Below, piece after piece: positions 1 to 48,625 of a stretch of 48,625 nucleotides of DNA. The stretch is from Bryobacteraceae bacterium (GTDB taxonomy: Bacteria; Acidobacteriota; Terriglobia; Bryobacterales; Bryobacteraceae). Position 1 is the stretch's first letter, and every line of letters begins with the position of its first letter. Both the position numbers and the translations under genes were made by a program. The notes below the pieces were generated by a model. The model had not been told where the DNA came from, made no database searches, and saw only the letters and a program-made list of their open reading frames with translations. The DNA is taken from NCBI GenBank assembly GCA_035650295.1, contig DASRHX010000677.1, positions 1 through 48,625 on the forward strand, read 5' to 3'.

Positions 1-1332
1 CGCGAAGCGGCTCGCGTGATGCGCAGCCAGATCGCCCAGCACGGCACCCCGAAGAAGAAGGCCGACGCGCCCACCCTGGCCGATGCGATCCCGATGTACG
101 AGAAGGCGCGCCGCAACAAGGACCGACAGGCGAGCCGTCGCGGTGCGCCGTTGCCGGAGGACTGGGAGTATCACTGCGGGCGATTTAAGACCGTGTTCGC
201 CGATCTCTTGGGCTTCAAGGTCAACACCCTCACCCGCCGCGATTTCGTTAACGCGATGGGCAAGGATGGCAAGTACCCGCTGGAGTGGGTACGCAACGAG
301 CGCGCCAAGTGGGAGGCGCGTTCCGCCGACAAGCGCGCCGAGCAACCCAAGGAGTGGGATGACCGCGTATTGCGCCCGATGATGGTGTGTATGCGCCCGA
401 TGCTCGAATGGTTCTGCAAGGCCGGACAACGCTGGCTTGATCGCGAAGAAGTCGCCGACCTGACGCCCGAGGATTACGACGATGACACCCGTTACTTGCT
501 CCCCGGTGAAGTACAGGCGGCGCTGCGCGAGGCGGACAAACTGCCGCGCGATCTGGGGCTGTTCATTCGCTTCTTGCTCGCCACCTGTACGCGCTCCGAG
601 CAGGCGTTGTGCATGGAGTGGCAGGAGTGCGATTGGGGCAATCCGTTCACCGTGCTCGATGAGGAAGGCAAGGAACACGAGGCGCTCATCTGGATCGTCC
701 CGCGTGACAAGAAAGAAGGGCGCATGAAGGGGCGCGGCAAGGGCGGCAAGGCGAACAAGCTACCGAACCGCGTGCTACTCACCGGCGATGCGCTCACCGT
801 GCTCAAGCGCTTGCGCGCCATCTGGGAGCGCGAGCAGGCGGACCCGAAGAACGCCGGCTATAACGGGGTGTTCTCCAAGTGGATGAAGGTGCAGTGGCGC
901 ACCGCGCGCAGCAAGTACGGCCGACGTATGGAGGATGAAGCAGGGATGCAGCCCTGGGACCGCATGACGCTGCGGCACACGCACGCCACGTACCTGCGCT
1001 ACCTGAGCAACGATCAGTCCATCGTCACCCTGTCGATGACGCACACGCCGAGCACCCAAGGGGCAGCGCCGGTCACCGGCAAGTACACCGGCGTCATTGC
1101 CCGCCGCCAGTTGTCCCCGAACGATCCCCTGGCGCGTCTTGCTCCGTGGCACCTGCGCCTGCACAAGCTGTTCCGTGACATGGAGCGGGGCAACGTGCTG
1201 CACTCGCAGGACTTGAGCGCACTCATGGCGGATCTGGAGCGCTCGCAGGAGGCGAACGATGTGATGGCGGCGTACGGCATTGAGCGCAAGTGGCTCAAGG
1301 TGGAGGGTACCAAGTTGACCGTGGTCGCCTAG
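1..1332 (+). CDS. int: Tyrosine integrase, P4-like family, 5' part missing at window edge
   Basis: Frame 1 is open from nt 1 (REAARVMRSQIAQHG...). Box I-like LLATCTRSEQALCMEW, box II-like LRHTHATYL...SMTH, and a downstream Tyr segment VTGKYTG. Followed by a hairpin plus T5 terminator. Confidence 0.85.
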   Translation, partial: REAARVMRSQIAQHGTPKKKADAPTLADAIPMYEKARRNKDRQASRRGAPLPEDWEYHCGRFKTVFADLLGFKVNTLTRRDFVNAMGKDGKYPLEWVRNERAKWEARSADKRAEQPKEWDDRVLRPMMVCMRPMLEWFCKAGQRWLDREEVADLTPEDYDDDTRYLLPGEVQAALREADKLPRDLGLFIRFLLATCTRSEQALCMEWQECDWGNPFTVLDEEGKEHEALIWIVPRDKKEGRMKGRGKGGKANKLPNRVLLTGDALTVLKRLRAIWEREQADPKNAGYNGVFSKWMKVQWRTARSKYGRRMEDEAGMQPWDRMTLRHTHATYLRYLSNDQSIVTLSMTHTPSTQGAAPVTGKYTGVIARRQLSPNDPLARLAPWHLRLHKLFRDMERGNVLHSQDLSALMADLERSQEANDVMAAYGIERKWLKVEGTKLTVVA

Positions 1333-1359
1333 CCGTCAAGTACGCCCTTGGTCCGATTG

Positions 1360-1384
1360 AGGCCGCCGAAAGGCGGCCTTTTTC
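1360..1384 (+). terminator. Rho-independent terminator after int
   Basis: GGCCGCC-GAAA-GGCGGCC stem-loop (1361-1378) followed by TTTTT. Confidence 0.7.
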
Positions 1385-1448
1385 GTGCTGTCGCGGGAGT
1401 CCGACAAATCACGACAGGCGTCGGTAGCAATCCGTCATTGCCATCCGC

Positions 1449-1486
1449 GTCAACCGGTGGTTGACTGCGTGCCGCCTGATGTCAAC
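1449..1486. promoter_or_regulatory. Three GTCAAC/GTTGAC half-sites upstream of xis-like gene
   Basis: GTCAAC 1449-1454, GTTGAC 1460-1465 (inverted pair), GTCAAC 1481-1486, in the int-xis intergenic region. Confidence 0.25.
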
Positions 1487-1505
1487 ATGAACCTGCGAGG
1501 CTCGT

Positions 1506-1844
1506 ATGGTCGCCCAGAAGAAGGAGACGTTTAACAGCCGCGAGCTGTGTGATCGGTACGGTTGCACGCTGCGCACGATCCACGCGATGGAGCGCAAGAA
1601 GGCCTTCCCGGAGGGTGACAAGTACTCCAAGTCAATCGTGTGGTCCAAGCCCAAGGTGCTCGCCTGGGAGAAGCTGCACATGCCTCACCTGCACCCCGAT
1701 ACCGTCGTCGACGAAGATCCCGAGCAGGCCGCCGAGTGGGAGAAGCGCGCGCGCCAGCGGGCGCTCGATCGCGAGGAAGAGGAAGGGGAGGAGAGGCCGC
1801 CACCGCGTCCGAAGAAGGGTAAACGGGCTCGACGCAAAAAGTAG
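1506..1844 (+). CDS. xis: AlpA/excisionase-like HTH protein with basic/acidic tail
   Basis: N-terminus FNSRELCDRYGCTLRTIHAMERKKAFPEG...IVWSKPKVLAWEK fits the AlpA/Xis HTH pattern. It lies next to int. Confidence 0.6.
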   Translation: MVAQKKETFNSRELCDRYGCTLRTIHAMERKKAFPEGDKYSKSIVWSKPKVLAWEKLHMPHLHPDTVVDEDPEQAAEWEKRARQRALDREEEEGEERPPPRPKKGKRARRKK

Positions 1845-1852
1845 CCACCAAC

Positions 1853-1882
1853 AAAAAGGGCGCTCCGTGGAGCGCCCCTTTT
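1853..1882. terminator. Bidirectional terminator between xis-like gene and repressor
   Basis: AAAAA-GGGCGCTCC..GGAGCGCCC-CTTTT; the perfect inverted repeat 1858-1877 is flanked by an A-run and a T-run. Confidence 0.7.
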
Positions 1883-1891
1883 GTCCGCCTC

Positions 1892-2314
1892 TCATTCGTT
1901 GTTGAGAGGAATCCCGAGAAGCGCGGCCAGTTTCTTTTCAAACTTCTTATCCAGCTTCCACAAGCTGGAGAACTGTTCCATCGCATCTTCGGCGGGGAGC
2001 GTCATCTTGACTACGAGTACCTTCAAATCCTTGTGTTGGTGGTCGCGCAGTTCCAGCAAGTTGCGAGCAACCTCCTTGTCAGGAAGAAGCTCTTGCGGCT
2101 TGCACCCCAGAGCGTGCGCCAAACGATTGAGAGTCTTTGGCGTCGGCAAGCTCCTTAATGTCGTGTAAGTGCTAATCGCATCTTTAGACAGCTTCGCCGC
2201 CCGGGCTAATTCTGCCCCCGTGATCTTCTTCTCTCGCATCTTCGCAAGCAGGCGTTCCCTAAACGCCCGCTTGTCTCCCTCTTCCGTGGAAGGATCTTCT
2301 ACTTTTGTGCTCAC
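1892..2314 (-). CDS. cI: CI-like XRE-family repressor
   Basis: HTH segment KKITGAELARAAKLSKDAISTYTTLRSLPTPKTLNRLAHALGCKPQELL. Divergent from the rightward early genes across an AT-rich repeat-containing region. Confidence 0.8.
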   Translation of the reverse strand: MSTKVEDPSTEEGDKRAFRERLLAKMREKKITGAELARAAKLSKDAISTYTTLRSLPTPKTLNRLAHALGCKPQELLPDKEVARNLLELRDHQHKDLKVLVVKMTLPAEDAMEQFSSLWKLDKKFEKKLAALLGIPLNNE

Positions 2315-2411
2315 CTCTACAGCTCCTAGATATCTAAGTACCGATTTAGAATTTCAAACTAATAACTAATCAACAGTTAGCAGACTAGTGGTGTCTACAA
2401 GAGTAGTAATT

Positions 2412-2431
2412 TGACGCCACTTGTCGACATT
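2412..2431. repeat. Operator-like repeat TGACGCCACTTGTCGACATT, copy 1
   Basis: Exact 20-mer repeated at 2457-2476; contains the palindrome TGTCGACA. Confidence 0.7.
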
Positions 2432-2456
2432 ACTCAACTATTAGTTGTCAGAAGTA

Positions 2457-2476
2457 TGACGCCACTTGTCGACATT
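2457..2476. repeat. Operator-like repeat TGACGCCACTTGTCGACATT, copy 2
   Basis: Exact copy of 2412-2431, 45 bp downstream. Confidence 0.7.
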
Positions 2477-2624
2477 GGTGAAGTTTTCTTCATGTGTTGA
2501 CAGTGGGGCAACGCAGCGGCGAATTTCCACTGTAATTCAATGAGATAAACGGGCTGTTATTGACCGCCGACAGGGGTCGGTCGCAGCGTGTAGGCATCTG
2601 TCAGGCACCAAAAAGGGCGCCCCA

Positions 2625-2888
2625 ATGTCCTACATCGTCCAGTTTGATTACGAAGCCCTGCAAAAAGACTTGGGGTTCCTTCCCGGCGATCTACCTCCAC
2701 TCCTTCAAGGACTGTTCGGAGAAAAGATTACCAAGGCAGGCGTCTATGCCTGGTTTGCGCGCGAGCGCATGACCGTCGAGCGGTTGGTCCAGCTTCTGGC
2801 CATCGTGCGAATTGAGACGGATCGTAAGCTCAATGTCTGGAAGTATATCCGCGTAACGCGCGCCCCAACTACTAAGAGGGCCGCCTAA
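2625..2888 (+). CDS. First rightward gene, Cro-position small protein (function unproven)
   Basis: 87 aa, AAGGG box upstream, first ORF opposite the repressor, stop abuts the next gene. Confidence 0.45.
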   Translation: MSYIVQFDYEALQKDLGFLPGDLPPLLQGLFGEKITKAGVYAWFARERMTVERLVQLLAIVRIETDRKLNVWKYIRVTRAPTTKRAA

Positions 2889-3802
2889 TGCGGATCGAAA
2901 TCTGCAACGATTCTCATTGGCACGACTTACGTAGAAACCGCATTGGCGCGAGTGAAGTCGGGGCGCTCTTCGGCTGCGGCTATCAGACTAAGTTTGAACT
3001 GTGGCACGAAAAGAAGGGAGACCTAGAGCACGCAGACTATTCCGACAACGAGCGGGTGGTCTTAGGTCGGTGTTTAGAAGAGGGAATAGCGAAAGCGGCC
3101 AGCGAGCTGTACGGCTACAACCTCACCAAAGCTACCCACTACTACGATGACGATGACTGCCCGCGCCTGGGCGCGACGCCCGACTATTTTCTAGTCAGGG
3201 GCGGCGGGGAGTGGCCGGCGGAAGTCAAAAATGCCTCGTGGGGGGCGTTCAAAGACAACTGGATTATTCACGAGGATGGTTTCACTGAACCGCCGCTGCG
3301 GTTCCAGTTGCAGGTACAGACGCAGCTCGCTTGCACCCGCGCCAATGTCGGGCTGCTGATCGCGCTCATCAGCGGGGATCGCATCGTGCGCTGTGAGATA
3401 CCACGGCACCACGAAGCCATTGTTGAGATACGCCGCCGCGTCACGGAATTCTGGCGAACCATCGAGGCGAATGAGGAGCCGCCGGCCGAAATGCCGGCCG
3501 ACATGGATGCGGCAAAACGCGTCTGGCGCGCGGGCGATGGCAACGTAGACCTAACCGGCGATCCCGATGTCGAAGGCTGGCTGCATCAGATCCGCGAGCT
3601 GCGTGAACTGAAGAAGCGCACCGAGGCCGACGCCGACGTTATCGAGGGCCGAATCCTCAGCTACTGCGTGACGAACCATTACGCCGCCATCACGGCCAAT
3701 GGCGGGCGCGTCTCCTGCAAGCAGCGTGAGGCCAAGCCCGCGCACACGCGCCTGTTCAAAGAGCAGCCGGCAAAGATCGAACTGCGGATCACGACGCGAT
3801 GA
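2888..3802 (+). CDS. YqaJ-type viral recombinase exonuclease (PD-(D/E)XK)
   Basis: RIGASEVGALFG...FELWHEKKG N-terminal motif and LGATPDYF...EVKN nuclease core. Confidence 0.85.
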   Translation: MRIEICNDSHWHDLRRNRIGASEVGALFGCGYQTKFELWHEKKGDLEHADYSDNERVVLGRCLEEGIAKAASELYGYNLTKATHYYDDDDCPRLGATPDYFLVRGGGEWPAEVKNASWGAFKDNWIIHEDGFTEPPLRFQLQVQTQLACTRANVGLLIALISGDRIVRCEIPRHHEAIVEIRRRVTEFWRTIEANEEPPAEMPADMDAAKRVWRAGDGNVDLTGDPDVEGWLHQIRELRELKKRTEADADVIEGRILSYCVTNHYAAITANGGRVSCKQREAKPAHTRLFKEQPAKIELRITTR

Positions 3803-4020
3803 AACGCCCGATCAGCGAAGGGCGGTTGCGCTATGAGGCGATGCGCTGCGAGACCGCCAAGTGCAAACGCTGCCGCTGCCGCTGTGGTGGCGCGTTGCAT
3901 GGCACGGCGCATAGCGCGGAGTGGATAGCCGAGGAAATCTTGCGAGACCGCATAGCGTTTCAGCGCCAGCCAGACCAGATCGATTGGGTTGGGTATGAAG
4001 GCTTCGACCAATACCTCTGA
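3799..4020 (+). CDS. Small Cys-rich hypothetical protein
   Basis: ATGA overlap with upstream stop; CKRCRCRCGGALHGTAH. Confidence 0.5.
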   Translation: MKRPISEGRLRYEAMRCETAKCKRCRCRCGGALHGTAHSAEWIAEEILRDRIAFQRQPDQIDWVGYEGFDQYL

Positions 4021-4381
4021 ACCCATTCAGCACGACTTGTTTGCCGCGCCGGTGTTGGACCCGAAGAAGGCGTGCGATGCGCGCGACGAAGGAATGCGCC
4101 GCGTCGAAAACCATGCCGACAGCGACGAGCAGGCATGGACTGATCGCGCCTACGCGTTCCTGTTGGGCTTCGCACAAAGCGGCGCGGAATTCATGGTGGA
4201 AGATGTGCGCCAAGCGGCGGCCGGTGTGTTGCCGTCGCCGCCGGATCGTCGCGCCTGGGGACCAGTCGCACTACGCGCAGCGCGCAGCGGACAAATCTCT
4301 GTCGTGCGGTACGAGAAACAGAAGGACGTAAAGAGCCACCGCAGTCCGAAACCCGTTTGGCAGTTAGCGAGGCCAAAGTGA
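3989..4381 (+). CDS. Hypothetical protein
   Basis: 130-aa ORF in operon context; the start may be the ATG at 3995. Confidence 0.5.
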   Translation: MGMKASTNTSEPIQHDLFAAPVLDPKKACDARDEGMRRVENHADSDEQAWTDRAYAFLLGFAQSGAEFMVEDVRQAAAGVLPSPPDRRAWGPVALRAARSGQISVVRYEKQKDVKSHRSPKPVWQLARPK

Positions 4382-4971
4382 GGCGGCGTCGTTGCAAGAA
4401 CCCCGGATTGAGGTGGCTTCCCAAGGCCGCGCTCAGGTGGGTGGATGGCAGCGGCGCCGTCGATTTACTGCCGCGCCAGCGCGCGCTGTATCTGAACCTC
4501 GACCTTGGGCCGGAGAGCGCGATTCACGCGTACCGCGAGCGCGCGATGCAGAAGGCCGTCATGCAGTACATCGACAACGCCTATCCGCAGATCGGCTCGC
4601 TGTGCTTCCACGTACCGCTCGAACTACTTCGCCGTGACGACCAAAGCGCCGGCATGTTCCACGCACTCGGCGCGCGCGCCGGGGTCGCAGATGTCGTGAT
4701 GTTGGTGGCGCGCGGCGCATATCACGGGCTCGTAGTCGAACTCAAATCACCGACGCACCGGCCGACCGATAGCCAGTGCAAATTTCTCGAGGCCGCCCGC
4801 GCCCAAGATTACGCGGCGTGCTGGTCGGACTCCCTCAACACCGTGCTCAAGCTCATCGATGTCTATCTAACTCTGCCGCCGCGCGCTGCGCTTGCGGAAC
4901 TGACACCACAACCGCTGGGGGAAGATCATGAATTCCGTTGTCGCCCAAAAGCCCGCCGCAAAACCGATTGA
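4357..4971 (+). CDS. VRR-NUC domain nuclease
   Basis: GARAGVADVVMLVARGAYHGLVVELKSPTHRPTDSQCKFLEAARAQDY fits the VRR-NUC core (D..E.K). Alternative start at ATG 4546. Confidence 0.75.
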   Translation: MAVSEAKVRRRRCKNPGLRWLPKAALRWVDGSGAVDLLPRQRALYLNLDLGPESAIHAYRERAMQKAVMQYIDNAYPQIGSLCFHVPLELLRRDDQSAGMFHALGARAGVADVVMLVARGAYHGLVVELKSPTHRPTDSQCKFLEAARAQDYAACWSDSLNTVLKLIDVYLTLPPRAALAELTPQPLGEDHEFRCRPKARRKTD

Positions 4972-5854
4972 ACTGATCCGCTCGCAGTTGTACCTGCCAT
5001 CGATGCAGGAGCAGCTAAAGAGCGCGCTGCCCCCGCACGTCAGCGTTGAGAAGTTCTTGCGCGTCGCCATGACCGCGCTCCAGCAGAACCCCGGATTGTT
5101 AACGATGGACCGGCCGTCGTTGTTCGCTGCCGTCGTCACGAGCGCGCAGCTGGGGTTACTCCCGGATGCGCAGTTAGGCGAGGCGTACTTCGTACCATTC
5201 AAGGGCAAGGTCACGTTGATCCCCGGCTACCGTGGACTTTTGAAACTCGCGCGCCAGGGCGACATCGGCTTTGTCGAGGCGGAGATCATCTGCGCCAACG
5301 ACGACACCACTTATGTACTCGGCGATGAGTCGCGCTTCGAGTCGATCGTGAACTGGCGGGACCGAGGGCCAATGGTGGCGGTCTACGCGGTGGCCAAGTA
5401 TCGCGACGGGGGTATCTGCGCCCGCGTGGTGATGACCAAGACCCAGGTTGATGAGATTCGCGCCCGCTCGCAGGCGGCCAATGGTCCGGCATGGTCCGGC
5501 AACTACGAAGAGATGGCCAAGAAGACCGCTCTTCGCCGGTTGGCGAAGTTGCTGCCGCTGTCGACCACGGCCGGCAATGCGTTTCGCCTGTCCGAGTTGC
5601 AGGAAGAGTTGGGGCGCGGTGGACGCGTGATCGAGGGCGAGGTGGTGTCGGACGAGGAGCAGAAGGAGCCGGCCGTCGACATGGCCACGGAAGCGAAGCC
5701 CAAGCGCCGTAGGACGGCGCTGGACAACATAGGTGCTCCCGCTCAACAGGAGCCGACCGAGGGTCTACAGCCGTCTGTAGACGATCGTACGGGGGATCTA
5801 TTGGTCGACCCGGTCACTGGTGAAGTGCTGGGCGATGCGCCGGGCGCGCCGTAA
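4928..5854 (+). CDS. recT: RecT-family single-strand annealing protein
   Basis: LPPHVSVEKFLRVAMTALQQNPGLL...QLGLLPD..GEAYFVPF..LIPGYRGLLKLA typical RecT motifs; GGGGAAG SD. Confidence 0.9.
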   Translation: MNSVVAQKPAAKPIELIRSQLYLPSMQEQLKSALPPHVSVEKFLRVAMTALQQNPGLLTMDRPSLFAAVVTSAQLGLLPDAQLGEAYFVPFKGKVTLIPGYRGLLKLARQGDIGFVEAEIICANDDTTYVLGDESRFESIVNWRDRGPMVAVYAVAKYRDGGICARVVMTKTQVDEIRARSQAANGPAWSGNYEEMAKKTALRRLAKLLPLSTTAGNAFRLSELQEELGRGGRVIEGEVVSDEEQKEPAVDMATEAKPKRRRTALDNIGAPAQQEPTEGLQPSVDDRTGDLLVDPVTGEVLGDAPGAP

Positions 5855-6161
5855 AGGCACCCCGCAGGCGGCCCCCCTCAAACAAGTGGCGTGTGTTGTT
5901 TGCAGGCGGCCGGGAATCGCGGCGGCGGACATCTTCCCGTACTGGTGGGGTCAGCCCATAGGACACAGGTGGTGTCACCGACCTTGCGCAGAGCGATACC
6001 GCGTCGCGCTAGTTGCCGCTCAACGTGCGCGAGCAGCTGGGGGTTGCAGACCAAAGGCCCCGGCAGGGGATGTACGTGTAGGTAGATCACAAGATGTTGC
6101 GGTGCGTCCAGACATGGCGCGCACGGTAACCAAACCACTCCAGAAAGCAAGTAGGAGCTGA
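5835..6161 (+). CDS. Doubtful small Zn-ribbon-like ORF in a 300-bp gap
   Basis: CVVCRRPG...HRWCHRPC pattern, but third-position GC falls in the 3' two-thirds and a competing minus-strand ORF (5878-6198) exists. Confidence 0.25.
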   Translation: MRRARRKGTPQAAPLKQVACVVCRRPGIAAADIFPYWWGQPIGHRWCHRPCAERYRVALVAAQRARAAGGCRPKAPAGDVRVGRSQDVAVRPDMARTVTKPLQKASRS

Positions 6162-6163
6162 CC

Positions 6164-7033
6164 GTGAGCAACATCATCCAGTTGAAGCACGCCGCCAAAA
6201 TCTACGGCTGCGAGAACATCATCGCCGAGGTCGTGACCATCACGCCGGCCGAGGCGACAGCGTGGCTGCGCTGCAATGAGCGCAACCGACCGGTGCGCAA
6301 GGGCCACGTGAATTTTCTCGCCAAGGAGATCAAGGAAGGGCATTGGCAGATCAACGGTCAGGCCATTGTCATCGCCGACAATGAACAGGTGCTCGACGGT
6401 CAGCACCGGCTACTCGCCATCATCGAGGCCGGCCAGCCGATCAAGACCCTGGTGGTCTATGGCATCACTCCCGAAGCATTCAGCACTATCGACACCGGCG
6501 CGGTGCGCAGCTCCGCCGACGCGTTGTATCTGCACTTCAACGAGTACGGGATCGGGATCGTCAAGGCCGTGGCAACGGCTGTGCCGTGGGTGAAGCAGTT
6601 GGAACGCGGTGCGCTGCGCTCCGGCGGCAGCAACAAGATCAGCAATTCCGAAGTGATTGTATATGCGCAAGACCATCCCTCGCTGTTCCAGCGCGCCGAG
6701 CGCTTGCAGTCCTACCCGAAAGATAATCGGCCGCTGTCACTCGGGGTCGGCACGGCGCTCTACGAATACTTCGCGCGCAAGGATGAAGAAAAGGCGGACA
6801 AGTTCTTTCAGGACTTGTTCACCGGCGAAAGCCTGGAGCGAACCGATGTTGAATTCGTGTTGCGCGCGGCGTTCCAGAAGGATGCGCAACGCATCACCTC
6901 CAAGCTCCCGGTCGGCGTCAAGGTCCGTATGACCATCAAGGCGTGGAACTGGCGGCGGCGCGGCATGGATGTCGCGACTTATCAGACCATCACCGTCTCC
7001 CCATCCGAGGACGCGCGGCTTTTCATCATATGA
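6164..7033 (+). CDS. ParB N-terminal (ParB/Srx) domain protein
   Basis: NERNRPVRKGHVNFLAKEIKEGHWQINGQAIVI..NEQVLDGQHRLLAI; GTG start with AGGAG 8 nt upstream. Confidence 0.75.
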   Translation: MSNIIQLKHAAKIYGCENIIAEVVTITPAEATAWLRCNERNRPVRKGHVNFLAKEIKEGHWQINGQAIVIADNEQVLDGQHRLLAIIEAGQPIKTLVVYGITPEAFSTIDTGAVRSSADALYLHFNEYGIGIVKAVATAVPWVKQLERGALRSGGSNKISNSEVIVYAQDHPSLFQRAERLQSYPKDNRPLSLGVGTALYEYFARKDEEKADKFFQDLFTGESLERTDVEFVLRAAFQKDAQRITSKLPVGVKVRMTIKAWNWRRRGMDVATYQTITVSPSEDARLFII

Positions 7034-7245
7034 AAATGGAACATTCAGAATACGCAACGTGCTACGTCAAAGCGCTGCAATGGAATCGGCCGCAGAAGGT
7101 GCCAACCTGGACCGAAGTCGCCGCCGCATATGACGCCGGTCTTAATCACGCCATCGCCGTAACGCCGGCCAAACGCCAGCAGCTGATCCGTTACTTCCGC
7201 GCGCTGCGCATCATCAACGGCGAGCGCAATCGGGGGAAGAAATGA
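7030..7245 (+). CDS. Hypothetical protein
   Basis: ATGA overlap with the ParB-like stop; 71 aa. Confidence 0.5.
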   Translation: MKMEHSEYATCYVKALQWNRPQKVPTWTEVAAAYDAGLNHAIAVTPAKRQQLIRYFRALRIINGERNRGKK

Positions 7246-7559
7246 GCGGTTCCAAGGTGAACCCGAACACATGGAAGGGCGAGATCCGAAGCGGCGGGTA
7301 CATCGCGAGAAATAAAAAGCCAGCGTCCGCTAACTCCCCGCAATGGAAGGGCAAGTACTACCTAGTCGGCTACGGCTGGATTTGGGTTTCATGTTGGGAG
7401 CGTCGCGGCGGGGACATGATGCGGCTGTCTCTTGAAGATATGACAGACGAGCACGCCCGCAAGTTTTGCCAGCCAAAAGGGACCGTAAACCACACCCCTC
7501 AGCCGCGCCAAAATGGGGCGGAATCGGGGGAACCCGGAACCGACGAGATACCCTTTTAA
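7242..7559 (+). CDS. Hypothetical protein (weakly DUF736-like pattern)
   Basis: ATGA overlap with upstream gene; GEIRSGGYIARNKKPASANSPQWKGKYYLVGYGWIWVSCWERRGGDMMRLSLEDM. Confidence 0.45.
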   Translation: MSGSKVNPNTWKGEIRSGGYIARNKKPASANSPQWKGKYYLVGYGWIWVSCWERRGGDMMRLSLEDMTDEHARKFCQPKGTVNHTPQPRQNGAESGEPGTDEIPF

Positions 7560-7649
7560 TCAACAGTTAGTTGAATGCAATTCCAACCTAAGGTAGCTTC
7601 CGACAGTGTGCGACAGAGCCCCTACAGAGGCCTTACAGGAGAAGTCAGC

Positions 7650-7934
7650 ATGAAGATGCTTTGTGAAGTCGAAGGATGCGGCGAAGAATTAACGGAGGGA
7701 TGTGGATCAAAAGGCGGGCCGATGATGTGCGCCCAATGCCGTACCAGTTCCTACTACTGGAAAAAGCAGAGTTTGCCGGCGATGCGATATCGACGCGAAA
7801 GGCTCTCACTGTTTTCACACCGTCTCGAACACTACGATCCGCGCGTCGCGCAGATCATCAACGATGCCAATAAGTCGGTCGCCGGCACCAAGCGCCGCGC
7901 ACAAGCCGCGAGTTCAATTCCCAAACCGCACTAG
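7650..7934 (+). CDS. Small zinc-ribbon protein
   Basis: AGGAGAAG SD; CEVEGCGEELTEGCGSKGGPMMCAQCR. Confidence 0.5.
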   Translation: MKMLCEVEGCGEELTEGCGSKGGPMMCAQCRTSSYYWKKQSLPAMRYRRERLSLFSHRLEHYDPRVAQIINDANKSVAGTKRRAQAASSIPKPH

Positions 7935-7944
7935 GAGCTGATCC

Positions 7945-8688
7945 ATGAAAGAGGTCCCAGGCAGGATAAATACGAAGAATGCGAAACCGCCGAATCCGAA
8001 GCCTTCGCCGAAGGATTTCGTGTGGCCCAGCCAGGACCACGACGACAAGGTTGCAGAGAAGATTGCAGCGTCGCTACAAGAACTTCTGCCAGCCCGTGAA
8101 TGGAAGCACACCGACTTGGCGCGCGCGCTGTACGGCTCTTTCGGCGCGAATGAATCGCCCCGCAATGTCGGCGCAACGCGTCGTTGGGTAGTCGCCGAAC
8201 ATCCCATTCCGAACGAGCAAACCGCCGGGTACATCGCCGAGGTTTTAGGCGTGTCGATGGCGCGCTTGCTGGAACCGGAAGGGAAGTACGATCCGACGCC
8301 TCCGATGATTCGACCGCGATCCGACAGCGTCCGATTCCCGAGCGGCGGGAAGCCGAAGAAGCCGAAGAAGACGAAGAAGGCCGCAACAACGACAAGCGGC
8401 AAAGACAGGGATAAACAGAGGGCGTACAACGCCGCGTACAGAGCAAAGAAGAAGGCCGAAAAAACGGGCAAGCGCCCGTACGTCCGCAAGGCGAAGATGA
8501 ACGGTCACGCGCCGGCAGAAGGCGGCGCGGCATGGGTCTTGGCCGAGGGCGTATCGCCGCCCGATTACCACATCACCTCCTCTGAAGAGCATCCAGGCCA
8601 CGTCGAGCTTAAGATGACAGCGATGTTACCGCTGGAGCGCGCGATGGCGATTCTGCATATGCTCAAGACCGGAGCAGCGACCGAGTAA
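7945..8688 (+). CDS. HTH (XRE-like) protein with Lys-rich central segment
   Basis: AGGAG SD; WKHTDLARALYG...ATRRWVVAEHPIPNEQTAGYIAEVLGVSMARLLEP; KPKKPKKTKK tract. Confidence 0.55.
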   Translation: MKEVPGRINTKNAKPPNPKPSPKDFVWPSQDHDDKVAEKIAASLQELLPAREWKHTDLARALYGSFGANESPRNVGATRRWVVAEHPIPNEQTAGYIAEVLGVSMARLLEPEGKYDPTPPMIRPRSDSVRFPSGGKPKKPKKTKKAATTTSGKDRDKQRAYNAAYRAKKKAEKTGKRPYVRKAKMNGHAPAEGGAAWVLAEGVSPPDYHITSSEEHPGHVELKMTAMLPLERAMAILHMLKTGAATE

Positions 8689-8698
8689 CGGGGAGTCT

Positions 8699-8980
8699 AT
8701 GCGCGGTGTCACCACGGACCTTACGGGCAAGCGTTTCGGCCACCTACTCGTCGTCGGGTACGGAACGCGCCAAGGTCCGGGTTCGTGGTGGCACTGCGCG
8801 TGCGATTGTGGCGAGACGTGTGTGAAGGCGGGCAAAGACCTAACAAAGCGCACGTCGGCCGGGTGGGTTCATTCCTGCGGGTGCCGCCCCGCGCTCACCA
8901 AGTCGATTTACAAGCGACTTACGGACCAGGGCGACCCGCGCCTGAAACAGTTGCACGTGGAACAAGTGAAGCGGGGGTAA
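8699..8980 (+). CDS. Cys-rich hypothetical protein
   Basis: GGGGAG SD; LTGKRFGHLLVVGY...WWHCACDCGETC...HSCGC pattern common in phage small proteins. Confidence 0.55.
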   Translation: MRGVTTDLTGKRFGHLLVVGYGTRQGPGSWWHCACDCGETCVKAGKDLTKRTSAGWVHSCGCRPALTKSIYKRLTDQGDPRLKQLHVEQVKRG

Positions 8981-8985
8981 AGTAA

Positions 8986-9015
8986 CCGCCCGTCGTCGAG
9001 GACGGCGGGCGGTTT
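8986..9015 (+). terminator. Rho-independent terminator
   Basis: CCGCCCGTCGTC-GAG-GACGGCGGGCGG followed by TTT. Confidence 0.65.
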
Positions 9016-9028
9016 CAGCGGACTGCCC

Positions 9029-9337
9029 ATGACGATGAGAAGTGCCGACAGCGAGTGTACGACCTTGCGAGGTACTGTGCGCGTATCCGATAAATGCTTC
9101 TACTGCGACGAGCCAGTGACCATCTATGACAACGCCGAAAAGGTGAACTCATCGGAAGGTCCTCTCCCAGCGCATCCCGAATGCAATTTCCGCGCGATCA
9201 TGGGAAGCGTGGCGCACATCGAGCGGCGCTGTCAGTGTTTTGTCCGTGGCTCAACGGAAACCGATCCCGAGGGCATGACCTGTCGCGAAGCAGCACGCGC
9301 GGCGGTGCAGGCGTGGGAGAAAAAGAGGGCCAAGTGA
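9029..9337 (+). CDS. Cys-rich hypothetical protein, last rightward gene of the left arm
   Basis: 102-aa ORF, convergent with the end of the late operon. Confidence 0.5.
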   Translation: MTMRSADSECTTLRGTVRVSDKCFYCDEPVTIYDNAEKVNSSEGPLPAHPECNFRAIMGSVAHIERRCQCFVRGSTETDPEGMTCREAARAAVQAWEKKRAK

Positions 9338-9348
9338 CTTTGGCCCTC
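9316..9348 (-). terminator. Terminator of the leftward late operon
   Basis: GAGGGCCAA/TTGGCCCTC 9-bp stem (9325-9348), followed on the minus strand by TTTTT. Confidence 0.6.
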
Positions 9349-9368
9349 CGTGGATGAGACGTGGCTGT

Positions 9369-9506
9369 CTACTTGAGAGGCAGCAGCGGCAGCAGCGCCG
9401 CGATAGCCAGCACGATGACAGCGACCCACAGCGGCGCTTTGCCCATCGCGGACAAGATCGCGACGATGAGAGCTGCGAGCACCAAGATCAGTGAAATGGT
9501 AAGCAT
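9369..9506 (-). CDS. 45-aa double-hydrophobic-segment membrane peptide (holin-like candidate), not in ORF track
   Basis: Hand translation MLTISLILVLAALIVAILSAMGKAPLWVAVIVLAIAALLPLLPLK; AGGAGA SD 7 nt upstream; last gene before the terminator. Confidence 0.45.
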   Translation of the reverse strand: MLTISLILVLAALIVAILSAMGKAPLWVAVIVLAIAALLPLLPLK

Positions 9507-9514
9507 GGGTTCTC

Positions 9515-10087
9515 CTACGTGATGACGACCGAAACGATTTCATTGAGCACGTTCGGCGTCTTGGTTCCGACCCGCACCGCGTTGCTTGTGGTTGACGCTT
9601 GCAGGAAAGGAATTGCGTTCATGGCCGCTGCAACCAACGCGGCGGCCACTCCTGCGCTGGAACCAATCGGCACTATTGTCGTCACTCCGCGCGCGCTCCC
9701 CTCGCCGTTGATCTTGTAGTTCACAACGACGGTGCGCGCTGCATCGGCAGCGCCAGCGAAGACGACGGCCGGGAAGGCAACCGTGCCAGACAGGGGCGGA
9801 ATAACGGCCGGCGCCGGCGGCGCTGGCGCGCCGATGCGCGTGATCGCCGCAATATCGGCCGCGCCGCCGTCTGCATCCGCGCCCTTCGTGATCGGTGAGC
9901 TGGTGGGCGCAGCCATGCCAGACCCAGGTTGAAACTCGCCGCCGAGTGATGGGCAGAGGTACGCGGCGTCGCTGCCACCATACGCGGGGTCGACGGGGAC
10001 GGCAGCGGCCGAGGCGTAGCCGCCCGGCGATGAGCGCGTGTAGGCCGTGTCGCCCGTGCGAAAGGGTGGAGTAGTTTGGTCGATCAT
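9515..10087 (-). CDS. Late structural paralogue B (tail/receptor-binding candidate)
   Basis: Start moved to ATG 10087 (GAAGGAG SD). Shares the N-terminal AYT..PGG...VDP...AYL.PSLGGEF.P motif and C-terminal layout with 10098-10769. Confidence 0.6.
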   Translation of the reverse strand: MIDQTTPPFRTGDTAYTRSSPGGYASAAAVPVDPAYGGSDAAYLCPSLGGEFQPGSGMAAPTSSPITKGADADGGAADIAAITRIGAPAPPAPAVIPPLSGTVAFPAVVFAGAADAARTVVVNYKINGEGSARGVTTIVPIGSSAGVAAALVAAAMNAIPFLQASTTSNAVRVGTKTPNVLNEIVSVVIT

Positions 10088-10097
10088 GGGGACTCCT

Positions 10098-10769
10098 TCA
10101 GATAACCGAGATGTTGAAATGGGTGAGAAGGCCGCCGAGCCCGACCACGTTGACCGTGCCGCCGGTGCCGCCCGCGTCGAGTCCGAACACCGCATCGACG
10201 GCTGCGCGTGCCTTGGCTGCGATCTGCGAGCCGGTGTCGCCGCTCAACACGTGGATGTCCAGCGTCTGTAACGGGTTGTCGTTGATGCTGTACGTGAGAC
10301 GAATGACGGTGTTGCGCTGCGCGGGGCCGCTGAAAGTTGCGCTGCCCTGGTTGCCGACGAGCACGTTGCCCGTGACCGTAATGCCGGATGGCTCCGGCTC
10401 TTCCATTGCCGGCGGCGGGTTTGGGTTGTTCTGATCGAGGCCTTGCGGCGGCGTCTTGCGCCACGGGTACAGATTCAGAACACTCGTGTTGTTGGCCGCG
10501 CGTCCTGGCCAAACAATCGGCGCGGTCGGCACCACTGGCGGCGTGACCGTGACGACGGCGGCGGCGTCGAGCAGTGCTTCGCCACCGTCCGCCGGAGCGC
10601 CTAACAAGAGTGAGAGCGCCGGGCCAAACTCGCCGCCGAGTGATGGTTTCAGGTACGCCTTCGTATCCGTGAAGGACGGATCGACTGCGGTAGTATCCAC
10701 CGGCAGCCCGCCGGGGGCAGCGCTCGTGTATGCGAGGTCCGTTTCGGATGTTAGTTCGATGTCTCTCAT
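10098..10769 (-). CDS. Late structural paralogue A (tail/receptor-binding candidate)
   Basis: 223 aa; paralogous to 9515-10087; immediately downstream of the giant gene. Confidence 0.6.
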   Translation of the reverse strand: MRDIELTSETDLAYTSAAPGGLPVDTTAVDPSFTDTKAYLKPSLGGEFGPALSLLLGAPADGGEALLDAAAVVTVTPPVVPTAPIVWPGRAANNTSVLNLYPWRKTPPQGLDQNNPNPPPAMEEPEPSGITVTGNVLVGNQGSATFSGPAQRNTVIRLTYSINDNPLQTLDIHVLSGDTGSQIAAKARAAVDAVFGLDAGGTGGTVNVVGLGGLLTHFNISVI

Positions 10770-10775
10770 GACTGT

Positions 10776-13700
10776 CTACTCCGGTATCTCTTCGTTCAGT
10801 AATGGGTCTGTGGTTGCGGCATTGGTCGCCTTCGCCGACTCCGCCTCAGCCATCGCGTCTATGTTGCCGGCCGCCGCCTTGGCCTTCGTTTCTGGCGACA
10901 CGTAGTCCTGCCCGCTCATCAGCTCCGCGCCGGTCTCGCTAACCCATTTAGTGACTCGCCCACCTGTCAGAAAGGGCAAGCCATAGCCAATGGCGGCATC
11001 GAGGAGTGGGTTGGCGCCGGCTATCGAAAGCGCCTTCGAGGTGCCCCAAATCCACGCCGCTCGCCACGTCAGCTCAGTCAGTTTGTATTCCGAGTTCGCA
11101 TTCATGGGGGTGTCGTTGAGGCCGGCGCGCGCGGCGTCCTGAATGAGCTTCAGCGGCAAGGCGATCGTGGGGCCGGCCATGAGCTGGGTCAGATCACGCT
11201 CGTACTTGAGTCCAAACATCGCGTTCACCAGCGGATCAGCCGAGCCGAACATGCCGCTGCGTGACATTGACTGCCAAAACCAGTTGGGCAGTCCAAACTG
11301 CCTTTCTGCGAGCTTTTCTTTCTGCTCCTCCCAATCGTCGCCGCCGTAGAGCCATGCGCGCACCATGTACGCGGCCATCTGGGAGCCCATCAGCAGCGCA
11401 AAATTGGCGGCAGCGGAAGCGGCTGTTGCGACACCGATGGCCTTGTCTTCCTTCCACGCGTTGGAGATGCGTTTGCCGGTCGCAATGAGAATGTGACGCT
11501 GATAGGCAAACTGGAATGACAGGATGCCGTACATGTACGAATACTCTGGCTGCGAGGCCATGCGCGGCTTGTCGATGGCTCTCGGGTCCATGATTGCGCC
11601 ATCCGTGAAGCGGTTAATCGCCGTGCGGATTTCATCCAGGTGCCGCAACTTGTCCAGTTGCTGCACGGTCGTGATGTCGCCCAGCGATTGCAGTTCGCGC
11701 AGTAGTTCGAGGTTTGCCGAATCGAGGCCGAGTTCGGCGAGCGCCTGACGGGCAAGCACGGCCCTTGGCCCCGTGCCCAGGGCGCGGTTGGCGATCTTCG
11801 GCGCGTAACGCTGCATGAAAATCTGCGACGTAGCGCGCCGCATACTCATCGCGTGCGGGTGGATGCCGCTGATATGAAAGAAGCGCTGCGCCTTCACGCG
11901 ATCCGAGGAGTTCATCTCCAAGAGGTTGTAACGCTGAAGCATGAGCTGGTCGGCCAGATGGTCGGCCACGACGCCGAAGTACTCGGACATTTCGCGCCGC
12001 CATGCGGATTTTTGCTTCGCGCTCTTGATGGGCAGGTGTGAAACCAAGTCCTGCATCTGCGCATAGAACACACGGAGGATGTCTGTCATGTCGCGAGTTG
12101 CGCGCGCGACGACGATCGGCTCCGATATCTGCGACCAGAGCGCGCGCGCAAAAATGAATGGCGTCAGCACCGCGGCAATGCGCCCGCGCCAGCGAATGCC
12201 CTTCTGCGTCATGTTGGTGCTGTAGCGGCCGGTGAGTAGTTCGATGGATTTCTGCAACTCTTGGAAGTCGTCGGTGCTCATGCGTTTTTCAGAACCATCT
12301 ACTGCGGTGTACGGTTCGTTTGCCTTCTGCATCGCCGCATCGAGCTTCCAGCCGAGTTTCCTTTCCGGCGTTCCTGCCCTCGCGTTGGCCGACGCGGGGT
12401 TGCCGAAGAACTTGCCAAACTCCACGCGATGCACGGAATGCGAGATGTATGTGGTGATGAGTTCCAGCGGATCGTTCTTCAGGTAGTCGCCCATGATCTG
12501 ATCGGTTTCTGCCGGCAGGATGCGCGCCTTGGTGTAGTCGCTATTCGGATCGAGTTGGTCGAACGCAAACGCAGGCTTGTCACCCAGGCCGCGAATACGC
12601 ATTTCCCAATCGTTCGCGGCTTCCATCGCCCACGGATCGCGCAGCCCGTCATAGATGATTTTGCCCAGCGCGCGCACCTCGTCCTCGAGCTGGTCTGTGT
12701 CCTCGCCGGCCTCAGCAGCCTCCTTGAGCTCCGCCAGCTTCTTGTTGAGCGCCTTGGCGTCGTCTAACAATGCCTTGGCCGCCGCCTTGGCTTGCAATAC
12801 TCGACCAGTGCGCGCGATCTCCCGCACGTATTGCGTGAGATTTTCCAGCCGCTCCGGGTGTTCCAACGGGTCTTCGAGCACGTGATCGAGCGTGCCGACT
12901 TCGCGAGGGTAGACGAGCTTGTACAGCTTCTGTGCCTGCGCGCGGAATCCCGCCAGATCGCCCTCGACAACCAGGGAGTCAATCATGCGCGGTAGATAGC
13001 CGTTCTTCGCGTAACCGATGTTGACACCGTTGCTGACGTTATAGTTGTACATGTCGTTGAGGAAGCGGCGCATGTCGGCCGCCGGCGCCCTGATCTTCTC
13101 TGACACTGAGTTCTCAGGGATCGCATTCACCAACACATCGCGCATCTGCCGCAGCTCCCCGTCTGTGAAGCCACGTACGCCATGTTTCTCGATAATCTTC
13201 GCGAATCGATTCTGGTAGTCCTTTTCCCAGTGTTTGACTTCGTCGTTGTAGACCTTCCCCTGTATGCCGACGTTGGCGCCTGGGTCAGTGGCGAACATCC
13301 GCACCAGCGTCGCAAGTCCGGTGTTGCCCTTATGTTTGGCCTGGAGCGAAAGCAGTACGCCGCGAACCGTGAACGCGATCATCGCGGGCATTGCTTTGAT
13401 TTTCCCCGCAGCAATCATGCCCAGATTCGCGAACCAGCGGCGGGTGGGGCCGTAGCCCTTCGCGTTGAGCTTCGCGTCGCGGATGCCTTTCTCCTGCTCC
13501 GCGCGCGCGCGGGCATCGCGATCGGCACGATGCGTCTCGGCGAGTTGGCGCTGAAACGGTGCCTTCAAACGCTCGATGACGCTGCGCGCCTGCTGCATGA
13601 CCTGCGGTGGCAGATTTGGCGCGAGCTTGCGCCAGTAGCGAGTGTCGGTCGGCTCGATGGTGTTCGGCGCGCTGCCGGTCGGTGCAAGGCTGCGATCCCG

Positions 13701-16700
13701 CATCGCGCGCATCAACGTATCGAGCGCCGCGAAGATGTTGCCGCGATCCATCGCCTGCGGATACGGCACGCTCATCCAGCCGATGCGGTTCTCGTCGTAC
13801 ATGCGCGCCGACTGCGTGACGAACGGGTGATCGGCCGGCAGGCCCGCGATCTTGTGGGCGATGTATGACTCGTACACGCGCGCGAACATTTCCGTTGGCC
13901 GCTGCCAGTAGCCTTTATCGCTGTCTTCGGGCGTGGGGCCATCCTTCGCCTTCGCGCGCTCGTAGTAGTCGGACGCGATGTCCTGCTTCTTCGATTGTCC
14001 GGCTATGAACGTGTCGAGCTTTTTCTGGAGCACGGCCTTTTGTTTCGGCGTCTTCGCGGCTTTGATTTTGGCTTCAAGGTCTGCGACGTAGGTCGCCGCT
14101 GCGTCAGCATTGAAGAACATCGAGTTGAGCAACATGGCAAACGCGTCGCGCACCTGTTCATCGAGCGTTTGTGTCGTGCCGCCCTGGCGAGTCTTGCCGG
14201 TCAGGTGCCGGCCTTTGATGGCAAGGATATCTTGCGCATGGGTCTCGACCAGATAGTGATCGAGCGCGTGCGCCCACTCGTGCGCGAACGCATCGTTGCG
14301 GCGAGTCATGCCGATCGTTTTCGTGCTTGGCATGTAGTAGGCGAGGGCGCCGTCGTACTCGCGATGCAGCTGCATGGCCAGCCGGCCATTCAAACTCATG
14401 AATTCCGGGTTGACGTTCTGCACGGCGGCGAGGTTTGTTAGACCAATCCACGCATCTTTCAGCGCGTCGATGGCCTCGCCGATGGGTAGGTTTTTGTCCA
14501 TCTGAATATCGCGGAAACCGAACCGCGCCTTCAGAAGTTCGACGGCCTTATCGAAACGCCGCTTCGGCGTCGCCAGCTCCATCAGATCCGCGTTGATGTT
14601 GTTGTCAGTCCAGATGGTGTCCGGCGCGGCGCGGATTTCGCCTTCGCGCGTCATGCTGAACGGCCCAGGTTGTCGCTTGCTCTTGCGACGTTGCGGGCGG
14701 CGTACTTCGTCGCGCTCCTCGGCTTTGCTGGTATCGACGGGCTCCGGCGTCTCTTCACGTGGCACATTGCCCTTGCGTACTTCCTCCGCGTACCGCCGCA
14801 GCGATTCAGCCTCGTCCGTGTTGCCTTCCTCTTCAGCCTCGTCCGCCGCGCGATCGAGTGCATCGGCCTGTTCTGCCAGCGTAGGAATAGGCGCGTTGGC
14901 GTCGATGTCCGGTTCGAGCGTCTGTTGGTCTGCCCGTCCCTCGGCCGCTGGTTTTGCCGGTTTTGCCGCCTTGGTCTTCGTCGCACTCTTGACGAGCTGG
15001 CGCAGCGCGTCACGCGCCTCCGCATATTCGTAGTTCTCATACGGGTCGGTGACAACTTCGCGAATCTGTTCTTCCGTGAACCCGGCGGCGAGCGCCTGTT
15101 CGACGGCGCCGGCCGCTTCCGGGAACTGCGATAGCAGGCGTTCGGCCGGCGTCGCGTCGAGGTAGTTATTAGCCATGAAGAAGGAGGCGGCGAAACCTTC
15201 CGGCGTCGCGCTGCGCGCGTTCTTCGTTCTCAGGCTGCCGCCGCCGTACTTCGCGTGCATCTTGGAGCCTTCACTGGGCTCCACGGGAGCGACGGGAAGA
15301 TCAGTGTTGAACTTGCCCCACAGCAATGTTTTCTTCGTGTACGGGTCGCCGAAATCGTTCGGGTTGAACGAGTAGCGCGCGGGCGGCAATCCGGTCAGCG
15401 ACTCGATGCGGCCCACGGGATTCTCCAGCACCCAGAATCGCGGGCGCCAGAATTCCACTGTGCGCAGCGCCTGGAACACGAGTTCCTTGCTGGCCTCCGT
15501 GCGTCCGTCCGCATCCTTGTCGGCGAACCAGCGCGCGCCGGAGCTGGCGAAGTCCGTACACGGACAAGCAATCAGGATGCCGTCTACGGTGTGAATGTCC
15601 GGCATGTTGTCGGCAAACCATTCGACGGAAAAATCCTTGATGTCCGCGCCGTTCTGGATGTCGAACACGCGCACGTCGTAGCCAGCGTCGGCGAACGGCC
15701 TCGCCCAGTTACCCGTGAGGTCGAAGAGCGACAGGATTACCCGTTCGCTGTTGCCCTTCGGACGCTTGATCTTGCCCTGTTTCTCGGCGTGCTCCTGCCA
15801 ACTCTCGATGCGGCGCGCGGCCTCCTCTCTGGATAGATAGGTGCCGTAACTGGGGTGATCGGTGGCGCGCGTGCGCTTTTTCGGCGCGGCGAAGAGCGCC
15901 GGGAATTCGTTGATGACTTCGCTGAATTTGTCTTGCGTTGTTTCGAGCGGGAGGGTCTTGCCGCTGTCTGCCGCCTCCGTTTCGCCCTCCGCGTTCTGGC
16001 GCACCGGCCCCTCGGGCTGCGGGTACACCTCTCCGCGCTGCAACGGTTTAGCTGAGGCTGGTGCGGCGGGCGCCGGTTTCTCCGCAGGTTTCGCGGGCGG
16101 CGTAGTCGGCGCAGCCTGGGCGGGCAGGGGATGGTCTTTCGCATCGATCAGGGCGATGCCGTCTTTCAGTGCCGCAAGCCACTCGCCCTCGAAGCTCACT
16201 GCTTCTGCCGGTGTGTCTGCGGCATCGCGCTTCTGGCGCGTCGCATTAATCCGTGTCGAGGCCGAGAGGATGTTCCAAAAGGTTTTTGGGTAATCCTCCT
16301 GCTTCATCACCTTGAACTTTTCCCAAAACTCTTTCTCTGCCGCCTCCGTCTCCGGCGCAACCGGGGGGATCATTCCCACCCTCTCAGCCTCGGCGATCGC
16401 GTCGAGGCCCTTCTGCACCTCCGCCATCAACTCGGCGTTTGCGGTCGCCTTGTCTTCTTCCTTGGCACCATCGACTTTGCTTTTTGCGGCATTTATCGCG
16501 GTGCCCGCGTCCACGATTTTGTGGTGGATGCTTCGCGGGTACTTGTAGAGCGTATGGCCCCACCAGAACTTCCAAAACTCATCGAACCCCTTTCGCCATT
16601 CCGGCGGCGTCGGTGCTTGGACAGGCGCTGGCGGCGGCTTTTTCGCTGTCAGCGATGGTGGTTTCAGTTTTGCCTTCTTCGCGAACTCCTCGAATGCCTT

Positions 16701-19700
16701 GAGCGCTTTTTGGGCTTTTGCAACCTGATCGTGATAGTCGATCGCGTTCTGCGATTCCGTTGCGGCATCGAGGACTTTTTGTACATCCTCTGGAGTGATG
16801 CCCATCTCAACGAGCCCTTCCGCGCCTTTCGATTTCATCAGCGCAGTGAACTCAGTCATGTAGTGATTAATGGTCACGGTGGCTTCGTGGAGCTTATCGA
16901 CCATTTCTTGCGTGATTTCTTTACCGGAGTCCGCGAGGTTTCCGGCAATGGACGCCTTCAGTTTGCCGAGCGGGGTTCCGTCGTCGGCAGTGGTCTCTGG
17001 CTTCTGTGCGTTCGCGAGAACGCCGGCCATTAACTTCTTGACCGGATCGGTCTCACCGGTTTCAGTCGGTGGCGCGGCAGCTGCGCCACTTCGCACATAC
17101 GCTTCGCCGGTCAGCTTTTTGTATTCGGCTTCAAACTTTTTCAGTTTCTCTCTGTGGCGATCAATGTGCGCCTGTAGTTCGGCCTTCTTCTTGGGATCGG
17201 TTTCCGCATCGCGCTTCGCCTCTGCATCAGCAATGACTTTGTAGTACTCCTCAAGCCAATGCTCCGCCTCGTCTCGTGCGTTTTTGAATTTTGGCGCCGC
17301 AGCGGGCGCTGCCGGAGCTGGCGCAGCCTGGGCGGCTGGGGCCTTCTTCGCCGGCTTGCCCTTGCGCGCGGCCTTGGCCGCTTCCTCGGCTAACTGTTTC
17401 TGTCGCGACGTTGGCTCCGGCACGCGGCCGGCGGCGATTTCCTTCGCCTCATGAATCAATCGCGCAACTGACACGTGCGCAAAGCCGACCGCATCCTCGC
17501 GTTGCAAGACGTTCGTGGCCGTGCCGATTTCGGCAATGTCTTCACGCAAGCTCGTGAGGATTTCCGGCGAGAGTTTTTCCGCCGGCACCTGGGCCATCAG
17601 CGACTCCAGCTCATCGAGCTTCGGCAGCAAGTCGCGCGCGCTCTTGACGGCGCGGGCGTCGTGCGTCTCTTCGTTCTTCACTTGGCCGAATTTCTTCGGC
17701 GCCTTGATGAATTCGTTGAGCGCCGCGCGCTCTGTGTCGAACGGGCGCGCGCTTGCTTCGGCCGGCGGCGCGATCGGCATTTCCGGCGCTGGCGCGGCCG
17801 GCGGCGCATTGACGACTTCGCCCTCACTGCCGAATAGTTTGCCCTGTGCCGGCGGCGGTGCCGCTGGCTTGCGCTTGCCCTTCGGTGTGACTGCCTCGCC
17901 GAGCGTTCGCGGCTGAGAGGCAGCCCCACCCGCCGGGGGTTTCTGCGTCGGTGAAACCGGTTGACCTGCTTGGGGCGCAGATGTCGGCGCGGGTTCAGTT
18001 GACGCAGAAGGGGCGGGTGGGGCTGACTGTTGAAATGCGGTAGATAGGGAGCGGCTTTCCTCTGGAATGCTGACGCCAGCCGGATTTTTGCTCTTGCTCG
18101 TGTACTCGGCAACGATCTCTTCGAGCGGGCGCCTATCTTCTGGCGGAACCGCGATCGATTTCCCGTTCGGCTGGATCAGCGTCCAGCCGCCATGAATTCC
18201 GGGTGTTGCTTCGACGGTAGCGGGACCGCCTGTGCTGGTCTCGTCCTCAACCTGGGCCTGAATGACGAACGCGCCAGCGCGCGGAGGAGTCGCCGTCCTC
18301 TGGGAAGCAGTGGACGGGGCTGTAGGACCCACCGCACCGCCGATCCCAGAGGCCGGACTACCCGTGGTTGCGGGCGGCGGCATTGTACCAGCGTCCGGCG
18401 GCGGGCCTGCGCCAAATCGCATCGCTGGGACTGAGATGCCAGCCAGCTCAGACAGGTCGATCGTCGGGCCGGCTTGGGTGTTGATCGGCAGCTGCATCGG
18501 AATGTCGGACTGCTGCGGCAAGTTGGGCGCAGCGAATCCGCCGCCGCCCTGGCCGGCAAGAATGTCGGCGAAGTTCGCGACCGTGGATGCGTTGAAGCCA
18601 TCTGGCGCGCCGCCACCGGGCGGCGTTGGCGGCCTCGACTCAGGCAATGGGTCCGGTGTGCCGTACTGGAAAGCGGACTCATCGATGTGTGGTTCTGGCA
18701 GTGGGCTCGTCAGAACGCCGACGCCACCGCCCATGATGCCGCCGAGCACTGGCGCGCGCGCCATCCGCTCAAGCGCTTCGGCCACCGTCATGTCAGGGTT
18801 TAACCAGCCCTTGTCGACAGCGACGTTGATGTCTTCCGTGATTTCTTCGGAGATCGCCTCGGCTGTCGCCGTGCTGATTACATGCCCGCGCTTTCCTTCG
18901 GCCCACTTGCCGATCATCTTGCGCATCGCCTCTTTGCCGGTGGCCGTCTTCAAAGCCACTTCCAACACGCCCATTTCCGGCGCTACTTCGGCAAACGTCC
19001 TTGCCATCGAACCGAAGAGGGCTGTCGCATCGTCATGTCCCTCGTTCTTGAGGTTGGCGAATTCCTCGGGCAAGACAAGGCCGCCCATCGTCAAAGCGCC
19101 TGCTTCTGGCCCCAGCGCTATGCCAGCCACGAGAGCGGGAACCATGTCCGCGAGAACGGAATTCGCGGAATCGAAGAAGAACGCATCTGGACCCCACTCG
19201 CTCTCGAAGTGCGGGCGGGTGCGCTGGAGTTCGGCCGCGATGTCCTGTCGCTCCTTCGCGAGTCCTTCGAGTCGCGCGTCCTGCTCTGCGATCAGCGCGC
19301 GGTTCTCTTCCTTGAAGTTCTCCAGTTCCTGCGGCTCCATGTTGGCGATCGACGGCCAGTCGCGCGTGAAGACATCGGGCCGCACGCCTGCGCGCTTCGC
19401 CATTTCGGCAACATACGGGTCCTCGTCGTAGTTGATGCGGTCGCGCGGGTCCGCGACGGTGCGATTGAATTCGTCGATGCGGCGAATCGCGTCCGGCAAC
19501 ACCATCGCCTGCCAGAACTTTTTGCGTGCGTCCTGGCTGGCAACCATTTCCTGCGCGCCGACCGCTTTTAATCCGTAGCGGCCCACGACGGTCGGCGGGA
19601 TTGCTGCCAACGTGTCGCCGAACGTCGCATAAGGGCGAGTGTCGATCGGCGCTTGTGGTCTGGCGGCGGCGACTTCGATTTCTTGCAGCGGATTGCGCTG

Positions 19701-20381
19701 GTTTCGTTCCGACAGCCGTGGGCCTAGCCGCTGGTCTCTGAAACTCCCACTGTGAAAATCAGCCGGCTTTGTTAGCGGTCCACCGAGCGCCGCCATCTTG
19801 CTTTCGATGTCCGCCTCGCGCTCTGGCGTCATCGGCATGGAGACGCGCGGCTTCTCCGGCAATGGACCAAAGATAGACGCAAGGTCCGACTCCTCGAACA
19901 TCGGCTCTTCGGGTGGCGCGGTCATGCCCTGGCCCGGTCTCAGGAACGGCTGTTCCAAGTTGAGCGCGCTCGCCAACGGATGCGCGTCGGGCGGGCGCGG
20001 CAGCGCGTACTGGCGCTCCTGTTCCTTGTGCAGCTGCTGCGCGTACGCGTTGGCGTCCGCGATCGTGGCGAATTTTCCGAGATGCTTGCCGCTGCGGTAG
20101 TACTCGTCCTTGGCTTCTTGATCGGACATCAGTCGCCCGGAGTCGCTGATTGTTGGGACCAGAACTTCGCGGCCGTCGCGGTCCTGGAACGACATCGAGC
20201 GCACCGTGCTGAAGCCGCCCTCCGGGTGTTCGTAACGCTTGCGGTTGTCCAGGTTGATGTTGCCGGGCTCGCGCGCGCCGGGGCGAGCCGCTGGCGCATC
20301 CTCGTCCCACCACGACTCATTCGCCGCTTTCGGTTTCGCCGCCGGCTCGTCCTCTTCCCACCATTCAGGATTTGAACTCAT
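10776..20381 (-). CDS. 3201-aa polyvalent internal-virion-type protein
   Basis: Uninterrupted 9.6-kb ORF, ATGA-coupled to the upstream gene, sitting where podoviruses place ejected core proteins. Multiple recognisable modules separated by Pro/Ala-rich linkers. Confidence 0.9.
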   Translation of the reverse strand: MSSNPEWWEEDEPAAKPKAANESWWDEDAPAARPGAREPGNINLDNRKRYEHPEGGFSTVRSMSFQDRDGREVLVPTISDSGRLMSDQEAKDEYYRSGKHLGKFATIADANAYAQQLHKEQERQYALPRPPDAHPLASALNLEQPFLRPGQGMTAPPEEPMFEESDLASIFGPLPEKPRVSMPMTPEREADIESKMAALGGPLTKPADFHSGSFRDQRLGPRLSERNQRNPLQEIEVAAARPQAPIDTRPYATFGDTLAAIPPTVVGRYGLKAVGAQEMVASQDARKKFWQAMVLPDAIRRIDEFNRTVADPRDRINYDEDPYVAEMAKRAGVRPDVFTRDWPSIANMEPQELENFKEENRALIAEQDARLEGLAKERQDIAAELQRTRPHFESEWGPDAFFFDSANSVLADMVPALVAGIALGPEAGALTMGGLVLPEEFANLKNEGHDDATALFGSMARTFAEVAPEMGVLEVALKTATGKEAMRKMIGKWAEGKRGHVISTATAEAISEEITEDINVAVDKGWLNPDMTVAEALERMARAPVLGGIMGGGVGVLTSPLPEPHIDESAFQYGTPDPLPESRPPTPPGGGAPDGFNASTVANFADILAGQGGGGFAAPNLPQQSDIPMQLPINTQAGPTIDLSELAGISVPAMRFGAGPPPDAGTMPPPATTGSPASGIGGAVGPTAPSTASQRTATPPRAGAFVIQAQVEDETSTGGPATVEATPGIHGGWTLIQPNGKSIAVPPEDRRPLEEIVAEYTSKSKNPAGVSIPEESRSLSTAFQQSAPPAPSASTEPAPTSAPQAGQPVSPTQKPPAGGAASQPRTLGEAVTPKGKRKPAAPPPAQGKLFGSEGEVVNAPPAAPAPEMPIAPPAEASARPFDTERAALNEFIKAPKKFGQVKNEETHDARAVKSARDLLPKLDELESLMAQVPAEKLSPEILTSLREDIAEIGTATNVLQREDAVGFAHVSVARLIHEAKEIAAGRVPEPTSRQKQLAEEAAKAARKGKPAKKAPAAQAAPAPAAPAAAPKFKNARDEAEHWLEEYYKVIADAEAKRDAETDPKKKAELQAHIDRHREKLKKFEAEYKKLTGEAYVRSGAAAAPPTETGETDPVKKLMAGVLANAQKPETTADDGTPLGKLKASIAGNLADSGKEITQEMVDKLHEATVTINHYMTEFTALMKSKGAEGLVEMGITPEDVQKVLDAATESQNAIDYHDQVAKAQKALKAFEEFAKKAKLKPPSLTAKKPPPAPVQAPTPPEWRKGFDEFWKFWWGHTLYKYPRSIHHKIVDAGTAINAAKSKVDGAKEEDKATANAELMAEVQKGLDAIAEAERVGMIPPVAPETEAAEKEFWEKFKVMKQEDYPKTFWNILSASTRINATRQKRDAADTPAEAVSFEGEWLAALKDGIALIDAKDHPLPAQAAPTTPPAKPAEKPAPAAPASAKPLQRGEVYPQPEGPVRQNAEGETEAADSGKTLPLETTQDKFSEVINEFPALFAAPKKRTRATDHPSYGTYLSREEAARRIESWQEHAEKQGKIKRPKGNSERVILSLFDLTGNWARPFADAGYDVRVFDIQNGADIKDFSVEWFADNMPDIHTVDGILIACPCTDFASSGARWFADKDADGRTEASKELVFQALRTVEFWRPRFWVLENPVGRIESLTGLPPARYSFNPNDFGDPYTKKTLLWGKFNTDLPVAPVEPSEGSKMHAKYGGGSLRTKNARSATPEGFAASFFMANNYLDATPAERLLSQFPEAAGAVEQALAAGFTEEQIREVVTDPYENYEYAEARDALRQLVKSATKTKAAKPAKPAAEGRADQQTLEPDIDANAPIPTLAEQADALDRAADEAEEEGNTDEAESLRRYAEEVRKGNVPREETPEPVDTSKAEERDEVRRPQRRKSKRQPGPFSMTREGEIRAAPDTIWTDNNINADLMELATPKRRFDKAVELLKARFGFRDIQMDKNLPIGEAIDALKDAWIGLTNLAAVQNVNPEFMSLNGRLAMQLHREYDGALAYYMPSTKTIGMTRRNDAFAHEWAHALDHYLVETHAQDILAIKGRHLTGKTRQGGTTQTLDEQVRDAFAMLLNSMFFNADAAATYVADLEAKIKAAKTPKQKAVLQKKLDTFIAGQSKKQDIASDYYERAKAKDGPTPEDSDKGYWQRPTEMFARVYESYIAHKIAGLPADHPFVTQSARMYDENRIGWMSVPYPQAMDRGNIFAALDTLMRAMRDRSLAPTGSAPNTIEPTDTRYWRKLAPNLPPQVMQQARSVIERLKAPFQRQLAETHRADRDARARAEQEKGIRDAKLNAKGYGPTRRWFANLGMIAAGKIKAMPAMIAFTVRGVLLSLQAKHKGNTGLATLVRMFATDPGANVGIQGKVYNDEVKHWEKDYQNRFAKIIEKHGVRGFTDGELRQMRDVLVNAIPENSVSEKIRAPAADMRRFLNDMYNYNVSNGVNIGYAKNGYLPRMIDSLVVEGDLAGFRAQAQKLYKLVYPREVGTLDHVLEDPLEHPERLENLTQYVREIARTGRVLQAKAAAKALLDDAKALNKKLAELKEAAEAGEDTDQLEDEVRALGKIIYDGLRDPWAMEAANDWEMRIRGLGDKPAFAFDQLDPNSDYTKARILPAETDQIMGDYLKNDPLELITTYISHSVHRVEFGKFFGNPASANARAGTPERKLGWKLDAAMQKANEPYTAVDGSEKRMSTDDFQELQKSIELLTGRYSTNMTQKGIRWRGRIAAVLTPFIFARALWSQISEPIVVARATRDMTDILRVFYAQMQDLVSHLPIKSAKQKSAWRREMSEYFGVVADHLADQLMLQRYNLLEMNSSDRVKAQRFFHISGIHPHAMSMRRATSQIFMQRYAPKIANRALGTGPRAVLARQALAELGLDSANLELLRELQSLGDITTVQQLDKLRHLDEIRTAINRFTDGAIMDPRAIDKPRMASQPEYSYMYGILSFQFAYQRHILIATGKRISNAWKEDKAIGVATAASAAANFALLMGSQMAAYMVRAWLYGGDDWEEQKEKLAERQFGLPNWFWQSMSRSGMFGSADPLVNAMFGLKYERDLTQLMAGPTIALPLKLIQDAARAGLNDTPMNANSEYKLTELTWRAAWIWGTSKALSIAGANPLLDAAIGYGLPFLTGGRVTKWVSETGAELMSGQDYVSPETKAKAAAGNIDAMAEAESAKATNAATTDPLLNEEIPE
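14268..14282 (-). other. HExxH zinc-metallopeptidase motif inside the giant protein
   Basis: FAHEWAHALDHY, H2034-E2035-x-x-H2038. Confidence 0.6.
15309..15745 (-). other. C5 cytosine DNA methyltransferase domain inside the giant protein
   Basis: aa ~1546-1691: motif I-like ILSLFDLTGNW, motif IV PC dipeptide in ACPCTDFASSG (P1607-C1608, nt 15558-15563), motif VI ENPVG (E1653). Confidence 0.75.
20013..20261 (-). other. Conserved N-terminal module of the giant protein
   Basis: aa 41-123 NINLDNRKRYEHPEGGFSTVRSMSF..DGREVLVPTISDSGRLMSDQEAKDEYYRSGKHLGKFATIADANAYAQQLH, a pattern I recall at the N-termini of large phage virion proteins. Confidence 0.5.
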
Positions 20382-21526
20382 TTCTTTGTCTTGATCGTTG
20401 GCGGGTTAGTCGGCGCTATGTAATCGGTCCCGGATGGCAACGAGTCGCGCTCCGCTTTGTTCGTAGGCGCCGGCAACATGCGTCCATCTGTCCAGCGCTT
20501 TTTTGCAACGGGCTTTGCGGATGTTGGTTTCGGGGGCGGGGTGGCCGCGCGCGGCGCGTCAGCGGTTGGCGCGGCTGCTGGTGGCGGGCCAGCATTGACG
20601 ATTGGGTCAGCCAGTTCGCGCGGCGCCTGCGCTGGATTGTCGGTGGCTGCACCGAACTCAGGCAGGGGGTTTTCAAAGTTGGGCGTGAGATATTCGGTCT
20701 CGCCCCAACCGAAGAATCCGCTACTCGGTTTCTGGTAGACGCCTCCGGGAAACCGCGCGTCCCAGACGCGCGACAAGCTTGTCGCGTAGTTGTGGGTATT
20801 TACTGAAGTGTCGTGCGCGATCTCATCGAACATCTTGTAGATTTCGGCATCGCCCATCTTCTTGCCGGTCGAGCGCATACGCTGATAGATGCCGACCATG
20901 ATGGCGTTGCCCATCGCTGGCGTGAGCGTGATCGCGTTGGCCTGCTGCTGAGACTGGTTGCGCAAGTTGATTTCGGCGATGTGCTGTTGGCCTTGGATGT
21001 CCAAGTATTCAAGACGATGTTTGTGCGCCAGCTCGTCTCTTTCGGTCTGAAAGTCGCGGTTTTTTTCACCCTCGCCAGCCTGGAAACTCTGGGTAACCCC
21101 GAGCCTTCGCATCGCGGCGGCGTCGGACTGCGACTTAAACTCCTGTTTCGCCACGAATGCCGCGCTCAGAGGGCCAGCAACGGACTCGGCTTCGTTGACA
21201 AACTTCGGGCCGCCGACCGTGACGATTTTGTCCATCAGGCCGGCGGCCTTCGCACGGGTTGCCTCAAGGTCCGGCTTTCCTTCTGCGTTAAGCACGGGAT
21301 CTTTGTAGAGCAGCGCAAGCTCGCCGAGATACCCGGACGCCTCGGTCTCCCTGGTGCGATCTGCTTCCTCGTTCGCGGCCTTCGTTTTCGCGTACTCGAA
21401 TTCCCACTTGTTCTGTTCGCGCGCCATCAGCTTGTCGCGATCCGGCGGCGCGAACGCGGAGGCGAGATTGCGCGCGGCGTCCGCGATCCACGGCGAGTTG
21501 TAGTAGTAGTTTGGTACGGTGGCCAT
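20378..21526 (-). CDS. Internal virion / ejection protein candidate
   Basis: Start set to ATG 21526 (AGGAG SD, just after the upstream stop); 382 aa; position between tail tube genes and the giant gene. Confidence 0.5.
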   Translation of the reverse strand: MATVPNYYYNSPWIADAARNLASAFAPPDRDKLMAREQNKWEFEYAKTKAANEEADRTRETEASGYLGELALLYKDPVLNAEGKPDLEATRAKAAGLMDKIVTVGGPKFVNEAESVAGPLSAAFVAKQEFKSQSDAAAMRRLGVTQSFQAGEGEKNRDFQTERDELAHKHRLEYLDIQGQQHIAEINLRNQSQQQANAITLTPAMGNAIMVGIYQRMRSTGKKMGDAEIYKMFDEIAHDTSVNTHNYATSLSRVWDARFPGGVYQKPSSGFFGWGETEYLTPNFENPLPEFGAATDNPAQAPRELADPIVNAGPPPAAAPTADAPRAATPPPKPTSAKPVAKKRWTDGRMLPAPTNKAERDSLPSGTDYIAPTNPPTIKTKK

Positions 21527-21534
21527 GCTGACTC

Positions 21535-22455
21535 CTAATAACCTCGTCTTCGCATACCGCCTGGAACCTTGTTGAGCCATTGCGGCCAGAATGCCCGCTG
21601 GTCTGGCGTCATATACCAATAGGGGTCATAGCCGCCCGCTGCCGCGCCGGCTTGTGTGAGGCCTGCGTTCGCAGTGGCGGCCCCGCTCGCAGCGTCTGCC
21701 ACGCCGTAGGCGCTGCCGAAACGGCCAGCGGTCGAGCCGATCTCTGCGCCGCCCGACAGCATCGGCTGACTCCAATCGAACCCCGATCCGACCTTCGCGG
21801 CCTGCATCCCTTCGGCGGTAACCTCACCAGCGGCGTTGCCGGCGGCGTTAGGTGCCGCCATTGCTCCCATTGAAACAACCGCAGAGGCGAGCTTCATGAT
21901 GTCGGCTGCCGTGGCCCAATCGCGACCCGCGCCGGCGGCCTTCTGATACAGCGCCGGAAGTACGTTGCGCTGCCACCCCTCGGTGAAGCCCTGTTGCATA
22001 CCGATGTCTTGCAAGTTGCGTGCGGCACCGATATTGGATTCTTGAAAAACATCGCCAAAGGCCCCGAGTTTTGAGAGCGCTCCGGTACGCTGGTTTTCTT
22101 CCGCCAGAGCACTCGCGCGCGCGCGCTCGTTTCCCTGGACCGTTGAAGTGGCCTGCCTGGGCGCATCGGTTGCAAGCACGCGAGTGCCGGCGTCGGTCGT
22201 GGTCGCCGTGGGCGCTTCCTGTCGATAGACTTCCGTCAGCTCCGCTGCACGCTGCGCCTCGCGATCTTTAATCCCCGTCATTTTCGTCGCGGTGTCCCGC
22301 GCAGAGGCCTCGGCTTTCGCCTGCTGCGCCTTGCGGCGCTCGCGCTCCTCACCCATGACGTGGGCCTGTGCTTTGCGCGTCTTATGCTGTGCCTGCGCGT
22401 TTGACGCCGTGCCGGCAGCCATCAGCGCGAGTGCGATCCATTCAAGCGGTGTCAT
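21535..22455 (-). CDS. Internal virion protein candidate with N-terminal hydrophobic helix
   Basis: MTPLEWIALALMAAGTASNA then an Ala/Gly/Gln-rich sequence; GGAGG SD. Confidence 0.5.
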   Translation of the reverse strand: MTPLEWIALALMAAGTASNAQAQHKTRKAQAHVMGEERERRKAQQAKAEASARDTATKMTGIKDREAQRAAELTEVYRQEAPTATTTDAGTRVLATDAPRQATSTVQGNERARASALAEENQRTGALSKLGAFGDVFQESNIGAARNLQDIGMQQGFTEGWQRNVLPALYQKAAGAGRDWATAADIMKLASAVVSMGAMAAPNAAGNAAGEVTAEGMQAAKVGSGFDWSQPMLSGGAEIGSTAGRFGSAYGVADAASGAATANAGLTQAGAAAGGYDPYWYMTPDQRAFWPQWLNKVPGGMRRRGY

Positions 22456-22457
22456 GA

Positions 22458-23084
22458 CTAGCCTCCGACCGTTCGCGTGTAACGGCTGCCACCGCCAGTA
22501 CTCCAGCCTGGGATGCGACCAAACAAGGTGCGACGGTTCTGGTTGTTGCGTTCAAGATCAGCCTGCGTCGCGAGCCCCGCCGATAGATCGGTGATGACCT
22601 GCCCGAGCATCGGCATCGCCGGTGCGTCGTAGTTGGCCTTGATCGCGGACGCTGCATTGGCGAATGCGGCCGACGAGTCGCCGGTGGCGTTGAGCTGGTT
22701 GAGCACCTGGTTCTGCGCGAATTCGACATCCGAAACGCGCTGGTTCTTCGCCCCGAGCGCCATCTGATTGACGGCGGTGTTGCCTCGTAGTCTCGCTGTC
22801 TCCTTCTCCTTCTCCTTCTTTGAAGCGACATACGAATTAAAAAGTCCCGCTCGCATGAGCCCGGCTTCCATCGCCTTGGCGGCGTCCGCGAACTGCTTAT
22901 CAACGTCCGGCTGGTAGTAGTTCTTTACGTTCTGCACCAGATCGTCGTAGTACTTCTTGTCGAAGGTATGCGCGAATTTATTGCGGGTATCCGCCGTGCC
23001 CGTGCTGATGTTGAGTTGTCGCTGCTGCTCTTCTTGCCTAGCTCGCCGGGCTTCTTTGCCCGCTCCACCGTCACCGCCAAACAT
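22458..23084 (-). CDS. Internal virion protein candidate
   Basis: 208 aa, AAGGAGA SD, Gln/Ala-rich, virion module position. Confidence 0.5.
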   Translation of the reverse strand: MFGGDGGAGKEARRARQEEQQRQLNISTGTADTRNKFAHTFDKKYYDDLVQNVKNYYQPDVDKQFADAAKAMEAGLMRAGLFNSYVASKKEKEKETARLRGNTAVNQMALGAKNQRVSDVEFAQNQVLNQLNATGDSSAAFANAASAIKANYDAPAMPMLGQVITDLSAGLATQADLERNNQNRRTLFGRIPGWSTGGGSRYTRTVGG

Positions 23085-23544
23085 GGGGGATCTCCTTCAC
23101 GTATTCGATGTTGTGGGGCAGATAGCCCGCGCGTTGTGCGACGCGTATAAACCCGCGTCTTCGCGTGTAAAATCGCATGTACTTCGCGCCACCGAGTTGC
23201 GCATAGATTTCCAGATGTGGCTGAAAGCGCGCGATGGCATCGCCACCTTTGTGCCACACGAGATAAACGAATAGTTCGATGTCACCTTCGATGTACGGGT
23301 AGTCATCGAACCGCACGATCGCGAATGCGGAGGCATCTTCCCTGTCCACCAGCAACGCGGCGCGGTCCTTGTCGAGCATGTGTCGCACGCCGTCGATCGA
23401 CCAGTCTTTGTCTGAATACATCGAGGCCAGCTGCTCGAGCCCAGGCAGAATATCCGCCCACACTGCCCTGTGATTCGGTAGATAGAAGCGCGCCGGAGCG
23501 ACGCGATCAATCTGCTGTTGATTCGGTGTAGTGCAGGCTTGCAT
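23071..23544 (-). CDS. Hypothetical protein, weak GNAT-acetyltransferase-like C-terminal pattern
   Basis: ORF in late operon; FVYLVWHKGGDAIARFQPHLEIYAQLGGAKYMRFYTRRRGFIRVAQRAGY. The functional call is weak. Confidence 0.4.
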   Translation of the reverse strand: MQACTTPNQQQIDRVAPARFYLPNHRAVWADILPGLEQLASMYSDKDWSIDGVRHMLDKDRAALLVDREDASAFAIVRFDDYPYIEGDIELFVYLVWHKGGDAIARFQPHLEIYAQLGGAKYMRFYTRRRGFIRVAQRAGYLPHNIEYVKEIPHVWR

Positions 23545-25486
23545 TACCAATTCTCGCGGGGCCGACGAAAGTGGTTCTCAGTTCAAGAGATAGGGCAGGG
23601 GACTCGCCATTGATCGCGATCTTCTGCTGCTGGTACGTGCTCTTGGTGATCGTGGCCAGCAAATCGAGTGCTGTGGGTAACGTCGGGTCAAACGATCCGC
23701 GCACGATCCACGTGCCGTAGATAGCCGCATCGATGCCGGTCCAGTTCTTCGAGGTCGCCGGCTTGCTGGCGTCGATGTACGGAACGCGGGCGAGCGCTTC
23801 GGTGTCGTCGTACGTGTCGCCATCCTCGCCGCCGTAGACAACGATGTTGTTGCCAGAGCGCCAGTAAACGCTGTTATCCGAGCTGTTCATCATGGTGACT
23901 GGCGCGCTCGTCGCGTCGTATCGCGTCCACGCTGAAATGCGGCTCGTCGGATAGAACGACAGCACGAAGAACTCATCCTTGAGCGCCATCCATAGCCGCC
24001 CGGAGCGCGGCTCGACAATCGCCCAGATGCTGTGCTTCTTTTCAACGTCGGTCAGCGTCTCCAGTTTCTGCTTCACGAGTGTATCGATCAGGTTGCCGAT
24101 GTCGGCGGCGAAGGCCTGTTCGGATGAATCGCGCGCACGCAAACTGCGGATGCCGCTGACATCCAGGTACATGACATCGGTCTGTCCCCACGGCGTCACG
24201 CTATGCGGCGCGAAAGTGCCGGTGCCGTGGATCGTCTGGCGCTTGGCGTCGCCTTCCGGGTTGTCTACTTCGATGTGCCAGACGAAGATGTGCCGCTCGC
24301 CAAACACCGCAAGCTCGCCGCCGTAGTCCGCCATCGATACGAGTTTCGGCGCGCGGTTCGTAATCATCGTGTGATCGATTTCAAGCGGACCGATGGCAGG
24401 GTCGGCCCATATCGATGGGTCAGCCGTTTCCGAGAAGCGCAGCTTCGTTCCATGCACGGAAAACATGCGGTAGTTATGTGCGACGGCGTACGTCCCGAGT
24501 TCCATCGGGCTGCCGGGAGTTTCAGGAAACGCCATAGGAACGGGCGTGCTTCTAAAAAGTGTGCCGCCGCCTGGATCGATACCGCCGGAAAGTGTGCCGG
24601 AGGCCTCGCGCAGCGCTCCGCCGCGAACTTCAACGCGCCAGCCGTTGTACAAGGGCGATGCCACATCGACCCAGAAGAGAATGTTGCCGCCCGTCCCCGC
24701 CTGTGCAAACAATTTCGGTTGTGCGGTGAGGGCGTTTGAAACGAAGTTGCATTCGTCCATGAGCGCAGCCGCCGCCGCTTCGCCGCCGGTGGGGCCAGGG
24801 TTGTACGGCACGATGATGCTACCTGCCGGGCGCCCCATCCTCGTGCCGGTGATTGTCATGAACGCGTATGCGTCAATGGGTGTGGAGCCGCCGGTGAAGT
24901 TGTAGGTAGTACTCGGCGCGACGAGATGCAGGTGATAAATTTCGATGTTCGTGGGCGTCACGCCACTCAGGTAGATAGCCGGCATCAAGTTGAGCGTGAC
25001 CTGTGGTTTGTTAACGGGCGTGCTCGTGTCTGGAACTTCGGCGTCTCCGCCGCCGCCAGGAATCTCAACCGGCGTGGGTGGAGGAATCGTCACCGCCACG
25101 TCTTTCCACCAATGCACGATGTCGCCGTCCGCGTACTGCGCAATCACGTACAGCGAGCCGCTGAATTCTTCCACTGACAAAATGCGTACCAGCGCAGTGC
25201 CGTGAATCGGTTCGGGGATGGAGTGATAGACCGTGCCGGCGGGCAGCCCGGTCGGCGGCGTCGTCGCGTCGCCCCAGGTGTGATAGACGCGCCCCTCCGT
25301 GACCCACAACCCCACCGTGCTCGACGGCAGCGTGTCCGTCACCACAAACGCGGCGCGCTTCTCCAGCTCGCCGCCCAACGTGATGTGACAGTCGCGCGCG
25401 TCTAACAACGCTCCGGCCTCCGTCGTATCGATGAGCTTGCGGGTATCGACCCCGCGCTCGAAGGATTTGACTTGCGTGTAGGGCAC
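23507..25486 (-). CDS. Tail tubular protein B / nozzle-like (T7 gp12 position)
   Basis: 659 aa, follows the adaptor-position gene downstream of the capsid; assignment is positional plus size. Confidence 0.5.
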   Translation of the reverse strand: MPYTQVKSFERGVDTRKLIDTTEAGALLDARDCHITLGGELEKRAAFVVTDTLPSSTVGLWVTEGRVYHTWGDATTPPTGLPAGTVYHSIPEPIHGTALVRILSVEEFSGSLYVIAQYADGDIVHWWKDVAVTIPPPTPVEIPGGGGDAEVPDTSTPVNKPQVTLNLMPAIYLSGVTPTNIEIYHLHLVAPSTTYNFTGGSTPIDAYAFMTITGTRMGRPAGSIIVPYNPGPTGGEAAAAALMDECNFVSNALTAQPKLFAQAGTGGNILFWVDVASPLYNGWRVEVRGGALREASGTLSGGIDPGGGTLFRSTPVPMAFPETPGSPMELGTYAVAHNYRMFSVHGTKLRFSETADPSIWADPAIGPLEIDHTMITNRAPKLVSMADYGGELAVFGERHIFVWHIEVDNPEGDAKRQTIHGTGTFAPHSVTPWGQTDVMYLDVSGIRSLRARDSSEQAFAADIGNLIDTLVKQKLETLTDVEKKHSIWAIVEPRSGRLWMALKDEFFVLSFYPTSRISAWTRYDATSAPVTMMNSSDNSVYWRSGNNIVVYGGEDGDTYDDTEALARVPYIDASKPATSKNWTGIDAAIYGTWIVRGSFDPTLPTALDLLATITKSTYQQQKIAINGESPALSLELRTTFVGPARIGNASLHYTESTAD

Positions 25487-26239
25487 CTAGAACCCCACAG
25501 AGAACGGCACGGGCTTCGCGAATACTTCCGGCTGCTTGTTCTTTTCGGTTTCCTCGCCGCCCAGGCTGAACGTGCGATTCTTCTCCGAGTTGCCGCGCAA
25601 CTTCAGATACAGGTTGGTCGCGAGCTGTAGTTTGTGCTGCGCGTCGTCTTTCTTCTCGCGCGATAGAATTTCCGCGGCAGCAAACAACACGATCAGATCG
25701 CCGTCCAGATCGAACCGATCAGCATCAGCAACGATCTCAGTCAGGAACCGAATACCTGTTAGGCGAACGAAGCCTTCCTTCGATCCAGTGAGGTCCGCTG
25801 AAGTGGATGGCAGAGGCCATACTTCAATCATGCCGCGATCGTCCGGCGTGCCGGCAGTATCGGCCGGGTCCTCTGTGATGTCCCAGCGAGTGACCGGCCA
25901 TGAGCGCTCGTTGTCCTCCGGGTCGTAGATAGAGTACTGGCGCTCGTCAATCCCCATGATGAGCGGCAACCACTGGCCACCAAATTTCACTTCCGCCGCG
26001 TCGACGCGCTCAAACGGCAAATCATCTGGCACCGAATAGAAGCGCTGCCCGGCGTTGAGCGAGAAGTCGCGCGACACGCGCAAGTGCATCCAGTCCCAAT
26101 CGGACCAGAGCCTGCGCTGCGTGCGCTTTAACACCTGAATCAGCGTGTCGCGGTTGTTGATCCCGTGGGCCGCGTTCTGACTGTAACCACACTCCGCCTT
26201 CAGTTCGGAGAGAAGTTCGCCGAGAGTGTTACCGCGCAT
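25487..26239 (-). CDS. Tail tubular protein A / adaptor-like (T7 gp11 position)
   Basis: 250 aa, abuts the next gene with no gap; positional assignment. Confidence 0.45.
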   Translation of the reverse strand: MRGNTLGELLSELKAECGYSQNAAHGINNRDTLIQVLKRTQRRLWSDWDWMHLRVSRDFSLNAGQRFYSVPDDLPFERVDAAEVKFGGQWLPLIMGIDERQYSIYDPEDNERSWPVTRWDITEDPADTAGTPDDRGMIEVWPLPSTSADLTGSKEGFVRLTGIRFLTEIVADADRFDLDGDLIVLFAAAEILSREKKDDAQHKLQLATNLYLKLRGNSEKNRTFSLGGEETEKNKQPEVFAKPVPFSVGF

Positions 26240-26240
26240 T

Positions 26241-26582
26241 TCATGCGCTCTTTGCGCTCACCGCGAATTTCGCCGACGCCTCTGCGGGCTTCAGCAAAGC
26301 GGGGTTGACGCCGAGTGAATCGATACGCATCGGGAACGCGGGGCCTGGAAAGTCGCGCCAGATGTTTTGGATGCGCTCGCGATGCAGTGGATAGAGTTCC
26401 TTGAGGCGTTCAATTTCCTCCGATGGCTCGCGCTTTATTTCGCCAATGGGTTCGATCTGGATGACAGCGTCAGCGCCGTGCAGCGCCTGCAAGAGCAGGA
26501 TTTCCGCAGGCGTGAGGCCGAGCTTCCAAACCATGTTGTTGCGGTCGCCCGTGAGCGCCACCATCGCGTTCAGTGTCTGCAT
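26241..26582 (-). CDS. Small head-associated hypothetical protein
   Basis: 113 aa, GAGGGAAG SD, between capsid and adaptor genes. Confidence 0.5.
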   Translation of the reverse strand: MQTLNAMVALTGDRNNMVWKLGLTPAEILLLQALHGADAVIQIEPIGEIKREPSEEIERLKELYPLHRERIQNIWRDFPGPAFPMRIDSLGVNPALLKPAEASAKFAVSAKSA

Positions 26583-26603
26583 TGCTCTTCCCTCGCGTTA
26601 GAG

Positions 26604-26626
26604 GCGGGGGGCACAGCGCCCCCCGC
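26604..26626 (-). terminator. Strong GC hairpin immediately after the capsid gene (attenuator / mRNA stabiliser)
   Basis: GCGGGGGGC/GCCCCCCGC 9-bp all-GC stem with a 5-nt loop and no clear U-tract. Confidence 0.45.
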
Positions 26627-26635
26627 TGATCTGCA

Positions 26636-27694
26636 TCAAGTGACTTGAAAGAGGGCGTGGCAGTTGAGCTGATCCGCGACGAGCTGCGCGGTGTACGTGC
26701 GCGCCTTGAAGAGCGCGTAGACATCGTGCGGCCGAGCCGGGGCGTGGTCCTTGCCCCATTCCTGTTCCATCGCGTAGACGTACAGGTGTTTGGGATCGAT
26801 CACGTAACAACTGTTGATGAACGCGCCGCCCAGGTCATCCAGTGACGGGTCGTACTGGAACACCAGATCGTTGTAACGGATGTCGGCTACCGCAATATCG
26901 GTCGAGGATGGTTTCGTCCAGCCCGCGTCGGTGTAGTAGCCCTTGTCACGCAGCTGCTTCACCAACGCATCGAGGAAGCCCGAGCCCGCGAACGCCACGG
27001 TCGGCTTGCCGCCGTAGCGGCGCAGCTGGCGCATCTCCGAGTGGATCACGTTGGGTAGTTCGGTCGTTGCGATCGGCCACGTGGCATAGCGATTGCGCCA
27101 CCACGTATTCGTCGCGCGATCCAGTCCACCCGTGACGCCGACAGCCGGTGTCGCGGTGAGGAAGTAGCGCACGCCGATGAAGCCGAGCGGATCGGCGGTT
27201 CCATCGCCCCAGAACATCGTGTTGAGAGACTTCATGGTGATTTCACCGAAGGTCTCAACCTTGTCCTGCATGATGTTGGTGATTGCGGTCAGTTCGCGCT
27301 TGCTGTGCTTGCTCGTGTTCTCGCCGAACGCCGAATCGGTGACGCTGATGCCATCGATCTTCAGTTCGGTGAACGTGCAGTTCCAGCCGGTGTGAACTTC
27401 GCGCCACGGATACTTCACGCGCTCGATGCCGGCGATGTTGCCGTAGGCAACCGGATCGTCATGCGTGAAGCCGCGAAGTGAGCCCGTGGGCGGAACGGCC
27501 GCACCCTCGAACGAATACTTGCCCTTGACCGGGATCGTGATGTCGCCCTTGCCGCCGGGAAAAGTCTTGCGCGCGCCTTCGAGTTTTGCGAGCAGTGGCT
27601 TGTCCTGAATCGACTGCGGGAGCGGCTGACCCCGGAAATGAAAGTCGAGAGCTGCATTGGCAATGGATGCCAGCTCCGACGCAGTGAATGCCAT
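26636..27694 (-). CDS. Major capsid protein
   Basis: 352 aa directly after the scaffold gene, bracketed by hairpins, GGAGG SD. The size fits an HK97-fold coat protein; assignment is mainly positional. Confidence 0.7.
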   Translation of the reverse strand: MAFTASELASIANAALDFHFRGQPLPQSIQDKPLLAKLEGARKTFPGGKGDITIPVKGKYSFEGAAVPPTGSLRGFTHDDPVAYGNIAGIERVKYPWREVHTGWNCTFTELKIDGISVTDSAFGENTSKHSKRELTAITNIMQDKVETFGEITMKSLNTMFWGDGTADPLGFIGVRYFLTATPAVGVTGGLDRATNTWWRNRYATWPIATTELPNVIHSEMRQLRRYGGKPTVAFAGSGFLDALVKQLRDKGYYTDAGWTKPSSTDIAVADIRYNDLVFQYDPSLDDLGGAFINSCYVIDPKHLYVYAMEQEWGKDHAPARPHDVYALFKARTYTAQLVADQLNCHALFQVT

Positions 27695-27701
27695 GTGTTC
27701 A

Positions 27702-27715
27702 GCCTCCGAAGAGGC
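27702..27715 (-). promoter_or_regulatory. UUCG-tetraloop hairpin containing the capsid SD
   Basis: On the minus strand GCCUC-UUCG-GAGGC; the 3' arm GGAGGC is the capsid Shine-Dalgarno. Confidence 0.4.
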
Positions 27716-27726
27716 CGGCGGGACAG

Positions 27727-28821
27727 CTATCGGGCAAGGGCGTTTTCAATCGCCTCGCGCATCGACTTGGGCTGTGCCTCGGCCGGCTTGTTGAGTCGTC
27801 GGCCGACCGTTGGACTGCTTACGGCACGAGGCTGCGGTTTGAATGCCTGCAATCGCTTCGTCACGGTTTCGTAGGCAGCTTTTGCCATTCCCCGTGCATC
27901 TGCGACCGTCGACGGTACGCCGTGCTTCGTGACCAATGCTGTCAACGCATCGACCACCAGTTCGTGCTTTTCCGGCGTGTAGTCGGGGTCGGAGGCTTTC
28001 AGTTCTGCCTGATACGCGTTGACGGAATCGTGAATTTCTTTGGTTCGCTGCGCGGCGCTGACTCGTTGGTTCTCGGCTGTTTCGGCCGCCATGCGCGTCT
28101 TTTCCAACGCGCTATCGGCCCGCAGCTGTGCGACTTCCTTGGCGGAGTCCTCATCCAGAACGCCGTCATCGACTTTCTGTTTAAGGTCGGAGGGTAGTTT
28201 GTGGCCTAACTTCTCCTCCCACATCGCGGTGAATCGCTGTAGCTCTTCAACCGCCGCCTTCGGATCGTTCGCGAGTAACCTGGGCCAAGCGAACAGTTGG
28301 GCCATGTCGTCCTGCGACATGCCCATCTTCTGCGCGTCGCGGCCGATGGCGCTTAAGGTTGCGTCCATCTCCCGATAGCGTTCGTTCGAGCCCTTCAGGG
28401 CGCGGTTCTCATTCAAGACTTCGCGGAAGCGCTCGATCTTGTGAAGAGGAACCTCTCCCTTCAACTGTTCCAGCGCCGCGAGTAACGCACCGTCACTCAC
28501 GTCGTCTTTGGTATCCGGCTTCTTGTCGGCTTCTGGTTCCGGCTGATCGCCTTCGGCGGCGGACGACTTCGCTTTGGCCGCAAGGTCTATCGGTGCGTCT
28601 TCGTCCTCGATGGTTTTCACATCGAGAGCGTCTTTGACGACATCGAGAAGACTCTTGCGCTCCTCGTCCTTCGCAGGTGACGACTCTGCGGGCGCAGCTG
28701 CGCTTACGTCGGGGGCTGGTTCGCTACCGGGTGACGATTCCGGTGCCGCGTTATCTGTCGATTCCTCGTCAGGTGTTTCCACGGTGCGTCTCGTACTGCG
28801 AACGCGCGGAATGTACCGCAA
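27727..28821 (-). CDS. Scaffolding protein (non-AUG start, exact start uncertain)
   Basis: Acidic, Ala/Glu/Lys-rich, helical-looking 364 aa between portal and capsid. The track start is TTG 28821; GTG 28782 is an alternative; there is no early ATG. Confidence 0.6.
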   Translation of the reverse strand: MRYIPRVRSTRRTVETPDEESTDNAAPESSPGSEPAPDVSAAAPAESSPAKDEERKSLLDVVKDALDVKTIEDEDAPIDLAAKAKSSAAEGDQPEPEADKKPDTKDDVSDGALLAALEQLKGEVPLHKIERFREVLNENRALKGSNERYREMDATLSAIGRDAQKMGMSQDDMAQLFAWPRLLANDPKAAVEELQRFTAMWEEKLGHKLPSDLKQKVDDGVLDEDSAKEVAQLRADSALEKTRMAAETAENQRVSAAQRTKEIHDSVNAYQAELKASDPDYTPEKHELVVDALTALVTKHGVPSTVADARGMAKAAYETVTKRLQAFKPQPRAVSSPTVGRRLNKPAEAQPKSMREAIENALAR

Positions 28822-28824
28822 AGA

Positions 28825-28854
28825 GTCGACAGCGGTCTATAGACGACTGTCGAC
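28825..28854. repeat. 30-bp near-perfect palindrome between portal and scaffold genes
   Basis: GTCGACAG-CG-GTCTATAGAC-GA-CTGTCGAC; 13 of 15 positions pair. Confidence 0.6.
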
Positions 28855-30929
28855 TAGGCTGCGTATTCCTGCGGCAGCGGCACCATTGGCGGGCGGCCTG
28901 GGCCGCCAAGTCCGGGCGGAGGCCCTAAACCTTGCGGCTGAGTCGGCGCGCCTTGCGCGTTGTTCGCGCCTTCGGGTCCTTGTGCGTTCGGGTCTTCTGC
29001 GCCGGGCGCGCCGGGCTGCGCCGGTGGCGCCTGATTGAGCATCTGGATAGAGGGAATGTTGGCGGTGAACGCTTCGGTCAAATCGATCGAATCGTCAATC
29101 GCTTCAATGAGTTTCTGGCCCAACCACTGCGGGTTGACGCCGGGAATCTGGATGAGAAACGGCACGAGCTGCTGAAGCGCCTGCTGACGTTGCACCTTGT
29201 TCGGCCGGCCGTTGCTGCCGGCGACGATCTCCAGATACATCTCGTTGGCGATCTGCTCGCGGTTCATCTGCGGCCACACGGCACCGGGGCCGGCGATCTG
29301 CTGGACGGTGGCGGGGTCAAGTTCGGCAAGCATGATCTGCGATGAGTCGCGAGCCAGGACGGACAGGTAGTCGTTCAACTGATCCGCCTCGGCCTCAAGG
29401 GCTGCGGTGCGCGCCTGTTCGGCAGTTGCCACCGCCGTGGCGGTGTCACCGGAGCTGCCGCCGAAGGCGGGCTCTGCCATGCCGACCGTTTTGTATACGT
29501 CGTCCATGATCGACTGCGACTCGTACAAGTTCGGGTCGACACCGATTTTCGGCAGCGCTTGAATCAGGTCCGTGACTTTGTTGCCCGGCATCATGCCGTC
29601 GATTTCAACGACTGCGCTGGCATCGAGGTTGCTCAACGCGTTCTTGTCGCCATCCGACAGCGCGCCCTTGGGTGTCACGTAGCCTGGGCGGTTCGCCTTG
29701 CGATGTTCGCGCAATGCTTCCTTCTGCCGGTTCAGCTCCATCTGCTGCGGCGTCATGTTGTTCACGTCGCTGGGCGGGAAGAGCTTCGTCGGATGCTCCA
29801 GCTCGTTGAAGCACAGCGCGTAAATCGGGAAGAAGCGCTCAACCTGGACTTCTGGGGCTCCCGGCTCTTTCAAAAAATCCTTGTAGCCATCGGCCATCTC
29901 GAACTTCAAGCCCGTGGGCTTGTGATACTGCATCCACACGCACACCAGATCGTCGTGGCGCCCGGAAAGATCGTTGCGCGGATTCTGCCGGTACTCCATG
30001 CCCGTGGTGGAGTAAGCGGTGTAACTCTGGCCGGTGGAGTTCGCCGATGTCTGGCCACTGATATCGATCTTGTAGAACTCCTTGACCTCATCGGTCGTCA
30101 TGAAGATTTCTTCAGTGACCCAATCGGCACCGATCCACCCATCGAGCGCGATGCACTTTTTGTCGGGGATGACGCTGGTCGGTTTCGGGAAGTCGAACAC
30201 CAGGCCTTCACGGATGATGACGGACTGTTGCGCCTGCAACGCCTGCATCGCCAGCCGCAACTCCTCGGCCTCAGCGTCGAGCAGCGTCTTGTCACCCTCG
30301 GGGCCAACCTCATCGACGAGCCGCTGAATGTGTGCAAGGCGTTGCTGGGAATCCGCGATCTTCGCCTTGTTGTCCGGCGACAGGTCGGTCTCGCGCTGAA
30401 ACCCCAACTTCACGTAACCGACAGCGGTTTGCACGGCCGAGCGCACACAACGCTTCATCTGTGACTTGAACGAGGGGATTTGTTCATCGATGTAGTAGTG
30501 AAAGCAGCACTCCAGAGTCTTGCCGAGTTTTTTGTACATCTCCTCTTCGGCCTTGCCCTGCTGCACGTCCATCATGATTTGCATCGCCTGCATCGGGTCC
30601 GGTAACCCCTGCGCGGCCATCTGCAACTGGTTCATCGTGCCGTCCCAAAACTTGTATTTCAGTTTCGGCCGACACTTCGCGTGCGCGCGCGGGTTCTTCG
30701 CGTACAAACTGGCGACCTTCTGGCGCACGAATCGCTGCGTCACGTTGACTTTGTAGTTGCCCTTCGGCCACGAGCGCGACGCGCCGTTCCACGCGACCTC
30801 CATGTCTTCGAGCATCTGTTTGAACGAGGGGGCGAAGTGCTTTTTGTCGGCGCGTACAGACTCCTGTAGTTCGAGCACCAGGGCGGCGCGCGCGTCGGGG
30901 ACTTCAATGTCGTAGCCCTTGATAATCAT
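28854..30929 (-). CDS. Portal protein
   Basis: Start set to ATG 30929 (overlaps the terminase TGA, GGAGG SD); 691 aa, immediately after the large terminase; Pro/Gly-rich C-terminal tail. Confidence 0.75.
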   Translation of the reverse strand: MIIKGYDIEVPDARAALVLELQESVRADKKHFAPSFKQMLEDMEVAWNGASRSWPKGNYKVNVTQRFVRQKVASLYAKNPRAHAKCRPKLKYKFWDGTMNQLQMAAQGLPDPMQAMQIMMDVQQGKAEEEMYKKLGKTLECCFHYYIDEQIPSFKSQMKRCVRSAVQTAVGYVKLGFQRETDLSPDNKAKIADSQQRLAHIQRLVDEVGPEGDKTLLDAEAEELRLAMQALQAQQSVIIREGLVFDFPKPTSVIPDKKCIALDGWIGADWVTEEIFMTTDEVKEFYKIDISGQTSANSTGQSYTAYSTTGMEYRQNPRNDLSGRHDDLVCVWMQYHKPTGLKFEMADGYKDFLKEPGAPEVQVERFFPIYALCFNELEHPTKLFPPSDVNNMTPQQMELNRQKEALREHRKANRPGYVTPKGALSDGDKNALSNLDASAVVEIDGMMPGNKVTDLIQALPKIGVDPNLYESQSIMDDVYKTVGMAEPAFGGSSGDTATAVATAEQARTAALEAEADQLNDYLSVLARDSSQIMLAELDPATVQQIAGPGAVWPQMNREQIANEMYLEIVAGSNGRPNKVQRQQALQQLVPFLIQIPGVNPQWLGQKLIEAIDDSIDLTEAFTANIPSIQMLNQAPPAQPGAPGAEDPNAQGPEGANNAQGAPTQPQGLGPPPGLGGPGRPPMVPLPQEYAA

Positions 30930-32665
30930 CACCACACCTCCGCGAGCTGCGGCGCGTCGCGTAACTTTCCTTGGTATTCCATTTCCTTCTTCCACCAGCC
31001 AAACGTGCCGTGTTTCAACGACTTCTCGTCGCGCAGCGGCGTGCCCGCGATCAGCTGGAGCACTTTCAACCCCATGATTGAAATTGCGGTCACGAAGTCA
31101 TCGTTCGTGCCGTGCGGGAAGTGCAGTAGTTCGTGCTTGGCTTCCGGGAACCACGGAGCGGCCCGTGGAAACACCACGCGCCCGGCTTGCATCAGGCCCG
31201 CGATGGATTGCGCGATGGCCTCCTTGTTTTTGTGGACCGGGATCGAGTCGATCACGACAGGGATACCGCGCTCGATCTTGCGTTTGTGAATCCACGGGCC
31301 TATAGATTTCAAGATCGCCTCGTTCTCGGCGAACCAGAACGAGGGCTTCCACAACGCCACCATGTCGAGCATGGCTTCGACTGTTTGATCGGGGGGTCTG
31401 CGATCCCAGTAACAGTCTAGTAACCAAAGGTACTTGTTAGGACAAACCCCCGCGATGAGCATCACCGATGCGTCGTGCTTCTTGCGGTCGGTGCCGATGG
31501 CATGGTCACTTGCCGCGTAAATACGCATTTCCTCGGCTCGAGGACGGTTGCTAGACAGATACGTCTTCATCCACGCGGCGCGGAAGAACGCGCCTTCTTC
31601 GGGCGAGGGGCGCTGTTGATACAGCGCCATGAACGCCACCGGGTCGAGCCGCTTTTGTGCTTCGAGCCACGCAACGGGGAAACGCGACGGCCACAGCGCC
31701 TCACCTGGGCGGCGGTTCATCGGATCATTCAGCTCCGCGATTGCCGGCAGGTTGAGCACCTTCCACTTCGCGGCCTCTTCGCGGTTGTACGCTGGGTTGC
31801 GCGGATCAGTTAGGCGTCCAACTACATCGTCCTCGTTCCAGCGTGTCATCACGAGTACTACCGCGGAACCCACGCGCATCTGCCGGGTCAGGAATACCTG
31901 CACAAACCAGCGCCAAATTTTCTCGCGGATCGTCGGGGAGTCGGCTTCCTCGGCGTCTTTAATCAAATCATCCGCGATGAGCAGGTGACCGCCGCGCCCG
32001 GTTGAGCTCGACCCGCGTCCAACAAAGGAAAGCTGTCCGCCGGCGGCCGTCTTAATTCGATCGGAGCCCTGCGCGCCGGTCTTCAGTTTGCAGAGCGGAA
32101 AGATATTTTGATGGCGCGGATGGCGGAGCACGTCACGCACATCGCGGCCAATGTCGCCGGCGTAGTCATCGTTGTAGGTTGCGATGATGGTGGAGCGGTA
32201 CGGATCGCGCCCCGTGAACCACGATGGAAAGAACTTACTGATCTGCTGCGTCTTGCCGTGGCGCGGCGGCATGGTGACGATCAACCTGGGCCAGAGCCCT
32301 TTGTCCACCTGTTCAAGCGCTGCGGCGAGCACCTGATGATGCTTGGCGACTTCGTACATCGACGCCGACAGGTCGTCGGGATCGTCGGGGGAGGGCATGA
32401 GCAACTTGCAGTACAGAAGGAAGTTGTCGCGCGCCTCCTTGAAAACCTTCAGACGCTCCAGGGCCTCAAGGCGCGTGCGTAACGCCTCGATGTCTTTCGC
32501 TTCCTCGTCGGTGTCAGTAACGCTTTCGCGTGACGATGGCGCCGAAGTTGCGTTTGCGAGCTGGCCGGGTGATCGGAGCAGATCCTGGGGCTCGTTCGCG
32601 GTTGTACTGTTTGGCGGCGCGTGTTTTCGCTTCCGTTTCGGCGACGCCTTGGGCGATGAGTTCAT
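30929..32665 (-). CDS. terL: Terminase large subunit
   Basis: Walker A VTMPPRHGKTQ, Walker B-like HLLIADDLIKDAEEADS, nuclease-domain ASDHAIG and NDDFVTA. The first ~50 codons are low-complexity and overlapped by another ORF. Confidence 0.9.
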   Translation of the reverse strand: MNSSPKASPKRKRKHAPPNSTTANEPQDLLRSPGQLANATSAPSSRESVTDTDEEAKDIEALRTRLEALERLKVFKEARDNFLLYCKLLMPSPDDPDDLSASMYEVAKHHQVLAAALEQVDKGLWPRLIVTMPPRHGKTQQISKFFPSWFTGRDPYRSTIIATYNDDYAGDIGRDVRDVLRHPRHQNIFPLCKLKTGAQGSDRIKTAAGGQLSFVGRGSSSTGRGGHLLIADDLIKDAEEADSPTIREKIWRWFVQVFLTRQMRVGSAVVLVMTRWNEDDVVGRLTDPRNPAYNREEAAKWKVLNLPAIAELNDPMNRRPGEALWPSRFPVAWLEAQKRLDPVAFMALYQQRPSPEEGAFFRAAWMKTYLSSNRPRAEEMRIYAASDHAIGTDRKKHDASVMLIAGVCPNKYLWLLDCYWDRRPPDQTVEAMLDMVALWKPSFWFAENEAILKSIGPWIHKRKIERGIPVVIDSIPVHKNKEAIAQSIAGLMQAGRVVFPRAAPWFPEAKHELLHFPHGTNDDFVTAISIMGLKVLQLIAGTPLRDEKSLKHGTFGWWKKEMEYQGKLRDAPQLAEVW

Positions 32666-32693
32666 CGCGCATTTCCTCGTATTTCTTTGGCAT
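32514..32693 (-). CDS. 59-aa ORF overlapping the terminase 5' end in another frame (not in ORF track)
   Basis: Hand translation MPKKYEEMRDELIAQGVAETEAKTRAAKQYNRERAPGSAPITRPARKRNFGAIVTRKRY; GAGAGGAG SD. Confidence 0.35.
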   Translation of the reverse strand: MPKKYEEMRDELIAQGVAETEAKTRAAKQYNRERAPGSAPITRPARKRNFGAIVTRKRY

Positions 32694-32729
32694 GGCTCCT
32701 CTCCGTCGTCATGGCTAGTTAGGGCCGAT

Positions 32730-32806
32730 CCCCTTCACCCGGCTGCCGCAACATCGCCGCGAGGCGTGCGATTGCGTCAGTACCTGCAAGGGCGTGGGTG
32801 AAGGGG
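32730..32806. promoter_or_regulatory. Large stem-loop between the fibre module and terminase module
   Basis: CCCCTTCACCC (32730-32740) pairs with GGGTGAAGGGG (32796-32806); the 55-nt interior has further pairing potential. Confidence 0.35.
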
Positions 32807-32824
32807 CCGGCGTTTCTTGTTGTT

Positions 32825-33043
32825 TCAATGTGGCGCCTCTTCCTGCACTGGCGCGGTCGCATTGGCGGCTGAGGGGGCGATGATTACTTGTCCGGTGGCG
32901 ATGGCTTGCAGCAAGCTCACCGCGATGTCGTACGCCTCGCGCTGCGTGCGGGTGTGTGGCACCTGATCCAGAAACTGCAACGCATACGTCGCCGCCTGCT
33001 GCGGGCTGATCTGTATGGGTTGATTGTCGTGACCGTTTTTCAT
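32825..33043 (-). CDS. Hypothetical protein
   Basis: 72-aa ORF in operon context. Confidence 0.45.
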   Translation of the reverse strand: MKNGHDNQPIQISPQQAATYALQFLDQVPHTRTQREAYDIAVSLLQAIATGQVIIAPSAANATAPVQEEAPH

Positions 33044-33052
33044 GTTGCCTCG

Positions 33053-33676
33053 CTATGCTCGATAAAAAGTGACCGCGTACACGTTGCCGTCCGCAAACGC
33101 CATGATTCCGGGGTTGAAAACCCAGATGCGGCGCGTGCCGGAAACACTCGTGGATGTGCGCGCGGAGCGCGTTGCGGAGCGCGTCTCATTGGCGCTGCCG
33201 CCTTGGAAGAAACCGAACACGCTCATGCTGGACCAAGAGGCATCGGCATCGGCCGGCGCGCCGCCCGCGTTGTTGAGCGCGATGTTCAGATTGTCGTCAT
33301 CGTTCCACCACAGGCCAGCCAGGGTGTTCGCGCCGACGACGTTCGTGCTCACAGAACCAATGCCGCTGCTTCCCGTGATGAGGCCGCTGGTCGCAAACCC
33401 CAAATTCGTCCGGCCGAGAGCGGCTTCCAAAAAGTTGCCGGCGGTCATGCTGAGCGGATCGGCATTGATGCTCATGAAAATCTGCGCCAGATCGACGCCG
33501 GCCGATTGAAATCCGGTGTTCGCTATCGCAGTGCTTGAACCACGCGGCTCGAAGCGCTGACTCAAATCCACGCCGCCGTTACTCAAGAAATTCACGTTCG
33601 CCGCCGCCGCGCTCGTGCGAGCCTTAAACAGCACGTCCAGATCGCCGCGTGCGGGGATGGTGTAGCCGGTTGTCAT
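33053..33676 (-). CDS. Tail-fibre-associated protein with reiterated G.DL...F motifs
   Basis: Start set to ATG 33676 (ATGA overlap with the fibre stop). RGDLDVLFKAR, GGVDLSQRFEPRG and AGVDLAQIFMS repeats. Confidence 0.5.
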   Translation of the reverse strand: MTTGYTIPARGDLDVLFKARTSAAAANVNFLSNGGVDLSQRFEPRGSSTAIANTGFQSAGVDLAQIFMSINADPLSMTAGNFLEAALGRTNLGFATSGLITGSSGIGSVSTNVVGANTLAGLWWNDDDNLNIALNNAGGAPADADASWSSMSVFGFFQGGSANETRSATRSARTSTSVSGTRRIWVFNPGIMAFADGNVYAVTFYRA

Positions 33677-36519
33677 GCAGCCGCCGTGTTCTGTTCCTGC
33701 CACGCCGCCAGTAGCAGGATGGCGAGGCGGTCATAGGCGACGGTCTTGCCGTCCGAGAGCTGCGGGCAGACATCGTGAACTTCTTCGGCGATGAGGCCTA
33801 ACTGTTCGTGATCGCTGCCGGTCAATAGCCGATACAAAATCGGGCGCAGGCGCGAGAGGATGTCTGACACTTTTGAGGGTGCGCCGGTCTCGCGTTTGAT
33901 AGCCCGCGAGGATGTGGCGTTAAACGCCGGTGCATTCACACCGGCCGAGGTGAAGGTCGCCGCGACTGTCGCGCCGGCGCTGATGCCAACGACGTTGGTT
34001 GTCGAGCGATACATACCGCTATCAGGGTCATTCTCGAACGCATATCCGGGCGCGGCAGCCGTGCCGTCCGCTCCCTGCATCGGCAAGCGCAGTGTATGAA
34101 CCGTGGTGGTCCAGCTCGCACGAAAGGTCCCACCGGTAGTTAGACGAAGGTCGTCGGCACCGCCCGAATAAAAACCGGTGTTGATGTCCGAGGAGAACGT
34201 ATACGAGGGCGCGCCGACGGTTCCATCGGCTCCGCGAATATTTACCGTGAGGGTCAGCGTGCCGGCCGAGAGGGTCACAACGCCCGTACCGCCAACGGCG
34301 AAACCTAGAACGCCGGTCCCGACGCGATACATGCCGAGATTTGTTTCGCCAGTGAACGAGTAGGTAGGCCCTGCGGGCGCACCGCCCGGGCCGCGAATCA
34401 CGCCGCCCGTGGTCACAACGCCCGTACCGAGAAAGGCGTACGTTGACGCGCTGCCAGTGAGATCGCCAAAACTGATGTCGGTAACGCCGACGCCAGTGCC
34501 GCGCGTCACGGTCAGAATATTGCGCGAGCCAGTGAGCGCATCATCGTAGGTTCGCAACGTCAATACTTTAGCGGCGATGCCGATGGCCCAATTTTTCTCA
34601 TCGGCCGCCCCATCCGTCTCACTGAAGCGGATGATGGGCGACGTGCTTGCGAAGGTGTGCGTCCCTGTCCACGTCGGCGCGATGGCCTGCGAGAGTGCCG
34701 GGGCACCATCGGAGCGCATGGCGGTCGTGGCGACACCGTTGACCGCCGCGAGCCCGATGGTGCTCGTCGGGTCGGCTACCGCTCCGCCGCTGCCTGAACT
34801 AGATAGAATGAATACGCAGTTAAGGTCCGCATTGTTAGGAAACGGCGTACCGAGAGAATTGATGTGCGTGACCGGCACCGACCACCATCCGGTGTTGTTA
34901 GTCGCGGGTGCCGCAACCTGAAAAACCACGGCCTTGCTCGCGTCGTTTCGCTGCTGGATGTAGATGCGGTTTCCGGCCTGCAAGAGCGACAGGATGGTAT
35001 TGGCGTCAAAATTGGTGAACGCCAGCGAGTTGACGTGCAGCGCCGTCGTCGTCGTAAACGCGGTGTTGTTGAAGGCGAGTTTTTGCGCGCCGGGCTGCGC
35101 GACCAGAATCGAGCTGTTGAAGTTGTAGCCGAGTTCAATCGCGCCGCCGCCCGGCGTGCGCCACGCGACCGGCAGTCCCGGACCTTGCGATGAGAGGACT
35201 TGCCCGGAGATACCTTCCACGCCTGCGGCTTGCATGAGGCCGGTGAAATTGGTGCCGCCGCGAAAAGTCACGAGGCCGGTGCCGAGGAAGTTATACGCCG
35301 GGTTACTGGTCGCGTTGCCGAAGTCAACGACCGTGATGTTTTGACTGTTGCGGGTGGCTTTAAGAAAGTTTGTGCCAACGGTGTCGGTGAAGTTCCACGC
35401 CGAGAAATTTAGCTCGCCGTCGTCGGCGTAGAGAAACCACTTGCGGTTGTCAGCGGTAACGTCCGATTCAAAAAGTAGAATTTGCGGGGCCGCACTGGTA
35501 ATGATAATTCCGCCCGGATGTCTAAACTCATGAAGTCCGGTCCACTGCGGTCCAATAGATTGATCGAGCGCGGGCGCGGCGTCCGCGCGCATACCGGCGG
35601 TGCTAACGCCGTTGACGGGTGTTAGGCCGACGAGTGCGGTGGGATTGGCGAGACCGCCTGCGCCCGGTGGGCCTTGTGGGCCTACGGGGCCGGTGATCGA
35701 AGTCCAGCTCGCCGGATCACTCGGGTCACTCGGATCGGTGAGAACGTAGACTTGTGGCGGCGTGCCCCATGTGGCGTACACGAGGCCAAGCGGCAGATCG
35801 TTAGTTAGGTCCCATTCATCGAATGCGGCTCCTATGTCGGCCTGTCCGCTGCCAAGATCAATTTCGGTGACGGAGTTGTAGCTGCGCGCGCGGATCGCCC
35901 ACCACTTCGCAGAAAACATGCCGTCATCGACCGCTTCGGGCCAGCCGGGCGGGGCGGGCAGCACCGGGCCGGTGAGTAGTTCGGCCCACTTGAAGGCCAT
36001 TTCCTCGTGCAGCTCCGCTTGCGCGACTGAGCCGGCGGTGTCGTTGGCGGCTTGCTGAGAGGCGAGCGCGGAGTCGGCGGACTCCCCGGCTGACAACGCC
36101 GCTGCGTTCGCCGCGTCCTGCGCGATGCTCTGCGAGGCGCCGGCCATCGCGGCGGCGCCGGAGGCTTCCGCTGCGGAAATGTCGGCCGCGTCGGCAGAGG
36201 CATCCGCTGCGGCGGCTGATCCAGCGGCAGCGGATGCGGAGGCAGCAGCAGCAGCTGCGGCAGTTTCTGCGTCGGCGGTGATGCCGTCCGCGATGCCATC
36301 AAGCAGGCCGTCTTGGATCTGGTCTTCGCCAACAGAATCGTTGGCGAGCGCACCATCGGCGCGCTGAATGAGCGCGAGGTTATCTTGCGTCGCGGTGAGC
36401 GCGTTCGATACGTCATCGAACTCGGTATCGAGCGACACGCCGGGCTTGGGCTGCCCTGGGTTGGCCGCTTCCCAGTCGGTAAACGAAAACGACCGTTCGT
36501 AGGTCGGAGGGTAAGCCAT
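33673..36519 (-). CDS. Tail fibre with C-terminal intramolecular chaperone (peptidase S74) domain
   Basis: Start set to ATG 36519 (GGAG SD). N-terminus YPPTYERSFSFTDWEAANPGQP...LDTEFDDVSNAL is typical of phage fibres, followed by a long Gly/Thr/Ala-rich shaft. Confidence 0.85.
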   Translation of the reverse strand: MAYPPTYERSFSFTDWEAANPGQPKPGVSLDTEFDDVSNALTATQDNLALIQRADGALANDSVGEDQIQDGLLDGIADGITADAETAAAAAAASASAAAGSAAAADASADAADISAAEASGAAAMAGASQSIAQDAANAAALSAGESADSALASQQAANDTAGSVAQAELHEEMAFKWAELLTGPVLPAPPGWPEAVDDGMFSAKWWAIRARSYNSVTEIDLGSGQADIGAAFDEWDLTNDLPLGLVYATWGTPPQVYVLTDPSDPSDPASWTSITGPVGPQGPPGAGGLANPTALVGLTPVNGVSTAGMRADAAPALDQSIGPQWTGLHEFRHPGGIIITSAAPQILLFESDVTADNRKWFLYADDGELNFSAWNFTDTVGTNFLKATRNSQNITVVDFGNATSNPAYNFLGTGLVTFRGGTNFTGLMQAAGVEGISGQVLSSQGPGLPVAWRTPGGGAIELGYNFNSSILVAQPGAQKLAFNNTAFTTTTALHVNSLAFTNFDANTILSLLQAGNRIYIQQRNDASKAVVFQVAAPATNNTGWWSVPVTHINSLGTPFPNNADLNCVFILSSSGSGGAVADPTSTIGLAAVNGVATTAMRSDGAPALSQAIAPTWTGTHTFASTSPIIRFSETDGAADEKNWAIGIAAKVLTLRTYDDALTGSRNILTVTRGTGVGVTDISFGDLTGSASTYAFLGTGVVTTGGVIRGPGGAPAGPTYSFTGETNLGMYRVGTGVLGFAVGGTGVVTLSAGTLTLTVNIRGADGTVGAPSYTFSSDINTGFYSGGADDLRLTTGGTFRASWTTTVHTLRLPMQGADGTAAAPGYAFENDPDSGMYRSTTNVVGISAGATVAATFTSAGVNAPAFNATSSRAIKRETGAPSKVSDILSRLRPILYRLLTGSDHEQLGLIAEEVHDVCPQLSDGKTVAYDRLAILLLAAWQEQNTAAA
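33676..33912 (-). other. S74 intramolecular chaperone auto-cleavage domain of the fibre
   Basis: SSRAIKRE...ILSRLRPILYRLL...EQLGLIAEEVHDVCPQL...VAYDRLAILLLAAWQEQ. Confidence 0.8.
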
Positions 36520-36591
36520 CGCGACTCCACTCCACACCAACACCTGAGCCCCGCGCGCACGTATACGACACGCGCCGACAGAAGTCTATCG

Positions 36592-36861
36592 TCACCAGTA
36601 ATACTTGTGCGGCTTGCGGTTGTCTGGCCAGCGCCAGTGATCCTCGAGCCCGCGTTCAACGAGGTGTTCGAGATGGTTGGACACGCGGCGGGCAGGGCGC
36701 GTCATCATTTCGCGAATCCAGTAGCCGGGCTCGTTCATGCACTGACGGTCATAGCCGCGCCACGGCCGGCGCAGATACTTGAGCGACATGTGTTGCAGGA
36801 GAATGTTGAGCTTGCGCACGCGCGCGACCGCCTGCTGATGGCGGCGGATGGACCGAGACAT
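36592..36861 (-). CDS. Basic hypothetical protein
   Basis: Start set to ATG 36861 (GGAGG SD); 89 aa ending KPHKYYW. Confidence 0.5.
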   Translation of the reverse strand: MSRSIRRHQQAVARVRKLNILLQHMSLKYLRRPWRGYDRQCMNEPGYWIREMMTRPARRVSNHLEHLVERGLEDHWRWPDNRKPHKYYW

Positions 36862-36881
36862 AGAAACCTCCGTGGAAGTAC

Positions 36882-37211
36882 CTATGGCATTGGCTCGTCC
36901 TCCGGCGGATTGGCCGGCGCTGGCCATTCACCTGACACCTGACCGCCCTTGTTCTCGTCAGCATCGCCAAAGGCTTTCTCAAGCTCATCGTCCATCTTCG
37001 TTTTGTCCTCTTGCGTGAGGAAATCGAAGATCGACTTGTCTTCGTGGCCGGCGATCATCGCTTGGAAATCGTGCAGCTCTGAGTCGAAGTGCTCGATCGA
37101 AAAGTAAACGCCATAGTGCAACTGCATGTGCGTTGCGACTTCCCCGATGGTGGCGAGCCCCATGATGTAGCCGGCCTCGGCCATGTCCTTGAGCGTGATA
37201 ATTTTAATCAT
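36882..37211 (-). CDS. Hypothetical acidic protein
   Basis: ATGA overlap with the SLOG gene stop; 109 aa. Confidence 0.55.
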   Translation of the reverse strand: MIKIITLKDMAEAGYIMGLATIGEVATHMQLHYGVYFSIEHFDSELHDFQAMIAGHEDKSIFDFLTQEDKTKMDDELEKAFGDADENKGGQVSGEWPAPANPPEDEPMP

Positions 37212-37555
37212 CCCAAAACCTCCAGCACTTTCACTCCGGCGCTGCGCGCGCGACGCACCATGTCTGCCGTCCCATCGCCGCCGGGGAAGGCGACGACGAT
37301 ATCGGGCTTGCCTTCAGTCAACATGCGCTTATTGCGCATCGGGCCTGCGGCAAAACCGTAGTTGCTCCAGTCAGCCCAGAAGGTGTCGTGCTGCACACCG
37401 CGCGTGGCCGCCCAGGCGCTCGCGTGCGAATCCACGCCAGTCGCGCCGCCTTCGATCAACCAGTCGAAGTGGTGTTCGGCGTGCAGCACGTCCAAATCCC
37501 GAAATATCTTCTCGCGGTCTGCAAAATGCCGACTGCCGCACACCAGCACCTTCAT
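37208..37555 (-). CDS. SLOG-superfamily protein, DUF2493-like
   Basis: KVLVCGSRHFADREKIFRDLD...LIEGGATGVDSHASAWAATRGV...WADWSNYGFAAGPMRNKRML...PDIVVAFPGGDGTADMVRRARSAGVKV matches the DUF2493 pattern as I recall it. Confidence 0.7.
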   Translation of the reverse strand: MKVLVCGSRHFADREKIFRDLDVLHAEHHFDWLIEGGATGVDSHASAWAATRGVQHDTFWADWSNYGFAAGPMRNKRMLTEGKPDIVVAFPGGDGTADMVRRARSAGVKVLEVLG

Positions 37556-37731
37556 CGCAATGGGTCCGCATCACGCCATTCCCAGCCGAACACCCAGCGC
37601 ATCGCGAGCCGATGCAGCCAGTGCGGGCGCTTGGGCATCTGCACGCCCAAGCCCACATGCACGCCGCCAATCCAGTACGCGCCCGCCGGCTTCGCAAATT
37701 CGGCAAATTTGAGTGGTTCAGGCTCGCTCAT
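37552..37731 (-). CDS. 59-aa Trp-rich small protein (not in ORF track)
   Basis: Hand translation MSEPEPLKFAEFAKPAGAYWIGGVHVGLGVQMPKRPHWLHRLAMRWVFGWEWRDADPLR. Abuts the upstream stop (TAGATG) and is ATGA-coupled downstream. Confidence 0.5.
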   Translation of the reverse strand: MSEPEPLKFAEFAKPAGAYWIGGVHVGLGVQMPKRPHWLHRLAMRWVFGWEWRDADPLR

Positions 37732-39249
37732 CTATCTACCTAAAACGTAAAAATACTGATCGATGGTCCAGGCGCGAAGTTTGCTGTAGCCGATTTTTGA
37801 GCTGCCGTCAGCGAATGTGCCCGAGAGCACAACGTCATCGCGGTCCGCGCCTAACGGGATCGGTGCATGATAGTCGGAGCCCGGATTTTTCGGGTCAATA
37901 GTTTCGTCCGGCACATCGGGCCACCCGCCCGCATCCTCGACCGAATCAATGAATTGTGAGGAGGTCGAAACGTCGCCCCGGATGCGCGCGTCGATTTGAT
38001 CCATGACCTTGTTGACGCCGCCCTTGTAGCGATAGCGGCGCGCGGGCATACAACCGACCGTCGTGCGGATCAGTTGCGCGAAGGCGAGCAATTCCTGTAC
38101 GCGTGGGTTCAACGGATCGGCACACGGCCTGAGCACCCCATCGTAGTTGAACCCCATGCCGAGCGGCCACGCGCCACGGCGCAACGTCGGGCGTAGATAG
38201 TCCGATGGGTGCGAGGTAATCATGCCCTCCTGTGAGTCGGGCTGCGGCCAGCCGAACACGGTATTGAACGCGAGATGCCCGCTTGAGCCGGGAGTGACAG
38301 TGCCGACCTTGGCGAAAATAATCTCACTACCCTGGTTCGGCCCCTTCACCGACACGTTGCCCACCGCGTTGCACTGCATGGTGCGATCCGCTTGCGCGTT
38401 CCAGTCGCCGTTATCACTGATGTTGAGCGCCTCACCGCGCCCGATGCTGGGCCGCCCGTGGTTGTAGTGCAGGTTGTTGATATGCGCGTGATTGGGTGCC
38501 GCGACGAACGGGTTACGATCGGTCGTGTGCGCGTAGAGTGATTGCATCGATAGCGAGTAGTCAGCCTTGCCCGTGATGATGGGACCAAAACCGTGATCCT
38601 CGCCTTCCTCGTGATCGCCCGACGCGAAGCCTTCCGGGTGGTGCAGCGGGTCATACGCCGCGCCGCGTATCCATGAGGTGCCTTCTTGCTCGTACCAAAT
38701 TTCCACCGCCTCATCCATCGAGAAACGCGCCTCGCAGTTAATGAACGCGACCCGGCCAACGTCGCCGCCATCAGAGCCTGCTTGCAACGCGTCGCGCTGA
38801 TCGGATTTGAATTTGCCCGATTCGGCCGAAGGCTTGTCGCCGACCCACGAGGGTAGGTGCCAGATGCGCGAGTTGGAGCCTTGCACGCGTAGCGATGCCG
38901 TTTGTACGAAAAGACCCGCGCCCGGCGCGGCGTGCCCGATGTAATCGAAGTTCTCTCGCTTGGGTGCATTCATGGCGCGCCCGAGGTGTACGTACCCGCC
39001 CACCAGCGGAATGATCCACTTGGAAAAATCCTCGCCCTGATCCGCATACCAGCAATACCAGAACGTGCCCGAATAACAGTTAGGCCCGCGCGCAGAATCG
39101 CTCCCGCCCTCATTGTTGCTCTTGGTCGAGGTGACGAAATAAATTTTCGAGGGCTTGTCGCCGTTGCTCACATCCATCGCAGGGCCGCCGACGCCGGGCA
39201 GTGCGGATAGGTAGGGCGTGGATTGATAGGGCCAGCGCTGAAAGTTCAT
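37732..39249 (-). CDS. Pectate-lyase-fold (parallel beta-helix) polysaccharide lyase candidate
   Basis: Start set to ATG 39249 (GGGAG SD). TDRNPFVAAPNHAHINNLHYNHG resembles the R.P....G..H..NN.Y signature of pectate lyases. The functional call is tentative. Confidence 0.45.
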   Translation of the reverse strand: MNFQRWPYQSTPYLSALPGVGGPAMDVSNGDKPSKIYFVTSTKSNNEGGSDSARGPNCYSGTFWYCWYADQGEDFSKWIIPLVGGYVHLGRAMNAPKRENFDYIGHAAPGAGLFVQTASLRVQGSNSRIWHLPSWVGDKPSAESGKFKSDQRDALQAGSDGGDVGRVAFINCEARFSMDEAVEIWYEQEGTSWIRGAAYDPLHHPEGFASGDHEEGEDHGFGPIITGKADYSLSMQSLYAHTTDRNPFVAAPNHAHINNLHYNHGRPSIGRGEALNISDNGDWNAQADRTMQCNAVGNVSVKGPNQGSEIIFAKVGTVTPGSSGHLAFNTVFGWPQPDSQEGMITSHPSDYLRPTLRRGAWPLGMGFNYDGVLRPCADPLNPRVQELLAFAQLIRTTVGCMPARRYRYKGGVNKVMDQIDARIRGDVSTSSQFIDSVEDAGGWPDVPDETIDPKNPGSDYHAPIPLGADRDDVVLSGTFADGSSKIGYSKLRAWTIDQYFYVLGR

Positions 39250-39265
39250 ATGTTTAACTCCCGAA

Positions 39266-39436
39266 TTAGTTTGATCGCCGTGCATTCACCACGCACCACG
39301 CCGCGCCGGCATATAGCAGTGCCGAACATAGGGTCCACCCGGCGACCCACCACGCCGATGCGTCAACAAAAAACGCGCATAGGGCATTCTGCGCGAACAG
39401 CGTGCCGCCCACCCCGTAGCACTCCGCGCGTCGCAT
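39266..39436 (-). CDS. 56-aa hydrophobic peptide (not in ORF track)
   Basis: Hand translation MRRAECYGVGGTLFAQNALCAFFVDASAWWVAGWTLCSALLYAGAAWCVVNARRSN; weak GGGA SD. Confidence 0.35.
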   Translation of the reverse strand: MRRAECYGVGGTLFAQNALCAFFVDASAWWVAGWTLCSALLYAGAAWCVVNARRSN

Positions 39437-39441
39437 CCCGT

Positions 39442-39750
39442 TCACTGCTGCCAGCTACTCGGCACGTGCGGCTCCCACTCCATCTCGTGCAGGTTCTTGC
39501 TGCTCATGTACGCATTGACTTCAAGGGCGAGCAGGCTGGTTAAAAAGTTCACGTCCTCCTCGCTGTAGCCCGAGGATCGAAAGTGCGTGAGTAGTCTGAG
39601 CACGAGACTCGCGCCAGAGAAAAAAGACGCCTTCGGAATCTCTTTCGCGGGCAGCTTGCTCTGTTCGCGAAATGACTGAAAGCCTGAGTCGATGAAGTCC
39701 GCCAGCTCGCAGAGCACGCGGACGTTCTGCTGTTCAGGATGGATCATCAT
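39442..39750 (-). CDS. Hypothetical protein
   Basis: Start set to ATG 39750 (GGGAGGGG SD). Confidence 0.5.
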   Translation of the reverse strand: MMIHPEQQNVRVLCELADFIDSGFQSFREQSKLPAKEIPKASFFSGASLVLRLLTHFRSSGYSEEDVNFLTSLLALEVNAYMSSKNLHEMEWEPHVPSSWQQ

Positions 39751-39766
39751 GGCCCCTCCCTGGGAT

Positions 39767-40045
39767 TCACGCGTTGCCGGATTTCTCGTGTTCGGGCGCC
39801 GGCGTCGTGTTGAACTCCGCGACCTCCACGCCCAACACCTCACGCACCATCAAGCGCGCGGCGTCCTCCATCATCGAGCGGTACGTCGCCCACAGCTCCG
39901 GGCTCGCATCGAGCAGCGTGCGGCGCACCGTTGCCAGCAGCTCCGCGCTCTCCATCGTTCCCTGCTGCGCCAAGTAGCAGCGCACGAATTCGCCTTCTGA
40001 GCGAAACGCCAGACGGAAAGGGGAGACCAACTCCTTCGCGCTCAT
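39767..40045 (-). CDS. Hypothetical protein
   Basis: ATGA overlap with the upstream gene. Confidence 0.5.
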   Translation of the reverse strand: MSAKELVSPFRLAFRSEGEFVRCYLAQQGTMESAELLATVRRTLLDASPELWATYRSMMEDAARLMVREVLGVEVAEFNTTPAPEHEKSGNA

Positions 40046-40398
40046 GCGTTCACGTCTTCGGCGCGCGCCGGCGCATCGCCTTCCAGAAACGGAAATTCCT
40101 CTTTCGGCGCCGCGCCTTCCTCTGGCGCAGTGACGCTAAGCGGCGGGCCGAAAATCGCCAGCGCATTACCCGGATCGTTCGTCTCCATGACTTTGCGTGC
40201 GCGGCGCAACTGGTCGCGCTCATCGGAGGAAAGCGCCTCAGTTGGCGCGGGCGGTGTCGCCGCCTCGCGCACCTGGGCGCGCAACCGATACAGCTCCTCG
40301 CGCTCATCGAGTGAGAGTCGTGGCGCCCCCTTTCTTGCCTTCTTGATCGGCACGGGCCGCGCCGGCCGTTTCACGGGCCTGTGTTTCGCCTTTTTCAT
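40042..40398 (-). CDS. Hypothetical protein with basic N-terminus
   Basis: 118-aa ORF in operon. Confidence 0.5.
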   Translation of the reverse strand: MKKAKHRPVKRPARPVPIKKARKGAPRLSLDEREELYRLRAQVREAATPPAPTEALSSDERDQLRRARKVMETNDPGNALAIFGPPLSVTAPEEGAAPKEEFPFLEGDAPARAEDVNA

Positions 40399-40408
40399 AA
40401 CCGCCTCG

Positions 40409-40615
40409 CTAGTGATCGTTGTCGAGTTCTATGCCGGCCTCATCGAGCTGGCGCTTCATGTCCCCTTCGGTGCGACCGTAGAAAATCACGACGCTGCCGC
40501 CTTCAAGACCCAGGTCCTTCAAATCAATGCTGATCGGTTTGCCTTCCATCAGATATTCGATGTTCTTCGCCGACAGGCCGAACACCAGCCTGTCACCCGC
40601 CCTCGCTTTGAGCAT
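40409..40615 (-). CDS. Hypothetical protein
   Basis: The start abuts the upstream stop (TGAATG). Confidence 0.5.
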   Translation of the reverse strand: MLKARAGDRLVFGLSAKNIEYLMEGKPISIDLKDLGLEGGSVVIFYGRTEGDMKRQLDEAGIELDNDH

Positions 40616-40864
40616 TCAACTTTCCTCGATGTCTGCAATAATTTTGCGTATGCGGCCCGCCAAGCTCTCCAACAGGCGCGCCAGATCGATCATGTCGTCG
40701 CGCTCCTTGGCGCTGTCAGCCACGTCGAGCAGTGCATCGACGATGGCCGATAAGTCCCAGCCGCCCAACTTCTCGCCGTCGACGATGAGCTGAAGATCCC
40801 AGTCCTCACCGAAGGTCAGCGTGCTCTCTTCGAGCAGCGCGAGCAGTTCATCCAGATCGCTCAT
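40616..40864 (-). CDS. Acidic hypothetical protein
   Basis: ATGA overlap with the upstream gene; Asp/Glu/Leu-rich. Confidence 0.5.
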   Translation of the reverse strand: MSDLDELLALLEESTLTFGEDWDLQLIVDGEKLGGWDLSAIVDALLDVADSAKERDDMIDLARLLESLAGRIRKIIADIEES

Positions 40865-41163
40865 AACCCGCCCCTGTCGGCAAGATCCTGAACAATCTGC
40901 GCCACTTCCGCCGAGTCGAAATCCTCGTTAACTTCCGGCAGAACCCGTTTTCTCCACAGCGGCCTGCCAATGGTTTGCTGACGCAGCGCGTAGACGGCGA
41001 GCACGCGCGGCACCACGGATCGCTTGAACAAAAATCTCCCCGTGCGTGTGCGCGCGTGATCGATGTAGCGATGTGCCGCGTAACCTCGGATGGTCGCGCC
41101 GCACAGGCCCGTCAAGCGGCCAACCGCCTCGGCGCTCAAGCTGTAGCGCTCCTTGGCGCTCAC
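40861..41163 (-). CDS. Excisionase/MerR-type HTH protein
   Basis: GTG start 41163 in a GTGA overlap; YSLSAEAVGRLTGLCGATIRGYAAHRYI...GRFLFKRSVVPRVL. Confidence 0.5.
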   Translation of the reverse strand: MSAKERYSLSAEAVGRLTGLCGATIRGYAAHRYIDHARTRTGRFLFKRSVVPRVLAVYALRQQTIGRPLWRKRVLPEVNEDFDSAEVAQIVQDLADRGGL

Positions 41164-41354
41164 TCGGCCCCTCCGGCAGCCTCGATGGCCTTCTTGCCAG
41201 CCTGGATCGCTTCCCACGGCTGGCCGGACTCGGAGGGGTAGAAGGGCTTCTCGGCGTGCATGGTCTTGGCGATCAACATCGCGAACAGCCGGTCTATCGC
41301 CTCGTGCTGTGCGATGCAGGCGGCTAACAACTGCTGATTAATTTCATCACTCAT
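41160..41354 (-). CDS. Hypothetical protein
   Basis: 64-aa ORF overlapping its neighbours by a few nt. Confidence 0.45.
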   Translation of the reverse strand: MSDEINQQLLAACIAQHEAIDRLFAMLIAKTMHAEKPFYPSESGQPWEAIQAGKKAIEAAGGAE

Positions 41355-41565
41355 TGGCTACAGCCCCCGGAGCTTCTGGCTGCGCCAGACTCGCCTTCTG
41401 CTTTGCAGTGGAGAGAGCCTGACGATACGGAGCGCACTCCTCACACGGCTCGTAGGGCGGACCACCATCCATGTCCCAGGTGATCTGAAGGCCTGAGCCA
41501 CCGCAGCGACAGCGTTTGACCGCGAGGCGCAGGGCGTCGATCAGGATGGCATTGGGGTTTGGCAT
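41347..41565 (-). CDS. Small Cys-containing protein (CxC...CxxC)
   Basis: 72 aa; no SD, possibly leaderless. Confidence 0.45.
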   Translation of the reverse strand: MPNPNAILIDALRLAVKRCRCGGSGLQITWDMDGGPPYEPCEECAPYRQALSTAKQKASLAQPEAPGAVANE

Positions 41566-41590
41566 CGCGGGGTAGATAGAAATTTTAGGA

Positions 41591-41627
41591 GGGGGTCGAA
41601 AATAGAAACTCAGCGCCGAGGCGGCGC
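41591..41627 (-). terminator. Weak candidate terminator after the first leftward gene
   Basis: On the minus strand GCGCC-GCCUC-GGCGC, then UGAGUUUCUAUUUUCG. Confidence 0.3.
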
Positions 41628-41733
41628 GGCGGCCGGGGGCGCGGCTCGTTGACTGCCGGGCGGCGCTGCCGTTCGGACCATGTGCCTAGCAGGCATGTGG
41701 ACGGGGCACGTAAGGCATTGACGCGCCGACACT

Positions 41734-42228
41734 TCACGACGCGAGAGTCCTGCCGCCTGCCCGCTGTCTGGCAACCCTGGTATCAAGTTCGGCGCGTGTT
41801 GCCTCGATGAGCGCTGACAGTTCGGTGACCGTGAGCTCACGGACAGACTTGACCGGCGGCGAGTGGTCGCGCTTCAGATCGCCGGACACCTCCAACGCAG
41901 TGCGGACGGCAAGCACCTGGGCGCGAAGATCCGTGTGATCGCGGCTGACAAGTTGTTCCAGTTTCACCAAGGCCCGCTTCCCAAGCCGCTGAGCCCTTTC
42001 CCTTCCGGCAAGTTCAACAGCCTGCCGCGTGTCAGGGTCACGGCAGAACGACGCACAGTCACGCTGCGATGCGAAGCCGCACTTCTGCCGGATGTAGCTT
42101 TGCGAGCAGCCGGCCGCGAGCAGCGTCACGGCGAGTTCGTGATCAGGTTCGCCGGCAACCTGGGCGGACTCATTGCCGGCCAAGTCATCCGGCCAAAGCG
42201 TTTCAAGTTCGTTCTCTGTAGCCGTCAT
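41734..42228 (-). CDS. First gene of leftward operon: HTH protein, small-terminase-like or regulator
   Basis: LLAAGCSQSYIRQKCGFASQRDCASFCRDPDTRQAVE resembles the HTH of small terminase / regulatory proteins. Lies 9 kb from terL, so the function is uncertain. Confidence 0.35.
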   Translation of the reverse strand: MTATENELETLWPDDLAGNESAQVAGEPDHELAVTLLAAGCSQSYIRQKCGFASQRDCASFCRDPDTRQAVELAGRERAQRLGKRALVKLEQLVSRDHTDLRAQVLAVRTALEVSGDLKRDHSPPVKSVRELTVTELSALIEATRAELDTRVARQRAGGRTLAS

Positions 42229-42503
42229 AGTCAGTACTTGTAGACAAACATAGTCGGTCTAAGTCAGTTCCATTCTTAGTCAGACTATTAAACCAAGTCT
42301 GACTACCACGCCCGCCCCCCTCCCGCGTGATGCTGCGCGTTTGTGCGATGCGGTCACAAGAGTCTACCGGTGCGTGTACGTCCGCTGTATGGGACTTGTC
42401 GCCACTTGTCGGAGATTGTCGGTGCGTGTACTGTCCGGGGTGGCGCAAGCCGTGGCAGGGTGGTTCCTGCCGCGCAACTCGTGCCGCAACTGTAGGAGTT
42501 CAC
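42229..42503. promoter_or_regulatory. Divergent control region of leftward and rightward operons
   Basis: Inverted repeat TAGTCAGACT-N9-AGTCTGACTA (42277-42305). Direct repeat CGGTGCGTGTAC(T)GTCCG (42368-42384, 42420-42437). Three TTGTCG at 42396, 42406 and 42416. CGCCACTTGTCG at 42400-42411. Confidence 0.6.
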
Positions 42504-42689
42504 ATGCATCCGTTTGCACTGCCGCGCGCATCGCGCCGGCCCGTAGCTGTCCGCAGCTACTTCCATCAGCCGCGCACTCGCGTGGTTTCCACTGTCAACC
42601 CGTTCCGTCCTGACATTGCACGCATCGCGCTCGCGGTCGTGATCGGCTTCCAGCTCGTGATGCTCGTCGCCTGCGCGGTGCTCGCGTGA
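42504..42689 (+). CDS. 61-aa protein with C-terminal transmembrane helix
   Basis: CTGTAGGAG box 5 nt upstream; ...IARIALAVVIGFQLVMLVACAVLA. Confidence 0.55.
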   Translation: MHPFALPRASRRPVAVRSYFHQPRTRVVSTVNPFRPDIARIALAVVIGFQLVMLVACAVLA

Positions 42690-43009
42690 AGGGCCGCTCA
42701 ACAATCACCGTACTTCCGGTGACAGCGCCCGCGCCCACGGTTCACGCGTTCAACTCTGGTCGGCTGTACACGACTGCCGGCCAGCGCATCGCGTGGACTG
42801 TGCTCGCATCCGGTGACGTGTTGATCTGCGACCTTGATCGGCAGATTGACGGCTACGTCCTCGCCTTCCCCAAAGACTTCGCGCCCACAGATCGCGACGT
42901 GCTGCACGCGTACGACTTGGGCGGCCGCATGTCATGGTCGGACGAAGTCGCAGCCCTTCGCCCCTTGCTGGCGGCCGCTGCGCGTCTTGTTCCGGCGGTG
43001 CGACTGTGA
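42686..43009 (+). CDS. Hypothetical protein
   Basis: GTGA overlap with the upstream gene. Confidence 0.5.
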   Translation: MKGRSTITVLPVTAPAPTVHAFNSGRLYTTAGQRIAWTVLASGDVLICDLDRQIDGYVLAFPKDFAPTDRDVLHAYDLGGRMSWSDEVAALRPLLAAAARLVPAVRL

Positions 43010-43272
43010 GCCCGCGTTGGGATGTGTCGGCCCACCGTCGCGCCCGCATCGCACACATGCGCAAAGCCAAGCGCGCTGCTGAGTTCGCGCGTGATCCGGC
43101 TTGCGATGTGACAACGCGCCGGATCTGGCGCGAGCACGCGCGGCAGCACGTTGCCGCTGCGCGCCGTGAGCACTGGTTGCTGGTCGCGCAGTCCCGCGCG
43201 ATCAGCGCCGGGATGTTCTTCCGTAAGACCATCGGCGCGCACCTGCGCGCCACTGCGAGCCGCGCCGCGTAG
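43006..43272 (+). CDS. Basic hypothetical protein
   Basis: GTG start in a GTGA overlap; Arg/Ala-rich. Confidence 0.45.
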   Translation: MSPRWDVSAHRRARIAHMRKAKRAAEFARDPACDVTTRRIWREHARQHVAAARREHWLLVAQSRAISAGMFFRKTIGAHLRATASRAA

Positions 43273-43352
43273 CGCGCTCCCTGTTGGCCATGCTCACGCG
43301 TGGCCAATGGGGGAGCGCACTACCGCGCCCCACAACTGTAGGAGCTACGCAC

Positions 43353-43538
43353 ATGCAGAACGTAAAGACCGAAGTCAAAGGGAACACGCTCACGATCACC
43401 GTGGACCTGTCCGCGCGCCTGGGGCCGTCGAAGTCCGGTAAGTCGGATCTGATCGCGACCACGTCGGGCAACGCGAGTGTTAACGCGCCCGGCGTTGGTG
43501 CCGTGAAGATCGGATTGAACGTGTACACCGGCCGCTGA
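43353..43538 (+). CDS. 61-aa hypothetical protein
   Basis: CTGTAGGAG box 8 nt upstream; MQNVKTEVKGNTLTITVDLSARLGPSKSGKSDLIATTSGN... Confidence 0.6.
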   Translation: MQNVKTEVKGNTLTITVDLSARLGPSKSGKSDLIATTSGNASVNAPGVGAVKIGLNVYTGR

Positions 43539-43625
43539 TCGCCGCGCCTCATGTACCGGGGTTCACTCCGGTACATGGGGAGCGGCGAATGGTTCGCACG
43601 CTCGCACACTGTAGGAGTTCAACTC

Positions 43626-44156
43626 ATGCCCGATGTACTCGACCAACTCGCACCCGTGCCCGGCATCGCCGCGCACCAACTCTACAAGCGCAACGCGGAC
43701 GGCAGCTACGCGCTCGCCGACACTGCGACGATTTGCAAAGTCGCCGACGTGCGCGGACGGCTCGCACTGCGCAAGGGATCGCCCGTGATGTCCGCGCCCG
43801 CCAATACGCGCGCGTTCCTGCGCGCGCACCTGGGCACGTTGGAGCACGAAGTTTTCGCCATGCTGATTCTCGACAATCGCCACCGGCTGATCGAATACGT
43901 CGAGCTGTTCCGGGGCACGATTGACGGGGCATCGGTGCATCCGCGCGAAGTCGTGAAAGAAGTCCTGAAACGAAACGGGGCGGCCGTGATTTTCTCGCAC
44001 AATCACCCTTCCGGCGTCGCCGAAGCATCGCAGGCGGATGAACTCATTACGCGCCGTCTGCGCGATGCGCTCGCACTGATCGACGTGCGCGTACTCGATC
44101 ATCTGATCATCGGCGCGGAAAACACGCTGTCTTTTGCCGAGCGCGGGATGATTTGA
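43626..44156 (+). CDS. radC: RadC-like JAB/MPN-domain protein
   Basis: CTGTAGGAG box 8 nt upstream; ...[46 protein letters not shown]. Confidence 0.85.
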
Positions 44157-44221
44157 GCGATATCCCTGTTGCGCCTGCTCACGCGGGCGCAATGGGGAAA
44201 TCACTCAACCTGTAGGAGCGA

Positions 44222-44809
44222 ATGACAATGGACGAAAAACAATTTCACGCGCTCGCGGCGGATATCGCCAAGGCGTTAGGGGGCGCGGTCACGCGTCGCA
44301 ATGACACAGGCAATCCGCCCTTCGCGGACTTCGGCACGCGCGACGCGCTGCCCTTGAACGTCGCCACCGTCTGGAACGATGCCAGCAAGCTGCGGATATC
44401 CGTGGTCATGCCGCGCAAAGAGGACAGCGCTTGCCGGTACAGCGTGCGCGATATGTACGCGCGCAACGAGGTGACGCCGGACACGGAAATCGGCGTCAGT
44501 GCTGCCAAAGGGGCGGAGCGCATCGCGGCCGATATCAAGCGCCGGCTGATACCTGGGGCGACCGATGCACACCGGCGGGCCGTCGAGCGTCGCAACGCGG
44601 ACAACGCCTACCGGGCAGCAAAAGCGGCGACCGTCGCGCGACTGTGCAAGGCGCTTAAGTGCGAGGCGCGCGGCGAAATGGTGTACGCGGGCGCGTGTTC
44701 CTTTCAGGTATCGGGGCCGGAATCAATCCAGATCGATCGGCTGTACGTGACGCCCGATACCGCGCTCAAAATTCACGCACTACTGAAAGCCGATAAGGGG
44801 GGCGAATGA
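44222..44809 (+). CDS. Hypothetical protein
   Basis: CTGTAGGAG box upstream. ATG 44228 has the better spacing and may be the real start. Confidence 0.55.
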   Translation: MTMDEKQFHALAADIAKALGGAVTRRNDTGNPPFADFGTRDALPLNVATVWNDASKLRISVVMPRKEDSACRYSVRDMYARNEVTPDTEIGVSAAKGAERIAADIKRRLIPGATDAHRRAVERRNADNAYRAAKAATVARLCKALKCEARGEMVYAGACSFQVSGPESIQIDRLYVTPDTALKIHALLKADKGGE

Positions 44810-44898
44810 CGCACGCGCGCTTCTAACACGCTGACGAGCCCGGAAGGGCGAAACCCGCGCGACGCGGGTCCGTGTTTCAAACTGTAGGAGTTTCGACC

Positions 44899-45144
44899 AT
44901 GCCAAGAAAGAAAGCCGCGCCCGAAGGGCGCGAAACAAACGCGGACTTTGTCGCGCGCGTGATGGAGTTCTCGAAGTCGGGACCGCTCGCGCAACTGTTC
45001 GTCATCGAATCAATCCGGCGATACGCGGAGGCGTGCGCGGATGCGCCCCCGGAAAAGATGCAAACGGGGTTTATCTCCGGCGCGCAGTGGAAGCGTTGCG
45101 CGCAGGAAATTCACGCGGAGGTAACGCGCCACCTGGGCGAGTGA
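44899..45144 (+). CDS. Hypothetical protein
   Basis: CTGTAGGAG box 8 nt upstream; 81 aa. Confidence 0.55.
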   Translation: MPRKKAAPEGRETNADFVARVMEFSKSGPLAQLFVIESIRRYAEACADAPPEKMQTGFISGAQWKRCAQEIHAEVTRHLGE

Positions 45145-45217
45145 AACCAGTCAAGGGCGCACAAGGATGCGCGCCCCTTCGCTGGTTTCACATGTCCAAA
45201 CTGTAGGAGTAATTCAT

Positions 45218-45859
45218 ATGTTCACTGTCACTGTTTCACACAACACACTGCGCGCACTGGCGCTCATCGCCCCCAAAGACGATGTGCGTATTTATCTCAA
45301 CGGCCTGCTGATCGACACCACGACTCCGGGGCGCGTAATGCTGGTCGCGTGCGATGGACACCGGGCGCTCGTCGTCGGCAATGCCAAGGCCGGCGGTGAT
45401 ATCGACAGCCACCTGTCTCGGGGTCAATTTATCGTGCCGATTGAGGCGATCACGTCGGCCAAACCCGTGCGCAAAGATCCGATTGAAATTCAGATCGATC
45501 CGATCACGGATATTCGCGCGGACTACACCGTACGCGGGAAATTGACCGGAACCGGGCGCACGATTGACGGCCGTTTCCCGGACTGGCGGCGCATCATTCC
45601 GACGCTGCGCACGGGGCAGGGCGAACTCGCACACTTCAACCTGCAATACCTTGGGGACTTTGGGCGCGCGGCGGAACTGCTCGACTGCAAGTACCCGCAC
45701 ATCGTCCACAACGGGGAGTGCGCCGCGTGGATCAACCTGGGCTCTGACGCGTTCGGTATCCTCATGCCGATTCGCGGGGATACCGTGGTGGGCTGCGGCG
45801 GTATCGTGACGTGGCTCGACGCGGTAGCGCCGGAGTACGTAACCAAGAAGGCCGCGTAA
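45218..45859 (+). CDS. Truncated sliding-clamp (DNA polymerase III beta, DnaN) homologue
   Basis: CTGTAGGAG box 8 nt upstream. DVRIYLNGLLID...LVACDGHRALVV...IVP...GRTIDGRFPDWRRIIP parallels DnaN domain II-III motifs DVRYYLNGMLFE...VATDGHRLAV...LVDGRFPDYRRVLP, recalled from memory. Only 213 aa. Confidence 0.7.
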   Translation: MFTVTVSHNTLRALALIAPKDDVRIYLNGLLIDTTTPGRVMLVACDGHRALVVGNAKAGGDIDSHLSRGQFIVPIEAITSAKPVRKDPIEIQIDPITDIRADYTVRGKLTGTGRTIDGRFPDWRRIIPTLRTGQGELAHFNLQYLGDFGRAAELLDCKYPHIVHNGECAAWINLGSDAFGILMPIRGDTVVGCGGIVTWLDAVAPEYVTKKAA

Positions 45860-46066
45860 CCCGCTGATGATGGCCCGCGAGAAGGGCCGAAACGCCGCGA
45901 GGCGTCCGGGTATGAAAAACGTGTCAAGCAATTTTTGTTGGGGAAACCGGGAGCGCGGTTTCCCGGAATCGCCGGCAAACTACCGCGCGAACGAAGGGGC
46001 GCAAAAACACGTTTGATAAAATAGTGTTTCGCGCGTCAATCGCGGCGCGCGTCAACTGTAGGAGCA

Positions 46067-46300
46067 ATGATGACTAATACAAAGATGGCGAAGCTCGTCG
46101 CCGACTTGGACCGCGCCGAGTCCAAGATGCTGCGCGCATTTACCAAGTGGTCGAAGCTGCGCGCCCAAGTGCGACGAGCCGGCGCGAAGCTCGACAAGGG
46201 CGGGGCGGCGAACGAGTTGGGGAGCGAGTACGAACTGTCCGAAATGGCCAAGGCGGCGGGCGTGAAGCCGCGTGCGTGGCCAGCGCGCAAACACAAGTAG
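46067..46300 (+). CDS. Small coiled-coil-like hypothetical protein
   Basis: CTGTAGGAG box upstream; ATG 46070 has the better spacing. Confidence 0.5.
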   Translation: MMTNTKMAKLVADLDRAESKMLRAFTKWSKLRAQVRRAGAKLDKGGAANELGSEYELSEMAKAAGVKPRAWPARKHK

Positions 46301-46364
46301 AGCATTGCCGGTCGCGCATCCGAAAGGGTGCGCTTCCGGGAATTCTCAACCTGTAGGAGTCGAC

Positions 46365-46739
46365 ATGAAATTACATCACGATGAAACCGCCACGATACTC
46401 GCGGCGCTGCGCTGGTATCAGCGCGCGCTCGTTGCGCGCGGCGAAGTTCCACCGACGGAAGTCGCCGCCATCGCCACCAACGAGGGCGACTTGGAGCCAC
46501 TGGACAGCGCTGGCGTCGATGATCTGTGCGAGCGCATCAACTGCGACACCGATGGAATTGGGGCCGATGAATCCGCGCAACGCATCGCGTGTTCGGTGAA
46601 TGCCGTCACGCAGATTGTCGCGCTGCTCGACGGTAAGGAATGGGATTCTGAAACCATCTGCGCGGTCGCAAACATCTTGCGCGAGGAAGGGTTTCCGGTG
46701 CGCGATCTGGATGACGAGGAGGAAGCCGATGGCGGATGA
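46365..46739 (+). CDS. Acidic hypothetical protein
   Basis: CTGTAGGAG box 5 nt upstream; ILAALRWYQ...ends VRDLDDEEEADGG. Confidence 0.55.
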   Translation: MKLHHDETATILAALRWYQRALVARGEVPPTEVAAIATNEGDLEPLDSAGVDDLCERINCDTDGIGADESAQRIACSVNAVTQIVALLDGKEWDSETICAVANILREEGFPVRDLDDEEEADGG

Positions 46740-47010
46740 AACTCGGTACACCTGGGCGCAACTCGAAGCCGCTGCGTGCATGTGGCAACACGTATGGGAC
46801 GCAATACACCGTCGTAGAACAGGCGGCGATCCGTGGCTGGACTATCGCGACGCCTACGGAACCGTGGCCCTACGGTGCGCGGTAATTTCTCACGCGCCGA
46901 CATTGTTGGCTGCGTACGAAGCGGCACTCACGAACGGGTACAAAAAGGACTTCGATCTGGATTTCGTTCCGAACTACATGAAGGACCACGTCACGCGTAT
47001 CCTCACGTGA
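46729..47010 (+). CDS. Hypothetical protein
   Basis: Start set to ATG 46729 (GAGGAGGAAG SD), 11-nt overlap with the upstream gene. Confidence 0.5.
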   Translation: MADETRYTWAQLEAAACMWQHVWDAIHRRRTGGDPWLDYRDAYGTVALRCAVISHAPTLLAAYEAALTNGYKKDFDLDFVPNYMKDHVTRILT

Positions 47011-47082
47011 AGTCACTGATGAGCCCGTGCGATCCGGGCGAAACGGCGGGAGCCGTCTGACTATTCAACTGGGAGCAGAAAA

Positions 47083-47283
47083 ATGAGAAAGATGATTTTC
47101 GCAATGGCGGTACTGGCAGCCGCACCAGCATTCGCGGGGTCGGCATTCTGGACTGGCAATGTGCGATATGTGACAACCGTGTCCTATCAACAGGGCGTGA
47201 ACTGTGAGTACAACTACAACGGACAACTGTTCTGGCGTACGTTCGTTGGCTCATCGTGCCCGTCCACGGTGGAGGTGTACTGA
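47083..47283 (+). CDS. Small secreted protein with signal peptide and two Cys (moron candidate)
   Basis: MRKMIFAMAVLAAAPAFAGS signal-like N-terminus; own GGGAG SD; followed by a terminator. Confidence 0.6.
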   Translation: MRKMIFAMAVLAAAPAFAGSAFWTGNVRYVTTVSYQQGVNCEYNYNGQLFWRTFVGSSCPSTVEVY

Positions 47284-47332
47284 AAGGACACTACCTGCGA
47301 GGCAGGAGCCGTAACCGTAACAACGGCGAGTG

Positions 47333-47372
47333 AACCCCGGCGGAGTTAATTCCGACCGGGGTTTACTTTTTT
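47333..47372 (+). terminator. Rho-independent terminator
   Basis: AACCCCGGCGGA...TCCGACCGGGGTT stem followed by TACTTTTTT. It also abuts the stop of the convergent minus-strand gene. Confidence 0.7.
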
Positions 47373-47674
47373 GGGGTCTTCACGATTCGCGAATAGCGAA
47401 TACGCCGGCCGCGTATCTGCATGTTCGTTTCTACTTTCAACCGCCACTCAAGCCACGCGGCAAGCTCCTGCTTCGCGCGCGTCTCGTCCATGTAGTAGCG
47501 CGGAAAACCGTCCTGCCAGTCGATGTCCTCGACGCCGAAAACTTTTCCATCCCAGTGACCACGGTCGCAGTACGCGTTACGCGGCGCGAGTGTCACGTAT
47601 GCATTACCGATCCGGTAAACCTGACAGCCCCAATCCTCGTGGAAAAACCACTCGCGCGAGGGGGTGTCTTTCAC
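47363..47674 (-). CDS. 103-aa hypothetical protein, second gene of tRNA-proximal pair
   Basis: GTG start in a GTGA overlap with the upstream ORF; Trp/Asp-rich. Confidence 0.55.
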   Translation of the reverse strand: MKDTPSREWFFHEDWGCQVYRIGNAYVTLAPRNAYCDRGHWDGKVFGVEDIDWQDGFPRYYMDETRAKQELAAWLEWRLKVETNMQIRGRRIRYSRIVKTPKK

Positions 47675-47931
47675 GGCTTGGAAGGTTTGATCACGCGTAG
47701 TTGGTTGCGCTTCTCGTTTCTGCCGCCGATGCCGCGAATCGCCCCGCGCTCACGATCCGGCAGTACGTCACGCGGCGCTTGGAAAAGACTATCGAAAGAA
47801 TTCTCGTAGATGATGCCGGCACCTTGCACTGTGATGCTCTTCTTGCCGACGCGCAGCACTTCAACGAGCAATCCCGAATGGCCGACGATTGCGCACAGTA
47901 ACTGTCCGCGCTTGAACACTGCCTTTGCCAT
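47671..47931 (-). CDS. 86-aa hypothetical protein, first gene downstream of tRNA-Val
   Basis: GAGGGA SD; the ATG is only 32 nt from the tRNA 3' end on the same strand, with no hairpin between. Confidence 0.55.
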   Translation of the reverse strand: MAKAVFKRGQLLCAIVGHSGLLVEVLRVGKKSITVQGAGIIYENSFDSLFQAPRDVLPDRERGAIRGIGGRNEKRNQLRVIKPSKP

Positions 47932-47963
47932 GTCAGCGATCCCTCGTGGCAGTCATGGTGATC

Positions 47964-48038
47964 TGGTGCAGCCAGTAGGGATCGAACCTACGACCTCTCC
48001 CATGTCAAGGGAACGCTCTACCGCTGAGCTATGGCTGC
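47964..48038 (-). tRNA. tRNA-Val, anticodon GAC, CCA encoded
   Basis: Hand-folded 75-nt cloverleaf: acceptor GCAGCCA/TGGCTGC, D arm GCTC-AGCGGTA-GAGC, anticodon arm TTCCC-TTGACAT-GGGAG, variable loop AGGTC, T arm GTAGG-TTCGATC-CCTAC, then A-CCA. Confidence 0.9.
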
Positions 48039-48128
48039 GTGGGCCGGGAGTCTACAATCGGTTGACCGGCCCGCGCGAGCCCTCCCGGATACCCTCTTAA
48101 AAGAGTGGTACGCCAAACTGGTCCCGCA

Positions 48129-48394
48129 ATGGGCAGGCGAGCAGTCAACAAGTAGTCTAAAGCCTATAAAACAAGGCATTCGCACGCGTTTTACCTATGG
48201 TTGACATAAACAAGGGTCGATAGCATTCTGTCGGCCGCTGTCAGTCACTCGCGCGTAAGTCACTGTCTTATCAACTACCCATGTTCGGAATGTCGACATC
48301 TGGCGGTTGATGAAACCATGCTTTTTGCGCTAGTGTGGCAGGCGATGGGCAGGCAGAAAGTACCAACTTTCCAATGTGCATGATGCGGGCAGGC
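48129..48394. repeat. Direct GGCAGGC repeats and ATGTCGACAT palindrome between tRNA and integrase (candidate arm-type / regulatory sites)
   Basis: ATGGGCAGGC at 48129-48138 and 48345-48354, TGGCAGGC at 48336-48343, GCGGGCAGGC at 48385-48394; 10-bp palindrome ATGTCGACAT at 48290-48299. Confidence 0.4.
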
Positions 48395-48441
48395 GCGGTC
48401 GCGTAGCCCAGTGGTAAAAATTCAAACGAGGAACTGTAGGC

Positions 48442-48625
48442 ATGAGACGTTCAAACACGATGATTTCCGAGAAGTGGCTGGAGAAGGTCACCAAGGCGCG
48501 CGACCCGCAAAGCTGCGGCAAGTGCTACACCGATTCAGAAGTGCGCGGGCTGGTGCTGTGGATCTCGACCGATGGGGTCGTCAGCTTCACCTTTCGTATG
48601 CGTATCGGCGGCAAGAAGGGCAAGC
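48442..48625 (+). CDS. int: N-terminal 61 codons of a P4-type integrase (DUF4102-like arm-binding domain), cut by window edge
   Basis: Hand translation MRRSNTMISEKWLEKVTKARDPQSCGKCYTDSEVRGLVLWISTDGVVSFTFRMRIGGKKGK; GAGGAA SD. Confidence 0.75.
   Translation, partial: MRRSNTMISEKWLEKVTKARDPQSCGKCYTDSEVRGLVLWISTDGVVSFTFRMRIGGKKGK

Follow-up and report, generated by a model that had tools for sequence, protein, structure and literature searches.

The early/accessory operon of a temperate phage (42504-47283 of the window, the whole 48,625-nt stretch of DNA analyzed here) repeats one module at its nonoverlapping gene junctions: a structured element that has a stop codon at or within its base, a short linker rich in A, C, and U, a box, and, 2 to 8 nt further on, an AUG. 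Two kinds of structured element occur, near-perfect hairpins of ~20 bp (the leader and five gene-gene junctions) and type I hammerhead motifs (three junctions); the box, CTGTAGGAG, can be written (A)ACUGUAGGAG. We think it on balance probable that this is an RNA-level punctuation module that serves to cut or insulate the polycistronic mRNA and to provide each cistron with a standard ribosome-binding site (RBS). Covariation in relatives indicates that the hairpin and hammerhead structures are under selection, on the transcribed strand, and the complete self-cleaving hammerhead motifs present in three gaps make a part in RNA processing plausible.

Eight exact copies of the box occur in the window against 0.11 expected, all of them on the + strand and spanning 42490 to 46359, and none of 100 shuffles of the window reached at least eight copies. 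A one-mismatch search of the window added just four scattered sites, which is the chance level. The copies lie 2 to 8 nt (9 nt by the alternative count for box 4) ahead of ATGs that open reading frames of 61 to 213 amino acids. When the degenerate copy at g12 is counted, a box stands in the leader and at all eight nonoverlapping junctions; none was found at the three junctions with overlapping genes (GTGA or ATGA), precisely the places at which translation is coupled. Elsewhere in the window, none of ~45 likely gene starts has the box in front of it, and it is not the general start context of the phage genome. Within this genome, the eight copies have ~12 nt in common, while their hairpins and linkers are wholly different. 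The initial annotation had placed the eight copies shortly before the ATGs of good open reading frames, had not seen the 9-mer in front of genes of other transcription units, and had reported a truncated copy just before the integrase ATG, and each of these observations was reproduced, the box positions exactly. The truncated copy, ACTGTAGG (48433-48440, + strand), lies 1 nt 5' of the ATG (48442) of an integrase-like gene that is split across the window ends; the homologous gene in three relatives (L002, L055, and L056) has a full box in front of it.

All of the operon's features lie on the + strand. The leader carries a two-tier 19-bp hairpin (h1, 42440-42487; −33.3 kcal/mol; z = −3.7) that ends 2 nt 5' of box 1 (42490-42498), which is 5 nt 5' of the ATG of g1 (42504-42689). 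Hairpin h2 (43270-43322; 22 bp; z = −4.75), a member of a CCUG...YGGG family with the g3 stop codon within its base, precedes box 2 (43336-43344), 8 nt 5' of the ATG of g4 (43353-43538). Directly 3' of the g4 stop codon begins h3 (43539-43588; 22 bp; z = −6.2), followed by box 3 (43609-43617), 8 nt 5' of the ATG of a RadC-like gene (43626-44156) whose stop codon is overlapped by h4 (44155-44206; 22 bp; z = −6.9), of the h2 family; box 4 (44210-44218) is 3 or 9 nt 5' of the ATG of g6 (44222-44809). The next gap holds the hammerhead HH-a (44825-44876) and box 5 (44882-44890), 8 nt 5' of the ATG of g7 (44899-45144), and the g7 stop codon lies inside h6 (45141-45191; 21 bp; z = −5.6), ahead of box 6 (45201-45209), 8 nt 5' of the ATG of a beta-clamp-like gene (45218-45859). 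The clamp gene stop codon falls within stem I of the hammerhead HH-b (45859-45911), and here the two-tier hairpin that had been assigned to every box does not exist for the gene at 46067: HH-b is followed by a 144-nt spacer and a small 8-bp hairpin (46030-46051, in a fold of 45950-46066) that ends 4 nt 5' of box 7 (46056-46064), 2 or 5 nt 5' of the ATG of g9 (46067-46300). Hairpin h8 (46300-46347; 18 bp; z = −4.25) and box 8 (46351-46359), 5 nt 5' of the ATG of g10 (46365-46739), come next, and the last gap contains HH-c (47011-47062) and the degenerate box caaCTGGGAG (47066-47075), 7 nt 5' of the ATG of g12 (47083-47283). A canonical intrinsic terminator with a GC stem and a T-run, as read from the sequence, ends the operon (47333-47373); weak Rfam hits align its stem and U-run.

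The initial annotation had listed seven hairpins, and six of these segments fold better than their shuffles (z = −3.7 to −6.9), with 18 to 22 bp each. The seventh segment, 44808-44898, does not (z = −0.7), and its "hairpin 44850-44878" is stem III of HH-a. The proposed homology of 43274-43318 with 44159-44202 (h2 and h4) proved right, and their compensatory changes extend to nine more copies in relatives; in this family, 13 of 25 pairs have changed on both sides and one U.G wobble is invariant; h6 is conserved in five genomes, with three compensatory pairs. The view that the structure was selected rather than fortuitous is thus borne out by stems that covary in relatives. No hairpin has a T-run or scores as terminator-like, so these are not intrinsic terminators. 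It is nonetheless possible, if unlikely, that they act in transcription, as pause sites or as terminators or attenuators that lack a U-tract, and that readthrough by antitermination grades expression along the operon, the hammerheads being an unrelated add-on. GC-rich, stable hairpins directly after stop codons fit such a role, and the leader hairpin h1 could, speculatively, modify RNA polymerase. The real terminator of this operon, however, does have a T-run, hammerheads occupy the same gap as hairpins at an orthologous junction, and a uniform length of 18 to 22 bp fits recognition of double-stranded RNA better than termination.

The complete type I hammerhead motifs, missed in the initial annotation, number three in the window and zero in 100 shuffles. 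HH-a has the layout aacacg-CUGACGA-GCCC(GGAA)GGGC-GAAA-CCCGCG(CGA)CGCGGG-UC|cguguu, with predicted cleavage at 44870/44871, 11 nt 5' of box 5, and HH-c the layout aguca-CUGAUGA-GCCCG(UGCGAU)CGGGC-GAAA-CGGC(GGGA)GCCG-UC|ugacu, with predicted cleavage at 47057/47058. In HH-b, with predicted cleavage at 45906/45907, an extra U lies between A9 and G10.1 (CUGAUGA-U-GGCCC...); there is precedent for an extra U10. In a descriptor search of the window and its relatives, 17 hammerheads with 14 distinct sequences turned up, every one of them on the coding strand and in a gap of like kind. All 11 core positions are kept in the 14 distinct sequences. Both sides have changed in 12 of 20 stem pairs, and pairing is kept in 100% of cells, a percentage inflated by the registering of the covariation alignments by pairing. 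Rfam hammerhead hits, HH-a's among them, reach only 20 to 23 bits, below the gathering scores of 48 to 56. Stem I is short (5 to 7 bp) and a search for a tertiary contact between stem I and loop II found no clear one, so cleavage could be slow.

The metagenomic relatives that we compared (41 to 98% identity in the clamp-like protein) arrange the parts in the same order, from the stop codon through a hairpin or hammerhead and the box to the ATG. The gap 3' of the clamp-like gene is occupied by a hammerhead in the window, L027, L028, L056, and L057 (HH-b is identical in L027 and L028 and a variant in L056 and L057) and by a hairpin in L001, L002, L003, and L055. Across eight genome fragments, 37 distinct box copies give the consensus AA-CTGTAGGAG-T with a modal spacer of 8 nt, a conservation that persists though the proteins have diverged to ~50% identity. 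The four non-Shine-Dalgarno positions, CUGU, are invariant in all 37; degenerate copies retain the purine-rich Shine-Dalgarno core. Two more distant lineages have reiterated boxes of their own in the equivalent position (GGAGCTGTC and CTGACAGGAGACTACG), and an unrelated phage contig, L066, carries 18 hammerheads within ~10.5 kb; after 16 of these comes CCCAAGGAG or a copy with one mismatch.

It is quite unlikely, in our judgment, that the box is a DNA site like the "stoperators" of mycobacteriophage L5, an asymmetric site of 9 to 12 bp at which a phage repressor (here 41734-42228, minus strand) would block transcription of the operon and int in the lysogen, its overlap with the Shine-Dalgarno sequence being incidental. 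The sites are indeed asymmetric and intergenic, all point the same way, and occur only at nonstructural genes and int. L5 stoperators, however, have a sequence in common with the promoter operator, and the repeat families of the divergent control region here (42224-42431), TAGTCAG-type and two copies of CGGTGCGTGTAC, are unlike the box. Tight spacing from box to ATG (mode, 8 nt), absence at translationally coupled genes, and the core retained by degenerate copies likewise speak against a stoperator, although a DNA-binding protein was favored by Pope et al. for the ESAS repeats of Cluster K mycobacteriophages (PMC3203893).

A similarly low probability attaches to the ordinary case, a strong Shine-Dalgarno sequence in a host-preferred context with generic stabilizing hairpins, no coordination, and hammerhead-like motifs that are inactive relics. 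AGGAG at 5 to 8 nt is a normal Shine-Dalgarno sequence, the Rfam scores are subthreshold, and predicted accessibility is no higher in the box region than at other genes (0.45 versus 0.41; p = 0.17); no simple "insulated RBS" effect is thus visible in silico. Yet CUGU does not vary amid such protein divergence, ~45 other genes of the phage do without the box, and the hammerheads have complete cores and covarying stems; relics would not retain 11 core positions across 14 distinct sequences. Least probable of all is a module that is mainly a recombination seam, where a RecET-type recombinase swaps cassettes and box identity reflects descent or gene conversion rather than shared expression function, for although the phage encodes YqaJ/RecE-like and RecT-like proteins and h8 plus its box is near-identical in four genomes amid differing genes (two kinds upstream, four downstream), ~12 shared nt are too short for conversion tracts and, with hairpins and linkers that differ, bear the mark of selection acting on the box itself, just as the compensatory stem changes show selection on RNA pairing.

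Under the punctuation reading, the operon would be transcribed as a single RNA, in which the hammerheads would self-cleave in vivo. Stems II and III would then cap the 3' end left on the upstream cistron, and the downstream cistron would receive a 5'-OH leader that begins ~11 nt ahead of the box. The hairpins would play an equivalent role, either as substrates of host RNase III, cleavage by which would fit their length of 18 to 22 bp, or as 3'-end protectors or insulators. Every cistron so released or insulated would be translated from a common RBS with the AGGAG core as its Shine-Dalgarno sequence, and the lineage-specific invariant CUGU(A) flank would most likely mark these mRNAs for a common factor or for a shared initiation efficiency, a mark that the separately transcribed integrase mRNA would bear too. 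As a by-product, the module would be a seam for the exchange of gene cassettes between related phages. A processing or translational-control signal, as had been suggested initially, gains plausibility from the three hammerhead gaps and from the exchange of hammerhead for hairpin at the clamp junction; the RegB analogy that came with it does not, no RegB-like domain having been found among the ten operon proteins.

The claim that no such signal had been described holds in part: prophage hammerheads (PMC3088659) and Cluster K boxes (PMC3203893) are known and are the closest cases, whereas we found no description in the literature of the hairpin family or of the combination of hairpin or hammerhead with a box. 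Perreault et al. (2011, PLoS Comput Biol, PMC3088659) described clustered prophage hammerheads that flank single genes near integrases, demonstrated their cleavage both in vitro and in E. coli, and proposed that they process long phage transcripts into gene-length mRNAs. Our operon resembles those prophages in its several coding-strand hammerheads between single accessory/anti-restriction-type genes or short blocks, adjoining an integrase. It differs in that only three of nine modules are hammerheads, with motifs below Rfam thresholds, the rest being covarying ~20-bp hairpins that are interchangeable with them at one junction, and in having an invariant extended ribosome-binding box after every element; neither hairpin alternation nor an extended box was found mentioned in the text of that paper.

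In the SAS/ESAS motifs of Cluster K mycobacteriophages, a start-associated box recurs and inverted repeats lie upstream of it (Pope et al. 2011, PMC3203893); the function of these motifs was still untested in 2025 (PMC12699233). Both systems have an asymmetric box built around AGGAG (GGGATAGGAGCCC versus AACTGTAGGAGT) 3 to 7 nt before the ATG and conserved positions unable to pair with 16S rRNA; the 11 to 19 SAS copies likewise keep to one orientation and the nonstructural half of the genome, with inverted repeats ahead of about half of them. The two systems differ in sequence and in host phylum. The ESAS repeats follow a conserved consensus and show no compensatory changes, and a DNA-binding protein was favored for that reason (Pope et al. 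2011, PMC3203893). The repeats upstream of our boxes, in contrast, vary in sequence, covary as RNA helices, and are replaceable by ribozymes.

The early RNase III sites of T7 are likewise hairpins between cistrons of one polycistronic transcript, each cistron being released with its own RBS, but their internal loop is characteristic and their cleavage positions are known, whereas the helices here are near-perfect, 18 to 22 bp long, and only putatively cleaved. T4 RegB targets GGAG in early Shine-Dalgarno sequences, and the set of early mRNAs with a common GGAG-containing RBS could similarly be switched off together; to our knowledge, however, RegB needs no extended CUGU flank, and no RegB-like protein turned up among the ten of this operon. 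RiboJ, an engineered ribozyme insulator with a hairpin after the ribozyme, stands before a standard RBS, as a hammerhead-type element does here, directly 5' of the RBS, where it would give a defined leader independent of upstream context. The arrangement in this phage, unlike RiboJ, is natural and repeated along an operon, and that operon offers a way to test the purpose of phage hammerheads and start-site boxes.

The reiterated box CTGTAGGAG, a ribosome-binding 9-mer with an AGGAG core and a CUGU flank, occurs eight times in the window, always on the plus strand and inside 3.9 kb, against 0.11 copies expected by chance. In every case an ATG lies 2 to 8 nt downstream and begins an ORF of 61 to 213 aa, which bears out the eight copies before good ORFs listed in the initial annotation. 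One-mismatch copies elsewhere in the window stand at the chance level. Neither the structural and RecET units nor ~45 other likely gene starts of the window carry the box, in agreement with the earlier claim that the other transcription units lack it, and the truncated copy placed just before the integrase ATG is likewise real. Within the rightward operon (42504-47283), the box closes a module that runs from the upstream stop codon through a hairpin or hammerhead and a short linker to the box and the ATG. This module was found at each non-overlapping gene junction and in the 5′ leader, and is missing at three overlapping junctions (GTGA at 42686 and 43006, and the start at 46729 within the end of gene g10, 46365-46739). 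A degenerate box, caaCTGGGAG, lies ahead of the gene at 47083-47283.

The AGGAG core is a Shine-Dalgarno sequence at normal spacing. An ordinary strong Shine-Dalgarno sequence does not, however, explain the box, since it leaves both the invariant flank and the absence from the phage's other genes unaccounted for. The usual 3′ tail of 16S rRNA reads ...CACCUCCUU(A/UCU), although it need not be this host's; a hand check found that only AGGAG pairs with it, and extended pairing of the CUGU flank was rejected. A role for the hairpins in keeping the ribosome-binding site single-stranded was not supported, the unpaired probability over positions -18 to +3 being 0.45 for box genes versus 0.41 for 42 other genes (p = 0.17).

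Metagenomic relatives were fetched with the clamp-like protein (gene 45218-45859) as the probe. Clamp identity is 49-98% in a first group (contigs L001, L002, L004, L027, L028, L055, L056, and L057), ~50% in L003, L029, and L059, and 42% in L030. The first group keeps (A)ACTGTAGGAG ahead of every uncoupled operon gene and also ahead of the integrase-like gene, an independently transcribed unit on the far side of attP. From 37 distinct copies, the consensus is AA-CTGTAGGAG-T, the most frequent spacer being 8 nt. The CUGU flank is invariant in all 37 though the proteins have diverged to ~50% identity; because the adjacent linkers and hairpins are wholly different, this invariance indicates selection on the box itself and not conversion or recent duplication. 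In L027, which has a 98% identical clamp protein, the box ahead of the homologue of gene g9 (46067-46300 in the window) reads CTGTAGGGG (L027 1129-1137), a single-base natural variant in the Shine-Dalgarno core that could serve as a test case.

The more distant lineages retain the same architecture with other reiterated boxes, and the copies within each lineage have changed together. The L003 group (L003, L029, and L059) lacks CTGTAGGAG and instead carries GGAGCTGTC 1 to 3 nt ahead of the start codons of genes of the same types (lineage box GGAGCUGUC, e.g., L003 4830-8090), while L030 places CCTGACAGGAGACTACG immediately 5′ of the ATG (1143-2960, 9605). In the window itself, TAGGAGCTGA stands upstream of the starts at 6164 and 7945 in the plus-strand unit at the leftward end (6151-6160 and 7932-7941); it resembles the L003-lineage box GGAGCTGTC, not CTGTAGGAG.

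The elements ahead of the boxes are of two kinds. Six of the hairpins that had been listed ahead of the boxes held up when folded, with z-scores of -3.7 to -6.9; they are 19, 22, 22, 22, 21, and 18 bp long, and their bases adjoin or contain the stop codon of the upstream gene. The hairpin proposed at 44850-44878 did not: the segment 44808-44898 forms no simple hairpin (z = -0.7), and the pairing seen there is actually stem III of a candidate hammerhead ribozyme, HH-a. A known ribozyme class is unlikely for the hairpins, which are near-perfect helices without a conserved unpaired core and give no twister, pistol, hatchet, or RAGATH hit in Rfam at E <= 10, a cutoff at which only weak hammerhead matches appear. 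Integron attC-like sites for single-stranded DNA recombination were rejected as well; no GTTRRRY/RYYYAAC core sites surround the hairpins, and the RNA-only hammerheads occupy the same gap on the transcribed strand.

By motif, three gaps carry complete type I hammerheads, which the initial annotation had missed. Our descriptor (stem I of at least 4 bp, CUGANGA, stem II, GAAA, stem III, UH, and stem I again) matches the window three times, at 44825-44876 (HH-a), 45859-45911 (HH-b), and 47011-47062 (HH-c, just 5′ of the degenerate box), and has no match in 100 dinucleotide-preserving shuffles. HH-a reads aacacg-CUGACGA-GCCC(GGAA)GGGC-GAAA-CCCGCG(CGA)CGCGGG-UC|cguguu, with stem I open. Each motif contains CUGANGA and GAAA, pairs A15.1 with U16.1, and has UC as its cleavage site, in keeping with the hammerhead core (C3 U4 G5 A6 N7 G8 A9 ... 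G12 A13 A14, A15.1-U16.1, H17 not G), and all three form the three helices with standard pairs at 1.1-2.1 and 10.1-11.1 (stem I, 5 to 7 bp; stem II, 4 to 6 bp; stem III, 4 to 6 bp plus A15.1-U16.1). HH-b has an extra U (45871) between A9 and G10.1. This variant, CUGAKGA-U-G..., recurs in three relatives (e.g., L056 8939-8988 and 10634-10686; L057 10621-10678), which suggests a tolerated or favored core change; in the CChMVd hammerhead, a U at the A9/G10.1 position is compatible with cleavage and raised the cleavage rate. A stem I/II tertiary contact or pseudoknot, which fast cleavage requires, is by eye possible in some copies as UUCU/GGAA pairing and missing in others, and many natural hammerheads lack recognizable tertiary contacts (Perreault et al., PMC3088659). 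No type II or type III hammerheads were found in the hairpin gaps of the window and close relatives.

None of these motifs reaches an Rfam gathering threshold: RAGATH-1-hammerhead scores 22.9 bits (threshold, 56.3) and Hammerhead_3 scores 20.4 and 19.6 bits (threshold, 48.5), and the only window element at gathering score is a tRNA. We file the window hammerheads, on descriptor and covariation, as putative new members of a known family below Rfam thresholds; routine annotation will miss such elements because they escape those thresholds. Between HH-b and the seventh box lies a 144-nt spacer (45912-46055) that is conserved in L027, L028, and L056. It is A/T-rich in places (TTGATAAAATAG), contains a number of small inverted repeats, and may serve the distal genes as an internal promoter or regulatory region.

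Hairpins and hammerheads both recur in the relatives with different stem sequences. Across 14 hammerhead sequences, both sides have changed in 12 of 20 stem pairs with 100% of the pairs retained; the alignments were hand-registered and N-padded with the register set by pairing, so that this percentage is partly built in, while the compensatory substitutions are not. The compensatory changes first proposed from hairpins h2 (43270-43322) and h4 (44155-44206) extend to a family of 11 copies, in which both sides have changed in 13 of 25 pairs and a U.G wobble is invariant. Five genomes retain hairpin h6 (45141-45191), with compensatory change in three of its pairs. A covariance model restricted to hammerheads from elsewhere than the window was abandoned because MAFFT misregistered stem II.

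The gap 3′ of the clamp-like gene is occupied by HH-b in the window, L027, L028, L056, and L057 and by a hairpin in L001, L002, L003, and L055; the two kinds of element thus replace one another at this orthologous junction. Hairpin h8 (46300-46347) and its box form a module that is almost identical in four genomes in which the genes on both flanks differ, making the module a seam for cassette exchange. Yet a recombination seam and nothing more does not explain the locus, for it leaves the 12-nt islands of identity and the covariation of the stems unaccounted for.

A search of viral contigs with the core and stem II of HH-a brought up an independent parallel. The contig L066 (IMGVR_UViG_3300020577_004875), an apparently unrelated viral sequence of 43.8 kb, has 18 hammerhead motifs, 11 of type I and 7 of type II, within ~10.5 kb (reverse-complement coordinates about 118-10472), with a ribozyme motif at nearly every junction of the operon. 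Sixteen of these 18 have CCCAAGGAG or a one-mismatch copy within ~5 to 35 nt and then a start codon, and most of the boxes read (A)CCCAAGGAGG. Thus, a ribozyme, a short leader, a phage-specific reiterated ribosome-binding box, and a start codon constitute a recurring design.

The genome in the window (61% GC) belongs to a temperate tailed phage and is nearly complete and circularly permuted; among its products are a large terminase subunit, a major head protein, a RecE/YqaJ-like protein, and a RecT-like protein. Its integrase-like gene is divided between the two ends (48442-48625 and 1-1332). Relative to a 549-aa homologue in L055, the right-end fragment covers residues 15 to 75 and the left-end ORF residues 113 to 539; with ~37 codons absent, the contig is a circle broken inside that gene. 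Relatives' contigs are nearly equal in size (48,566 to 48,669 bp). The attP site or integration target is probably a complete tRNA-Val(GAC) on the minus strand (47964-48038), which separates the terminator region of the operon from the integrase-like gene; a tRNA-like sequence occupies the equivalent place in L001 and L002. On the same strand, a 3,201-aa ORF (10776-20381) probably encodes an injected, DarB-like polyvalent protein; it contains an LPD1 polyvalent-protein domain and gives a weak cytosine-methylase signal. The operon itself, which ends at a canonical terminator (47333-47373), encodes small proteins without assigned function, a RadC-like JAB protein, and the beta-clamp-like protein. 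Megablast, blastn, and tblastn searches against 50,697 phage records found no close cultured relative; no actinophage relatives of the genome were found, and species-representative genomes scanned with the clamp-like protein gave nothing above 34% identity.

At the start of the operon is a divergent control region (42224-42431), flanked on its other side by a putative repressor gene (41734-42228, minus strand). It contains four or five TAGTCAG-type copies, direct and inverted, and two copies of CGGTGCGTGTAC, which are unrelated to the box and are probably operators. A stoperator-like DNA site is unlikely on these grounds: the control region has its own unrelated repeats, the box keeps a tight spacing to the ATG, and it is missing at coupled genes. 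Stoperators of the L5 type are sites over early and late operons that are identical to the repressor's operator at the early promoter, whereas the control-region repeats here differ from the box. Terminator or attenuator hairpins are also unlikely, given that no T-run follows the intercistronic hairpins, that a terminator scan calls none of them, that they lack the U-tract found behind the GC-rich stem of intrinsic (Rho-independent) terminators, and that hammerheads can stand in for them.

A function at the RNA level, on the transcribed strand, is well supported by strand bias, covariation, and RNA-only catalytic motifs in the same gap. The most economical mechanism would be punctuation of the polycistronic mRNA. 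Self-cleavage would give the downstream cistron a 5′-OH leader of ~25 to 30 nt, in which the box begins ~11 nt from the new end, and would leave the upstream cistron terminating in two closed hammerhead stems. The hairpins, at 18 to 22 bp, are the right size for RNase III, whose processing hairpins span about two turns of dsRNA (~20 bp or longer), and we infer that they would be cut by that enzyme or would shield 3′ ends. The reader of the box could be a factor, a nuclease, or merely an optimal initiation context. For control of the T4 RegB type, which calls for an endoribonuclease encoded by the phage, no RegB-like Pfam or PHROG match was found among the ten operon proteins, the remaining genes having been screened in part. 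The finding is real, conserved, and richer than first described, and its central mechanistic steps are proposals.

A bolder scenario, to which we assign a rather low probability, is that the box is an address label marking a post-transcriptional regulon specific to each phage lineage. Here, a phage or host RNA-binding factor, whether a translational regulator or an endoribonuclease, would read (A)ACUGUAGGAG; the regulon would take in the early cistrons once processed, together with the integrase mRNA, which is transcribed separately; coevolution of factor and box would have produced three boxes in three related lineages; and the covarying 20-bp hairpin, in which the U.G wobble is invariant, would act as a new processing signal that depends on protein and does the work of a hammerhead. 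Were it true, it would be the first defined biological role of prophage hammerheads and SAS-like boxes. The exchange of ribozyme for plain hairpin at an orthologous junction is a natural swap experiment, and the three lineage-specific boxes are a natural specificity test. If processing and a standard ribosome-binding site are confirmed, the locus would be a natural parallel to synthetic-biology designs that pair a ribozyme insulator with a standard RBS, and would explain neighbor-independent expression of freely shuffled accessory cassettes in phages.

This one locus joins two old questions, the role of genomic hammerheads and that of start-associated sequences. Perreault et al. (2011; PMC3088659) described multiple hammerheads that bracket individual genes close to prophage integrases, found cleavage in vitro and in Escherichia coli, and proposed processing into gene-length mRNAs; a 2019 review (PMC6765202) still regarded the function of genomic hammerheads in bacteria and phages as unresolved. 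As a possible cultured analogue we examined Burkholderia phage Bcep176, for which a variant hammerhead has been published, and found neither a reiterated box nor a descriptor match. Pope et al. (2011; PMC3203893) described the start-associated sequence (SAS; GGGATAGGAGCCC) and ESAS in Cluster K mycobacteriophages and found no support for RNA hairpins, and the function of start-associated sequences was still untested in 2025 (PMC12699233). The window box (AACTGTAGGAGT) falls outside the 13-bp GGGATAGGAGCCC consensus of Cluster K actinophages at two or fewer mismatches, and the common sequence is only TAGGAG. It resembles SAS and ESAS, however, as an asymmetric box a few nucleotides before starts, in one orientation, at nonstructural genes only, and often with upstream inverted repeats, and is an analogue of SAS in behavior, not a member of the family. 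The window locus combines the hammerhead and start-associated themes and adds to them a family of covarying hairpins that can trade places with the ribozyme.
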